From Ruditapes philippinarum (lineage: Eukaryota), in NCBI RefSeq assembly GCF_026571515.1, contig NW_026862474.1, forward strand, positions 434,001 to 498,000: a stretch of DNA of 64,000 nucleotides, read 5' to 3'. Below the pieces are notes generated by a model. It saw nothing but the letters and a program-made list of their open reading frames with translations. It was not told the DNA's origin and made no database searches. The position numbers were made by a program, and so were the translations under genes. Every line of letters begins with the position of its first letter. Within the stretch, counting starts at the first letter, position 1. Shown here piece by piece: positions 1 through 64,000 of the stretch.

Positions 1-733
1 ATGGATAGCTTTATATCAAGAGGCAGCTTGGGATTGCTACCGAGGTGTCTGTGATCTAGGTCAAGGTCACTGTTACTAAAAATATAAATTCAGTTTCCAC
101 TCAATAACTTGAGTTTGCTTTGGCCTATTGACACCAAACTTGGTGTGTAGGTAGCTTATATCAAGAAGCAGCTTGGTATTGCTACCGAGGTGTCTGTGAT
201 CAAGGTCAAGGTCACTGTTACGTAAAATAGAAATTCAGTTTCCGCTCAATAACTTGAGTTTGCTTTATGTATTGACTCCAAACTTGGTGTATGGATAGCT
301 TATATTAAGGCAGCTTGGGATTGCTACCCAGGTGTCTGTGATCTAGGTCAAGGTCAATGTTACTAAAAATACAAATTCAGTTTCTGCTCAATAACTTGAG
401 TTTGCTTTGGCCTATTGACGCCAAACTTGATGAATGGGTAGCTTATATCAAGAGGCAGCTTGGGATTGCTACCTAGGTGTCTGTGATCAAGGTTAATGCA
501 TTTAGTTTTCATGTTATAACTTGAGTTTGCTTTGACCTTTTGTCACCAAACTTGCTGAGTGGCAGCTTTGGATTGCCACTTAGATATCTGGGAGCAAGGT
601 CAAGGTAATTTGCTTACAATAGAATATTCAATATCTACTCAATAACTTCAGTGCACTTTGACCTATTGATTTCTGTTACATCAAAACTTGGTCGTTGAAA
701 ACCTGGTTTTCGTCGCATTGCGGCGCTTCTTGT
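1..733 (-). mobile_element. Non-autonomous Helentron/HINE-like element with ~146-bp internal tandem repeats (partial, runs off the window start)
   Basis: ~146-bp units (agcttatatcaagaggcagcttgggattgctac...). Reverse complement of the array at 44864-46276, including the terminal ACAAGAAGCGCCGCAATGCGACGAAAACCAGG sequence ending at 733. Confidence 0.8.
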
Positions 734-1989
734 ATTTACATATTGTTATATACTTATTTCAGGGTGTTGTTTGAACCTATAGAATCTACTTTTTGTAACA
801 ACCTTAATTGAAGATTGGATGATAGAACTTTCCAGCTGTTGTTCAAATGATTTAACAATCCCGAACTTACTTGACCCTCAGGGGCTCAGATAGTTATATT
901 TACATTGCGCCGAACCACCCCTATAACAATATATTCTAATATCAACAGGGAACGTGTTTTTATGTTTGACTAAGATACAAAAGAGAAAGAACAGCAAAAC
1001 ACTCGGCAATCTGAATAATACTCGGTTGGGGGAGAGGGGCGCTACGCACCCTCGTACAAATCAGATAGCTTCGTGTTTCGATGCTCTTTCTATAACATAT
1101 TCACCTTTTGAAACGATTCAATACAATGTCTACATTGAAGTTCGTTACGAAATCAATTAAAATAAAAAAAAGTATTATTCGGCACATGTTTACAAGGTGG
1201 TCATTTGTTGTCAATTGTTAATTTCTCTTAATAGTTAGAGACCGAATACATAAAGAACAAAAACTATAAAGAGAAACCTGCAACTGTGTTCGTATACTTT
1301 GGAAATTAAACGCAGCTTAATTAAGCAAACTAATACCGCACGTGTTTGTGATCATTTTTACTGAAACTATTTTTCAGTGACCGGGGCTTGCTTGCTATTA
1401 TTCATTTACCACTTTATAACCTATATTTTAAATGTGAAATTACTATACTTGTAAGCTTTTCTAGAAAACTACAGTGCTGTTGTTTCTTTGACTTTTTGAA
1501 AGATATTTAGGGCAAAAATGGTTCTGATCATACGATTGCTTTATTCTTTCTTGGAATAGCAAATGGTTACTGGTTCTGCGCTACACTAGCTAAGCATTGA
1601 AAGTAAACGCATTAATTTTTCTAATGTTGATAGAAAAAATCAACAAGATAAGGCAACGTTTACATAGCACAGCCCCGACACAAACCAACCTGAATGGTAC
1701 CGAGCTAGACATATGCAAAATACACAAGGGCGGATAAAGGGGTACATGCCAATAAGTGACAAGTTATTGAGAAAAAATGAAACACAACAAAAATGGTGAA
1801 CAACTTTCAGAGAAATGAAAACATTTATTTAGAAAAAAGGTTTATTCTTGTCCAGAAAACAAGTAAGTCGGGTACTGAAACATTTTAAACCAGTAAATAA
1901 CCTAAAAGAATATTAAAATGGCGTATTATGTCACATTTGATAATATAATTGTCAGAGGGAGTTCTGCAGACAATGATGTAATTATTTCT

Positions 1990-3598
1990 CTATAATTCAT
2001 TATGGTTTTCGTATCCTTTATGTTGAGCAATTTTCTGCATCAAGTTCTGTAAACAGTGTTCTACCGTTCCGGCTCTACTTTCATAGAAGACAGCTTCCGC
2101 TTCCTGTGTACATGGATGGGTGCACACTCCCATATACTTCCATTCAAAACCTTTGAACATGCCTTGATAACACCAGTTTATAACACAGCCATTGCCATGT
2201 GGTATCTGTAATTATTAAGATGATTTCATTTGGGCGGAAATCCTCGGACTTTAACTTGTGTAAGAAACGGCTTATAACAGGAATTTAACATAATAAAAAC
2301 AGATAAGTAAAAGTGATAAGTATGGTGGCTGATTTGTGCCATTCTTGTGACCCCGCCAAGCGAAAAGCCGATAATTAACAGATTAAAGGACACTGGGGAG
2401 TCGGGCAAAGTTTAATAATTAAAACTTTGCCCCGCGGGGTGCAGAACGAGATTTTAGAAATTCAAATGACGGAGGCGCGGAACGAAAACACGCTTATTAG
2501 CGAAGGCGCGGGGCGAAGATTAATAATTTAAAATAAAACTTCGCCCTCGCCACGCGACCCCGCCACAAGCGAAAAGTTGAGATTAAACAAGTTAAACTGG
2601 CACGCTAATTAGCGGGGGCGCTAATCTTCCTGTGTTAATTAGCGTGTTTTCGCTCCGCGCCCCTTTATTTCTCAAATCTTGCTCTGCGTCCCTGCAGGTT
2701 TTATCAAATATACGTCGGCCCGTACCACTCGCTTATAAGCGTGTTTTTGCTCCGCGCCCCCGCCATTTGATCTTGCACATGTTGATTCTCGACTTTTCGG
2801 TTGTCGGGGTCGCGGGGCGAAAACACCAATGGCACAAATCAGCCACCATAGCTTAAATTTCTAACGTACAGAAATATTAAGACTTACCATAGATACATAG
2901 TTTATCAAATACTTGTTAGCGGTAATGTCACTTTACAAATATTTTATGTTTAAATACAAAGCAAACACTGCCCAAAATCCTTTTCCCATTTTAACCGTTT
3001 TTCATTTATTATATACATGTAATGCTTCTGCTTGTGTCATTACAAACTGTCAATATATGTTTATACATCATAAACCGATTACAGAAGAAGCTCGTATAGT
3101 GTTTTTCTATTCTAAAGTTCGCATAATAGTATAAACTCACCTGGCTACAATTTTGCGTCCCAAGCTTTCCAGCCAATTCTGTTGCAGTATCTAGTACTTT
3201 ATTAAGTCCAGCTAAAGATGCGCCTTGGGATAAAATATAGAGAAAAAGAAATGCAAAAAGATCTTCTCTAAACATTAAACTAATTCATTCAAGCTGTTAC
3301 TGGTCAGGTTTGAATCTTATGAATGCCATGGAATTAATTTGTTGTTGTTGTTGTAGTTAATCATTCACAATAGAATCAGTTAACTTTAGGGAAATTAAAA
3401 CAATAAACTATCACTATGTAATATGTAAGCCCCTAGCTGCCATTTGCTTGCTTGATATTTGTTTGTAATAACGACGTTAATGGAAGAAAGATAGTACGTA
3501 CCGGTTATTGTTAACACAAATATCACTGTAGATAATTTTCCGTATGCATTACCAGCTGTCACCTTCTTCACAAGACGTTCAGCTAACACGCCAATCAT
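1990..3598 (-). CDS. ALF-like secreted protein 1 (anti-lipopolysaccharide factor-like). Model: join(3598..3502, 3223..3141, 2205..1990)
   Basis: Exon 3 (acceptor tacag, phase 0): IPHGNGCVINWCYQGMFKGFEWKYMGVCTHPCTQEAEAVFYESRAGTVEHCLQNLMQKIAQHKGYENHNEL*. Exon 2 is 83 nt, the same size and phases as in paralog 2 (GASLAGLNKVLDTATELAGKLGTQNCSQ|gtgagt). Exon 1 is uncertain: either 3598-3502 (ends ...KLSTVIFVLTITG|gtacgt) or an ATG at 3275 reading into exon 2. WKYxG and SRxGxVEH motifs match ALFs as I recall them. Confidence 0.75.
2321..2850. mobile_element. MITE in the last intron of ALF-like 1
   Basis: Perfect 23-bp inverted repeats TATGGTGGCTGATTTGTGCCATT (2321-2343) and AATGGCACAAATCAGCCACCATA (2828-2850); the outer TA may be the TSD. 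GC-rich interior with internal repeats and no credible ORF. Confidence 0.8.
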
Positions 3599-5048
3599 TT
3601 TATATTATATATTTTATAACATTATCCTCCCAAAGATTTTACGTTTTATCATAGTATTCTAAACCCGAAGTTACTATTTATATATAATAACACTAATGCA
3701 CTATTGATCGAAACGTGCACTGGACCGTCAAATTTAAAGATCCTGTATGTTTTGTGATTAATATTGTTACTGTGTGTATACCACACTTGCAAAAAAATAT
3801 ATATGTATATAATTATGCAAATAAAACAATTTTCAAACATCGAAGAATATGTAAAATGTGTATTGCAAATATTTGTGCACATTACATTTAATCAATAAAT
3901 TATATGCATTCATTTCTTATTGGAAAATTTGACTGACAATTTATAGAAAATGAATTTCTAATTACCTCCCTTTATTTACATGAAATGTTAAATTCGGTAA
4001 TATCTTTATAAATAATGCTTATTGGAACTTACAATATTGACAAATCTTAATTTAAGCATCATATTTATGAAATAAAACCAGGAAAAAAATATGTTACAGG
4101 ATCTTTAACATTACCTCGATCCGAGAATACATATCGGGTAGAAATTATTGGGATTCCATTAACTATAAATAGATAGTCGTGTTATTTTTGAAGCGTATGG
4201 ATTCCAACAGTCATTGGATGGATAACAGTCACACAAGGGGAGATAATAAATCGCAGGTCTTGTTTTCTTCACAAAAAGTCATGATTGCGTGTTTGTTTGC
4301 TTGGGTTTTGGGTTTTCTGTTTGTTTTTCATTAATGTATATAATTAAAAAATTATCTGACCTTTATATTTTTATATTATCAACCGATTTTATAATTGAAT
4401 ACTAAAAATTACATAATGCTCCCAATACCTCATTTGGTATGACGGAGTAAGTTAAGAAATGACAAAACTTTTTTATCTTTCGTTTTTATTCGTATGCTAT
4501 ACTTGACAACAACTGTCCCTTTATTACAAATATGTCATTATTACAGCTATCTCTTGAATATATTTAGGTATCATAAAAACATATAATTAAGAACTTTACA
4601 GTCTCAATAGTTTCAGTATTTATCATGAAACTTATAAATTAATATAGACAAACTTATCATACAGATGAGTTGATATCAACATTTGTAGCTAAGAATGATT
4701 GAAAAAATAACTAAAAAAATCTTAGTTGATTTTTAAATCTATATCTGCTGATATTTGCCAAACTTTAAAATCAAGTAATGTAAAGGATATACAAACATAC
4801 TAAAAGCATTTATATACTGATATGCATAATACAAAATATTATATGAATGTGATATAAAAGCAGTAGAACGATCTGTTCACATTTTAAAATATTTTCTGCA
4901 ACAAATTACACTGTAATCAATGCATGCCGAGTAGGAAATAGATGGTAATTGAAGAACATATGCAAAGGTGAATATTTAAGATAATATTTCTGTTCTCTCT
5001 CTTTGTTGTTGTTGTTTTTCTGTGTGTGGGGATTTTGCTATCATCTTT

Positions 5049-7106
5049 TTATAAATCTCCATGTCTCGCAATTTTCCGCATTAGGTTTTGTAGGCAGTGT
5101 TCCACGGCCCCGCCTCTGCTTTGTTTGAAAACGGTTTCAGTTTCGTGTGTGCATGAGTCTGTACATACACCCATATATTTCCATTCTATTCCGGCAAGCA
5201 TGCCTTGAAACGACCAGTTTATGACACAACCGTTTCCCCGTGGAATCTGCAATTATTTTAACAAAGCAATGAGATGACACAGTTTTGAAATAACCTACAA
5301 GTTATCCTTTTTATGTTTTGTACACTTGAACATACCATTCTAAGATCATTGAGTGACATATTCTTGAAAAAAGCAAAATAAGAAAAAAAGAAGGTATTAT
5401 TTACTGCGATTTTTTACTTGCTTTTTAAGTCATGTGCATCATAAAGTGTGGATTAAGCCAATGTTTTCTTTCAGTATAAATAACATTAACACAATAACCA
5501 ATTGTATCATAGCCTCCTACCTGTCCTGAATTTTTTGTCCCTAGCGAACCCGCAATGTTTGTCGCCATTGATAAAAAGTCCTCTAACCCTCCATGTACCA
5601 TGCCTACAAAATTGACAAAAAAATCAGTTAATCCAAGTCTTTCTTATTCGTAAACTTCCAGTCTTTTTTCTTGTTCAAGAAGTTTATATCGTTAAAAAAT
5701 AATTAATTGACCGAAAGTAAAATCCATGCGAAATCTGCCTTTTGGTTTCCCAAACAATTTAGCAACATATATGTACGGAGTTAGTTAATACAAGTTTATT
5801 TTATATATAGTTCGATTGTGTTGGAAGCTATACGGTTCTTGAAACGCTCTCCCTGGAACCAACCAGTACTAAGCAATGAATGTAAAGCTTTTTTCTCAAG
5901 GGAACAATGGCTTGTCCCTGACAGGGTTTGAACCCAAGCGGTCAGCAATCCTTAGATTTCTAGTTTCGACGCGTAAACCAACGGCCACGTCGCGTATGGA
6001 GTTAACTTAAAACGAAAAAGTTTAAGATGATAATTTGTCAAAAGTTTTAGAAAGTCATTTTTTAAATTTTAAAAATGAGTTTCAGTATAGGTTTTTCGGC
6101 ATGATGAGACTGACAATTGAGGACAATTTGATGTAGATGCAAATGTTCATGTTATTCTGTCATCATATCTTTCATTTTGGTATTCTTGTTCTGCAAAATG
6201 GCCTATAGTGAAAAGCGCTGCAAAGCTTTATACTGCTATCCAAGTAAGAATCACAAAAAAAACAAAATCGATTTTCGATTTAATGCGGATTATTTTAGTA
6301 TATTTCTTTATTATCTTTTGCAGAATTTTCCATTTAAGTGTTTCGCTTTTTGTTTGTAAGATTTTTATATTTTCAGTTCAGTGATTTTATCTCAGACTTC
6401 ACAGTTGTTTTCGTTTTCAATACATGATCTGCTTGTTTTATGAAAACACTATATGTAAATCAAAAATAATAATAACTGTTTCGATGATATCTCATAAAAC
6501 CTAACATATTTTATTTGCAAATAACTTAAAGACTGCTTTAAAAAGAAAATAAAAGGAAAGAAAATAATCTACTTTGGAAATAAAATTAAATGAATTAAGA
6601 AGAATAATTCATTGTTCTAAAGCACAAAAAAATTGCATGTTCAATATTTTATGAATTTGTTTCTTATTTAAACAAAACACTTAATACAAGTCCGTGTTTG
6701 TGTAATTGTTTGACGTTTAGTTTGTTTTATTTGTAGAAATTATAAAAAGTACAATGAAGGTCTGTTATAATTAAAACTCTACAGGCTTTAGGTAATCACA
6801 ATATGAATAAATAGTTTCATTAAAAAAAAAGAAAGACCAACTTTACTTGTCCTGTCATAGGCAAAGCGACTTCCAATACGCAGTCTATTCGTTCTTATAT
6901 TCAAATTAGACATAATTATTCAGTAAGAATTTTATGTTTCTAAAATTTCTGTGATTGAAATATTTTACTCAAGATGAGCACAGTATATCTTTTATCTATT
7001 TTAAGAATGAAAAATAATTGAATTTTAACATACATGTACATAACATAAAACAAAACTTACCAAAACCTAACAGTATCACTAATGCCGCAACAATTTGTTT
7101 AACCAT
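5049..7106 (-). CDS. ALF-like secreted protein 2 (108 aa). Model: join(7106..7061, 5603..5521, 5246..5049)
   Basis: Spliced product: MVKQIVAALVILLGFGMVHG-GLEDFLSMATNIAGSLGTKNSGQIPRGNGCVINWSFQGMLAGIEWKYMGVCTDSCTHETETVFKQSRGGAVEHCLQNLMRKIARHGDL*. Canonical GT/AG sites (gtaagt, ttgtag, gtagga, ttgcag) with compatible phases 1 and 0, a clear signal peptide, and clear paralogy to the gene at 1990-3598. Confidence 0.85.
5841..5994 (-). mobile_element. tRNA-derived SINE (degenerate) in intron 1 of ALF-like 2
   Basis: On the - strand: A-box-like TGGCCGTTGGT and B-box GGGTTCAAACCC, followed by a non-tRNA body (...cccttgagaaaaaagcttt...gcttagtactggttggttccaggg). Confidence 0.6.
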
Positions 7107-8423
7107 ATTTGCTGAGCTTTAAGGTACAGTACGCTCCCTACGCTTGCAGTCAGGCGGACTGGCGAATTATTTTGCTCAAGCCTTTTTTGAGACTTGAATA
7201 CTCAATTACGCATGCGCAAGACCGACGAAATTAATGATAGTTTTAGGAAAATTTTACCATCTGCCATGTTTTAATATGACTGATGCAATAACCTTGAGAG
7301 TGTTGTTTGATTATATGAAGCAAAAGGGGCGCAAGATGTTTCAGAAAATGATTACTCATCTCATCGCTTAGTGAAGCGGGAAATTCATACTACTTGAATC
7401 ATAATATATGCAAACTCTACATTTTGTAACTATAACAAATTGCTACGTCATGAAAAGATATAAAGACCATGCAGTACTTGCTATTAATATATAATGTTAT
7501 TTTTTCACTGTTGTGATTTTTTCTCTAATATAAGACCTTCAAATATCTCAGCAGTGGGTTTCCAGGAGGTGGCCATGAAAAATGATCAACATAAGTTAGG
7601 GAACTATTTTACTAAGTTGAGCTTAAATAAATATGTTTATAATAAACTAAACTTAAATTTGCTTTTTTAACTAATCAAAACAGCATAATCAGTGTTTATA
7701 TAGACCAAGTGCTTTAAGACATATTTCTTTGATTTTATCTTTTAGTTTTTATATCATTTAATAAAATTAGGAAAAGGGAAAGTGTTAACAAATAATTATT
7801 TAATTCTTCTCCTTTTTCTCCCTTTTCTTTTCATAATTATTATAATAAAAATTACTATTATCTTAAATGATATCATGACTGTTATTATTAATATTATTCA
7901 GAAACTAAAGTTTAGTAAAACATTTCAAAATTAAAGCGGATTTTATAGTACTTCAAAGATATAAGGAAGTAATGAAGTACATATTAACATATTAAAATGA
8001 GGACAACACACAGTTGTTTCGAAATACAATTGCACAATTTACCAGTTTATTATCGCTTCAATTACACGTTATCTATGCAAACATAATACATAAAGATTAT
8101 TTTAAATAACACGATACATTTAGATGCAAGAACAAAAACAACATTAATCTTATATTCATATATAAACTATATGTACGTAAATAAACCTTTTTTATTACAA
8201 TCATTTTAAACTGATATATCGCTACATGTATGCAAAATAAATAAATAACAAAGTAAAACTAGGTTAAAACATAATCTGCAATGAAATATCCTTGTTGTAA
8301 ATTATCTCTCATTGAACCTCTCATGATCCGTGATAAGGTACTGATAACAACGTTTGAAAGATAATCAGTCAAAATACAGAACGTTATTCGACTCGCATAG
8401 TTTAGAACTATAGAACACGCAAT
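7107..8423. promoter_or_regulatory. Putative divergent promoter region between ALF-like 2 and the cGLR, with kappaB-like and C/EBP-ATF-like sites
   Basis: The two ATGs point away from each other (7106 -, 8424 +). Motifs: GGAAAATTTTACC ~7246, TGATGCAAT 7281-7289, GGGAAATTCA 7378-7387, GGGTTTCC 7556-7563. These are short motifs with unproven function. Confidence 0.35.
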
Positions 8424-10944
8424 ATGGATAAGTTTGAAATATTACGGAACTTCGCTTTACCTTTTTATTCGTGTAATGATATCCAACTTTCAACAAGTGA
8501 CGTTAATGATGTGAATATGAATGAAATGAATTTCAGACAATTTTCGGAGCAGTTATTATGTTTAGATGATAAAAGACTAAATCGGATTTTAGATGATATT
8601 GATTTAAAACACAAAGTAAATGAACATGATCCGAAAACAGAAGAGATCGTCACAGCGACAGAGGCTCTTGTTAATGGCATACTTCAAGCTGCTGGTGAAA
8701 TTGACCCAAGGTTTCAGTCGAGATGTATTTATAGTGGTAGTTATTACGACGGTCTTAAAGTTGGAAGTGCTGACGAATTCGATTTTGTAGCACGTATTAA
8801 TTCTCTATCGAAACCAGGCGTTCTTGAAGCAAAACGATCTGCAAGAAAGCGAGGATTTGTTTATCTGGTAGTAAAAGATGTATCACTCATAAACGAGTTC
8901 GAAGATTTCTTAACGTCGCCAGATGATGATCCATGCTTAGATGAGAACGATGTGATATTAAATGTTGATACATTTCAAGATCATTTTCAAGATTTGATAT
9001 TTTCTGCTATAAATTCTATTGACATACCAGATAGCTTCATTCCAATCGAGAAGTTTGACGAAGATACCGAAACTCAACCATCCTGGCGACCTATTCGTAA
9101 CGGACCTTGTGCAACACTACGACTTTCCTATATGTGTCAAACTACGCAGGATGTTGTTGATCTCGATATTGATATTGCACCAAGTATTGCATATCCGGAA
9201 ATACATTATAAACCAATTGTCTTGGAAAAACTAGAAAGTCTGAAAGATAGAAACTCATTCCTGGACATACTTGAAAACATTTGTTTTTCCACAGAAGTCA
9301 TGCTTGTTCCATTTCGCTTTGACTATACAGAGCCCTCAGGTAAATCATCTTGGCACTATCATTATAGCAACACTTGGAGAGTATCTCATTCTTCTATTGA
9401 AAAGGCCGTATTTTCTTTATTTGGGAAAGACAGCGTTGAAAAAAAGCTTTGTCGAATACTGAAAATTTTGAAGGAAATATACCTGCAAGGAACTGAAGAA
9501 GTTGAAGTACAAAGTGATTCACGACGTTTAAAACTACAAGAGCCGCCGAGTACAAAACTTAATTTCTGCACTATAGAACCAGTGACAAGCGTTTCAGAGG
9601 AATATTTATACTGTTCAGATACAGATTCTGATGAACAATCGGGAAGTTTCGATGGAGAAGGCAATTTCTCTTCTGAAGACAATTTAATGGTGCAGGAAAA
9701 TGAAAACACTTGCGAATTCGAAGAATATGTACAGGATGAGAAATGTGATAATATTGAACCAAATACAATTATTAATCAAACCAGAAGTTTCAAAGAATCA
9801 AATAGCCTTAAATCAGTTTCCAAGTGACGAATGACCAAAAAGTGTTGAACGTTATCTAACAATCGCCAATCTGAGGATTCCTTTAAACAAATTCTACAAG
9901 CAATCTCGGTTGCAAGTTCCATTAAAGTCAACAGGATGGATAAAAGCAATTTAAGAACTATCAAAATCAGGTCTGAGGTGAGTCTAATATTGACCAAAGA
10001 CTGGAGTGTCCAATTTAATTTCATATTGGAAAAACCCAGATATCAATGCGAAAGAGAAGAAAGTTAATCGTTTGGAGTTTTTAATTTCCATCAATCAAAG
10101 TTTAACATGAATGGAAATGGGGCTGTTAACCCAAAAAAATATAGGAACAATGGAAAAAATATGGGTTAGAGACCCATTGATTAGTTAAAAAAAATAAAAA
10201 CATTGGGGCCCAAATTTAAAAAAGAACGGGGGTGAAAAACAAAAGGGTTCAGATCAATTGCAGCTAACGTGTGATGAAAATGATGAAATAATCTACGGTC
10301 AAAAATCAGTAAGTCATGCACAATTCTCAACACCAGATGTTGGAATAAGTCCATCAGAGAGCAAAATAGAGGAACAGTTAAGTAGTATTCCAACTCAGTC
10401 AGAGATAAGTAATGTTACTGAACCAGAAATGAGCAATATATCAAATTATGATTATAAAAGGAAGACACCATGTTCAAATGATGAAAAGAGTTTTGAAGAT
10501 TTTGAATCGCTTGCATCATCATCAAATATATATAATGAATCTTTGAATCATGGCTATTTAGAATCAGACAAACCCTCTGGTATTTTATCTGATGCTTTTA
10601 AGTTTGAACAAAGACAAAGTAAAGATAACAAAGGACATGAAATATATTATAGAGATTCGAAGCCTCTTTTAAAAACATATATGATAAAAATGCTATTTTT
10701 GGCGATGAAAACTGCATATCCCGATCAAGAAAGCTGGGAACCAAATCAGCTTTCAGTTCTTTTAAAGATGGCACTGTGCATGATTTATTTTGCCCACAAC
10801 TGCAAGGAAAAGGGGATTTTTAACTTCTGGTTCCAGGATTTAATTGAAAACCGGACAAGAAAATCTACATGCGCAGAAGTTTTATATTGCCTTGACCAAG
10901 TGGTCATGTATTTTTCCAAAATGATTCAAGATAACGGCAACTAG
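8424..10944 (+). CDS. cGAS-like receptor (cGLR, Mab21-family nucleotidyltransferase) with a long acidic insertion; frame interrupted between 9827 and 10258
   Basis: ORF 8424-9827 contains YSGSYYDGLKVGSADEFDF (GS loop plus ExD), DLDIDIAP (third acidic residue), WRVSHSSIEK and LCRILKILKE. ORF 10258-10944 ends in the Mab21 C-lobe (LLKTYMIKMLFL...W...L...GIFNFWF). The intervening segment is homopolymer-rich and has stops, so this could be an assembly error, an intron or a pseudogene lesion. Confidence 0.85.
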
Positions 10945-12848
10945 GTCACAGCAATGGAAAAGATGTTGAAATTCATAAACTGAAAGCACTCTTATAGACA
11001 TGGATGACAATTTTTCATCAATATGGAAGTGCTAATGCAATCTAAATGAGTTGATTTTTTTTCTGTTGAATAATATAAATGCACCCATTTTTTACATATT
11101 TCATTTAGAATATTGTTCAATTAAAATTTTAAGATTCCTTTAAAATTCTAAATTAAGTTTTGCCAATCGAATATACGACAAAAAAAGAATCGAAAATCAA
11201 ATGTTTATACATTTAAAAAATATTTTACATGTCAGTACCAATTCTACTTCAAATCATTTCAAAACTGAAAGTTATAATATCAATGAATTAAACAGGGGGG
11301 GGGGGGGGCTTTTTGCATTATGATCCCCAATAAATTCATTAAATAATGATGCCGATAGATAGTTTTAATCTTGATTACACACTATACATGTACCAATGGT
11401 ATATAATTGCTGCCTAAAAAGCCAAAATCCGATAATCAATGATCTATCGTACGATGATAAAAATAGTTCATCCAAAAAATTCCAATCTGAAAATAAATCA
11501 TACCCTCATTTTTTTGACGTGATTCCGTCTATCAGGTCTTTATCAGGTATATTCTTAATTCATTTTATTCGAAAATGTATATATGTATATATATGCATTC
11601 ATATCCTTGATAAAACATGCATATCGCATTCAAGACAGTAAACGAAGTTTGGTTAAAAAAGAGATATATAAGATATACATGTATACAATTTATATGCATT
11701 TTCCTTGTTTAATTTGAAATTAGATATCATTTTATTCAAATATACTCTGTAATTATATATGCATAAACGTGTTGATCATAATTGTAATCATCCAGGTACG
11801 ATAACAATAGACATAAACCTTTTTCTAAAAATTTGGTTTGAAAATATTTTAATTACTTCATTCTTTAATACATCATCGGTCGAACGAGTTTGAAAAAATA
11901 AATTAAATCAGTCATCAGTTTAGAGATCAAAATTTCGTAACTTCCTGCCAGATTTTATTATTTTGACAATTTTGAAAACAAACATATGATAATTTAGGGT
12001 TAAACAGACAGTATATTTGTATTTCAACGTTAATAACAAGACTTCATTTTATATTCGGAACATGGCGTCACAAAAACTAGGGGACATGCACTTAATGGAT
12101 ATATGTCATGCAGGAGTATGGACATCCTAATGAACACAGACAATTACGTCATCAATTTAAGAACGGATGTGGTTTATTAACATCTTAGATATCTTGAAAT
12201 CTAAAGCGACATACAAATAAACATTTAAAACCCAATAATATAATAATTGTTATGATTTCAGACAGGTGTTAACTTTATAGATTACATTCTTTATCTTAAT
12301 ATGTTGACAATGACAATGACAATGACAATTTATTTATTGATATTGGCCACCGGCCCATTACAACAATATATACATTAAGATATAATTTCTTGACTGGTGT
12401 CAGTACAGATCGATGTAATTCCTAATAATGTTTATATTGAAACACACAGAACTATTGTTGAATAATTTACCAAAATGCGTGTCGTTCTTAACGAAAAACA
12501 AAACATAAGATCTTCACTTATGGCTATTCATTGCAAAATAAGAAAAACATACTATAGCCTTAACATTAAGGGCAATAGTGTTTTGATCAGTCTTGAACTT
12601 TGTACAACATTGCCCGAAATGAAAAGTAAATCCATTTATCACATCACTGTACAAACGTATTCAACACTGAAGTTTCAAAATTGAAAACAACAAACTAATC
12701 AATACCTAAAAGTAACATTCATGATATTATAAGCCTATTCTCAAATATTTTATAATAATAATTTCAAATTTAAGTATCTGTGTTATAACATACAAAATGA
12801 TTCAGAGAATATGATCTCAACAATATAGTAAATATATCCTATTGATTT

Positions 12849-15800
12849 CTAACTGTCAGTATCTGTAATACTTAATATCTCATTTCTCTTTTTGAATGCA
12901 TAATATGCATACATAGCTAAATTTGTTATAACATTATCAGATCGAGAGCACATTAGAACATTAAAGTTATGATTATTAGGATTGTCAAAGAATTTTTTGT
13001 TAATGTATTTTTCTCTAATCAAAGACAACTTTTTACAAACTAAAACAAAATGATATTCATTTCCAATTGCTTCGTGACATAATTTACATATCCTTTGTTC
13101 TCTTAAAATATTCTGGTATCTACCTTTTTCAATTTCTAAATCATGGGAGGACAACCGAAGTTTGGCAAGAGCATTTCTGAATTTTCTAATTGTCACTACT
13201 GTTAAGTAATATTCATGTTCGATATTGCATTTAAACTGTCTATACGCATACAATTTAGAACTATCATTTATAATTGTTTGCCATTCTTGTAGATATTGGT
13301 CCTTTAATTTTTGTACAAAGGAATTTATGAAATAGTCTTCATTATTGACTGTTTGATTATACCAAATGTAGCCAAAACCATTTTTACATAATACATTACG
13401 AATACCAGTACACCAATTAGTTTTCCCTGTACTATCATAAAACAACTGCATAAAATAGCATTTTTTAACTAATCTGTGCTCACCCATTTTGAGTATTTTA
13501 CACCAATATCTTACAGCTCTTTTAGCAGAATTTATAAACATAGGAAATCTCCCACAGTCACCTAGGACACCTGCATTAATTGTTTTTTCTTTCACACATA
13601 AATACCTTTTACATGCATAGTTATGCACTAACTCTGGCTGTACTAACTTGTGTATACCCCATATTTCTGATCCATAAAGTAAAATAGGACTTATTTTTGT
13701 ATCAAAAATATTAAAAAATACTTTTGGGGGTAACTGTCCGTAGTCATATAATTGCGAAAGTATAGAAATAAGTACTCTTTTTGCTTTAGACGCTTGTTCA
13801 CTAGCCATTCTGTTTAAGGACAACTGTTGTGTTAATGTTACACCTACTTAACTAAAATTGCTTACAACTTCACAAATTTGATTATCATAAAACCATTTCT
13901 CGCCTTTCGCTAATTTCCCACCATTCTTAAAAACCATTACTTTTGATTTTACAGGATTAACTTTTACATTTTTTTCATCACAGAAATCTTTTACCAAATT
14001 TAATAACTTCTGAAGGCTAACAACAGTATCTGCAGCTAAGGCCAAATCATCTGCAAATAATAAAGATGATAACTCAGTTGTATCTGGGAACAGCTGGATA
14101 CCTCTGGTTCCACTATTTTCAATTCGTTTAATTAATTCATCAATAAAAACTAAAAATAGAATTGGCGAAGCCATGCAACCTTGTTTTAGACCTATGGGAC
14201 AGCTGAAATATTCAGTAAGCCCTTCATCAGTTCTAACACAAGCTTGCACCGACCGATACATACCAAATATTGCATTATATAATTTACCTTTTACACCGGC
14301 TTGTTTTAAAGCTTGCCAAATATTATGTCTATTTATCAAATCGAAACATTTCATGAAATCAATAAATGCTACATAAAGTTTATCACCTGGCTTTGATAAC
14401 TGTTTGTCAATAACTGCTTGAAGTACATAAACATTATCAATTGTCGAGTAACCTTCTCGGATTCCAGCTTGGGGTTCACTAATTTTATTAAAGATATTAA
14501 TATAAAATGTTAGTCTCCGTGTCAAAATACTAGTATAAATCTTGCTAAATATATTTAAAAGAGAAATACCTCTATAATTATCAGTGGAATTTATATTTCC
14601 CTTTTTATGTATAGTAACAATAATTGCCTTACTCCATGATTCCGGAAAATCACCAATATTGTATAATCTATTAAATATCTTATTAACAAAAGAAATCAAT
14701 AAATCAATACCGTTAATAAAAAATTCTGGAATAATATCATCTTCACCCCCCGAAGTTCCTCTTTTAAGTTCTTTTACAGCCCTTAAGATTTCTTCGTCTG
14801 TAATTTCCGATATAAAAATTGAAAACTCTATATCATTATCTATATGCTCTGGTAAAATTGAATCAATCTCTTCAAAATTTTCATAGTTAATAACATTAAA
14901 TAAAGATTCAAAATGATTTTTCCATTCGTTTAAAGTAATTGAGTTTGAACTACGTGCTTTCTTATTACACATACCTTTAAGTTTATGCCAGAATGATTTT
15001 GTACTATTTGACGAATCTATAAGCTCGTCTAATTGTTTATAGTAAAATTCTTTTTGTTTAAAATTACTCGTCTGTTTAAATGTGTCTTTAGCTGATAAAT
15101 AATTACTCAAATTTTCTTCCGATCTATTTCTCCTAAACATACGAAGTCTGCTATTTTTTAAATACTTTAAAGATTTGCATTCTTTATCAAACCATTTTGG
15201 CTGTATGTTATGATTAATTTTTGACCTTTTTAAACAACAATTGCCGCTGTAATAAAGTACATCATTAAATTTAGATATTATTTCAGTTAATGATTTCGAA
15301 TTATCTACTATTTCTACCATATATTGATTAATAAAATCTGGCGATAAAATCTCTGCCAATTTTTCACGAAAAGTAGTTATATTGGTTTCTGTAAAAATAT
15401 ACCTGTTTCTTTTGGTATGTTTATTAAAAACTTTATTTACTATAGCCCTGTCGATATTTTGACATTCAATTTCAAAACTTAATGGCAAATGCGATGACTC
15501 AGTTCTATGTTCAATATTAAAATCAGTTATGAATTCTAAAATTCTATCCGAAAATAACAAATAATCAATTACACTGCAACCTTGGTGACTAACAAATGTA
15601 AAATCCCCTTTGTTTTGATCTCTACATAACCTTCCATTTGCTATTCGTAACATATACGTTTAACATAATTCTAATAAATCTATACCAAATGTGTTAACTT
15701 TTTTATCACAAGAAATTCTTGGACCTAAAATGTTATCTTCAAAAATATCAGCATATGCATCTATATCAAAAGAATATTTACATGTATACAAACAGTCGCT

Positions 15801-16319
15801 TCTATCAGCTGTTCGTGCATTTAAATCTCCACAGATAATAAGTTCTGCATTGGCATCTTGCATCAAATTAATAATAATGTCTTCTAACATATCAATACCT
15901 TTCCGACTTCTCCCACTATAAAATTGGGAAGATATCGGAGGTAAATATATAAAGCCCATAATTATACTCTTTTCATATTTACAAACATTCTCATCTAATT
16001 TTAGGAACACACCAAAATCACAATAATGAAAGACTCGTGTCACATTCTTGCTAAATGATTTTCTAATAAAAACAACAATACCAGCCATTGCTCTTCCTGC
16101 TAATGCATGTTTTATACCTGATACAATATATAAATCATATTCTGGTAAAAAGGATTCAACATGTGATTGGTCAGTTAGTCAAGTTTCTAAAAATACAACT
16201 ATATCGTATTGATGTAAAAAAGTTTTAAGTTCAGTATCAAATGTCTTATTACAAAAACCTTCTATATTCCAACATAAACAGTTCAAAGATATGTCATTGT
16301 ATGAGCCTCGGCCATTATC
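12849..16319 (-). pseudogene. LINE ORF2 (APE endonuclease, reverse transcriptase, C-terminal CCHC), all in one frame with three premature stops
   Basis: APE motifs CWNIEG, FLET*, ICGDLNAR, SVIDY, SSHLP. RT motifs NYRGISLL, AFIDF, GLKQG, LFADD. C-terminal RICKLC...EYHFVLVC. Stops at 16179-16181 (for W), 15660-15662 and 13848-13850 (for Y). Confidence 0.92.
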
Positions 16320-17636
16320 CTATATATAAGAAACTTCATTTAAACTCTCTGTATCAGTCAACTCGTTGTTCTCAGTAGTCATATTAGTTTGAATGTTTCG
16401 CATAGATAGGTTCCCAATATCGACTCTGGTTTCAGTTACGTCCCTTCTTTTCCCTACTCTGAAGATACGATCACCATTTTCATTTTCAGATTGACTCGAT
16501 TTTGTATTTTTGCCACTATTTTCAAACAATCTCAATTGACCTTTATAAAAATAACCCATTTTCCCCTCGCTTTTAAGTTTATTCAGTTTTTGCCTTTGCC
16601 TTCTCGTCAAGTCATCACTAATTCTGATCCCATTGTTCCGTAGTATATCTCTTCCTTTGAAAATTTTAAACTTATCATCATCAAATCTAAAAGTGACTAG
16701 CACCATGCGACAAATTCCTTCCGCTTTATTACCCTGTCTTGAAACAAATTTCAAATCATCAGGTATCCACGATTCATCAGGACTTGCAACATTAAGCACT
16801 TCTTTAATAACTTTTGATTTCAGACTACCAATAGATTCACTGTTGGTTTCGCTTAAACCAAAAATTCTTAAATTGCTCTTCTTTGCTTCGTGTTCAAGAT
16901 AATCAATGTCATTACCAATTTCTTCAAACTCTTCCATTTTCCGATCAATTTTATCACTAAGGTATTCAACATCTAACTGTAGATTTTCTCTGGTTTCTCT
17001 CAAAAAATCGACTTCACCTTTTAATTTCGACACTTCTTTTTCATACTCACTGTGATACCGTTTAAGTTTAGATAATTCTTTTTTATTTTCGATACATTCA
17101 ATTTTTGTTAAAGCTACATCAGATTTAATTGACAACATTTCTGACTTAACATCATGCAGCTCTCTCATTAAACGATGATCAAGTGCACTAATGGCTTCTA
17201 GTATTCTCGTCTCACTGTCATCAGAAACTGGACCAGGGTTTGATTCAATGTCACCAGAAATCAGTAATAGTTTTCTCTGTATACCTGGGAATAGTGGCCA
17301 AAATGTGAATGGACTGGAGTATGTGCCAAAATCAACTGGCCAAGGAAGAATATTTCCATATATAAGATTTTGAATTTTCTGTGAGTCCACAATAATTTGA
17401 TCTTCTAGCAGTGGACAATTTTCATCCGTGTTGATATAACTATTAAATACCGATAGCACCAAATTTACACACCATAGACATGTAAGAATAACAGTTAAGG
17501 TTGCAAATATTCTGTAATGTTTATCAGAACTTGATGAAGTAGTGTATGGCCTATATCGCTCCTTTTTCAATACTTGCTTGTGACCAGGTTGATATAAACC
17601 AATACGTTCTCTATATGTAATTAAATCAACACCCAT
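16320..17636 (-). CDS. LINE ORF1: hydrophobic N-terminal peptide, 2A-like motif, coiled coil and L1-ORF1p-like RRM/CTD
   Basis: 438-aa ORF with a TM-like stretch (IFATLTVILTCLWCVNLVLSVF), LLLISGDIESNPGP, a heptad-rich E/K region and NLRIFGLSE...ISDDLTRRQR. Confidence 0.85.
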   Translation of the reverse strand: MGVDLITYRERIGLYQPGHKQVLKKERYRPYTTSSSSDKHYRIFATLTVILTCLWCVNLVLSVFNSYINTDENCPLLEDQIIVDSQKIQNLIYGNILPWPVDFGTYSSPFTFWPLFPGIQRKLLLISGDIESNPGPVSDDSETRILEAISALDHRLMRELHDVKSEMLSIKSDVALTKIECIENKKELSKLKRYHSEYEKEVSKLKGEVDFLRETRENLQLDVEYLSDKIDRKMEEFEEIGNDIDYLEHEAKKSNLRIFGLSETNSESIGSLKSKVIKEVLNVASPDESWIPDDLKFVSRQGNKAEGICRMVLVTFRFDDDKFKIFKGRDILRNNGIRISDDLTRRQRQKLNKLKSEGKMGYFYKGQLRLFENSGKNTKSSQSENENGDRIFRVGKRRDVTETRVDIGNLSMRNIQTNMTTENNELTDTESLNEVSYI

Positions 17637-19192
17637 ACTTGTATATATGTTAAAGCTGAGTACATGTTTGGAATTTCCATATCATGTCTTTGTAATGATA
17701 ATTGATTAAGCATATGCGATTGGAAACATTTATATCATACCTGTAACTCAATTTTTTATGGTTTTATATCATAAATATGTTGCTCAAATGAGGATTTATC
17801 AATATTGTAAGTTCCAAAAGCATTATTTGTAAATATATTACCGAATTTATATCTCATTTAAATAGGGAGGCAATTAGAAACTTATTTTCTATAAAGTCTA
17901 AGTCAAATTTTCCAACATAAAATGAATGCATATATTTTAATAATTACATATATTATGTACAAATATTAGCAGTACATTTTTTACATATTCTTCGGTGTTC
18001 GAAAACTCTTTTAGAAGCATAATTATAAACATATATAAAATTTCACTTTAGTGTGGTAATAACATTAATTACAACATAGGCTCTTTAATCAATTTGGAAA
18101 TATGTTTGAAATATTGAATATTTTTAGGGTTACAAAATAATACATTTTTATGGTGTATGATTACAGGTGGAGAACTCGTTCACATAGAGCATATCCTTAA
18201 ATCCCTGAAACTAAGTAAACTAGATGATGCAAAGAAAAAAGACATTTCTAAGGCGAAAGGTAAAACATTTATATCTTTCCATGTGGCGCATAATTGTCTC
18301 TCGAATTCGCACATTAACACCCAATTGAAATAAGAATAATATATTCTTTTCCCTTACAGGAGAAAAGCGGCGTCAGAGATGTGCATGTTGTCAACAAAGA
18401 CGCAGGGAAAAGGTATAATAAACATAACTAGGAAGCGCAATGCTCAATTAGATAGTTAAAATAGTCATTAAAATATCAGAAATCATAATGAGACACATTC
18501 ATTTACATGCTATGCTGCCTTTTAATTGATGCCAATAGTCCATGGAGGCAGATAATTTACTAAAATATGTAGAATCAGTTCTATGAGTGGACTTGATCAT
18601 AAGTTATAACTAGATCTGTTATTTACACAGTGCAATAGTCTCATCAAAGCTGACATTCACTTGACTGAAATACTAGTTGAATTGTAACACAAATCGATCG
18701 ATTGCATTTGAGGATGTAACACTGTAACTTTCACTGATAGGATAAAAATCTTCTCGAACAGGATGACCTTTTTACACTGACTTTAATCATTTTCTTTATA
18801 AATTTAGAAATTACGACGAGAAAGCATCCGAACACCCGCCAATTTCTTACAGAGATTTATCCTTAAAGGTGACAACTTTTAATGCATTTGTCGTTTTATA
18901 TGTATGCTTATGTTATCTTTACTCGTTTTTTATACAACAAAATCTTAGCAATTAATCTTAAAATTATTTACTTTTAAAATAGACATTAAATAATTGATCC
19001 ATTTAAATGTTGTCTTTATATGCATGTAGTGTGTGTAGTGTGACGATTATTGAAGATTGCAGGCCAGTACTTATTAATCATGAAGGGAAAGATCACGATT
19101 TTCGTATATGTAGAAACTAACGGTTATGATTAATTCAATATTCCAATAAACGATATCCGGAATTCGGCAAAGTGGCTTTTTTCAGCTAATCT

Positions 19193-19293
19193 GTAGGTAC
19201 AAACTAACTTTTACCGTTATAGCTTCACGGTGCACTATCCCTCACAAAATATAAGTCAACCTGTTTTAACTGTAAAAGTTTGTTTGTACCTAC
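19193..19293. repeat. ~100-bp fold-back (27-bp inverted arms, 2 mismatches)
   Basis: GTAGGTACAAACTAACTTTTACCGTTA ... TAACTGTAAAAGTTTGTTTGTACCTAC, in the last intron of gene A. Confidence 0.7.
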
Positions 19294-19349
19294 GTTATAA
19301 CAAATATTCTAAATTCCGGAGTTAGTCTATTTAATAAATTTTACTGAAA

Positions 19350-19445
19350 TAATGCACGGAAGGGCAGCTGAGGTCTTCCTGGATCGTCATATGACCTATA
19401 CTGTGTTGTTGCGACGTAAAACGTACTAACAACAACAACTAACAA
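19350..19445 (+). mobile_element. SINE 3' fragment; related copies at ~28065-28160, ~47460-47620 and ~51730-51875
   Basis: Shared blocks gaggtcttc...atatgacctatactgtgt.g.tgcgacgtaaa, followed by an (AAC)n-type tail. The 47460 copy retains the B-box GGTTCAAATCC. Confidence 0.55.
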
Positions 19446-20978
19446 ATATATGGTTACATTCTAACGAAAAGATGTCACATACATGTATCTTTACGTGTTG
19501 TTAACATATTTTTTTATAAAATGCTATATAAGAAAACAACTGTATTTATTGTAGGAAAATGTGACGGGCCTCATGTATGTTATAAGTGTGGCAGTGGAGA
19601 TGATGTGTATGTGTCGATGTGCTGTTGTATAATCATGTGTAATGCATGTGTTGCTGGCGACGAATGTCCTAATTGTACAAAAATGGCTTCTGTCAACATG
19701 AATTAAAATGTTTCATTTCCTTGAAAAATAAAAGATTAAAGCAAATAAATGCGATACTTTGTTATATTTTTTATTATCTACTTCTGTCAAACTACTAAAA
19801 GTGATATTATGTTCAGGTTTTCCGTTGTCAAGTTGAGCTGAACTAGCTATATGTTTTAAAAGGTCGCCTACTATACCAATAATTGATAAAGACAATCGAT
19901 TACGATCATAAAATATAAAAGCCACCTACATACATGTATTTAAAGTCTGCCCACTCATGTTTTACCAATAAATAAACATTTATATAGATAGTACCGTAGG
20001 TCACGAAAGTTATTGATTTTTAAACTACTATAACAAAATATAAAGTTAGTATGACTTATTGTGACTTTTTCCTGTACACTCCCCGTTTACTTTTGAATTG
20101 GAATTAGTGTCACTTACACTAGTTTAAAAAACATGGTACAACCGCCAATATTTCATATACCTCATGACATAACAACTGATGTTTACCTAAATTACTTTTC
20201 GAATATCATTGTTGTCACCTAATATAGTAATTTGTATCTAATAATTATAAAAGTAATTTTTAATACTTTACTTTGTTGAGTCTCGTACATACATTATGAC
20301 ACCGTTATAAGGTTTAAATTACTATATGAAATGTAAGAATATATATCAAAAGAAAGGTGTATATTTCATACAATAAAGTACATTGCCTTATATTTCTATT
20401 TTATAAATAGTTTGTACAACAAAATCAGTGCATTATAACTAAATGTAATTTTTATTATTACACAGTAATCGAATGTTAACCATTTGTACAGAAATGGTCT
20501 TCCATAACCGACATAAGTAATGACGTGATTATTTCCCTTTAGAGTACGCTTTACCTGTGACGTAGTAGAACAAATCTATGAATAGAATTTATAAATTACC
20601 GCTTAGTTAAACTAGTTTATAAGGTAGAATATCCTATCATTTTCTAACACGTTGCAAATATTGACCATGACTTGCACATATATATCGTCAAATTTTGTCA
20701 CATTGTCATTCGCTGCGTTTTCCTATAAAATATATAAATCATAAACAAAAAGATAATGTTTTATAATAGGAGTCTATTCACTTAAATTAAAACATTTACA
20801 AAAGATTATGTTTTAAAAATAGTTAATTGATTGACATTAATTTAAATTAAAAACATTACTCCACATTAAAAAATCTAAAAATTGTTTCCGAATTAAAAAT
20901 CATTAATTAAGCGGATTTAAAAAGTGTCACCAGATTCGAACCGAAAGAAGTTAATAAATTGTATAATAATATATAAAT

Positions 20979-23654
20979 ATGTCGACGGACTATCAAAAGC
21001 ATGCAATTGTAACTGAAGGTAAGTGTATTCTACAAAATGATAAGAATAAAGTATTTATTTCGATAAATGATAGAGTTATAATATAATTCCTTTGTTTAAA
21101 CTATTTGAACTTAAATGCGCTACTTTTTTGTTTAATTAATGTACTTTTTATATCATCAGTAAATATATTAAATAAGACGTCAAGTAGATATATATGCAGC
21201 AAGCGGGAAAATTTAAGTCTTGTTTCTTTTTTTTTTTTCTTTTTTTTATTTGGTTCAATTAAAATTATACAGTTCTGATGATCAACATGTCCCCGAGCGT
21301 CATGGAATTAAAAAAAAAGTTTAACACAATGATACTTCCATGTTTAAATATAGTATTCTTTTTATTTTTATAATTTTTTATTATTTACCAATAATATAAC
21401 TTGCCAATGCGCCAGTCTATATCCTAAAGCAGTGGAATATCCTCTGCTATTAAAAGGGCCGAACAGTTTCGATTGAGGAAATTAGGGTATAATCAGCGCA
21501 ATTCGTTTAATTACCGTAATGCATTTTCAATCGAGTATTGTATCGACGATATATAGAAATTATTTTAACCCCAATGGATTATTTTGGAGCGTCTTTTATG
21601 TGCATCATCAACATATACTTAAATCCAGTGTTATTACAGAACAAGGGGATAAGGAGGACGTTCCTTTGTCACACGGCAGGAATAAATCAAAACAGTTTAC
21701 AAGGAGAATAGACATAGTGTCTTTTCAGAGCACACCACATATGGTTGTCACATCATCAGATAGGAGTATGGTCATTGGAAAGGTAAATTTATTTTTAATT
21801 TGCCATTTTTATTATCTTAAACTTGAACTTGTAAATTATGGTTACTAAGGTAAGTAATCTATCTTTGAGGCAAACCAATTACAAAGAGGAATATCTTTTA
21901 TTATGATATTATATATTTTACACCCATTCAGTGGGTTCAAAGCTGTAAATCAATTTCTTTACTTTTAATGTTCTAACATATTTAAAGTATGTGTTTACAG
22001 GAATTTCCAACATTTTAAGGTATCGCTTACTCTTATTTATCAAAGTCAAGCTCTTCTGTTTTTAATTCCATTTATTATTACATAATTCTGTAGTTTTTTC
22101 TTCTTTTTGACAGCAACATGGACTAGATGTAGATTACCTACTGGACAGTATTCCCGCTCAAAGCTGCCTGACTATGGATTTCCCGAAGGAAAATGTGAAA
22201 CTTGCCATCGACATTTACATTACAAGAAAAGGTAAGTAATATAAAAAAATCAGTGGTGAAAGTCCTTTCATAGATGATGGAAGATTAAGAGATATTTTTT
22301 TGATGAAAGGAAACATCAGATTATTGTGACATGACATTTGCCATACGTAAATAGGATAATGATAATTAAATTACATGTATCTTTAAACTTTATGATAGTC
22401 TCACCTCGAACAAAATATAGTGCAAAGCAAAAACATTTCAGTAGTAAAAGGTTTTTGTTTACCTCCTTTTGTCGATATCGTAGAAAATTTTGTTTTGTCT
22501 CAAACTTTATGTCAAAAATTGGCATATATGCAAAGAAACTGTATATTTTTGACAGGTATTTGAAGTCACAGTCTTTAAACTCCGCATTGCCGTATGCCTT
22601 GCTGTGTACGTCGAAAAACGTCGTCTGATGAATTTTGCGCAAGGGTTTGCGAAAAAATACCGGTACTTTCGTGTGCATATGTAAAGGACCAATGTGATCC
22701 TTTTCTACTGGGTAAATATAAGCATCCAAAATGCAGTAAAGCCTATATATCAACATATAAACGTGCCCTTTACCTGTATATGCGAAGCACACTTTTACAT
22801 ATTAGTCACTATTCAAAACCAATACTTAAATGATTAGCATAAGCTTAAATTTATCACCTTCCTTTTAAGGTAATGTTTATTTCAAGGCGAAAGATTTGTG
22901 TGAAATCTTGTTTGAAATTGAGGAAAATCCAGACAAATTTAGAACACGTTTAACAGCTATGAAAGAACTGAAAACAGATACAATTCAGTGCGAGGAAGAA
23001 GGAAATACGAGTAAGTTGCTGAGAAAAACGTAACTGTCCCTAACATTATGTCCATGATATTAATTTTGTAGAAATGTTTTATTATGAACAGAACAGCTGG
23101 TGCTGTAGGTTTAAACATTATGTTTATGTGATTTACATCAATATCAATACGAGGAAGGTAAGAGAGACTTGAATCTTGAGAAATGAACTTTCCATGATTG
23201 TATTATAAGTGCCTCGGTGAAGGAAGTGTTTCAGACTGTACATCCTCATAAGTACACATCAGAACACAATTTAGAAGCTGTAAATGTTTTATAACCAAAA
23301 CAATTTCATTTCCAAAAGGAAAATAAATACTGTTTTAACATCGTTAATTTTTTCTTGATGTAAAATCTTTACAACATAATGTTGAATACACTAATAAGTA
23401 AATTAAAGATCATTCTTGTCAAATACGCTGTAAAATTTCCATAGCCTGATACTTTTATAAACGATTTGATTTCTTACTTGTTGTGTGTTGCAGATGTTGA
23501 CGAAATATCACGGGAAGAACATTTCACATATGAACAGACCTTGACTTGCCCGATATGTATACAAGAAGAGGAAACTATGTTATTATACGCATATCAACAT
23601 TTCATGTGTTGCCAGTACTGCAGTTTGGGTTTTTATGAAGAACATGGCTATTAG
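20979..23654 (+). CDS. IAP-derived gene B (~200 aa; eroded BIR, UBA, partial RING). Model: join(20979..21018, 21640..21782, 22114..22231, 22870..23010, 23494..23654)
   Basis: All junctions are GT/AG with phases 1,0,1,1, identical to the intact IAP. UBA exon: DYLLDSIPAQSCLTMDFPKENVKLAIDIY. 141-nt exon: FKAKDLCEILFEIE. Last exon: CPIC...AYQHFMCCQYC, lacking the third Cys and the final CPxC. Confidence 0.75.
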
Positions 23655-23764
23655 TTTTTTCCATATATTTGTGCATACCTACGTCGATAACTACAGGGGA
23701 ACAATATGATTTATCCATGACTGAAGAGAAGGGTCCCAAATTTGTATAAAAACATTCCCATGTT

Positions 23765-23921
23765 CATATATTTTTATCTAAAAATGAGTCCGATTTTTAT
23801 GACTGAAAAAACAAAAACATACTAGTTTTTCAAAAACGAACCCCAACATATATTTTTATCTAAAAAGAGTCCGATTTTTATTACTGAACAAAAGCATACT
23901 AGTTTTTCAAAAACGAATCCT
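23765..23921. repeat. Two-copy ~82-bp tandem duplication downstream of gene B
   Basis: catatatttttatctaaaaa.gagtccgattttta...catactagtttttcaaaaacgaa occurs twice. Confidence 0.7.
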
Positions 23922-24962
23922 ATACTGTTGTAAGGTCGAAAAGTGTGTCCGAAAATTATAACTGAAATTAAAGTCCCATCTATATGCCTGAAAAAAAGTG
24001 TCCACTATTTACCGTTAGAAGTAAGTCCAAAAAATTATTTGGAAAAAAAGCAAGCCTCTGAGTCATGTTTGAAAGAGAGTCGCATATATGTTTGTATCCT
24101 TTGCCCATCTGTCAAATTACTAAATGTGTTGATATTATGTTATGAATTATTTATTCAAAGTGTGTTTTAATGTATACACATTCGTATTACATAAGACATG
24201 TTAGTATTTTTAAGCATGTTGCTCAAATGTTCAATATTTTGAAATCACTGCCTGATTTTTGTTGCAGTTTTATTATATTATGTCATTATTTACATTCTAT
24301 TTTATTTTCCTGTATTCGACAGTACTAGATCCAGTGTTAACTGCTTTGGATACAGTCACAAAAACAATAGTGCTAAATTTTGATTCATTTTAGGACCAGT
24401 CATATCTGTTAAAGTATGAGTGACATAGAATGAATAAATGTGTATTTTACTTTCATAGCTAATGTATTTCTTGTGTATGTCTTCAACTTTCTTTTTAATT
24501 TCCCAGATATTAAAGAAGCGTGTCTCCTAACTTGTTTATTGTTATTATCTTTTTTCAATGAAAAAAAAACATTATGTGTAATAATATTGCCAAAAGTGCA
24601 ATCTTAGTGATGAGCCCCTGTCTATGACACTTAATGTCCACGAAAAATTATTTATAAGTCGTCAACATAAATCTGTAAATCCGTTCAAAATGTAACAGAA
24701 GTGTGGTGAATAAAATGGGATATTGCGTCAAAATTCAGAAAAGCTCTCACCTGGATTAAGAAAATGTATACATAAAAATTATGAAATAAAAAGGAAACGA
24801 AGTTTCAACTCCACTTAAAAGTCAAATACTATTGGAAATAACATGAAGATACCATTGCAAATACCTTTTAAAGTTATTTTCTTGAATTTGTCATTAATGT
24901 ATGCCTACAGGTTTCCTATTTCAGGCATGTAGTAACAAAAATCTGTGGGTCCATGATTAGAT

Positions 24963-25153
24963 AATTGAGCCGCGTCATGACAAAACCAACATAGTGCGTT
25001 TTCGACCAGCTATCAGTCCAGTTTCTCTACTTGCAATAGAGTTGGTAAGCGAACAGCATGGGTCCTGATCAGACTGCGCGGATGCGCAGGCTGGTCTGGA
25101 TCCATGCTGGTCGCAAATGCACTATGTTGGTTTTGTCATGACGCGGCTCAATT
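24963..25153. mobile_element. Palindromic MITE (family copy 1)
   Basis: Long TIRs TTGAGCCGCGTCATGACAAAACCAACATAGTGC ... GCACTATGTTGGTTTTGTCATGACGCGGCTCAA. Confidence 0.85.
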
Positions 25154-26312
25154 TAAGTCTTGCATTTGATTACAAGAACTCATCCAGATCCGATCTTGAA
25201 TATAAAGAAACAGAAGAATGTGAAGCAAGGTTGTCCAACTTGTATAAAAGCCTCAAGAATCTTTGCGTGTCTCGAATTGATATTAACTTTTAAAAAAAGA
25301 AATAACTTAGTTTTAAGCACCCCATATTTAAGTAAGCTTTTATAGACAGGTTATAAATAAATGTAAAAGATTTATATCCCAAGTCTGTCTAAATGATAAA
25401 GTACGGTTTGACTGCAAAAAAAAATGTGTGTTATTTTTCTTCAATTCACTTTTTATTTCAGTCTGTATTTGACACAGGTTAAAATCGGAGAAAATAAAGA
25501 TATTTTATTGATTATTCTAAACCACCGAGATATACCTTTTGTCCAAACGTGTATATGTCTTCTTAAGGTAAAAGGCTACTTACATATGCTTGCCTGATGG
25601 TGAGGATAAATAAATCAAACATGCATACAACCTGGGTACATAATTTCAAGCAATTTTGAATAATTGCTTTTAGTCTTATTAGGTAAAATACTACAGTGAT
25701 CGTTTTCAGGGCAAATAGTTTGAAACATTTAATATGCTTTGACGTCACCGCTAAATGACGTTGTGACAATGTTCGGACTGCGCAGTAAACGCATAATTCT
25801 TATTTACTATGCATGTTCTGGCCATAATGTGTTAAATTGTTAAAATTTCGTTTCCTTGTAAAGAGTATATATCACGCATTAATTATAGTGTTTGTTATAT
25901 GGAGTTTTGATAAATAGTATTGAATTTATGGCTCATTTCGCGTACTTCTGGATGCTCTGACATAAATAGCGTTTTTGTTGTTGTCCTGATTTTTCTTCTT
26001 TTTTTTTTCTTCTTTTTTTTCAGCCTTCTTATACAAAATTTCCATGTTAATATATTCAAACAGTTTTGATTACTACCGCTTACCGGATAAAACATAATAT
26101 TGCGCATGACGATGAGGTTCTAAGTACAATTCAAACTAATGGCCTATCTTGTCCTACTATCTGAACAACAATTAACGATGAACAACGATTAACATTCTTT
26201 TTTTTTTCTTTATTGGCATAATTTATATTAACATGAAGACAAATTTAATTCGAAAGACAATGTAGTTTTAGCAAAACAAGTAATGTACATATGTACATAT
26301 ATCTTATTGCAT

Positions 26313-28370
26313 CTAATTCATTTTGGCACTCGAGACAGCAAAGAATGTTTTAACATGTCCGTTGATTTGTTTTCTGCAGACAGGACATTTAACAAGAGCT
26401 GGTGCACATTGAGGGCAGCACACCATATGACCACAAGGCAGAAAGAGTACATCTGATTTCTTGTCAAGGCATATCTTGCACATACGATTTTCTTTAAGTC
26501 TTTGGTTCTCCTCCAGCAATGAGTCCAAGGGTTCTGAAAATATGTTTAACAAATATATTATAACTAGAATAGACATATAGACATGTTTAATAGTTTGTGT
26601 GTTTTTGAAGCAGTTAATTAAGTAACAATGTGTTACTATACTGACAATAGACAGTTAAGATAAGAAGACACCATGCCATTAAAACAAAGCAAAAGTTACC
26701 AATTTCTTCATTCGTAATACAATTATCGGTTTCATTCTTGTTGTCTTCTTTTTGATATTCAGCTGCTACAGACAAATTCGGATCGTCTTCGAGTGCAAAA
26801 AGTATTTCACACAAATCTTTGCCTTTGAAGTCATCTTTTCCTGTTGATGGATAAATGTTCAATTAAGTTACCCAAGTAATAGTTAACGGTATGTACAAAA
26901 TCTCGGAGTGCATTTGAATTATCTTTACATCAAAAGTAATTATATATTTTGCTTCTCACAATCACTTGCTGTGATTGCTGCAAAACAACCACATTTTCAA
27001 ATATGTAACTTAACGAATAATTTCCATATTTGCATAGTACAATTCTTTAACACTTTTGTGTATATAATATGTAATAGTACAAGGTCGTGTAGGTTAAAGT
27101 AACTACCATTAGTTTTCATGTATATCGCGATAGATTTTTCGACCATACTTTCTGTAAACCCCATTTGTAGACAGCTCTGAGCAGCATCACTATCCAAATA
27201 ATTTGTTGATGTTAAAGATGATGTATTAGTCTGAAATAAAACACAGAAATATCAGATCTATATTACATTCCAGGTGACTTATATGATTTCTAATTAGTAA
27301 CCCTTGTCAGTTTTATTGTACTTGCTTTTTAATACAGGAAACTCAAACAGTTGATTCTACATTATAAAAACATATTCATGACAAGCAATCTTGTGGAATT
27401 ATTGGAATTATCTGTTGCTTAATTAGAAATAGAAGAAAATGTATAAAAATGACAGATTATAAGCATAAGTTAAGGTATGTTTTACACATTTCGAATTTAA
27501 AAAAATGTCCACGCAATTTAGATTTATTTTTATTTTTAATATAAAGTCGTCGTAATATTTTCTGAAAAGCTCTTACCTTATTAACTTGTCCGTCTTCATC
27601 CGTTTTCTCACCTCGTCTAAGTTTATCTATGTAATCTTTGCCTTTCACCAACAGAATGTGAGGACAGTTGGGATACCATTTAGCATGCTCCTCCATAGGT
27701 ATATCTCCCTGCTCCCAATTTTTCAACCCACCACCGCAAAAATAACATCTTACACTGTCACCAACGCCTTTAGAAAAAATAGTTATAACATAGATTGTTC
27801 TTTCTGTCATTGTTTGAAATCTCTAGTATATTTATTTTATGCATGATGAATATATAAATGACAGTTCAAAAAATGTATGACGTCAGAAACATGAGTTTTC
27901 GTGTTAATTGATGAACACTGCTTAAGCCGGTGCTAGGGGGCGTGAACGGTAACTTGCACTTTCCATTACCGTCCATGAACAGGCTCAATCAAACCGGGCC
28001 TGCAACATTTTCAGTTTGTTTTTCTGTGCATTCCTTAGAGATTCTTTATTTCTCTCCAAATTACCTGTACGGAAGGGCGCATGAGGTCTTCATCCAACAG
28101 TTAAGCTGGAACATGGCCGTATGACCTATACAGTGCCGGTGTGACGTTAAATCCAATCAATCTAAAATACAAATTACCTGTGTATACCAATCCTGCCTCC
28201 ACTAGATCTGTCTTCTTAACTGGAATATATTCTTCCCATGTCTCAAACGACTCTAAACGTTTAGATGATACTGCGTATTGTGGAAACTTTGGCTTTTCCA
28301 CGTTGATGCCAAGTGCAGTGGGTGTTGGACGTGGTTTATTGTTAATGCCATTTGTTTCATTCTTAGACAT
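26313..28370 (-). CDS. Inhibitor of apoptosis protein, single BIR + UBA + RING (289 aa). Model: join(28370..28178, 27767..27577, 27230..27107, 26840..26700, 26533..26313)
   Basis: BIR: RLESFETW...EAGLVYTGVGDSVRCYFC-x16-H-x6-C. UBA: SCLQMGF. RING: CKIC...PCGHMVCCPQC...CPVC. All splice sites are canonical and in phase. An in-frame stop upstream of the ATG at 28370 argues against a further N-terminal BIR via the acceptor at 28404. Confidence 0.93.
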
Positions 28371-30844
28371 AGTATATACATGTTAAACACATGCACGAAA
28401 GCTCTGAAAGGAAATGTACAAAGTAACAGTCATTTCGATTACTTCAACAATAACAAATGAATTACCTGAACTCGAACCCTTGACCTGGAATCTGACATCG
28501 GAATCAGCAAATCTACCAACGAAGCTACACATCGATAAATATCATACAAAATGTTATACAGTTTTAGCCGTGTGAATGAAGAGTATGTACATTTGTACAA
28601 TATTAATATTACTCATATTTAAATTGACATAATACAACAAAGTTTTAGATAACATCATTTGAGATAAAAACAAAATCTTCAATAAATATACCCTTTTTTA
28701 CAAGATCATGTACGAACGTTTTTAATAAAACATTATATATGCAATAATTGAAAACATAGTTTTGCTAAATAGTTCACAAAAGGAATTCTAAAAATTTCTT
28801 TTAAGTTATATACAAACTATAAAATAAATAGTTTTCTTCCTACTTATTCCAAAGATTGTAACCGTCTCATTTATTCTACAGATCGCAGTGTCATTAAATA
28901 GATTGTTCAGAAATATTCAACGCAATAAATGATTTCAACGGAATTGAAAATTCTGGTATTCTTCCTATAATTGCATAGGCAGAAAAGATAAACGCGGTAA
29001 ACCATCCTTAAAATCAAATACCAAAGGGCTATTTACCATGAATAATAGTTACCTGGTGGGTGATACAAAGGTGAATAAGTATAAGTAAAAATAAAGCATT
29101 TATAATTATATCTAGTTTCAGAGTAATCATTTTACGTCGTAGGTTTAGCTATAATAATTATTTATAACATATACGTACATTACAACGGCATGTTGTATTT
29201 TTTGTAAAATCTTAAATAAATATTATTTACTGCTGTATTTCCATATCCTTAATCATTATTTTTTATTTTAATGAGTGGGCGAGTTGACGATTTAAAGCGC
29301 ACATAAATGATTTAATATTATAATATATTCTTTTAATACTAACATTAAATGACATTTTACTTCTACATTTAGATATTTTTTATCTTTATCATTTAAAAAA
29401 TGCGTCTCTTAAATAAAGCGTAAAGTAATAAGACTTTTAAAAAAGGATGTAAATTGTATTTAAATATACTCCAATCTTCCTGTTTATAAACACACAGTTG
29501 CGTTATGACTGTGTCACATGTAACTTAATTTTATTCTATCTACTTATATCTCTATAATGGTAACAATAAGAGTAACATAAGTAAAGATGCCATCATTCAA
29601 TCATTTATAACTAATAATGAGTCATAAAAAAGAAAAAAATACAAGTCTCATATTATCTAAATGACTTTTAAGTTATTTAAAGTTTTACGTAGATGTAATT
29701 TTCCCGTGACTTGCTATTTTTAGAAAATTAGAAAATTACTAATTTTAGCAACTGACGTTTAAAAGCTATATATAGATAGACGCAATGCATAAATAAGAAA
29801 GATGTTGTATTTTACAAAATATAAACATTCGTCTTTTACTCAATGTAGACTAATTTGTATAAATACCATTTACCAAGCAGATGAATTAATATTATAGCGA
29901 TACAGGTACTTTATTTGTTTTTAAGTCCACGCGTTCTATTTCGTTAGTCAATAAACAAGGTCACGTCAATTTACAATTTTTTCAAATGTATGGAAGACCG
30001 TTTATGTAAAAATTGAGATAGGTATACGTTTTGTTTTTGCTTGCTTTTAGGACAAAGTCTTAGTAGGTATTAATTAAACGTTTTTGAAAATCCAAATTTT
30101 AAACTTAGTATTTAAAACTTAATCATTATTTCTACATCTGATATGTTTACTAGTCCAAAATATTTTGATAACATGAATATCTGTAGATGAAATCAATATG
30201 AGTGAATGTACATTTTACATTATTTTTTGATTTTGTTGAAAAGAAGAAAATAATTTTCAATGGAAGAAGCCCTTGCCGTAAAAAGCTTTCTAAACAGCTC
30301 GGGTTTGGGCAGAGTGAGATCCGTTGACTTGATTAATAATTTTCTATGAATTGATATTAGGATATATTCTTGCATTGTTCGCCACACATGCAAAGAAATT
30401 AAACAATGGTCCCTGATAATTTAGTTGTGTCAGCAAATCTATAGACTATGTATTTCCTTACTTCTCACATCTTTCCCTAAAATGACAAATATTCAAGACA
30501 CTGACAAAAGTGACAAAATATTTAAGACACTGACAAAAAGTGACAAAATATTTATGACACTGACAAATTGCTTGCATGATTTTAATACATATAAAACACC
30601 AGATGTCCTGTTCAGATTTATTTTAAGTAATCAGGGTAGCGTAAGAAACAGTAAGAATATCGTAAATTCTTTTGTTTGATTAACAAGTATTTGAGTTTAT
30701 CTCACTGTATTAAGGAGATCCCTAGAATGATAATTTAGGACAAAATATAGTGAACTTTGTCAGTTTGACACACTGATATATCGAAATGTAAAATAACGTA
30801 ACATCTTAATTACTAATTCTTTTAATTCATTTGTTATGATTCAG

Positions 30845-33800
30845 GTCCAGGTGGTAGAGTGCAATTCGGTGGCAAGAGAAAGAGGCTTGAAAACACCTGT
30901 TTTCGAAAATACGGATAACAGTTCACGTTATTTTGCTTTTAGACAAACAGACCGTTGACTTACAAATGCAGTGTAACCAAGACGTACCTAAACATCAAGA
31001 AATGGTAAGACGATTGTTTGTTACTGATGAGTCATGTGATATTTATGTGACATGCTTGGATATATCAACTTTGGGATCATAGTATTACTATGCAACGTAT
31101 TTTATTATTCATGCTATTGCACATTGAAACTCCAAGCAATGCCTTTAGTAGGTAATTGGTTTACTTGCTTGATATTTATTACTATTATTCGGACAAATAT
31201 TTTTACGTTTTATGACGAAGGTTTTACAAATGTTATTATATTTTTCAGACATTTAAGTATTGGCGATAACAAACCGATTAATTGGACAAAATGAGTGACG
31301 AATGACCTTGACCTTCGTTGCAATGTTTAAAGAACAATCTTAGTAATAGGTAGTAGCCTTATATTCCATGATCAATCATTTCCTTGACCTATTTTAAAAC
31401 ATGCTGATTAGATAAAAAAAATGAAAACAGTGCAAAAATGTTGAATATAATAATATTGTCAATGAAGTTTTTTTTTTATAAAATAAAGTTTAAAATATAA
31501 AAAACAGTCGTGGATAATGATATTGTCCCTGTTGAAATAACTATGATATACAGACATGCACCTATTTCATTTGACCATTTATTTCACAGCATCCAAAACT
31601 GCGTACGCGTCCGCGTTTTTATGCATTTGTTTCTACATATGGTGAGTTTTAAATAAAAGCATTACCGAGGAGTCCTCATTTCAACTTTCAATATCTTATA
31701 TTTGTATCTAGAAATCCATTGTTATCCCCCAGTGTTTTTCATTCATTTTAAATGCACTGGAAAACATTCAGTTATCATTGAAAATATGTCATTACTTTTA
31801 ACGCATGAACATCAAATACCCAATTACATGTGATAAACACGAACTATTAAGTTTAGCCTTATTTCAGCCAAGTAAAGGTATGATATAAATGATTTATTTT
31901 TTTAATATTATTTTCATTATGTATCGAAAGGTAACGCACAAAAACGGGAAAAAACCGTGAATTTTTTTTATAAGAGTCAATTATAAGAATTTGCTTCCCT
32001 TAAATTGGACGCATAGACTCGACGTCCGTCATATAACTCAATTCGATACTTTTTATTGTTCCTGACTAAATAACCTTTTTTAGATACCTGACAGGTACTA
32101 TTACATAATTAAGTTTAAGTTATTGATGGCACAAACGAGTAAAGGGTATTAATTTCGCCGTTTAGAACCTGCAAAATAACAAAACTTGAGATGTTTATAC
32201 ACATATAAAACAATCATGCACATCATAAACATTCGCATATGAAGGATCTATGATAAATGATTTAGACTTATAGGAGCAAGTATGCTAAACTAAAATTACA
32301 TAATATATATAAATCTAAAAACAAAAATAAAATAAAAGATCTTGATAATATTGCATGTGTTTCCTATTAGATTTTTTCAGTTCGAATTTAGACTTGTTTA
32401 GATTTTATCTTTCGCCTTGTATATATTTTTAATTTTGAATAGTTCAACTTTTTCCTAAAAAAGTGTTAACATATTCTGCAGCCTGATGAAAATTGGGACT
32501 TTATTACGTAATGGTGATAAAGTTATTGTTTTCTTATAGAATTGTATACCTTTCACTCATTGTCTAGAGTTGTTGTTTTACAGATTGTTGAAGAATCTGA
32601 TCTTCCATCAGAAGTAAACCAACTTGAAAGTGTTGCTGCTCAAAGTTGTTTGGAAATGGATTTTACAACAGAAAATGTATCTAAAGCAATTGATACTTTC
32701 TATGAAAGAAATGGTAATTAATTGTAAAGCATATACATGTATCTTTATAGTCTAAAAATGCATACTCTAAACATTTATATGGGGCCTGTAATTGAAGTGG
32801 CGAATGGCCTTTCGTAGTTAAGTTGTGACGTGTTTTGATTTAATTTGATTTTATTTTACTATCTCATTAAATGTATGTGTTTATTTGTCGAGAGTGTGTT
32901 TATAAGCTTATAGCTTTCTGCACGATTGAACTCAAATCAGACATGTATAAACGAATGTTCCAATTATAAAAAACATCCTTTTGTTAAAGATCAATAAATG
33001 AAATGTTTGCATGAACCATAACTTATAAAATATACATTTATTTATTTATTCATTGGTGTATAAAGGTGACTATAACTTCAAAGCAAAAGATTTGTGTGAA
33101 ATTTTGCTAGAAGAAGAACAACAACATGATAAGTGTGTACCAGACAAAGCGGAGATCACAACTATTTCCGTGCAACCGACCGATGGCCACGATATGGACC
33201 ATGCAGGTATAATAATTGAAAGTCATTTGTTTTATTAATTTTATCAATTGTGAGTTAAAACGTGACAGTATTTATATCCATATAGAATAGTATGAATTCT
33301 ATTAACTTTGAATGAAATCATGTCTGTATCTGTCTGTGTTAATATATATTACTTATTGAAAGTACCACTTATGCATTTTGGTTCCAGTTATATAAAAAGG
33401 TAAAGTACACGTATCGTAAAAAAGTGTTTTATTTAGCAAACAGATCGGGTGAAAATTATATTTTAAAAAACCTGCCATTACAAATCAACGTGTTCTTCAG
33501 GTGACGAGAGTTACGCGACGCTTGATAAAATGGATACCGTGTTCCAAGTTTTTAAATATTTCTCTAAAACAGGGACGTTTCTCTCTGTCGATATTCTTCA
33601 GAAATGATAAAGTATGAAAAAAGGGTGTTTGTTCGTTTTATCGTTAAACACCATTTGAACATAGAAATGCATTTGTTTTGGATATTTAAGTCTATTACAC
33701 AGATATTTCTAAAAATAAAACACAGACACTACATAACTTACATGTACAAGCTATATAAAACTAACATTCATTATGACCTCAAACCTCTTATTATATATTT

Positions 33801-34210
33801 TCATTATAAATGTTGCTCATATTTTGCCTTAGAGATGATGTTTTTAAAAAAATATTTCGAAATGCCGTTTCATTTTTTCCTTAATTTTGAAAATATGTTT
33901 AATATACTAAGATAAGAAAGCCATTCTTCTCCAAAACATTTTTGTCATTAAAGATATATCATTTGCAATTTCAGATTTGAGCTACATCATGTTTGATGAA
34001 TGTCAAATGTGTAAAATGTGCGATATAGATCATCTGACATTCATAGCATATCATCATTTATACAACTGTCATCAATACTCCCCTTGTCATATCATCTACA
34101 TGATTATTCTGAAAGGATTTAGAAGAGTTTGGGAGTATTTTATACATTTGCTCATACTCCCACAGCGCATAATTATGCTTTTGGGACGTTTGTGTTGCAT
34201 TTACATTTGA
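30845..34210 (+). pseudogene. IAP-derived gene C (relic BIR exon, UBA, degenerate RING); start not resolved; pseudogene or divergent gene
   Basis: Exons: 30845(or 30943)-31004; 32584-32713 (LESVAAQSCLEMDFTTENVSKAIDTFY); 33066-33206 (141 nt, FKAKDLCEILL); 33975-34210 (CKMC...AYHH..NC). The full 30845-31004 exon needs a 1-nt frameshift correction, whereas the internal acceptor at 30942 keeps the frame. Confidence 0.7.
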
Positions 34211-35994
34211 CACCCTCGTACAGCATCAACGAGGGCAATGGTAATTTGTGTTTAACATGTGCTATATAAATATGTTTGAATGCACTCGTAAATTGGTTGG
34301 AGTGACTAGTGTATACGGAATGTTTCAAGTACATAAGTAAATGAACAGTATGCTTCGTGTCTAATACAAACAAGCATACGTTTTAATGAAGAATTTATAT
34401 AATTAAAATTGGTGATTTAGATGTGTTTAATAGATATGTTTGAATGTACTACAGTGACTAGTGTATACATGCTTCAAGTAAATAAGTAAATGAACAGTAT
34501 GCTCCGTGTTTAATACAAAAAGCATACCTTTGAAGTATAATAAAATATTAATGAATTATTAATATAATTGATAATTTGTTTTTGCTCTCAGCTCTCAGTC
34601 ACATACATTTTATTGGTAAATGAGAATTTAATTCCCTTTAGGAGTAGAAATCTACAAAAGTAAAAATAGTAAAAGTGTCGGAAAGCAGACTCGAATAGAA
34701 TGAGTCTGTTCATACAAGATAGTTAGAGGCGCAATGTCTCTCGCGCAACCTAGCACAGGCTTAAACAGTGTATTGTAATGTATGGTCTCAAAAATGATAT
34801 TAAATAACACTGAGACGAGTAAATTGCAACTTTTGCAGCCGCCACACTGCAATATGTATCAGACTTATTAAACTACAAAATCAATGAACCATGGAAATTG
34901 TATTGTAAAATCTAATGATATCAAATTGTGTTTTTTGACTAGAAAGTATTGATACCTGCTGTAGGAAAAGATCCAGACATAAGTTTTATCACACGTGCTT
35001 TTTGTTTGTTTTTCTTTGCAATGCAATGATAAAAAAATGATAATCAAATGCTGCCAAACAAAGATATATAAAAATGGAAATGAAAATGAAATGAAATACC
35101 GTTGTACACATGTACTCTGATTTTCTTATTGTTCGCCACAAACTGTATGAATGTATTGTTTTAAAACATAAAGAAATGAAATAAGTATTTCATAAAATTC
35201 TATTTTCTGCAGCAGACAAATAGTTTAAAGCTAAGAAAATCTTTTTTTAATGAGTACATACATAGTCCGCAAACGTGACATTGCGAAATAAAAATACTGA
35301 AATGTTTTTCACATACATGTACTCTCTGAAATAAAAAAATGGACACGTTTTGTTATAAAAAAGGGTTTTCATAGATGGTAAGCTAAAATGTTTTACCCGA
35401 GTTTTTCATGTAAACAAGATGATTTTCTTCGTCTGATTGTATTGTCTAGATACGTTTGCTTTAGTTACCATTCTACAAGTCAGTCATGCCAAAATCAAAA
35501 TTAATCTATGAACTATCATTTGAATAATCGTTGGCAACTGCTTCATTTTGATCAGAAGTATCAATGAACTTTTCAAAACGATCTCATTGTTTATATATAC
35601 TTGTATCTCTAAAATCTCTCTTTCACTGATGCTTATTAAAAGGTTTTTCATGCTTCTAGTTATATATTTTTATCAAAAAGCTTCTGAAAGTGGAAGAAAA
35701 TCAATCAATGACCGTATATACAAAATACATGCGTCAGAAAAAAATGAACACATCATATCGTTATATCATTTTAGGAACATGAAGGATAAAAGCCTACTGC
35801 TAAATGTGTTATAGACATCAACAATATTGATAAGCATATGTACATTTTCTTGGTTATAAACATCAACACACGAATTTATACATTTTAAATTCAGTTGCAT
35901 TTATACGAACTACTTAGCAAAAGAAGTATTATTCTTAAGAAAATTGGATTTAGCTGTATGAGAATTGATCATTTACTGCTTGACAATATAATAA

Positions 35995-36233
35995 TTGAGC
36001 CGCGCCATGACAAAACCAACATAACGGGTTTGCGACCAGCATGGATCAAGACCAGCTTGCGCATCCGCGCAGTCTGATCAGGATCCATGCTGTTCGCTAT
36101 CAGTTTCTCTACTTGTTTTAGGGTTTGTAAACAACCAGCATGGATCCTGATCAGACTGCGCAAATGTGCAGACTGGTCTGGATCCATGCTGGTCGCAAAC
36201 GCATTATGATGGTTTTGTCATGGCGCGGCTAAT
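35995..36233. mobile_element. Palindromic MITE (family copy 2)
   Basis: TTGAGCCGCGCCATGACAAAACC ... GGTTTTGTCATGGCGCGGCT, with internal inverted CCAGCATGGATC blocks. Confidence 0.85.
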
Positions 36234-36756
36234 ATGTAAAAGATGTTCATATGTTATTCACAAGCCGGCTGAATCGATTTCACCTATTTTAGAATGCTCT
36301 GAAGGTTTAGATTTATTAACTACGCACGAATTTTGTGAAGTTTTTTGTTTTCCGACCAAAAAGAAAACACACGACTTTTTAAATTTGTAACTGATATCCT
36401 GAGGATTAAACTTCAATTTTACTTTGCTGTAAATATTCAAAAAAAAAACCCGACACATGTTCGTGACATTCATTGGATGTATCCATTTAAATGGCATAGT
36501 TGGTTATTTCATGCTGGCAAAATATTTTGGTCAATTTATACTAGCATGAAATAGTGTTTGTGTCTCATGTTCAAGTCTATATGCTTAAATAGAGCTTCAA
36601 ATTTAACCCAATTGCCTGAAAATGATGCCTTTTTGCGTACACGATACTTATAAATAAATACGGAATTAAAATTAATTTCAGGGAAAGGAAAGAAATTAGT
36701 CTTTATGTGAAAATGTGGAGTCAGTAATACACGACGTACAGGTCAAAATAGGAATA

Positions 36757-37050
36757 AAGGAGAGTTAGGGAGTATTTGATACATGTGTGCATACTCCCAT
36801 AGCACATCATTATACTTTTGGGGCGTTTGTGTTGCATTTACTTGTGACACCTCGTACTTAATTAACGAGGGCAATGGTAATTGGTGTTAAAGATGTGTTT
36901 TATAGATATGTTTGAATTTTTACTTATATACTGGTATTGTTTTGAGTGCATTGTGTGTTACCTTCATATGTATATAATGTTGCAAGTACATAAGTAAATA
37001 CATCTTATAAGTTGTGCTTAATGCAAAAGCATACCTATAAATTGAAGTAT
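36757..37050 (+). pseudogene. Duplicated remnant of the last exon/3' region of gene C
   Basis: Colinear similarity to ~34120-34540 (gggagtat...atactccc, ttttggg.cgtttgtgttgcatttac, acgagggcaatggtaatt, caagtacataagtaaat, aagcatacct). Confidence 0.7.
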
Positions 37051-37900
37051 AGATTTTTTTACAGTACGATTTTTCCATAGCAACGTATGTTGCATTTCGC
37101 GCATGCGCATTCTGCGTAGGGCAAAAAGGCAATAATTATAGAATACATTTAAGCGTACTAAAAGGCTTTAAAATGCGTGATTTCAAGTTATGTCACCCAT
37201 AAAAAAGATATTTTGGGATGAATTAAAGCGGCAAGTACTTAAAACGTGAATTGATATTTATAACGGATATACAAAATTAGCGGGACTTATAATTCAACGA
37301 CCAAAATTCCTCTGTTCAAGGTATCATTGGATGGCTTTTTCATCAGTACTTTAAAGTTAAAACAGCAGGGTGTTAAATATCAAACTTTGTTACCCAAGTA
37401 TTACATAATGTTACACAGTAGGTATTCCTTTGAGAATGGATTGGCAAGGCGGTAAGTGTCAAACAGATTGACACGTGACCGGATGTTATTTCTAATATCA
37501 TTCAACCGGTTTGTTTTAGTACCACAACTGATGAAATGATCGCTAAACATGCAGTAATGTGTCGCAAAGGTAGCACAAATGCACACCAAGTAGTATTTTG
37601 ACCTCCATAATAAAAACTGTACAATATAATTATATTAATTGTCAACAGAGGTTTAGTTGCAAAAGATATACCATGTATATGGCAAATGAGCAAAATGTTA
37701 TCTCATTTAAGACGTTATATTTTTCCTAGTCGTATACCGATTACTTTGTAGGAGTCTACACTATCTAAATATTTATTATGCAATTATCCCAGTTTGTACC
37801 ATTTTAGCACTTGCACTTTTGTATCACAACAATAGGATAAAATAATCACATATAATATTCGGGCTAGAAAGGGAAGTGCTGGATCAACGTTGACAAACAG

Positions 37901-39312
37901 TTAAATCATTTTTATTAATGCACCGGAGAATGTGTTCCAACGATACACATCCTGTTTTATAATCGTGCCACTATGACCACCTGGTAAAACCTCGACCCAT
38001 ATCTTCTGTCCGGCGGTCACTATTGCAACTGTATCAGCTGAAGAACATCCATATCTATCATCACCTCTGAACAATGACGTTGTATATATTGTTCCTTCAA
38101 TCATTATACCAACAATTAAAGTCTGTTGGGCTAAAACACAGAAAGCTAAACTGAACATGTACAACCCATTGACTGGTGCTGTAAACTTTCCGGTACCAAG
38201 GTTATACGCATCTGCTTCGTTGAAGAGGACTGTTGGAAACACTATGATTTGACTGTTCTCAACTGACACAATCGCATTTAATCTTGCCTTAAATGCAACT
38301 GTATGTGTTACAGCATCTAAAAATAAAGAACGTTATGAATTTAAAAGCATGCGATATTATTTGTTTTATGCAAACAATTGAAAAACTAGATTTAACTCCT
38401 TGAAATGAAATTCCTACTGTATTACTCATAGAATTCTCATTTTTTTGTTCCGTGTGTTAATGTATGTTTCCCTGCATAAAATTCAATTATTGCTCTTCAC
38501 TAGAATGGTTAATAATATTTCCGCCACAATGATTACTATAATTTCTACAAACTTTCAAAATCCCGTGACGCTTTTGCGACTACATAATAATAACAATTGC
38601 ACGGCCGTGCATATGATGATGATGCGTCTTTTGCTTTTATCTCAATGGGCTCATATGTGTACTTGTGCACTTGCTGCGAGTTTAATGAAACACATTTTAA
38701 TTATTCACTGAACACATAGCTTTTATTTATCTTAGACATATATAATGTATAATATCAAGATAAATGCTTGAACTATTGTTCGTGAAACAAGCGGAACAGA
38801 TACGGATATTTTGTCGTCCTATATTTGATATTAATTATTTTACGCTGATCTGATTGACTTCTTTTAATACTTGTCAATGTTTTCTCTTTCGTTTAATCTC
38901 CTATACATATCTTATTACTATGATACAAGTACGAAAGATAAAATTTCTGTTAATGAATGATGAATGCAATGTTACCTGTATGACCTTTAAATTCATTGAG
39001 CTTTGTCTTAACTTCCGCTGTGACACCAGAGACTTCTTTCATACTGGCCTCTAAACTTGTTTCCAGCTCTTGTTGATTTGTTTTCATCTGATCACTCACT
39101 TCCATCTTAATACTTTCAACTTGTTTAACACATAGCTCAACTTCACTTTTCATATTCTCCATTTTAAATTCCATGCGCACCATTTTTTCTAGGACTTTTT
39201 CCTCAAAATCGTATTTAGAACAATGAGGTTCTTTACAATTCCTTCCACTTGTTAAAAGGAAAAGAAGAAACACCTTTTTACAAAGCGACATGTTTGATGT
39301 ATAGGCTCTCAT
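37901..39312 (-). CDS. Secreted C1q-domain-containing protein with N-terminal coiled coil (~250 aa). Model: join(39312..38976, 38316..37901)
   Basis: Signal-like KVFLLFLLTSGRNC and coiled coil CSKYDFEEKVLEKMVRME. Phase-1 intron. gC1q motifs: VAFKA, IVFPTVLFNEADAYNLGTGKFTAPVNGLYMFS, GQKIWV, NTFSGALI. Confidence 0.93.
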
Positions 39313-40681
39313 TACGAACTGCCTAGAACAAATGAACAGTACGGCTTCATGAAGTTATTCAATTTTTGCGAAAATACAATAGAAACTTGTGCCAACTAAT
39401 TGTTATGCATTTGATTGATTTGTTTTCTTACTCTATAATGTTTTTTTTTTTCTTTTTTTTCCGTTTTTTTTCTTTTTCTTATCGCAAAAGATTTATAACC
39501 ACAATGTTTTGCAGTAAGTTTTTGGAGGCGGCAAGAAAATTACTATAGATTCGCTGTATTTTCCACTGTTTTGTAGACATAAGTTTCATGAACATTAGAT
39601 CTGTTTTGCAGATATAGTGCACACTGATACATTTTGAATAAAACACTTTTACTAGCAATGTTTTTATTAAATTAATTATTATTTTAAACACATGTACATC
39701 TAAGAAGTTAATCATATGAAAATTTATTCAGAGCTTTGGCGCTCATTTGGAAATCATAAGAAACAGAAATATCTGAAATACATTAATCTCATAAATGCCC
39801 AAACAAAATGAAACATGTTGACAATTTTTATGGTGAATGTGAATACAGATTAAATACCGCCCAAAACAGGCGGGCGAAGCAATAAAGTAAATACATAAAA
39901 GGGCAACAAAACATAAAACTAACAACAAGAAGAGAACATAGAAGGACAGACATGGTGTTTTTGTACACATGATACAAAACTTTATATTGATATTTAAGTT
40001 TCAGCCAAAACTTATCACTATGAAAATAAACAACACAATGTTGTATCAATATTTAAAACATGTAAGGTAAAAATGTTTTTTCAACAAAAATTCAGATTCA
40101 GTTTGATTTAGCTTTGGAAAATGGTCAAATATTATATAACCCACTTATCCGATCCATTACCAATAGAATGTTGAAGTACCAAATACGATAATAGATTAGA
40201 GTGTCAAAAGTTACTTTAACTGATTAAGAGCATATTATTTTGAAAAGGAAAAGCAAGCATATAAACAAAATCTTACTCTAAATTTAATTTGTTTGCATCT
40301 GACTTTCATTCAATCACCAAGTAATTGAATGTGTTCAGGAGGAATATCTGATATACAAGCAAGCGTAAAATCGCTCGTCCATACCAATTAAAGAAATGCA
40401 TTTATGCACTTTTTTTGTTTTAGAGCATGTAAGATGCTTGTTACCTGACGGAACTACCTCAAAATGTGAAATAGTTTGTCATACAGAACACAAAACGTAA
40501 ACAAAGTAGAATTTTGACTTCCATACAAAATACTAAATCATTATAACAGCACTAATTGCCAAAAGTCAACGGATGAAAAATAATATTCAAGTAATTGGTC
40601 AATGAGTAACCTTTTGTAAATTATAAAAGTACACCAACAATAAAAAGTTTCTAAGATTGAAATAAAATTGAAAGCATCTCT

Positions 40682-41755
40682 TGTCAGGAGAAATGTCTGC
40701 CTTGATATTATTTAATCTTAGGAAAGATTTAGCAATAAATACTAGAACCAACTTCCAAGATAGGGGGGCTGGGCAGCACCGCCTGATATAAAAGTGAAAT
40801 ATTCTCAGTTGGAAAACTAGCATGTAATTGTTTAGTTAACACTATCTTTTTTTAGGTATTTTTATCCTTTTCTATCTCAAATCAATATATGCATGTAAAC
40901 AACAAACTCTGATTATTATTTACACCCAAAACAAAGAACTCTGATCATTATTTACACCCAAAACAAACACACATCATTTATCAGCCACTTATATGAAATA
41001 TCTTTTCACGTATACGTCTTTTATACGAAACAAGACAAGACACCTGGCGAGCCCAATCTCTAAACAACTTATGATCAAACAAAACAATAAAATCACCACA
41101 AAATGAAGAACACAAAAAATGAATATTTTGACAACTCTAAGATACGGTATAAACCACAAACATTCATCCAACAATATTAACTTCACACAATCTAATCAGC
41201 ATCAGAAAACAACTTAAACTAAAGCACCCAATATTTACATATATCCTCAAAACAAAGCAGCAACTAATATAATCTTGACAATACCAAACATTCAACCATA
41301 ATCAACCAATTATATCTTCACAAACAGATATAACTCAACAATCAAAACAACTAATTACAACCAATAAACCCTGATCAATTAAGATCACCACAATTGTATT
41401 CAACCACTTCAACAAACCAACAAAACTGACTTCAAAACAACAAAATTCTCTTCAAAACAACAAAATTCTCTTCCCAATAAAAAAATAACCGCTACACACT
41501 ATCAGCGTGTCTCTCCTAACTGATGTAAAATCTCTCTCCAAACGCGCATATTTGCTAGCTTAAACGATCTGACCTTTAAACATGTATACATTCAGCGACT
41601 GGTTTAAACATGATATTTACACTCTATTTAAAACAATGTATCACTGTAAAGAAATATTAACTCGTTGTTTCATCTACAACAATATATCACTGTAGGGAAA
41701 TATTAACTCGTTGTAAGATACATATCTACATATAAACTTCATGATTATTCTGACA
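40682..41755 (-). repeat. 3' LTR (~1.07 kb)
   Basis: TG...CA termini with 6-bp inverted ends (TGTCAG/CTGACA), adjacent to the PPT. The distal end is inferred because no second LTR is present. Confidence 0.7.
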
Positions 41756-41819
41756 GCCCCCTACTCAAGAAAACACTCCACTGTTTTCAAACAAAATGAA
41801 TAATCTACAATGTCTCTTT

Positions 41820-43400
41820 TCAGGTATCGAGTCTACTTAGGTAATCTGCACACACGTTGTCCTTTCCTTTCACAGCTACTATTCTAAACTTATAGTTCTG
41901 TAGAAACAATGCCCATCTCATTATGCGGCCACTTTCAACTTTACATTTCTGAATATACGTTAAAGGAGCATGGTCTGTATGCAGCTCAAATTCTTTCCCG
42001 TACAAATATTTGTTGAATTTCTTTATTCCAAATACCATTGCAAGACATTCCCTTTCGATAACCGAGTAGTTTCTTTCTCTATTCAACAATTTCTTACTCG
42101 CGTAAGCTATTGGAAGCAGACCATCATCAAACTGTTGAAGAAGTGCAGCCCCAACACCGGTATCTGAAGCATCACATTGCAAAACAAATGACTTTGAAAA
42201 GTCTGGAAGTCGTAGTATTGGTGATCGTGTCAGTACTTGCTTCAATGTCGTAAAGGCTTTTTCATGTTCTGGTTTCCATATGATTTTATTTGGCTGTCCT
42301 TTCTTCGTAAGATCTGTCAATGGTGAAGCAATTTCTGCAAATGAAGCAATGAATTTTCTGTAGTATCCAGCTAGACCAAGAAATGATCTCAGTTGCTTCT
42401 TTGACTCTGGTCGCATAGCGTCTCTAATTTTGACTAATTTGTCATCTTCCATTTGCATTTGTCCTTTGCCAACAACATGACCGGTAAATGGTATACTTTC
42501 AAATCCAATCATACATTTAGAAGGTTTAACTGTGATCTTTGCTTCTCGTATTCTTTCGAACAACTGTCTCAACATTTTTATATGTCTCTCCCATGTAACC
42601 GTATGTCCAAGCACATCGTCAACATAGTTATCAGTATCATTCACTCCGGAAAGCAACTTCCGCATCATTCTATTAAATGTTGCACCAGAATTGACCATTC
42701 CAAATGGCATCTTTCTGAATTGGTAACTACCTTCTGTTGTAGAAAATGCTGTGAGATGTCTTGATTTTGCTTCAATTGGTATTTGCCAAAAACCTTTGGT
42801 CAAATCAATTTTTGTGAAGAACTTATCTTCTTTTAGCTTTGCCATCACATCCTCAACATTACCCATTGGTTCTGTATCAAACTTTGTTACAGAGTTGAGT
42901 CGTCTGAAGTCAATACAAAAGCGGTTTGTATTATCCTTTTTCTTCACCAAAACAATTGGTGAATTATAATCAGAATTTGCTGGTTCAATGATACCACATT
43001 CAAGCATTTTCTTAATTTCATCCTCTACCGCTGTCCTTTTTGCATATGGTATCGTATATTGTCTAACACGAATTGGTGTTTTGTCAGTCAACTCAATCTT
43101 GTGAGATTCAAGATCTGTAGTTCCGGGAATATCAGTAAAAATATCCTCAAATTCTTGAAGCAACGCATTTACTTCTGATTTTTGTTCAAGTGTTAATTGA
43201 TCATTAACATTAACATCTCTGTACGTCTCTTCACTCTGTGTGTCTACTAGTTCTAAAAGATTTTCATCATCAACAACCCCAGTTTCATCATTATTTTCGG
43301 CCTCTATTACAGCTACACTCGCACAAATTCTATCTTCTCTTTCTTCGTATTTCTTCAGAAGATTTATGTGGTACATCCCAATTCTATCACCTACTTTCAC
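41820..43400 (-). CDS. Pol fragment: reverse transcriptase + RNase H
   Basis: SPIVLVKKKD..RFCIDFRRLN, KIDLTKGFWQI, MPFGMVNSGATF, YVDD, FLGLAGYYRKFI, CDAS, YSVIERECLA, TDH, ADYLSR. The stop directly after RNase H means no downstream integrase. Confidence 0.92.
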   Translation of the reverse strand: MKVGDRIGMYHINLLKKYEEREDRICASVAVIEAENNDETGVVDDENLLELVDTQSEETYRDVNVNDQLTLEQKSEVNALLQEFEDIFTDIPGTTDLESHKIELTDKTPIRVRQYTIPYAKRTAVEDEIKKMLECGIIEPANSDYNSPIVLVKKKDNTNRFCIDFRRLNSVTKFDTEPMGNVEDVMAKLKEDKFFTKIDLTKGFWQIPIEAKSRHLTAFSTTEGSYQFRKMPFGMVNSGATFNRMMRKLLSGVNDTDNYVDDVLGHTVTWERHIKMLRQLFERIREAKITVKPSKCMIGFESIPFTGHVVGKGQMQMEDDKLVKIRDAMRPESKKQLRSFLGLAGYYRKFIASFAEIASPLTDLTKKGQPNKIIWKPEHEKAFTTLKQVLTRSPILRLPDFSKSFVLQCDASDTGVGAALLQQFDDGLLPIAYASKKLLNRERNYSVIERECLAMVFGIKKFNKYLYGKEFELHTDHAPLTYIQKCKVESGRIMRWALFLQNYKFRIVAVKGKDNVCADYLSRLDT

Positions 43401-44863
43401 TTTGAAGTCAAACTCGTTGACTGCTTCACTTACAACAAATGGACCTTTCCATTGTTACATCAGTTTATTGTGTGTTGAAGGCAGGAGCAATAAAACTTTG
43501 TCTCCTTTCTTAAGACTTCTTTGTCGTGTTTACTTATCGTAATGATGTTTATACTCTTCTTGTGAGTTGCTGAGATTCTCTCTAGCAATCTTGCATGTTT
43601 GTTCTAATCTATTCCTCAAATCTAGGACGTACTCATACGTATTACGTGTCTCTGGTACTTCTGTCGGGCATAACGGGCGCGCGCCTTTAAACTACTGCCA
43701 GTAGTTGAATTCGTATAAAAAACAACAAAGCACACAAAGCTGCACAATATGTCGTTCAAATGTTTGTAATTAAACATTCGGGACTACGCCTACATTATTT
43801 CCATTATTATATTTCTGCGCATTTGAACTCAAAACCAATATCATACAAGAACACATACAAAAATAAGATGTATAAGGTATATTTTAGTAAAACGTGCCTT
43901 ATGCATTTGCATTTAGATAAGTATTACATATTGTGCCTTCTTCTTTTTGTTTCGAGGTAGTGTACCTTTAAGAGCCCTCCTAATGTACTAATTTTCCCCT
44001 AGCTTTTGTTTACTAATCGTATACAGTGTGGCAATACCACTTGACTATGACGTCATGTTCGGCATCATTTCCAAGACAAATGTTGCTCGATTCGGAAAAG
44101 AAAACATTTTCCGTTTTTCGAAAAAATACAACTTAAATGAATAACAAGACAAAAACATAAACAATACTTACAATTAGGCGTTTAAATCGGCCTTCCGCTC
44201 TATCTCGGAAATGCCGTTCGCTCGTTTTACTGTACACCACAATTTTGAAGTGGAGCGACCGTTCGCCGGGCGTGAACATGCAAAGGGCCTTATATCATAA
44301 CTCAGTTGCCCCGATGAATTTTTGCGAAACAGAGACTTTTCTCTTTTTTGCCAAAACTAGCAAACATTGTACTGTTTTATCTCTAAAACAAAAATAGTTA
44401 TATAATTTAAGTTGATATTGGTTATATTTTTAACATATATTGTACTTAAGTTTTAATGTATTATATGGTGGCAATCCTGTAAATACATGAAGTTATTGTA
44501 AATGAAAATACACCACATGATTCATGGCAGATAAACTACATGTATGTTTGATTTTATTAGGGAAAATATTGCAATTGAATATATCAGACTCTAAATGGAC
44601 GGGGAAATGGACATAATTTCGACGCAACGGACAATAAAGATTTGCAACGGGTACGTAGATCTATGTTTAAAGATAAATTAAATCGTGAAGGAAGTAATTC
44701 AAATTGAGAATAATAAGTAATAGCCTTTAAAAAAATGATTTACTTTACTTTATTTTATAATATATTGAAAATAGCTTGGATATTCTAAATGATATTTACA
44801 TGACGGCGAAATGGACACATTTTCGACGCTATCGAGATTTTTATATAATGGTTTTATGTGCAG

Positions 44864-46276
44864 ACAAGAAGCGCCGCAATGCGACGAAAACCAGGTTTTC
44901 AACGACCAAGTTTTGATGTGACAGCAATTAAGTAATTGTAGAGAAGCTGAAAATTCTATTGTAAGCAAATGACCTTGAACTTGCTCCCAGATATCTTAGT
45001 GGCAATCCAAAGCTGCCACTCAGCAAGGTTGGTGTCAAAAGGTCAAATCAAAGTCAATTTATAACATGAAAACTAAAAACATTAACCTTGATCACAGACA
45101 CCTGGGTAGCAATCCCAAGCTGCCTCTTGATATAAACTACCCATTCATCAAGTTTGGTGTCAATAGGCCAAAGCAAACTCAAGTTATTGAGCGGAAACTG
45201 AATTTCTATTTTTAGTAACAGTGACCTTGACCTTGATCACAGACACCTGGGTAGCAATCCCAAGCTGCCTCTTGATATAAGCTATCCATACACCAAGTTT
45301 GGTGTCAATAGGCCAAAGCAAACTAAAGTTATTGAGCGGAAACTGAATTTCTATTTTTAGTAACAGTGACCTTGACCTTGATCACAGACACCTGGGTAGC
45401 AATCCCAAGCTGCCTCTTGATATAAGCTATCCATACACCAAGTTTGGTGTCAATAGGCCAAAGCAAACTAAAGTTATTGAGCGGAATTAGTAACAGTGAC
45501 CTTGACCTTGATCACAGAAATTTGGGTAGCAATCCCAAGCTGCCTCTTGATATAAGCTATCCATACACCAAGTTTGGTGTTAATAGGTCAAAGCAAACTC
45601 AAGTTATTTAGTGGAAACTTAATTTCTATTTTTAGTAACAGTGACCTTGACCTTGATCACAGACACCTGGGTAGCAATCCCTAACTGCCTCTTGATATAA
45701 CCTATTTATACACAAAGTTTGGTGTCATTAGGCCAAAGCAAACTCAAGCTATTGAGCAGAAACTGAATTTCTATTTTTAGTAACAGTGACCTTGACCTTG
45801 ATCAAGACACCTGGGTAGCAATCCCAAGCTGCCTCTTGATATAAGCTATCCATACACCAAGTTTGGTGTCAATAGGCCAAAGCAAACTAAAGTTATTGCA
45901 TGAGCGGAAACTGAATTTCTATTTTTAGTAAAAGTGACCTTGACCTTGATCACAGACATCTGGGTAGCAATCCCAAGCTGCCTCTTGATATAAGCTATCC
46001 ATACACCAAGTTTGGTGTCAATAGGTCAAAGCAAACTAAAGTCATTGAGCGGAAACTGAATTTCTATTTTTAGTAACAGTGACCTTGACCTTGATCACAG
46101 ACACCTCGGTAGCAATCCCAAGCTGCCTCTTGGTATAAGCTACCTACACACCAAGTTTGGTGTCAATAGGCCAAAACAAACTAAAGTTATTGAGCGGAAA
46201 CCAAAAGTTGACGCCCGCCCGCCCGCCGACTTCGGCATTACAAGAACCCGGTTTTCGTTGAAAACCTGGTTAAAAA
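44864..46276 (+). mobile_element. Complete non-autonomous Helentron/HINE-like element with ~8-9 tandem ~146-bp units
   Basis: Subterminal inverted repeat CCAGGTTTTCAACG/CGTTGAAAACCTGG, (CGCC)n microsatellite after the array, 3' hairpin and A-rich end. Confidence 0.85.
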
Positions 46277-46619
46277 GTGTAGGTTTTAATTCAATTAGAT
46301 ATTAATATATGTTTATATTTATAAGTAATAATAGTAAAATAATTTAAATTAATAATAGCAAATTTGGAATATTGTTCGCATAACTGGGATACGGGGATAT
46401 TTTACAAAAAAATAAAAAAAAACACGTTTAAACTACATGGTCCATGATCCCATTGCGCAACGGAAAATTTGCCCACTTTCATAAATCATAGAGTATTTTG
46501 TAATAATTGTTTGTTGTGTATACATTATCAAAAACAATCAAAATGTATTTTTATGATCTTGACCCAAGGTACAAGCAATCAAATACGCGGGAATCGTTAT
46601 CAATTAGCTACATATCGTG

Positions 46620-47272
46620 CACGTGTATGGCCCGATGTGAGGCCCAGCTTCAATTGCGCAGATTCCCATGTGATGGGATGGTTAGGGGGTCTGACCGGGT
46701 GTCCACGGGTATAGGTGTGTCTGTCGGGAATACTCTGCTATTTTGCCGACGTTGAGCCGAAAATCTTACTATAAAATGGTAATTTCAGCTCATATCTCTC
46801 CAATTCCGGCTGACCAATGTGAGGCCCAGCTTCAATTGCGCAGAACCCCGTGTGATGGAATGGTTGTGTGCTCGGTGGCATAGGTGTGTCCGTCGGGAGT
46901 ACTCTGGTATTTTGCCGACGTTGAGCCGAAAATTTTACTATAAATGGTCATTTCAGCTCATATCTCGCCAATTCCGGCTGACCCATGTGAAGCCCAGCTT
47001 CAATAGCCCACAACCCCATGTGATGAGATGGTTAGGGGGTCTGACCGTGTGTCCGTTGGCATAAGTGTGTCTGTCGGGAATACTAGTCATTTTAACTAAT
47101 AGCTGGCCGGTGAGGCCCAGCCTCAATTGCGCAGAACCCCATATGGTGGGATGGTTAGGGGTCTGATCGTGTGTCCGCTGGTATTGGTATGTTCGTCGGG
47201 AATACTCTGGTATTTTGCCGACGATGAGCCGAAAATCGTTTGGGGAGGATACTAATCGACAGTCTCTTGGTT
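46620..47272. repeat. GC-richer tandem array (four units; spacings 182, 168 and 123 bp), probably a HINE-like element on the - strand
   Basis: GTGA(G/A)GCCCAGC(T/C)TCAAT recurs at ~46637, 46819, 46987 and 47110. The right end reads AACCAAGAG... on the - strand. Confidence 0.7.
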
Positions 47273-50200
47273 AAACATAATTGGTATGAATTGAAAAGAC
47301 TAAGTGACAATTGTTTAATAGTGTATAAATATCTTGCATTTGTTTATTAGCGAGTAATCATAATTATTCCCAAAGACCATCTATTAGTAGGTTATTTCCA
47401 AATCGAAAGTCTCTTATTCATACATAAATGATAATGCAAAATAGTTGCCCCTCATTACTGTTGGTTCAAATCCTGATGGGGACTTTGAATTCTTTGTGAG
47501 GAAGCTTTCAAGCTAGCTTACATCTACGTAGATGCTTGTTTATGCCTAGAATAACACCACAAGGAACATCAAAGGTCTTCCTCCACCAGTAAGGCAGTGT
47601 TGGTGCCACATAAAACCTTACCAGAAGAAATCAAAGCACTGAATGTACTGATGGAAAGGCTATGACAGAATGTTTCAGACTTATAGTTTCTTTTCTTTTT
47701 GCTTAAAATGTGCTGTTATTTCAGTTATTACCAAAATAAGAAGATATGCACATTGCGCCATTTATCCTTACTGTTGTGTTCAACCATTCATATATATGGT
47801 TAATATGGTTGACTATTCATTTTGTTAATATTCCAGAACATTTCATTGAGGTCTACATTCGGACTGTTAATCGATCATGATGCAAATTTTGAAAAACCTA
47901 AACTGCCATTTATAAATGACATACCAGCAAGTATGACGACTGTTCATTATAAGATCATAATACCATTTTACAACTGACGGTTCCTTATCAAAATATTCTA
48001 GGACTGTTCATCATAAATACTTTATGTCATTTTAATATCATTGAATGATAATAACTACTGCAAGTTATGCAACATTTTTATTGAACATAAAAATTATACA
48101 TATTTACATGTACCATAATTGAGATCAATAAGACACTGTCTTGTGATGAGTATTAATATTCATGCTCTACGGACAGAAAGTTGTCTTCTCCCGAAGCAAA
48201 TCTCGAATAAAATCACGTTTCAGAAAAGTATTCCCATTTTATTACTCGTCGTTGACTTTGACGGCTTCGGATAATATTAAAGCTAAATATTTCTTGAAAA
48301 AATACATATCTGCAAAGCTTATTCAAAATTGAATCAACCTAAGTGAAAATTGATCAGGTAGTTATCTTCTTTTTTTTACCGCCAACACTCAACCAACTTA
48401 TGGATTCTACATGTATTTTTAAACCTCACTAGCTTGAAATATATACTGCGGAAAATCTGTTGTTAACAGAGTGTGCGGTTATTATGTAGGTTTTTCCTTG
48501 CCGACCATTTCCCGCAAATAGATGAGAACATCGAAGCGTCAGTGCTATGAATGGTGTTATAAATAGCGTGTTTTGGAAGTTTTTGTTGAAACTTCTCCAA
48601 ATCCCTCCAGAGGCATGCACGTCGCGGAGAAGGCACACGGCAGGTCAAGGTCAAGTCATCTCAAGTACCAGAGGTGATTGGTTGACCTGTCGAGACTTAG
48701 GCGCTAATGAATGCCGTTTTTGTTGTCGTCAGTCAGGAAGTTGATGCCTTGACAGTACTGTCGTCTCCTTTACCACTAACGAACGAAGAATGGGCTACCA
48801 GGACGATTCTGCTTGAAAAAGACGTCCCCGATGCTATAATCTCGGACATATGGTTATTCCGGCGCCGAGTATAAATGAACTTAAAACACACACACACTTT
48901 TGTTGAAAACAAAACAAAAAAACAACAACACATTTTCTGTAGTAATTTTTCAAGTGTTGTAAAATGAATACGAAATTCGTCTTGTGCCGCCAATTATTTT
49001 TAGAACACAAACATATAAGTTCTTTTTATTATTTTTTTAAAACTTTTTATTCTTTAATATTTTCATGTATCTCATAATCTGTATTGAAAATTTTATTACA
49101 CATGGACTATCAAATTATGATTCGTTGCCCTAGAATTGAATAAACTTTCTAATTACACAATACGGGGTCATTTATTTGATTGAAGACTGATCTTTGCGTC
49201 TTTCTCTAAAATACTTATTTCCTTGTTAAAACATATTTGACCACATATTTCTGTCATTTAACTCTTCACTTTACTTCCGATTTTTGTTGTACTGAAACAC
49301 ATGTTTCTATTTGTGTTTTCTATTCGAATCTATAATCAGTTTAATGGGATCACCACCGGGTAAACGACTACTAGGTACTTTGGTCATGTTTTTTACCCCA
49401 AATATTTGAATGTTTCTATTGGGATTAAGATGAGCGTAGTTAACTAAACAACTGGTTGTATAAATCCCTGACCTGTCTAATTCTAATTATGAGATTTGTG
49501 GATATTTTAAGACTTTCACTACAAAATATTCCTAAACAAAATAGCATATGTTTAAATTTATTCCTATACAAATAAAAGATCAGAGTAGGGATCTGTCAAT
49601 TGCCAGACATATTTTTAAAAGATACTTTTATGTTAAAAGTTTGATTAATGAATTATGTAATATGAAAATATAAATACATGTATTGCTTTTTTTTATTTTG
49701 CTAATATAAAATGTAATCTTGTGGTGAAATTTTGTCGAAGGGTCTTTACGGATTTTGTAATTAAATTATTTTTTTTTCGGCGATACATGGTTTAAGAATA
49801 TAATGTTTTCAAACTATATGTTCATCACCATCAGTGAATTTATAGTTAAATGTATGCAAAATATTTACTAACAGCTATATGATATCGCGGTTTATGAGCG
49901 TTTTCCGCGTACAGCCTCTTAAGGTGTACTAATAAGTTAGTTTTCCTTAGTTATCACGCAAGCATGATCCATGTCTCTGATGTAAGCACAGTTTACCATT
50001 ATTTGTATTTAAAAATATTAAGAACTATTAATGGTTTATAACAACAAAAGAACATGCATGATATTGAGACTACGGTGTTCAACGTTCTAGTTAATGACCC
50101 GTCATAAACAGTTGGTCACTGCGTAGTAATTGGAAAACTGTTATCAAAAATAATAAAGAATATTTGCCACCTAATTAAAGCATTTACCTATAAATTTTCA

Positions 50201-51310
50201 TTTATGCTTTTTAAAAAAAAAAATTATTGATAAAGTTATTATGTAGAAGGGTTTTATACCAGAACTATTTATGACCAACGTATGACTAAACCTGATTACC
50301 GCGGCAGTATGACGTCACGGAGTAGTGATTTTGAAAAATTAAACAAACAAAAATCAAGAACTTTTCAGAGAATTATTATCTTTACAAATTGCAAATATGT
50401 AGTTAAAGAATGAAAATATTTTCATATTGTAAATGTCTGTGATGACTGATGAGTCAGCTTAAAAAAATCAAGGTACTATTTTTTGACCTGATTACCGCGG
50501 CAGTAAGATTTGACAAATGGTATTAACATTGGGGAGGCTATGCCTCCCCAAAAAGTCACTTAACATGAAATCGATCAAAGTTTAGGAAAAGACCTACAAC
50601 TACAAGTGCGCAAAATATTACATTATTGTTAATCAGGATCAATTTAGTGGTCAATATCATAATTGGATTCATCATAATTGGATTCATTCTTAAAAGAACA
50701 TTTAGGATTTATCATAGAAGTCATAGTTATTGTTAATATAATTATTAATTGATCTTTAGGGCTATGGTTGCTGTGCTTGAAATGAGTCAACTTCGACATG
50801 CTATAATTATTACATCAGGACAAGAACAAGACATTCTGACATTTCTGTGCAAAACATCAATCCCGGGAAGACAAAAAGAAATGACCCAGCATTTAAAATA
50901 TTCATGAACTTTTATTTTATGAAAAAACATAATTTATAATCTCATCTTTAAAAAAGTATATCACAGTGGTCATGAATGTGAAAATTTCTTTTTAACACTG
51001 CACCAGATACTGCTGTCCATACATAATTATTTTAACTTTGCCCAAATGGCAAAATTTATGCTTTTGGATAGCAATTTAAACAAGGGAATAAAGAACACAA
51101 ACATGAAAAATATCAAATGAACTAGATTAAACAACAAGAATTACAACAACAATAAAAGCAGTCATATCACAAGCTCACTCTTTATAGTTTTCAAAGGTAC
51201 ACATCTCAAGAAGAAAATAAAATGTATAAAAAATTCAAACAAACAAAAATACACTGATCAGTATTTAAAATGGCATTTGCAATCCATGTTATCATTGTAA
51301 TGTAATGTAT

Positions 51311-51512
51311 ATATGAGCCGCGTCACGACAAATCCAACAGTGGGTTTGCGACCAGCATGGATCCAGACCAGCCTGCACATCCGCGCAGTCTGATCAGGAT
51401 CCATGCTGTTTGCTTACCAACTCTTTTACAAGTAGAGAAACAGATGCACAGGCTGGTCTGGATCCATGGTTGCAAACCCACTATGTTGGTTACGTCGTGA
51501 CGCGGCTCATAT
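51311..51512. mobile_element. Palindromic MITE (family copy 3)
   Basis: ATATGAGCCGCGTCACGAC ... GTCGTGACGCGGCTCATAT. Confidence 0.85.
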
Positions 51513-52764
51513 CTATATTTCTAGAATTACAATATTTAACAGGTGTCATTATATTTCTATCACATTACTAGCAGAGTAAGAAATGTAATTATTTTTCTTT
51601 TATGTAGTAAATTTATGAAGATTAATTAGTTTCTTTGTTCATCACAGCAAATATTTTTTATATTATTTCCAAGTTCCAAATTTGCATGAATCTGAAGGCA
51701 TGCTATTTTGGAGATAGAACAATTTTTGTAAGGAAGCTAGCCTTTGGAAGTTTGGTCCTATTCAGAGACTCTCTTGTGCCTGAAATAATGCGCAAAGAGG
51801 ACATCTGAGATCTTTGTTCAACAGTAAGGCTGGAAAGTCGCCATATGATCTGTACCAAGTTGGTGCAATTTTAAATAAAAAGACTATTTATGATGTAAAT
51901 TCAAAATCAGTGTTATATCAATATGGATCTTTAATTTAGACATATACTTGCGTTAGTCAAATGCAAAACTATCAATGATTACACATTTAAGATAACACTC
52001 AGACTACTTGCAAAATTATACCAAACTATTGCATTATTCTCAAATTATTAAACTAAGTCTATTTTGATATAATGTCACCTTAGTGCAGTAATGGGTTATG
52101 TCCTTCTAAATTTAAAAGGAGTTAACCAGTTATTGCACTAAGGTGATGATATGATGATAGTAAAACATTTAAGGTATTAGGACCCTAATGGGTACTATCA
52201 GGAACTAAAAAATTGACATCATAGGCCAGATGTATACCTTAAAGTACACCTGTATGCAAAATTTAAACAAAGTTTACCGTACGGAAATCAAGTTATGGCC
52301 AATTTTCTGAACTCAAGCTAGGATGTTATGAGGGCTCTTTTTTTAGAAATGAGGAACCTTTAAATAATCTGCAATAACATTCTAATGAAAAATGTTTTCC
52401 CATTAATTTTTGGTAAGAAACAAATAGTACCATTCAGCTAACAATCCACATAAGCAAAATTATGGTTTCTACTAAAAATTTATGAAATCTGTATAAAAAT
52501 GTTACCCTACCCCACCCATTTTTACCACGTGTCTGACCATTTTTCTACTTAGGGAGCCTAATTTAAAAAATTCTTAAAATTTACCCAAATGAGTGCCTGT
52601 TTTCAAAGTTTCCCTAAATTTTTAAAAAAGTATATTGGTTGATCTTGTAAAATATGAAATACTTTTACCGTCTAGTTTTGATTATATTACACTTTGAAAA
52701 TATCAGGTACCATATTTATTACTAGATTTAGCATAATTTAACCAATAAATACCTATATAAATTA

Positions 52765-53612
52765 AACTAGAAATGTGTCCATAGGACACAGATGCCCCCA
52801 CACGCCACTGTTCTGTCAATCTTATGACTCTAGGTCAAATATTTTTTGGACTACATGTGCCACAAGTTGAAAACTAAAAATCAACAAAGGACCATAATTC
52901 TGTTAAATTTGGCCGCAGCAAAAATTCCTTCCTTTACTACCATCTACACATTAAGGTTGTTCATCCCTGAAAGTTTAAGCAAAATCTGCCATCCGGTTTA
53001 AGAGGAGTTGTGTTCACAAAATTTCTACATAGTATATAATGAAAAAATCAACAAAGGGCCATAATTCTGTTAAATTTGGTCACAGCAAAAATTCCTTCCC
53101 TTACTACCATTAACACATTAAGGTTGTTCATCCCTGGAAGTTTAAGCAAAATCTGCCATCCGGTTTAAGAGGAGTTGCGTTCACAAAATGTCTACATAGT
53201 ATATAGTGAAAAAATCAATAAAGGGCCATAATTCTGTAAAATTTGGTCGCAGCAAAAATTCCTACCTTTACTACCATCTACACATTAAGGTTATTCATCC
53301 CAACCCTGGAAGTTTAAGCAAAATCTGCCATCCGGTTTAAGAGGAGTTGCGTTCACAAAATTTCTACATAGAATATAGTGAAAAATAACAAAGGGCCATA
53401 ATTCTGTTAAATTTGGTCGCAGCAAAAATTCATTCCTTTACTACCATCTACACATTAAGGTTGTTCATCCCTGAAAGTTTAAGCAAAATCTGCCATCCGG
53501 TTTAAGAGGAGTTGCGTTCACAAGATTTCGAAACGTACAGGCCGACGGACGTCCGGACACTCGGACGGACAAGTGCAACGCTATATGCTTCCACTCTGTG
53601 GGGGCATAAAAA
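52765..53612 (+). mobile_element. HINE/pearl-like element with four ~167-bp units
   Basis: Subterminal ATGCCCCCA/TGGGGGCAT, core AAAGGGCCATAATTCTG, (GACG)n-like microsatellite. Near-identical to 56435-57091. Confidence 0.85.
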
Positions 53613-53859
53613 TCAAAATTAAACACTTTTTTCTTTCCAAATGGGACATGAGAGATACATTAATAATGTTAAAAGAAAAAAAGAAAGAAAAAAAAAGTTG
53701 ACTCTTCTGGGGATTGAACCCATGGCCCTCATTTTCAATGTAGTTAACAGTAGTTCTAGCCTATTTGAAGACTCTTCAAAGCGGAGGTAATACATTAGGG
53801 TGCTTATACCTTAAATTTGTACAAGTGTATAACAATTCATGCTATAATTGACTATCTTG

Positions 53860-56800
53860 TCAGGAGTATGAAGATTTCTCTGTAGAAAGTAAAAGTTCAT
53901 GCTCTGTGTCAGTCTGGTCCTTTGAACTTTTCTCATAATCTTCCTGATGTCGCCGCAGACTCCGACCAAAATAAAAAGCTCCAGATCTGTTCAATAACAA
54001 ACATTTTATTACATAATATAGGGTTTCTAGTATTCGAAATGTTGTTGATTAAACAACATATAGTTTCAAAAATTGAAATACCGAAGTTGTGGGATTTCTT
54101 TGGTTTCAAATGGGCTGATAACTTGAAGTACATTACTTATAACAGATCACAATAATTATATGCAGCACCTCATGCTTCTGAACTTTAAACATTAATTTGA
54201 TCTTGATTGCATAAGAAAGGTAAAAGTTTTCTTGAAACCACTTTAGGTTGTCTTATTCCTGGTAGGACACAAATGAACAATCGCTGGATGAAAGTTTAAA
54301 AACAGACACCCTAACAACTAGGCATCCTTTGCCTTTTCTCCAATGCATATGCATAATGTTGCCATTGGTTTTGAGCATTTGGTCATATGTATCTCATATC
54401 TCATTCATACTATATTCTCTAGTATATTGCCCCTACAACCTACATGAATATAACAAATAATATACAGGGTGGAAACTTAATCCATACCCAGCTGGAACTG
54501 AACATGATACGACTATTCCACCAGTACAGAGCCAGGCAAGCCTGCACATCCACCCAATCTGACCAGGCTCTTTACTGTAAAGCTTTCTTCAAATTCTTAT
54601 ATTAATATCCCCAAAATGATAACGGACAGTTCATAGAATTGAACCTGGACAATTTTAAAAATATAGGTATATAAGTATTATAATGACTGTGCTTCAGATA
54701 ATTTTTTCTCTCCAAAACCTGCATTAAAATGTTACCATGGAAACTTACCTGCCAAATCTTTCTGCATCTCGTATAGTTTCAGGAAGATTTTTATTTAAAG
54801 TTTCTGGTAATGTTAACGATATAAGCCCAGATAGAAGAGACATTCCACCAAACACCACCAAAGGTAGTATCTCTCGTGTTGTTCCACTCAGTGACTCACT
54901 CTAAATAAATAAAGATTATAAACCAGTTGGAAACTATTCATTGCCATTTGATTGAAAGACAATTCAGTAATTAATAACATTTTCGAACTGTTTCTTCATG
55001 AGTTTAGTGTTTACTGAAAGACTGAAAGTAACACCTTTAAAACTCAAAAATATTATACAAATGTTTGAATATACACTTAAAGTCAAGTCTTTCCTTGCTC
55101 TGGGATAACTATTCAGGGTTATTTTTCTCCCTAGAAATTAAACAAACAATAAGCAGGTGTAAAATTAGCAATCTGGCATATTCTTCAAAAACACACCAGT
55201 CAAATTTAAACAAAAATCCCTCCAATCCCCTTGGAATAAAGACTTTCCCTGCAGAGACATTCAGATTTTAAAATTGCTGTTTAACGTCCTTGCTTTGCAA
55301 GTTAAGACTACTTCCCTTACTGTTCTGGCATGAAAACAAAAGCACGGACCCAGTAGTGTGGGAGCAGACAAAAGGTAAAATATAGCTTATTTTCCCAGTT
55401 TTAACCTCAGTGACAGAAGCATTTCGGTAAAAGGCAATGCGTGGCCTAGTTAAAGAAAGCCATAGCAAAGCACTTACAATAGCTTACTTTTTTATAAAAA
55501 GATGTAATGACAAAATTAATCCAACCGAACTTACTACAGTAACAATATATGGGGCAACCATTGTTCCAAGCCTTGCAAATAGTGACCCTATCCCTAATCC
55601 AGCATTACGTACAACAGTAGGAAATAACTCGGCACTGTGAACATAGACCACAGAGTACGCTCCTGTCACACATAGTCTTCCAAACATAGCCAAAGCTATT
55701 GTGATAACATCTGACCCTGTAACAAATAACACATCAGAGAAATATAAGGGAAAGTGAGTTAACTCAAGTTAATTACATGTACACAAAAAATTGTTTTCCC
55801 AAAGCTTGAATGTGAGTGTAGAACTTCAGTCAATCGACTAGAGTGAAAAAATCCACCAGAATTGCATATTATGAATATACCTTCTGTAATATGTCAACAA
55901 AACTTTAAATGATGGAATAATTTTTACTTATGATAACTCTTTAAATTTGAATTTAACATCAGTACATATCTTAGACATAATAACACTTAAGCAATACAAA
56001 ATTTGAAACACTAAAAAATGATATGGATGCAGATAAATACACCTAAATTTGTGTTGTGGTGTATCTTAAACACTTAAAGTATCTTGTTTTATTACTCTGA
56101 TTACATGCATTTAATATAATATTTGTAATGCGTTGGGGAAAAAAAGATGCTACCTGGATGTGACATTGTTATATTTAATTGCATGTAAACCTTCTTAAAA
56201 CCAATACTTCTTGCAATGGTGTACTATTATTGCACTTCGAAAAACATTTTAAGGAATAGAAGGAGAAATGTTATAGAACATTGCATTTATAAATTATTTT
56301 GCTCAAGGAAAACCATACAAGTAAGAATAAGATATCTAAATATTACAGCTAATCCTTAATTTTTTTTGCCAGACACTTCATATTTTAATTAACATGTTTC
56401 CTAATAACATCATGGGACAATGCAATGAAAATGAAACAAGAAATGTGTCCATAGGACACGGATGCCCCCACATGCCACTGTTAGGTCAATCTTATGACTC
56501 TAGGTCAAATTTTTTTGGACTACATGTGCCACAAGTTGAAAACTAAAAATCAACAAAGGGTCATAATTCTGTTAAATTTGGTCGCAGCAAAAATTCCTTC
56601 CTTTCATACCATCTACACATTAAGGTTGTTCACCCCTGGAAGTTTAAGCAAAATCTGCCATCAGGTTTAAGAGGAGTTGCGTTCACAAAATTTGTACATA
56701 GTATATAGTGAAAAAATCAACAAAGGGCCATAATTCTGTAAAATTTGATCGCAGCGAAAATTCCTTCTTTAACTACCATCTACACATTAAGGTTGTTCAT

Positions 56801-59800
56801 CCCTGGAAGTTTAAGCAAAATCTGCCATCCGGTTTAAGAGGAGTTGCGTTCACAAAATTTGTACATAGTATATAGTGAGAAAATCAACAAAGGGCCATAA
56901 TTCTGTTAAATTTGGTCGCAGCCAAAATTCCTTTCTTTACTACCATCTACACGTTAAGGTTGTTCATCCCTGAAAGTTTAAGCAAAATCTGTCATCCGGT
57001 TTAAGAGGAGTTGCGTCCACAAGATTTTGGGACGGACGGACTGACGGACAAGTGCAACGCTGTATGCTCCCACTTTGTGGGGGCATAAAAATGATTTTGT
57101 TTAAAGTAATACATCAATCAATTGTAATCCTGGTCCCTTAAAGCTCAAAAGAATTTTGAACCCGCAACAATCTGGTTACATTCCCGGCCAATATAGTATG
57201 TTCACATTGTAAAATCCTTGCCAGTTCCACCATACTGCACATAAGGCAGCTATTTTTAGAGCAAAAGTAAAACCAATAACTACTCCTTGCAGTGTGGGAA
57301 CGGTTTGAAAGTAAAACCATGCACTGCTTTTCTGTACTACTAAGGCCCTGCCCCCCACCCTTCCCCCTTTAAAGAGGGGATTGGGCAAGGATTACTTTTA
57401 ACTAATGAATATTGTATAATTACCTTCCGGTTCATACTCAATAGCAAAGATTGTTGACAGGCATGACACCCCTCCGATGATCATAAAAGAACAATACAAT
57501 TTCCTGCGACCGACACGATCAACTAGATATACTACCAGTAGATAGCCTGGAATCTCAACTAACCCAGATAAACCAAAATTGAGATACAAATTTCCGTTCA
57601 GATTCTCCGAGTTAAGAGCCAGTCCGAAGTATACCAGAGCAACTACCAACCTAAAGAATGAAAAATAAACCTAAAGATTAAATGTGGCCAAAACTGAGTT
57701 TTATTTCATATTACATAGCCTTCATTGTGCCACTTTTAATATTTAGGCACCTTAACATTTTATTTCTACTTAACATCAAAAAATATTATTTCTATAAATA
57801 TTATAAAAATATTACATTTGTATCTATAATATTACGACTGTTCTCAACTAGATATTGGATAGCAAAAGGAAAACAATCAAGCGTAACATTCTAATGTTTT
57901 GTTTAAATAACAAAATGTCCAAAAAGGTGAAAGAAAAATTGCTTGCTAGTGAAATTATCTGAGTAATTGATATAAGTTTATAAAGGACATCTCAAAGGAA
58001 ATAGTTAACTGTTATCTGATAAATATCGTTATAATTAAGTTTCTCTAAACAATTGAGATAACTTCTCCACTTTCTATACATCTACCTACTTTGCAGTATC
58101 ATAATTATGCGGACATGATTTTTTTTTCATACTATGGTAATATTGACACTTACTGTATATTGATTAGGCACAAGAGAGTGAGATGATGGGCGGGGGTATA
58201 CAACTGACTTGTGCATAGTAACAATCATTTCTAAAAATACTTTTATAATTACCAGTTTAGAAATATAACATTTGATCTGATACAGAGTGTCTTTGATGAA
58301 AACAGCTTCCAGAAACTGGACTCCTTATCAACATCATCCTCTATCATTTCTCCAAATATATCATTGGGCAGTGTGGTTTTGTTCCATCGAGCAGCATTTC
58401 TTAGAATTTGTTCTGCTTCTTTGACCCGACCCTTGCTGAGCAACCACCTCGGAGACTCTGGCATAAGCCTGAAGATATTTATAACTATATGTGTTAATTT
58501 ATGCAAAATTACAAACTGACATTAGGTGGTGGTATTGGTAGTTTTCACTACGGATCACGACAGTAAGCCTTGAATTTACCAGAGCACAGTTCAGTAATCA
58601 CATCATTCCTGCGCAGGCTGTCAAAGTAGTTTACCAGTACAAGTTGCCTTCACTTTCACAAGGAACTGATTACTTCTGTACATGCCAAAGCAGAGGTACA
58701 GTGTGAATGACCGTAGAAAGGATAACATGATCAACCACAACGAATGTGACCTGCACTGAGTCCAGTTTTGATGTGACTAAACTGGCATTAGCTATAAATG
58801 CGAATATGTATATACTAATACACAGTCGATCAAAATTTAACAAGTCACTCTATTACTAAAGTTCAATGTATGTGTATTTCCTGTACAACAGCCGGAAGAA
58901 CAATGTTTGATATATCAAGAACTTTATATAACACTTAATTCAATTTTTTAAAATCTTACATACAAATGATGTACCATAAATGAAATTTGGCACACATAAA
59001 ATATTAGTGGTTTATAACCAGTTGAGCACTTAGTGCATGTAATATCCCATAAATTTCATTCTAAGAGTTATTATATCATGTATATTGTGTCAAATTCCTT
59101 GAAAAGCTATTTCATAGACAAGATAAGCATAAAAAGGTATCTCAGAAATTTCATTTTATGAGTTATTATATCATGTATATTGTGTCAAATTCATTGAAAG
59201 CTATTTCATAGCAGAACATACCACCAATAAAATACAAACAACACTGCTGGTAATGAGGTATAAAGTTGAATTTGAAACCAGTCTCGCAAACCATACGCAA
59301 CTGCTGCCAGAACCACTAGTCCAAGTACATACGGAAGTTCCGATATCACGCCTGGCCACACCCTCTTTTTGACGCTTGTTATCTCTAAAGCTGAAATATG
59401 ACTACATAATTGGCATCTTTGTTTTCATTTAAATAGAGCTTTTTCTAACCATTTTATTACTAATTCAAAACTAGAACTATCACTAAATGTGATTAATACC
59501 CCCACAAGACTACTTCGGAAATGAGGATGTTACTAGTAACAGAATACCTTGTAAAAGAATTGAAATATAGAGTTATGGTTGTGGGCAATTAAAGATAGTT
59601 GTGGTTCTTGTATATTGCATTTCCTTTCAATGTGGTTGGCCATTGATGAAGTTTTATTGAATTACTCTGTAATAAGTCCAGAAAGACAAAGAATAGGAAC
59701 AAAGGGCAATAACTCTATAAATACTGAAGATGGAGTTATAGTTCTTGTGCACTGCATTTCCTCTTTTTGTGCTTGACCATTGTATGAAGTTGTTTTGAAT

Positions 59801-62800
59801 TTCAACCAGTACGTTTTAAGTTATGCTCCAGACAAGGAAAAGTATCAAAGGGCAGTAACTCTGTATTTTGTCAAAATGGAGTTATGGCTCTTAGGCACTG
59901 CACTTCCTTTTAATGTCCTTGACAACTGTATGAAGTTGTTTTAAATTCCAACCAGTAATTTTCAAGTTATGCCCCGGACAAGGAAAAGTAACAAAGGGCA
60001 ATAACTCTGTAATTAGTCAAGATATAGTTATGGTTCTTGTGCACTGCACTTCCTCTCAATGTGCTTGACCATTGTATGTAGTTATATTGAATTCCAACCA
60101 TTAGTCTTCAAGTTATGGTCCGGACAAAAGAAAGCAATGGAAAAGAAACAAAGGGCAATAACTCTGTAATTACTTTAGATAGAGTTATGGTTCTTGTGCA
60201 CTGCACTTCCCCTTATTGTGTTTGACAATTGTATGAAGTTGTTTTGAATTCCAACCAGTAGTGTTCAAGTTATGCCCCGGACAAGGAAAAGTAACAAAGG
60301 GCAGTAACTCTGTAATTAGTCAAGATAGAGTTATGGTTCTTGTGCACTGCACTTCCTCTCAATGTGCTTGACCATTGTATGTAGTTATATTGAATTCCAA
60401 CCATTAGTCTTCAAGTTATGGTCCGGACAAAAGAAAGCAATGGAAAAGTAACAAAGGGCAATAACTCTGTAATTACTTTAGATAGAGTTATGGTTCTTGT
60501 GCACTGCACTTCCCCTTATTGTGTTTGACAATTGTATGAAGTTGTTTTGAATTCCAACCAGTAGTTTTCAAGTTATGCCCTGGACTAGGAAAAGTAACAA
60601 AGGGCAATAACTCTGTAATTAGTCAAGATAGAGTTATGGTTCTTGTGCACTGCACTTCCTCTCAATGTGCTTGACCATTGTATGTAGTTATATTGAATTC
60701 CAACCATTAGTCTTCTTTGGGGGTATAATGACCTATTTTTTCAACTCTGAATTGATAGGCAATTCACAGAAAAATATCATTGGTACATTAATATTGTTTT
60801 GACTGATAACAGATTATGTTTTAAGTGAAAAATTATACATGAAGATTTTTTCAAATACAATGTATGTTAACTATTCAAATCAATACATCATTTTCTATAA
60901 ACAAATTTGAAATACTTCATCCTACATATTTATTATCCTCTTTTTATAAAACGGCAAGTTTGTATCATACTTACATATGATATACGCTGGCATAAAGCAA
61001 GCCACTATAGAGCCGCCAAGAAAAAATTCAATGATGCAAAAAAGCCAGTATTCATGTGCCCAGGCAAGCCCATTTGCGGAGGCAATCATTACCAAAATGG
61101 CAACATACATCACTGGCTTACGTCCGACACTAAAAAAAGAAACTATTTGGTGAGATGTTTGACAATATCTTATGTTTAGGATCTTCTGTCATTATGTATG
61201 TTAAACTTTCTTAGTAGGTTTATAACTCTCAGATAAAAATACATAATTAATTTTGTACTGATTTACCAAACTGATTTGACAGTAATTTATGTTAAGTAGA
61301 TACATGTAGGCAACTATAAGAATAATTCATGAAGAAAGGTAACAATGTCACTTTTAAGTTTCAATTTCCTTGAGAAAAAGATATCAAATGAACAGATTAC
61401 TTATTTGATTTACAATACTTTAATACAGTATAATTATTGTCATATATATCAAACACAACAAATAGTTTCAGCAAGAAAGAGACTCCAGAATCAGAAATTT
61501 TCACAAGGTATCAAATTTCATTAACTTGGCAAATAGAATATTTTTGTGAAAATAAATGTTCACTCAAAATCTAAATATCACAAATTTTGCAGAAGTGAAA
61601 GCAAAAATTATAGTATATTTATCCTTAATAATAAGTCAAAAATGCTGAGATGGCAAAATTTTAGCTCTGCAGAAATATTGTGATTTTACAGTAGATATGT
61701 AATATTTTTAATGCTCTATCTACAAATGTTACATCTTAAATACTGTAATTGTTGTTAAATAAAAGCATAATTAAAGTAGTTTCAATCTTCTGTGCACCAT
61801 GCCAAATGGTTCACAGTAAAGTCATAACTTTTTTGTATAAGAACAAAACATATCATTTCTTTTACCACAATGCTGTTGGTAGGACAGCAACGCTTGACTA
61901 CTCTTAGTGCTTGATAGTAAAAGAGCCTGAATAACGTAAAATTTTCTAATATAACAAAAGGGCAAAATTTTTCTTCAAATCCATGCTGCAGTTTGAGGCC
62001 TTTGAGAGAGTCCTATTATGCTCTCAAAGAAGAGTATAAAATTTCAACTTGTTTCAAAGCCATATGTCAAAAGAATATGAAAATATCTGAGGTGGTATGC
62101 AAACTTGAATGTAAAAGAGAAAAGGGGCATTTTTCTGTAAAAATGCTTCGTAAAGTTACCTCCTCTAGTCTACAGGTTGGGGTCATGATGGTGAACAAGT
62201 GTGCAAAGTTTCAAAGCCATATGTCAATGGACTTTGAAAATATTACAGGTGTTACAAAAACTTTAACCAGGGCTGGGAATCGAAACTGCGTCGTATCCTA
62301 CAAAATGTAAACAAACGCTGCCATCTTGGAACGAAAAACATATGTTTTTGTTTATAACTCTTTTTGTTGGAAATGACTGAAAACCAGATATATGTATTAA
62401 GAGGCTACACTATTTTCCGCTTCATTCGGTATATGTTGCTTGCACAACTATTTTGTAAAACAAAAGTTATAGCCAACTTGCAACTCGAATCAGAGCAGAA
62501 TTTTTATGAAAATGTGTGGATACGACGCAGTTCATATTGCTTTATCTATCTTTTTTCCTTCAAATCAATTATATACTCATTTCAGAGTTTACAATTAACT
62601 TCGAAATATAATTTTGCATCATTTATTAAAATTTCAGTAAAAAGAGATGTTTATTTTCTAAGAAATAATGATTTTTACGAAATGATACAAAGCAGTTGAA
62701 AATAAAATATGATATGACTCATTTGTATTTTCATTGCAGGCTGCATATTGGTTCAGCTATTAAATTATGTGCTAGGTATGCTAATAACGTCCAACAACAT

Positions 62801-63453
62801 TTCTTGTTCACAACTTAAGTAAAAAGCAGATGTCACTCATTGGTTTCACAAAAAATGGAAACTGTAATACAATTCTATTAAGGCCCCTCGAAAAAGGGGC
62901 ATAATTCCGTCAAAATGCTTGATACAGTTACCTCCTCCTGTCTACAGGTTGGGGTCATGATGGTAAGTGTGCAAAGTTTCAAAACTATATGACAATGGAC
63001 TTTGAAAATATTTGAGGTATTACAAAAACTTTAACGTAAATTCTAAGTCGAAAAAGGGGCATAATTCTGTCAAAATGCTTGACATAGTTACCTCCTCCTG
63101 ACTACAGATTGGGGGCATGATTGTAAACAGGTGTGCAAAGTTTCAAAGCCATATGTCAATGGACTTTGAAAATATTTGAGGTATTACAAAAACTTTAACA
63201 TAAGTGGTTACACCGACGCTCGGGTGACCACAATAGCTCTACTTATCAAATAGTCGAGCTAAAAATACAGTTGCAAGTATTTCACTCATTATATAGTTGC
63301 AAAAATCAGTTTCACATATAAATTTTCAGTATCAAAATTTAGTGTTTACATATCTGCGATGATTCCACTAGCAAATGAACCAACAAGCATTCCTCCATAA
63401 AATATCATCTCTGCATTAGCCACCCATATTTCTTTATCGCATACCAAATTTAC
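53860..63453 (-). CDS. SLC22-family organic cation transporter (partial, first exon outside the window). Model: join(63453..63350, 61129..60975, 59390..59222, 58468..58253, 57650..57424, 55716..55535, 54900..54749, 53986..53860)
   Basis: Motifs [35 protein letters not shown]...[17 protein letters not shown] and [13 protein letters not shown]. All junctions are GT/AG and in phase. The last exon is the least certain. Confidence 0.93.
56435..57091 (+). mobile_element. HINE/pearl-like element with three ~167-bp units (SLC22 intron)
   Basis: Same termini and core as 52765-53612, with a GGACGGACGGACTGACGGAC microsatellite. Confidence 0.85.
59469..60728 (+). mobile_element. HINE-like element with a 146/157-bp tandem array (SLC22 intron)
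   Basis: Subterminal ATACCCCCA/TGGGGGTAT. CAAAGGGCA(A/G)TAACTC recurs about every 150 bp. Confidence 0.85.
61867..63265 (+). mobile_element. HINE-like element with ~160-bp units, interrupted by an unrelated ~620-bp insert (~62268-62887)
   Basis: Subterminal GCT(T/C)GACTA/TAGTCGAGC. Core GAAAAAGGGGCATAATTC...AAAGTTTCAAAGCCATATGTCAATGGACTTTG occurs on both sides of the insert. Confidence 0.75.
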
Positions 63454-64000
63454 CTGAGTGTATAAAATAAAACCTCAATATTAAATCAGGAAAACAATTC
63501 TGACTTGTCCGTTTTGAATTTTCATTAATTGTAAATAATTATATTATAGTGCTTGCCACACTGAACAGTTTATTTGTTTTTTCTATTTTAAGAAATTATC
63601 TGCAAGATTTACTTAAAAATTTAGTCTGTGCTATGTCTAGTTTTATTGGAAAAACTATAGCAAATAAAATAAAAGTTTTGTTTTGTGATAATATTTAAAA
63701 AATTTCACTTAAAAAATATATATTTTCACTCAAGCTTTGTGCTTTTAAACAATTCCCACTTCTATTCAAGATATCCATATTCACTCAAAACAAATACTTT
63801 TTACCAGTAGGATATACTATGCTTAACCTGAAGAAAAATATTTTAATCACAGAAATTTATTGAAATCTTTGAAATTCGTATTGAATATGTCTAATTTGAA
63901 TGAAAGAATGAATAAACTATGTATGGGAAGCTTCATTCCCAATAGCAGGCCATTTAAAGTTGGTCTTTTCTTAAAAAAACTGCCAGTTTTTTTTAATGAC

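Follow-up and report, generated by a model that had tools for sequence, protein, structure and literature searches.

Does the long acidic interruption in a cGLR gene of the clam Ruditapes philippinarum belong to the protein, and what might it contribute to an enzyme of this family? The gene lies in a 64,000-nucleotide stretch of contig NW_026862474.1 (positions 434,001 to 498,000), which as a whole is referred to here as the window, and a tblastn search within it finds one cGLR copy. A first-pass annotation had described an acidic, low-complexity insertion of about 390 codons inside the C-lobe and had offered several roles for it, including mimicry of nucleic acid, a protease- or kinase-gated tripwire and regulation of condensates. 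Our analysis indicates that both the gene and its insert are almost certainly real and conserved.

In the window, the gene is broken (Table 1). An ATG at 8424 opens a Mab-21/cGLR NTase frame that runs into a stop at 9825-9827, and the C-terminal part sits in a different frame (10198-10944) that ends with the stop at 10942-10944. The 1177 nucleotides between the LKILKEIY helix (end 9482) and KPLLKTY (start 10660) agree with the earlier estimate of about 1170 nucleotides between the LKILKEIY and KTYMIK helices, and the three frames contain 12, 38 and 28 stops between 9490 and 10660. The public gene model at this locus is a truncated protein of 467 aa.

The protein P0022, which comes from an independent JGI contig, carries an open insert of 380 aa with no interruption. 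It is 97% identical to the window on both sides of the insert (210/217 and 229/235 residues), and the window gap is 37 nucleotides longer than the P0022 insert. The insertion of about 390 codons is thus borne out as a real feature with 380 open codons in P0022, whereas the corresponding gap in the window is not open in any frame. Of the 24 sequencing runs listed, 18 contain at least half of the sampled words (best 0.72), and four runs were compared to the window. The window bases at 9782, 9810, 9817, 9840 (2 nucleotides), 9850, 9858, 10067 and 10093 are missing from all four; these positions are among 12 listed of 64 indel rows, most of them at full depth. Dropping the nine listed bases between 9782 and 9858 opens the frame to 9875 at two of the three position offsets tried. 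Random removals of nine bases reopen the frame in 544 of 5000 trials, and this result, taken alone, is modest evidence for assembly errors. The decisive evidence is P0022 with its open frame. The stops and frameshifts in the window are assembly errors, and the uninterrupted insert of P0022 indicates that the gene encodes an intact cGLR. The indel map rests on the four-run comparison (12 listed of 64 indel rows and 40 listed of 86 substitution rows) and on the comparison at the protein level. Two scans of metagenome contigs returned no DNA for P0022 or its relatives.

Table 1. Features of the cGLR locus, in window coordinates
Feature	Positions	Strand	Basis
cGLR coding sequence, apparently a single exon, about 827 aa if intact	8424..10944	+	236 aa from P0001 plus 591 aa from P0022; relatives colinear; broken by assembly errors
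aa 1-353: NTase lobe plus the first C-lobe half, through the LKILKEIY helix	8424..9482	+	Pfam Mab-21; profile match to cGAS and Sp-cGLR1
Spine helix region, net -5 (ligand-binding face in nucleic-acid-sensing cGLRs)	8577..8714	+	Charge count
Catalytic GS loop and E118/D120	8730..8786	+	Conserved in 9/9 relatives aligned
Basic hairpin KRSARKRGF, conserved; sole clear basic patch noticed	8832..8858	+	Alignments; K/R-S-x-R-K-K/R-G-F in most bivalve members
Third catalytic acid, D250 in DIDI	9159..9176	+	Invariant in alignment; cGAS SVDI acid no more than one column away
Ordered conserved stem of two short helices with EPPS at its end; prediction: folded with the C-lobe	9483..9554	+	24 aa; pLDDT 79-93 in both models
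Predicted disordered loop, about 354 aa in P0022	9555..10653	+	pLDDT <50 over almost all of P0022 142-495
Acidic block of S, D and E with many S/T-x-x-D/E sites; charge -14 over 40 aa (P0022)	9603..9722	+	Charge and sequence count
First copy of the duplicated module (P0022 205-329); contains motif copy 1 around 9840-9870	9744..10150 (end approximate)	+	Score 155 versus 54 for the best of 60 shuffles
Error-rich assembly stretch, about 37 surplus bases, origin of stops and frameshifts	9780..10260	+	Run comparison; stop counts; P0022
Duplicated module, copy 2 (P0022 339-466)	10180..10566 (start approximate)	+	Split local alignment
Motif copy 2, DEIIYGQ	10282..10302	+	Motif scan
Re-entry strand (SKPLLKTY) and C-terminal helical bundle	10654..10944	+	Mab-21_C; pLDDT 72-97 over most; same C-terminus in P0022

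The first-pass annotation named two results that would speak against a function for the insert, namely its removal by splicing and its absence from orthologs, and neither is observed. No splice joint is seen at the insert in the four runs compared, and RNA contigs from run X17 (8748-9712 and 10606-10998) span the two insert junctions with no gaps; this run also has some depth in each bin throughout the insert. Nothing suggests splicing, although contigs alone cannot prove transcription. Orthologs, for their part, retain the insert at the same site, and a regulatory role is therefore plausible. An explanation by an intron or by decay into a pseudogene could draw on the stops in all frames of the window, on the truncated public model and on a 14-nucleotide deletion haplotype described below. 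It is scarcely credible against the open frame of P0022, the consistent lack of the surplus bases in the runs, and the presence of the insert in full-length models of five other bivalve genera. The absence of splice joints in the four-run comparison led us to reject the intron version.

Three further observations concern variation and coverage at this locus. A haplotype with a 14-nucleotide deletion in the NTase lobe (window 8663-8777) occurs in two of the four runs, X1 (depth 11.7) and X17 (depth 3.85), each belonging to a different study. Such a haplotype would represent either a null allele, through the frameshift, or a second copy that is broken, and the loss of this cGLR may be tolerated in some individuals. 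A contig from X3 has 33 different letters in place of about 100 window bases at 9943-10046, suggesting that the loop varies in length within R. philippinarum. Upstream of about 8400-8540, X17 and X2 cover little or nothing while the DNA runs continue; as the end points of X17 and X2 differ, this pattern is given no weight here.

The core of the protein has the characteristics of a cGLR. Pfam Mab-21 matches the N-terminal part (E=2e-7) and Mab-21_C the C-terminal part (E=7e-5, short of the curated cut-off). The family profile also matches Sp-cGLR1 and cGAS in two stretches, broken exactly at the insert site, and this combination of domains and matched stretches identifies the protein as a family member. 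The catalytic residues by which Li et al. (2023) recognize cGLRs are present (GS at 105-106, E118, D120 and D250) and conserved across the clade, in keeping with the GS...DEFD...D residues that had been read as intact, the acids being those of E-F-D and D-I-D-I. The GS loop, the three acids, and the residues aligned to cGAS WRxS, LK and Y..K show little or no variation within the clade.

Structural homology points the same way. A model of the Saccostrea ortholog P0014 (pLDDT 82) matches Cv-cGLR1 with Z 25.1 and rmsd 3.3 over 337 aligned residues, Sp-cGLR1 with Z 24.4, and human and mouse cGAS with Z 23.9, and cGAS structures are its best Foldseek matches. Set beside the literal pattern h[QT]GS...X50-90, the window has S before GS and about 127 residues to the third acid. 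The solved Sp-cGLR1 also departs from it (K before GS and about 105 residues, by hand count) and Li et al. list the orthologs as cGLRs, so the pattern is not discriminating. The zinc thumb reported absent is indeed lacking, as the H..CC..C stretch of vertebrate cGAS aligns to a gap. The enzyme likely makes a cyclic dinucleotide.

Comparison with characterized enzymes shows what is peculiar to the clam gene. Cv-cGLR1 (8gjw) and Sp-cGLR1 (8gjy) share with it the caged NTase fold, the catalytic residues and the lack of a zinc thumb. In contrast, Sp-cGLR1 has a linker of 5 residues rather than 380, and the clam spine is acidic rather than basic. Human and mouse cGAS also have the fold of the clam-type cGLR, in which the insert takes the place of the linker of about 12 aa with the KKH loop. 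The zinc thumb is missing from the clam protein, and the clam protein is acidic, not basic. Its disordered region is internal, whereas that of cGAS is an N-terminal tail.

The insert lies between two helices that are separated by only about 12 residues in human cGAS and about 5 in Sp-cGLR1, as judged by profile alignment. The human linker contains K427-H429, the KKH loop of site C, according to the available text of a cGAS study (PMC8365253), and the earlier description of that linker as a short loop belonging to DNA site C is thus upheld. In the clam, the first 24 aa of the insert form the ordered stem. Its order is predicted by two models, one of the Saccostrea ortholog and the other of P0022, the latter without most of the N-lobe. 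The EPP of the stem is invariant in 19/19 sequences, and the stem is also found in the anthozoan protein P0026. Prediction of structure and disorder therefore gives a divided answer for the insert: most of it is disordered, including residues 390-484 of the Saccostrea model, but about 24 aa at its beginning are ordered and conserved. The stem is predicted by the models to close the loop, such that the fold would tolerate any loop length.

Immediately within the loop is an acidic block, and in 21 of 22 inserts no more than about 15 aa separate the most acidic 30-mer from the start of the loop. The S/T-x-x-D/E pattern in which this block is rich is presumably a CK2-type consensus. The P0022 insert as a whole has a net charge of -40 with 19% D+E and 8% K+R, for a mean of -0.1 per residue. 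The description of the insert as acidic thus stands, whereas its designation as low-complexity does not: only 9 of 369 12-aa windows fall below 2.2 bits, the entropy of 4.0 bits is close to the 4.1 bits of the N-terminal core, and the label was dropped.

The rest of the loop is a spacer that changes rapidly. Identity to the nearest relative is 59/193 in the spacer, compared with 99/117 in the N-terminal core, 24/33 in the stem and 77/99 in the C-terminal core, and spacer identity falls to about 5-20% outside the closest relatives. Within the species, at least 18 substitutions are found in 618 clean loop nucleotides versus at least 5 in 1419 core nucleotides (40 listed of 86 substitution rows). 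The 18 listed loop substitutions create no stop, and seven are synonymous. An ESM Atlas search with the insert gave no usable match.

Relatives come from Mya, Potamilus, Sinanodonta, Mytilus, Saccostrea, Pinctada, Crassostrea and Ostrea, and the named full-length models with the insert are from Mya, Mytilus, Crassostrea, Ostrea and Saccostrea. Alignment to bivalve cGLRs, which had been proposed as a check, reveals that the position is conserved in oysters, mussels, freshwater mussels and clams. A net-negative insert of 60-380 aa is present at the site in 22/22 close relatives with both flanks, the bivalve clade ranging from 99 to 380 aa and the anemone Actinostola having 60 aa. Both flanks are present, and insert length is measurable, in 55 of the 166 proteins. 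Among these are 33 more distant cGLRs, of which 21 have 35 aa or fewer at this site, six have 52-74 aa, and six have 142-242 aa.

The inserts of four distant cGLRs (P0040, P0041, P0046 and P0064) are 74-242 aa long and lack the EPPS stem; three are neutral or basic. Judged from these sequences, invertebrate cGLRs may in general be prone to insertions at this site. In addition, the closest relative, P0003, has an exact tandem repeat of 19 aa in the C-terminal bundle, which is either a true duplication or a product of faulty assembly.

A FastTree phylogeny (43 sequences, 277 columns, P0084 left out) gives a support of 0.989 for the bivalve clade and 0.976 for the grouping of the window gene with Mya. 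The link of the bivalve clade to a group that contains anthozoans is unsupported (0.36). Mytilus groups with unionids and clams, and Pinctada is basal. These placements make hidden paralogy possible.

Inside the otherwise unalignable loop, one short pattern is kept across at least four bivalve orders. The motif [EKQ][IVL][ILV]Y-x-[RQ], or E-hydrophobic-hydrophobic-Y-x-R, occurs in 20 of 22 inserts versus 0.06 expected from shuffles, a count made in the same sequences from which the pattern was derived. A held-out fragment, P0030, which is the only informative held-out case, carries it twice, and it occurs in 2 of 127 other fetched proteins. No match was found in P0024 or in the anthozoan P0026, which means that the motif is not required across the wider clade; nor do the close fragments P0027, P0032 and P0035, which cover part of the insert, have a match.

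The length of the R. philippinarum insert, the greatest recorded, is largely due to internal duplication. Of 11 inserts examined by split local alignment, five (P0022, Mya, Potamilus, Sinanodonta and P0030) have duplications of 80-130 aa that outscore 60 shuffles; self-BLAST had missed them. From the aligned copies, these duplications look lineage-specific. All five include the motif or a variant, and duplications of 80-130 aa in a loop of 200-350 aa would often include it by chance.

These data bear on the view that the loop is simply permissive and has grown neutrally by tandem duplication, with the stem and motif as structural remnants that have no regulatory role. We consider this unlikely. 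The span of insert lengths, the poor spacer identity, the excess of listed substitutions in the loop over the core, and the unrelated neutral or basic inserts of distant cGLRs at the same site are what neutral growth would produce. However, such growth does not readily account for the retention of the motif in at least four orders, the fixed position of the acidic block, or the 18 listed loop substitutions that include seven synonymous changes and no stop.

The motif could also be an Atg8/LC3-interacting region (LIR) that leads to autophagy, with the acidic and serine-rich block as the usual upstream enhancer. In oyster members, the motif reads YEVL or YEIL after an acidic Ser-rich tract, which resembles the arrangement of Y18-x-x-L21 in FUNDC1 and its control by CK2 and Src, as described in the consulted part of that report (PMC5233613), and 11 of 22 inserts have an aromatic residue ahead of the motif. 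This reading is quite unlikely, though, given that neither copy in R. philippinarum has the aromatic anchor of the LIR core, [WFY]-x-x-[LIV] after acidic residues, and that Mya, Mytilus and unionids lack this anchor too. Moreover, conservation is strongest at the later Tyr and Arg, and the conserved Y-x-R lies outside what a LIR needs.

Another proposal is that the enzyme is unleashed when a protease from a pathogen cleaves the exposed loop, the conserved motif being the cleavage site. The loop is long, exposed, fast-evolving and polymorphic, as a tripwire might be. Yet a bait would be expected to diversify, whereas a single motif is kept across orders, and the models imply that a cut need not change the core, as the ordered stem would close the loop ends. 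We therefore regard this proposal as very improbable.

The charge of the core speaks to the class of ligand. Without its insert, the window protein has a net charge of -21 and a pI of 4.87, and 15 near-complete relatives have pI values of 4.79-5.95. The spine helix is net negative in 17/19 sequences, compared with +6 by hand count for the same stretch of Sp-cGLR1; net charge counted from sequence, without coordinates, is only a proxy for surface charge. The conserved basic hairpin, which aligns near the R236-R255 region of cGAS, could still bind a polyanion. It is missing from P0024, P0025 and P0026, all of which have an acidic insert.

In the sections of Li et al. available (PMC9980059), cGLRs that sense dsDNA or dsRNA have a pI above 8.5, a positively charged ligand other than nucleic acid is proposed for acidic cGLRs, and the activator of the latter is called an open question. 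The clam enzyme has neither the high pI nor the basic spine of a nucleic-acid sensor, and the acidity of the core itself suggests that it likely does not sense DNA or RNA. The idea that the insert is a polyanion that mimics nucleic acid fits poorly with these values, since an acidic core leaves such a mimic little to mask. Among characterized proteins, the auto-active Pd-cGLR (pI 5.0) and Sp-cGLR2 resemble the clam cGLR in their low pI and proposed non-nucleic-acid ligand, but neither a C-lobe insert nor the motif was found reported for them in those sections (PMC9980059).

A related possibility is autoinhibition in cis, wherein the acidic block folds onto a basic patch, so that the enzyme stays inactive as long as the block is neither displaced nor cut away; in one variant, the block mimics the acidic patch of the nucleosome, which inhibits cGAS via site B according to the available text (PMC8365253). 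The constant location of the most acidic 30-mer near the loop start and the conservation of the basic hairpin in bivalve members are consistent with this idea. Three considerations nevertheless make it rather doubtful: the acidic core and spine leave little surface of the nucleic-acid type to mask, the three proteins without the hairpin still have the acidic insert, and the mean charge of the insert is only -0.1 per residue.

It has also been reported, in the accessible part of a study of shrimp (PMC12928593), that LvMab21-1, LvMab21-2 and LvMab21-3 bind no dsDNA or dsRNA, do not produce cGAMP, and bind directly to IKKe, which they thereby activate. These Mab21-family proteins, likened to the clam protein by description only, act through a protein partner and are reported to be non-enzymatic. 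A clam counterpart would be a scaffold whose loop binds and activates a kinase of the TBK1/IKKe type without any cyclic dinucleotide. The acidic core and the motif-bearing loop are compatible with such a role, but the near-invariance of the catalytic residues across the clade is what one expects of an active enzyme, and we give this version little credence.

The reading that we favor, while holding it somewhat short of probable, is that the protein is a cGLR responding to something other than nucleic acid and controlled by a protein partner through docking at the motif. Of the roles first suggested for the insert, a kinase-gated one is closest to this, and the EPPS stem and the motif point to a docking or kinase-gated function. 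The spacer would act as a flexible tether for which neither length nor sequence is of much importance, and E-hydrophobic-hydrophobic-Y-x-R would serve as a short linear docking site. Phosphorylation of the motif Tyr and of the neighboring Ser/acid block would probably tune this site; CK2 and Src are the kinases whose consensus patterns were considered. A partner, which might be a kinase, an adaptor or a basic protein ligand, would on binding bring the enzyme into place or into clusters, acting near the active-site side, and would thus switch signaling on or off. The partner would thereby take the role that DNA and the basic KKH loop have in human cGAS, and duplicated motifs would add avidity. 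A complex prediction of the motif peptide with the ortholog core, run without alignments, scored 0.00 and gives no answer either way on binding.

A broader evolutionary scenario is conceivable but doubtful. This could be an old, low-copy cGLR lineage, with a stem common to anthozoans and bivalves, in which the loop that in human cGAS binds DNA was turned into a modular regulatory arm, and a Tyr motif that multiplied independently in several bivalve lineages would couple cyclic-dinucleotide synthesis to a tyrosine-kinase or other protein signal.

Membership in the cGLR family is already known through oyster orthologs. Tables S1, S2 and S4 of Li et al., as far as available, include C. virginica XP_022310590.1 and C. 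gigas XP_011454085.2, with pI values of 4.78 and 5.02, only Mab-21 annotated and an incomplete C end (PMC9980059). Table S1 also includes a likely relative, Dendronephthya XP_028404788.1. The two oyster accessions were not found in the table of the 140-protein screen, and the word 'insertion' was not found in the main text, in the available copy of that paper (PMC9980059). Among the matches listed for EPPST in Table S1 are one turtle (a chance match), one octocoral and one protein per oyster species, which is only suggestive of a single copy in oysters. A term search of a choanoflagellate cGLR preprint returned no description of the insert, nor was one found in the literature searched, a scope outside which subscription journals fall; the supplementary PDF of Li et al. 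may bear on novelty.

Other features of the window include mobile elements, one of which is a LINE-type retrotransposon on the minus strand (12849-17681), 1.9 kb downstream of the cGLR, with an ORF1-like frame, an endonuclease, RVT_1 and single in-frame stops. An LTR-retrotransposon pol fragment with RVT_1 and RNase H (41820-43454, minus strand) is presumably Gypsy-like. An exon with a C1q domain (37901-38332, minus strand; Pfam C1q, E=2e-17) is probably part of a bivalve C1qDC gene. Short tandem arrays with units of 145-167 nucleotides are located at 1-493, 45085-46201, 52876-53529, 56545-57027, 59684-60715 and 62888-63203, and the families with units of 145 and 167 nucleotides occur twice each.

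The findings correct a public gene model that assembly errors had shortened to 467 aa, and an insert-bearing cGLR is conserved across farmed bivalves. The defined stem, the acidic block and the 6-residue motif offer separately mutable handles on the activation of acidic cGLRs. Natural length variants from 60 to 380 aa are available as well, and a compact oyster ortholog of 588-610 aa suits expression. If the scenario of a modular regulatory arm is true, this would be an animal cGLR wired to protein signaling, in a guard-type form of sensing, rather than to foreign nucleic acid.
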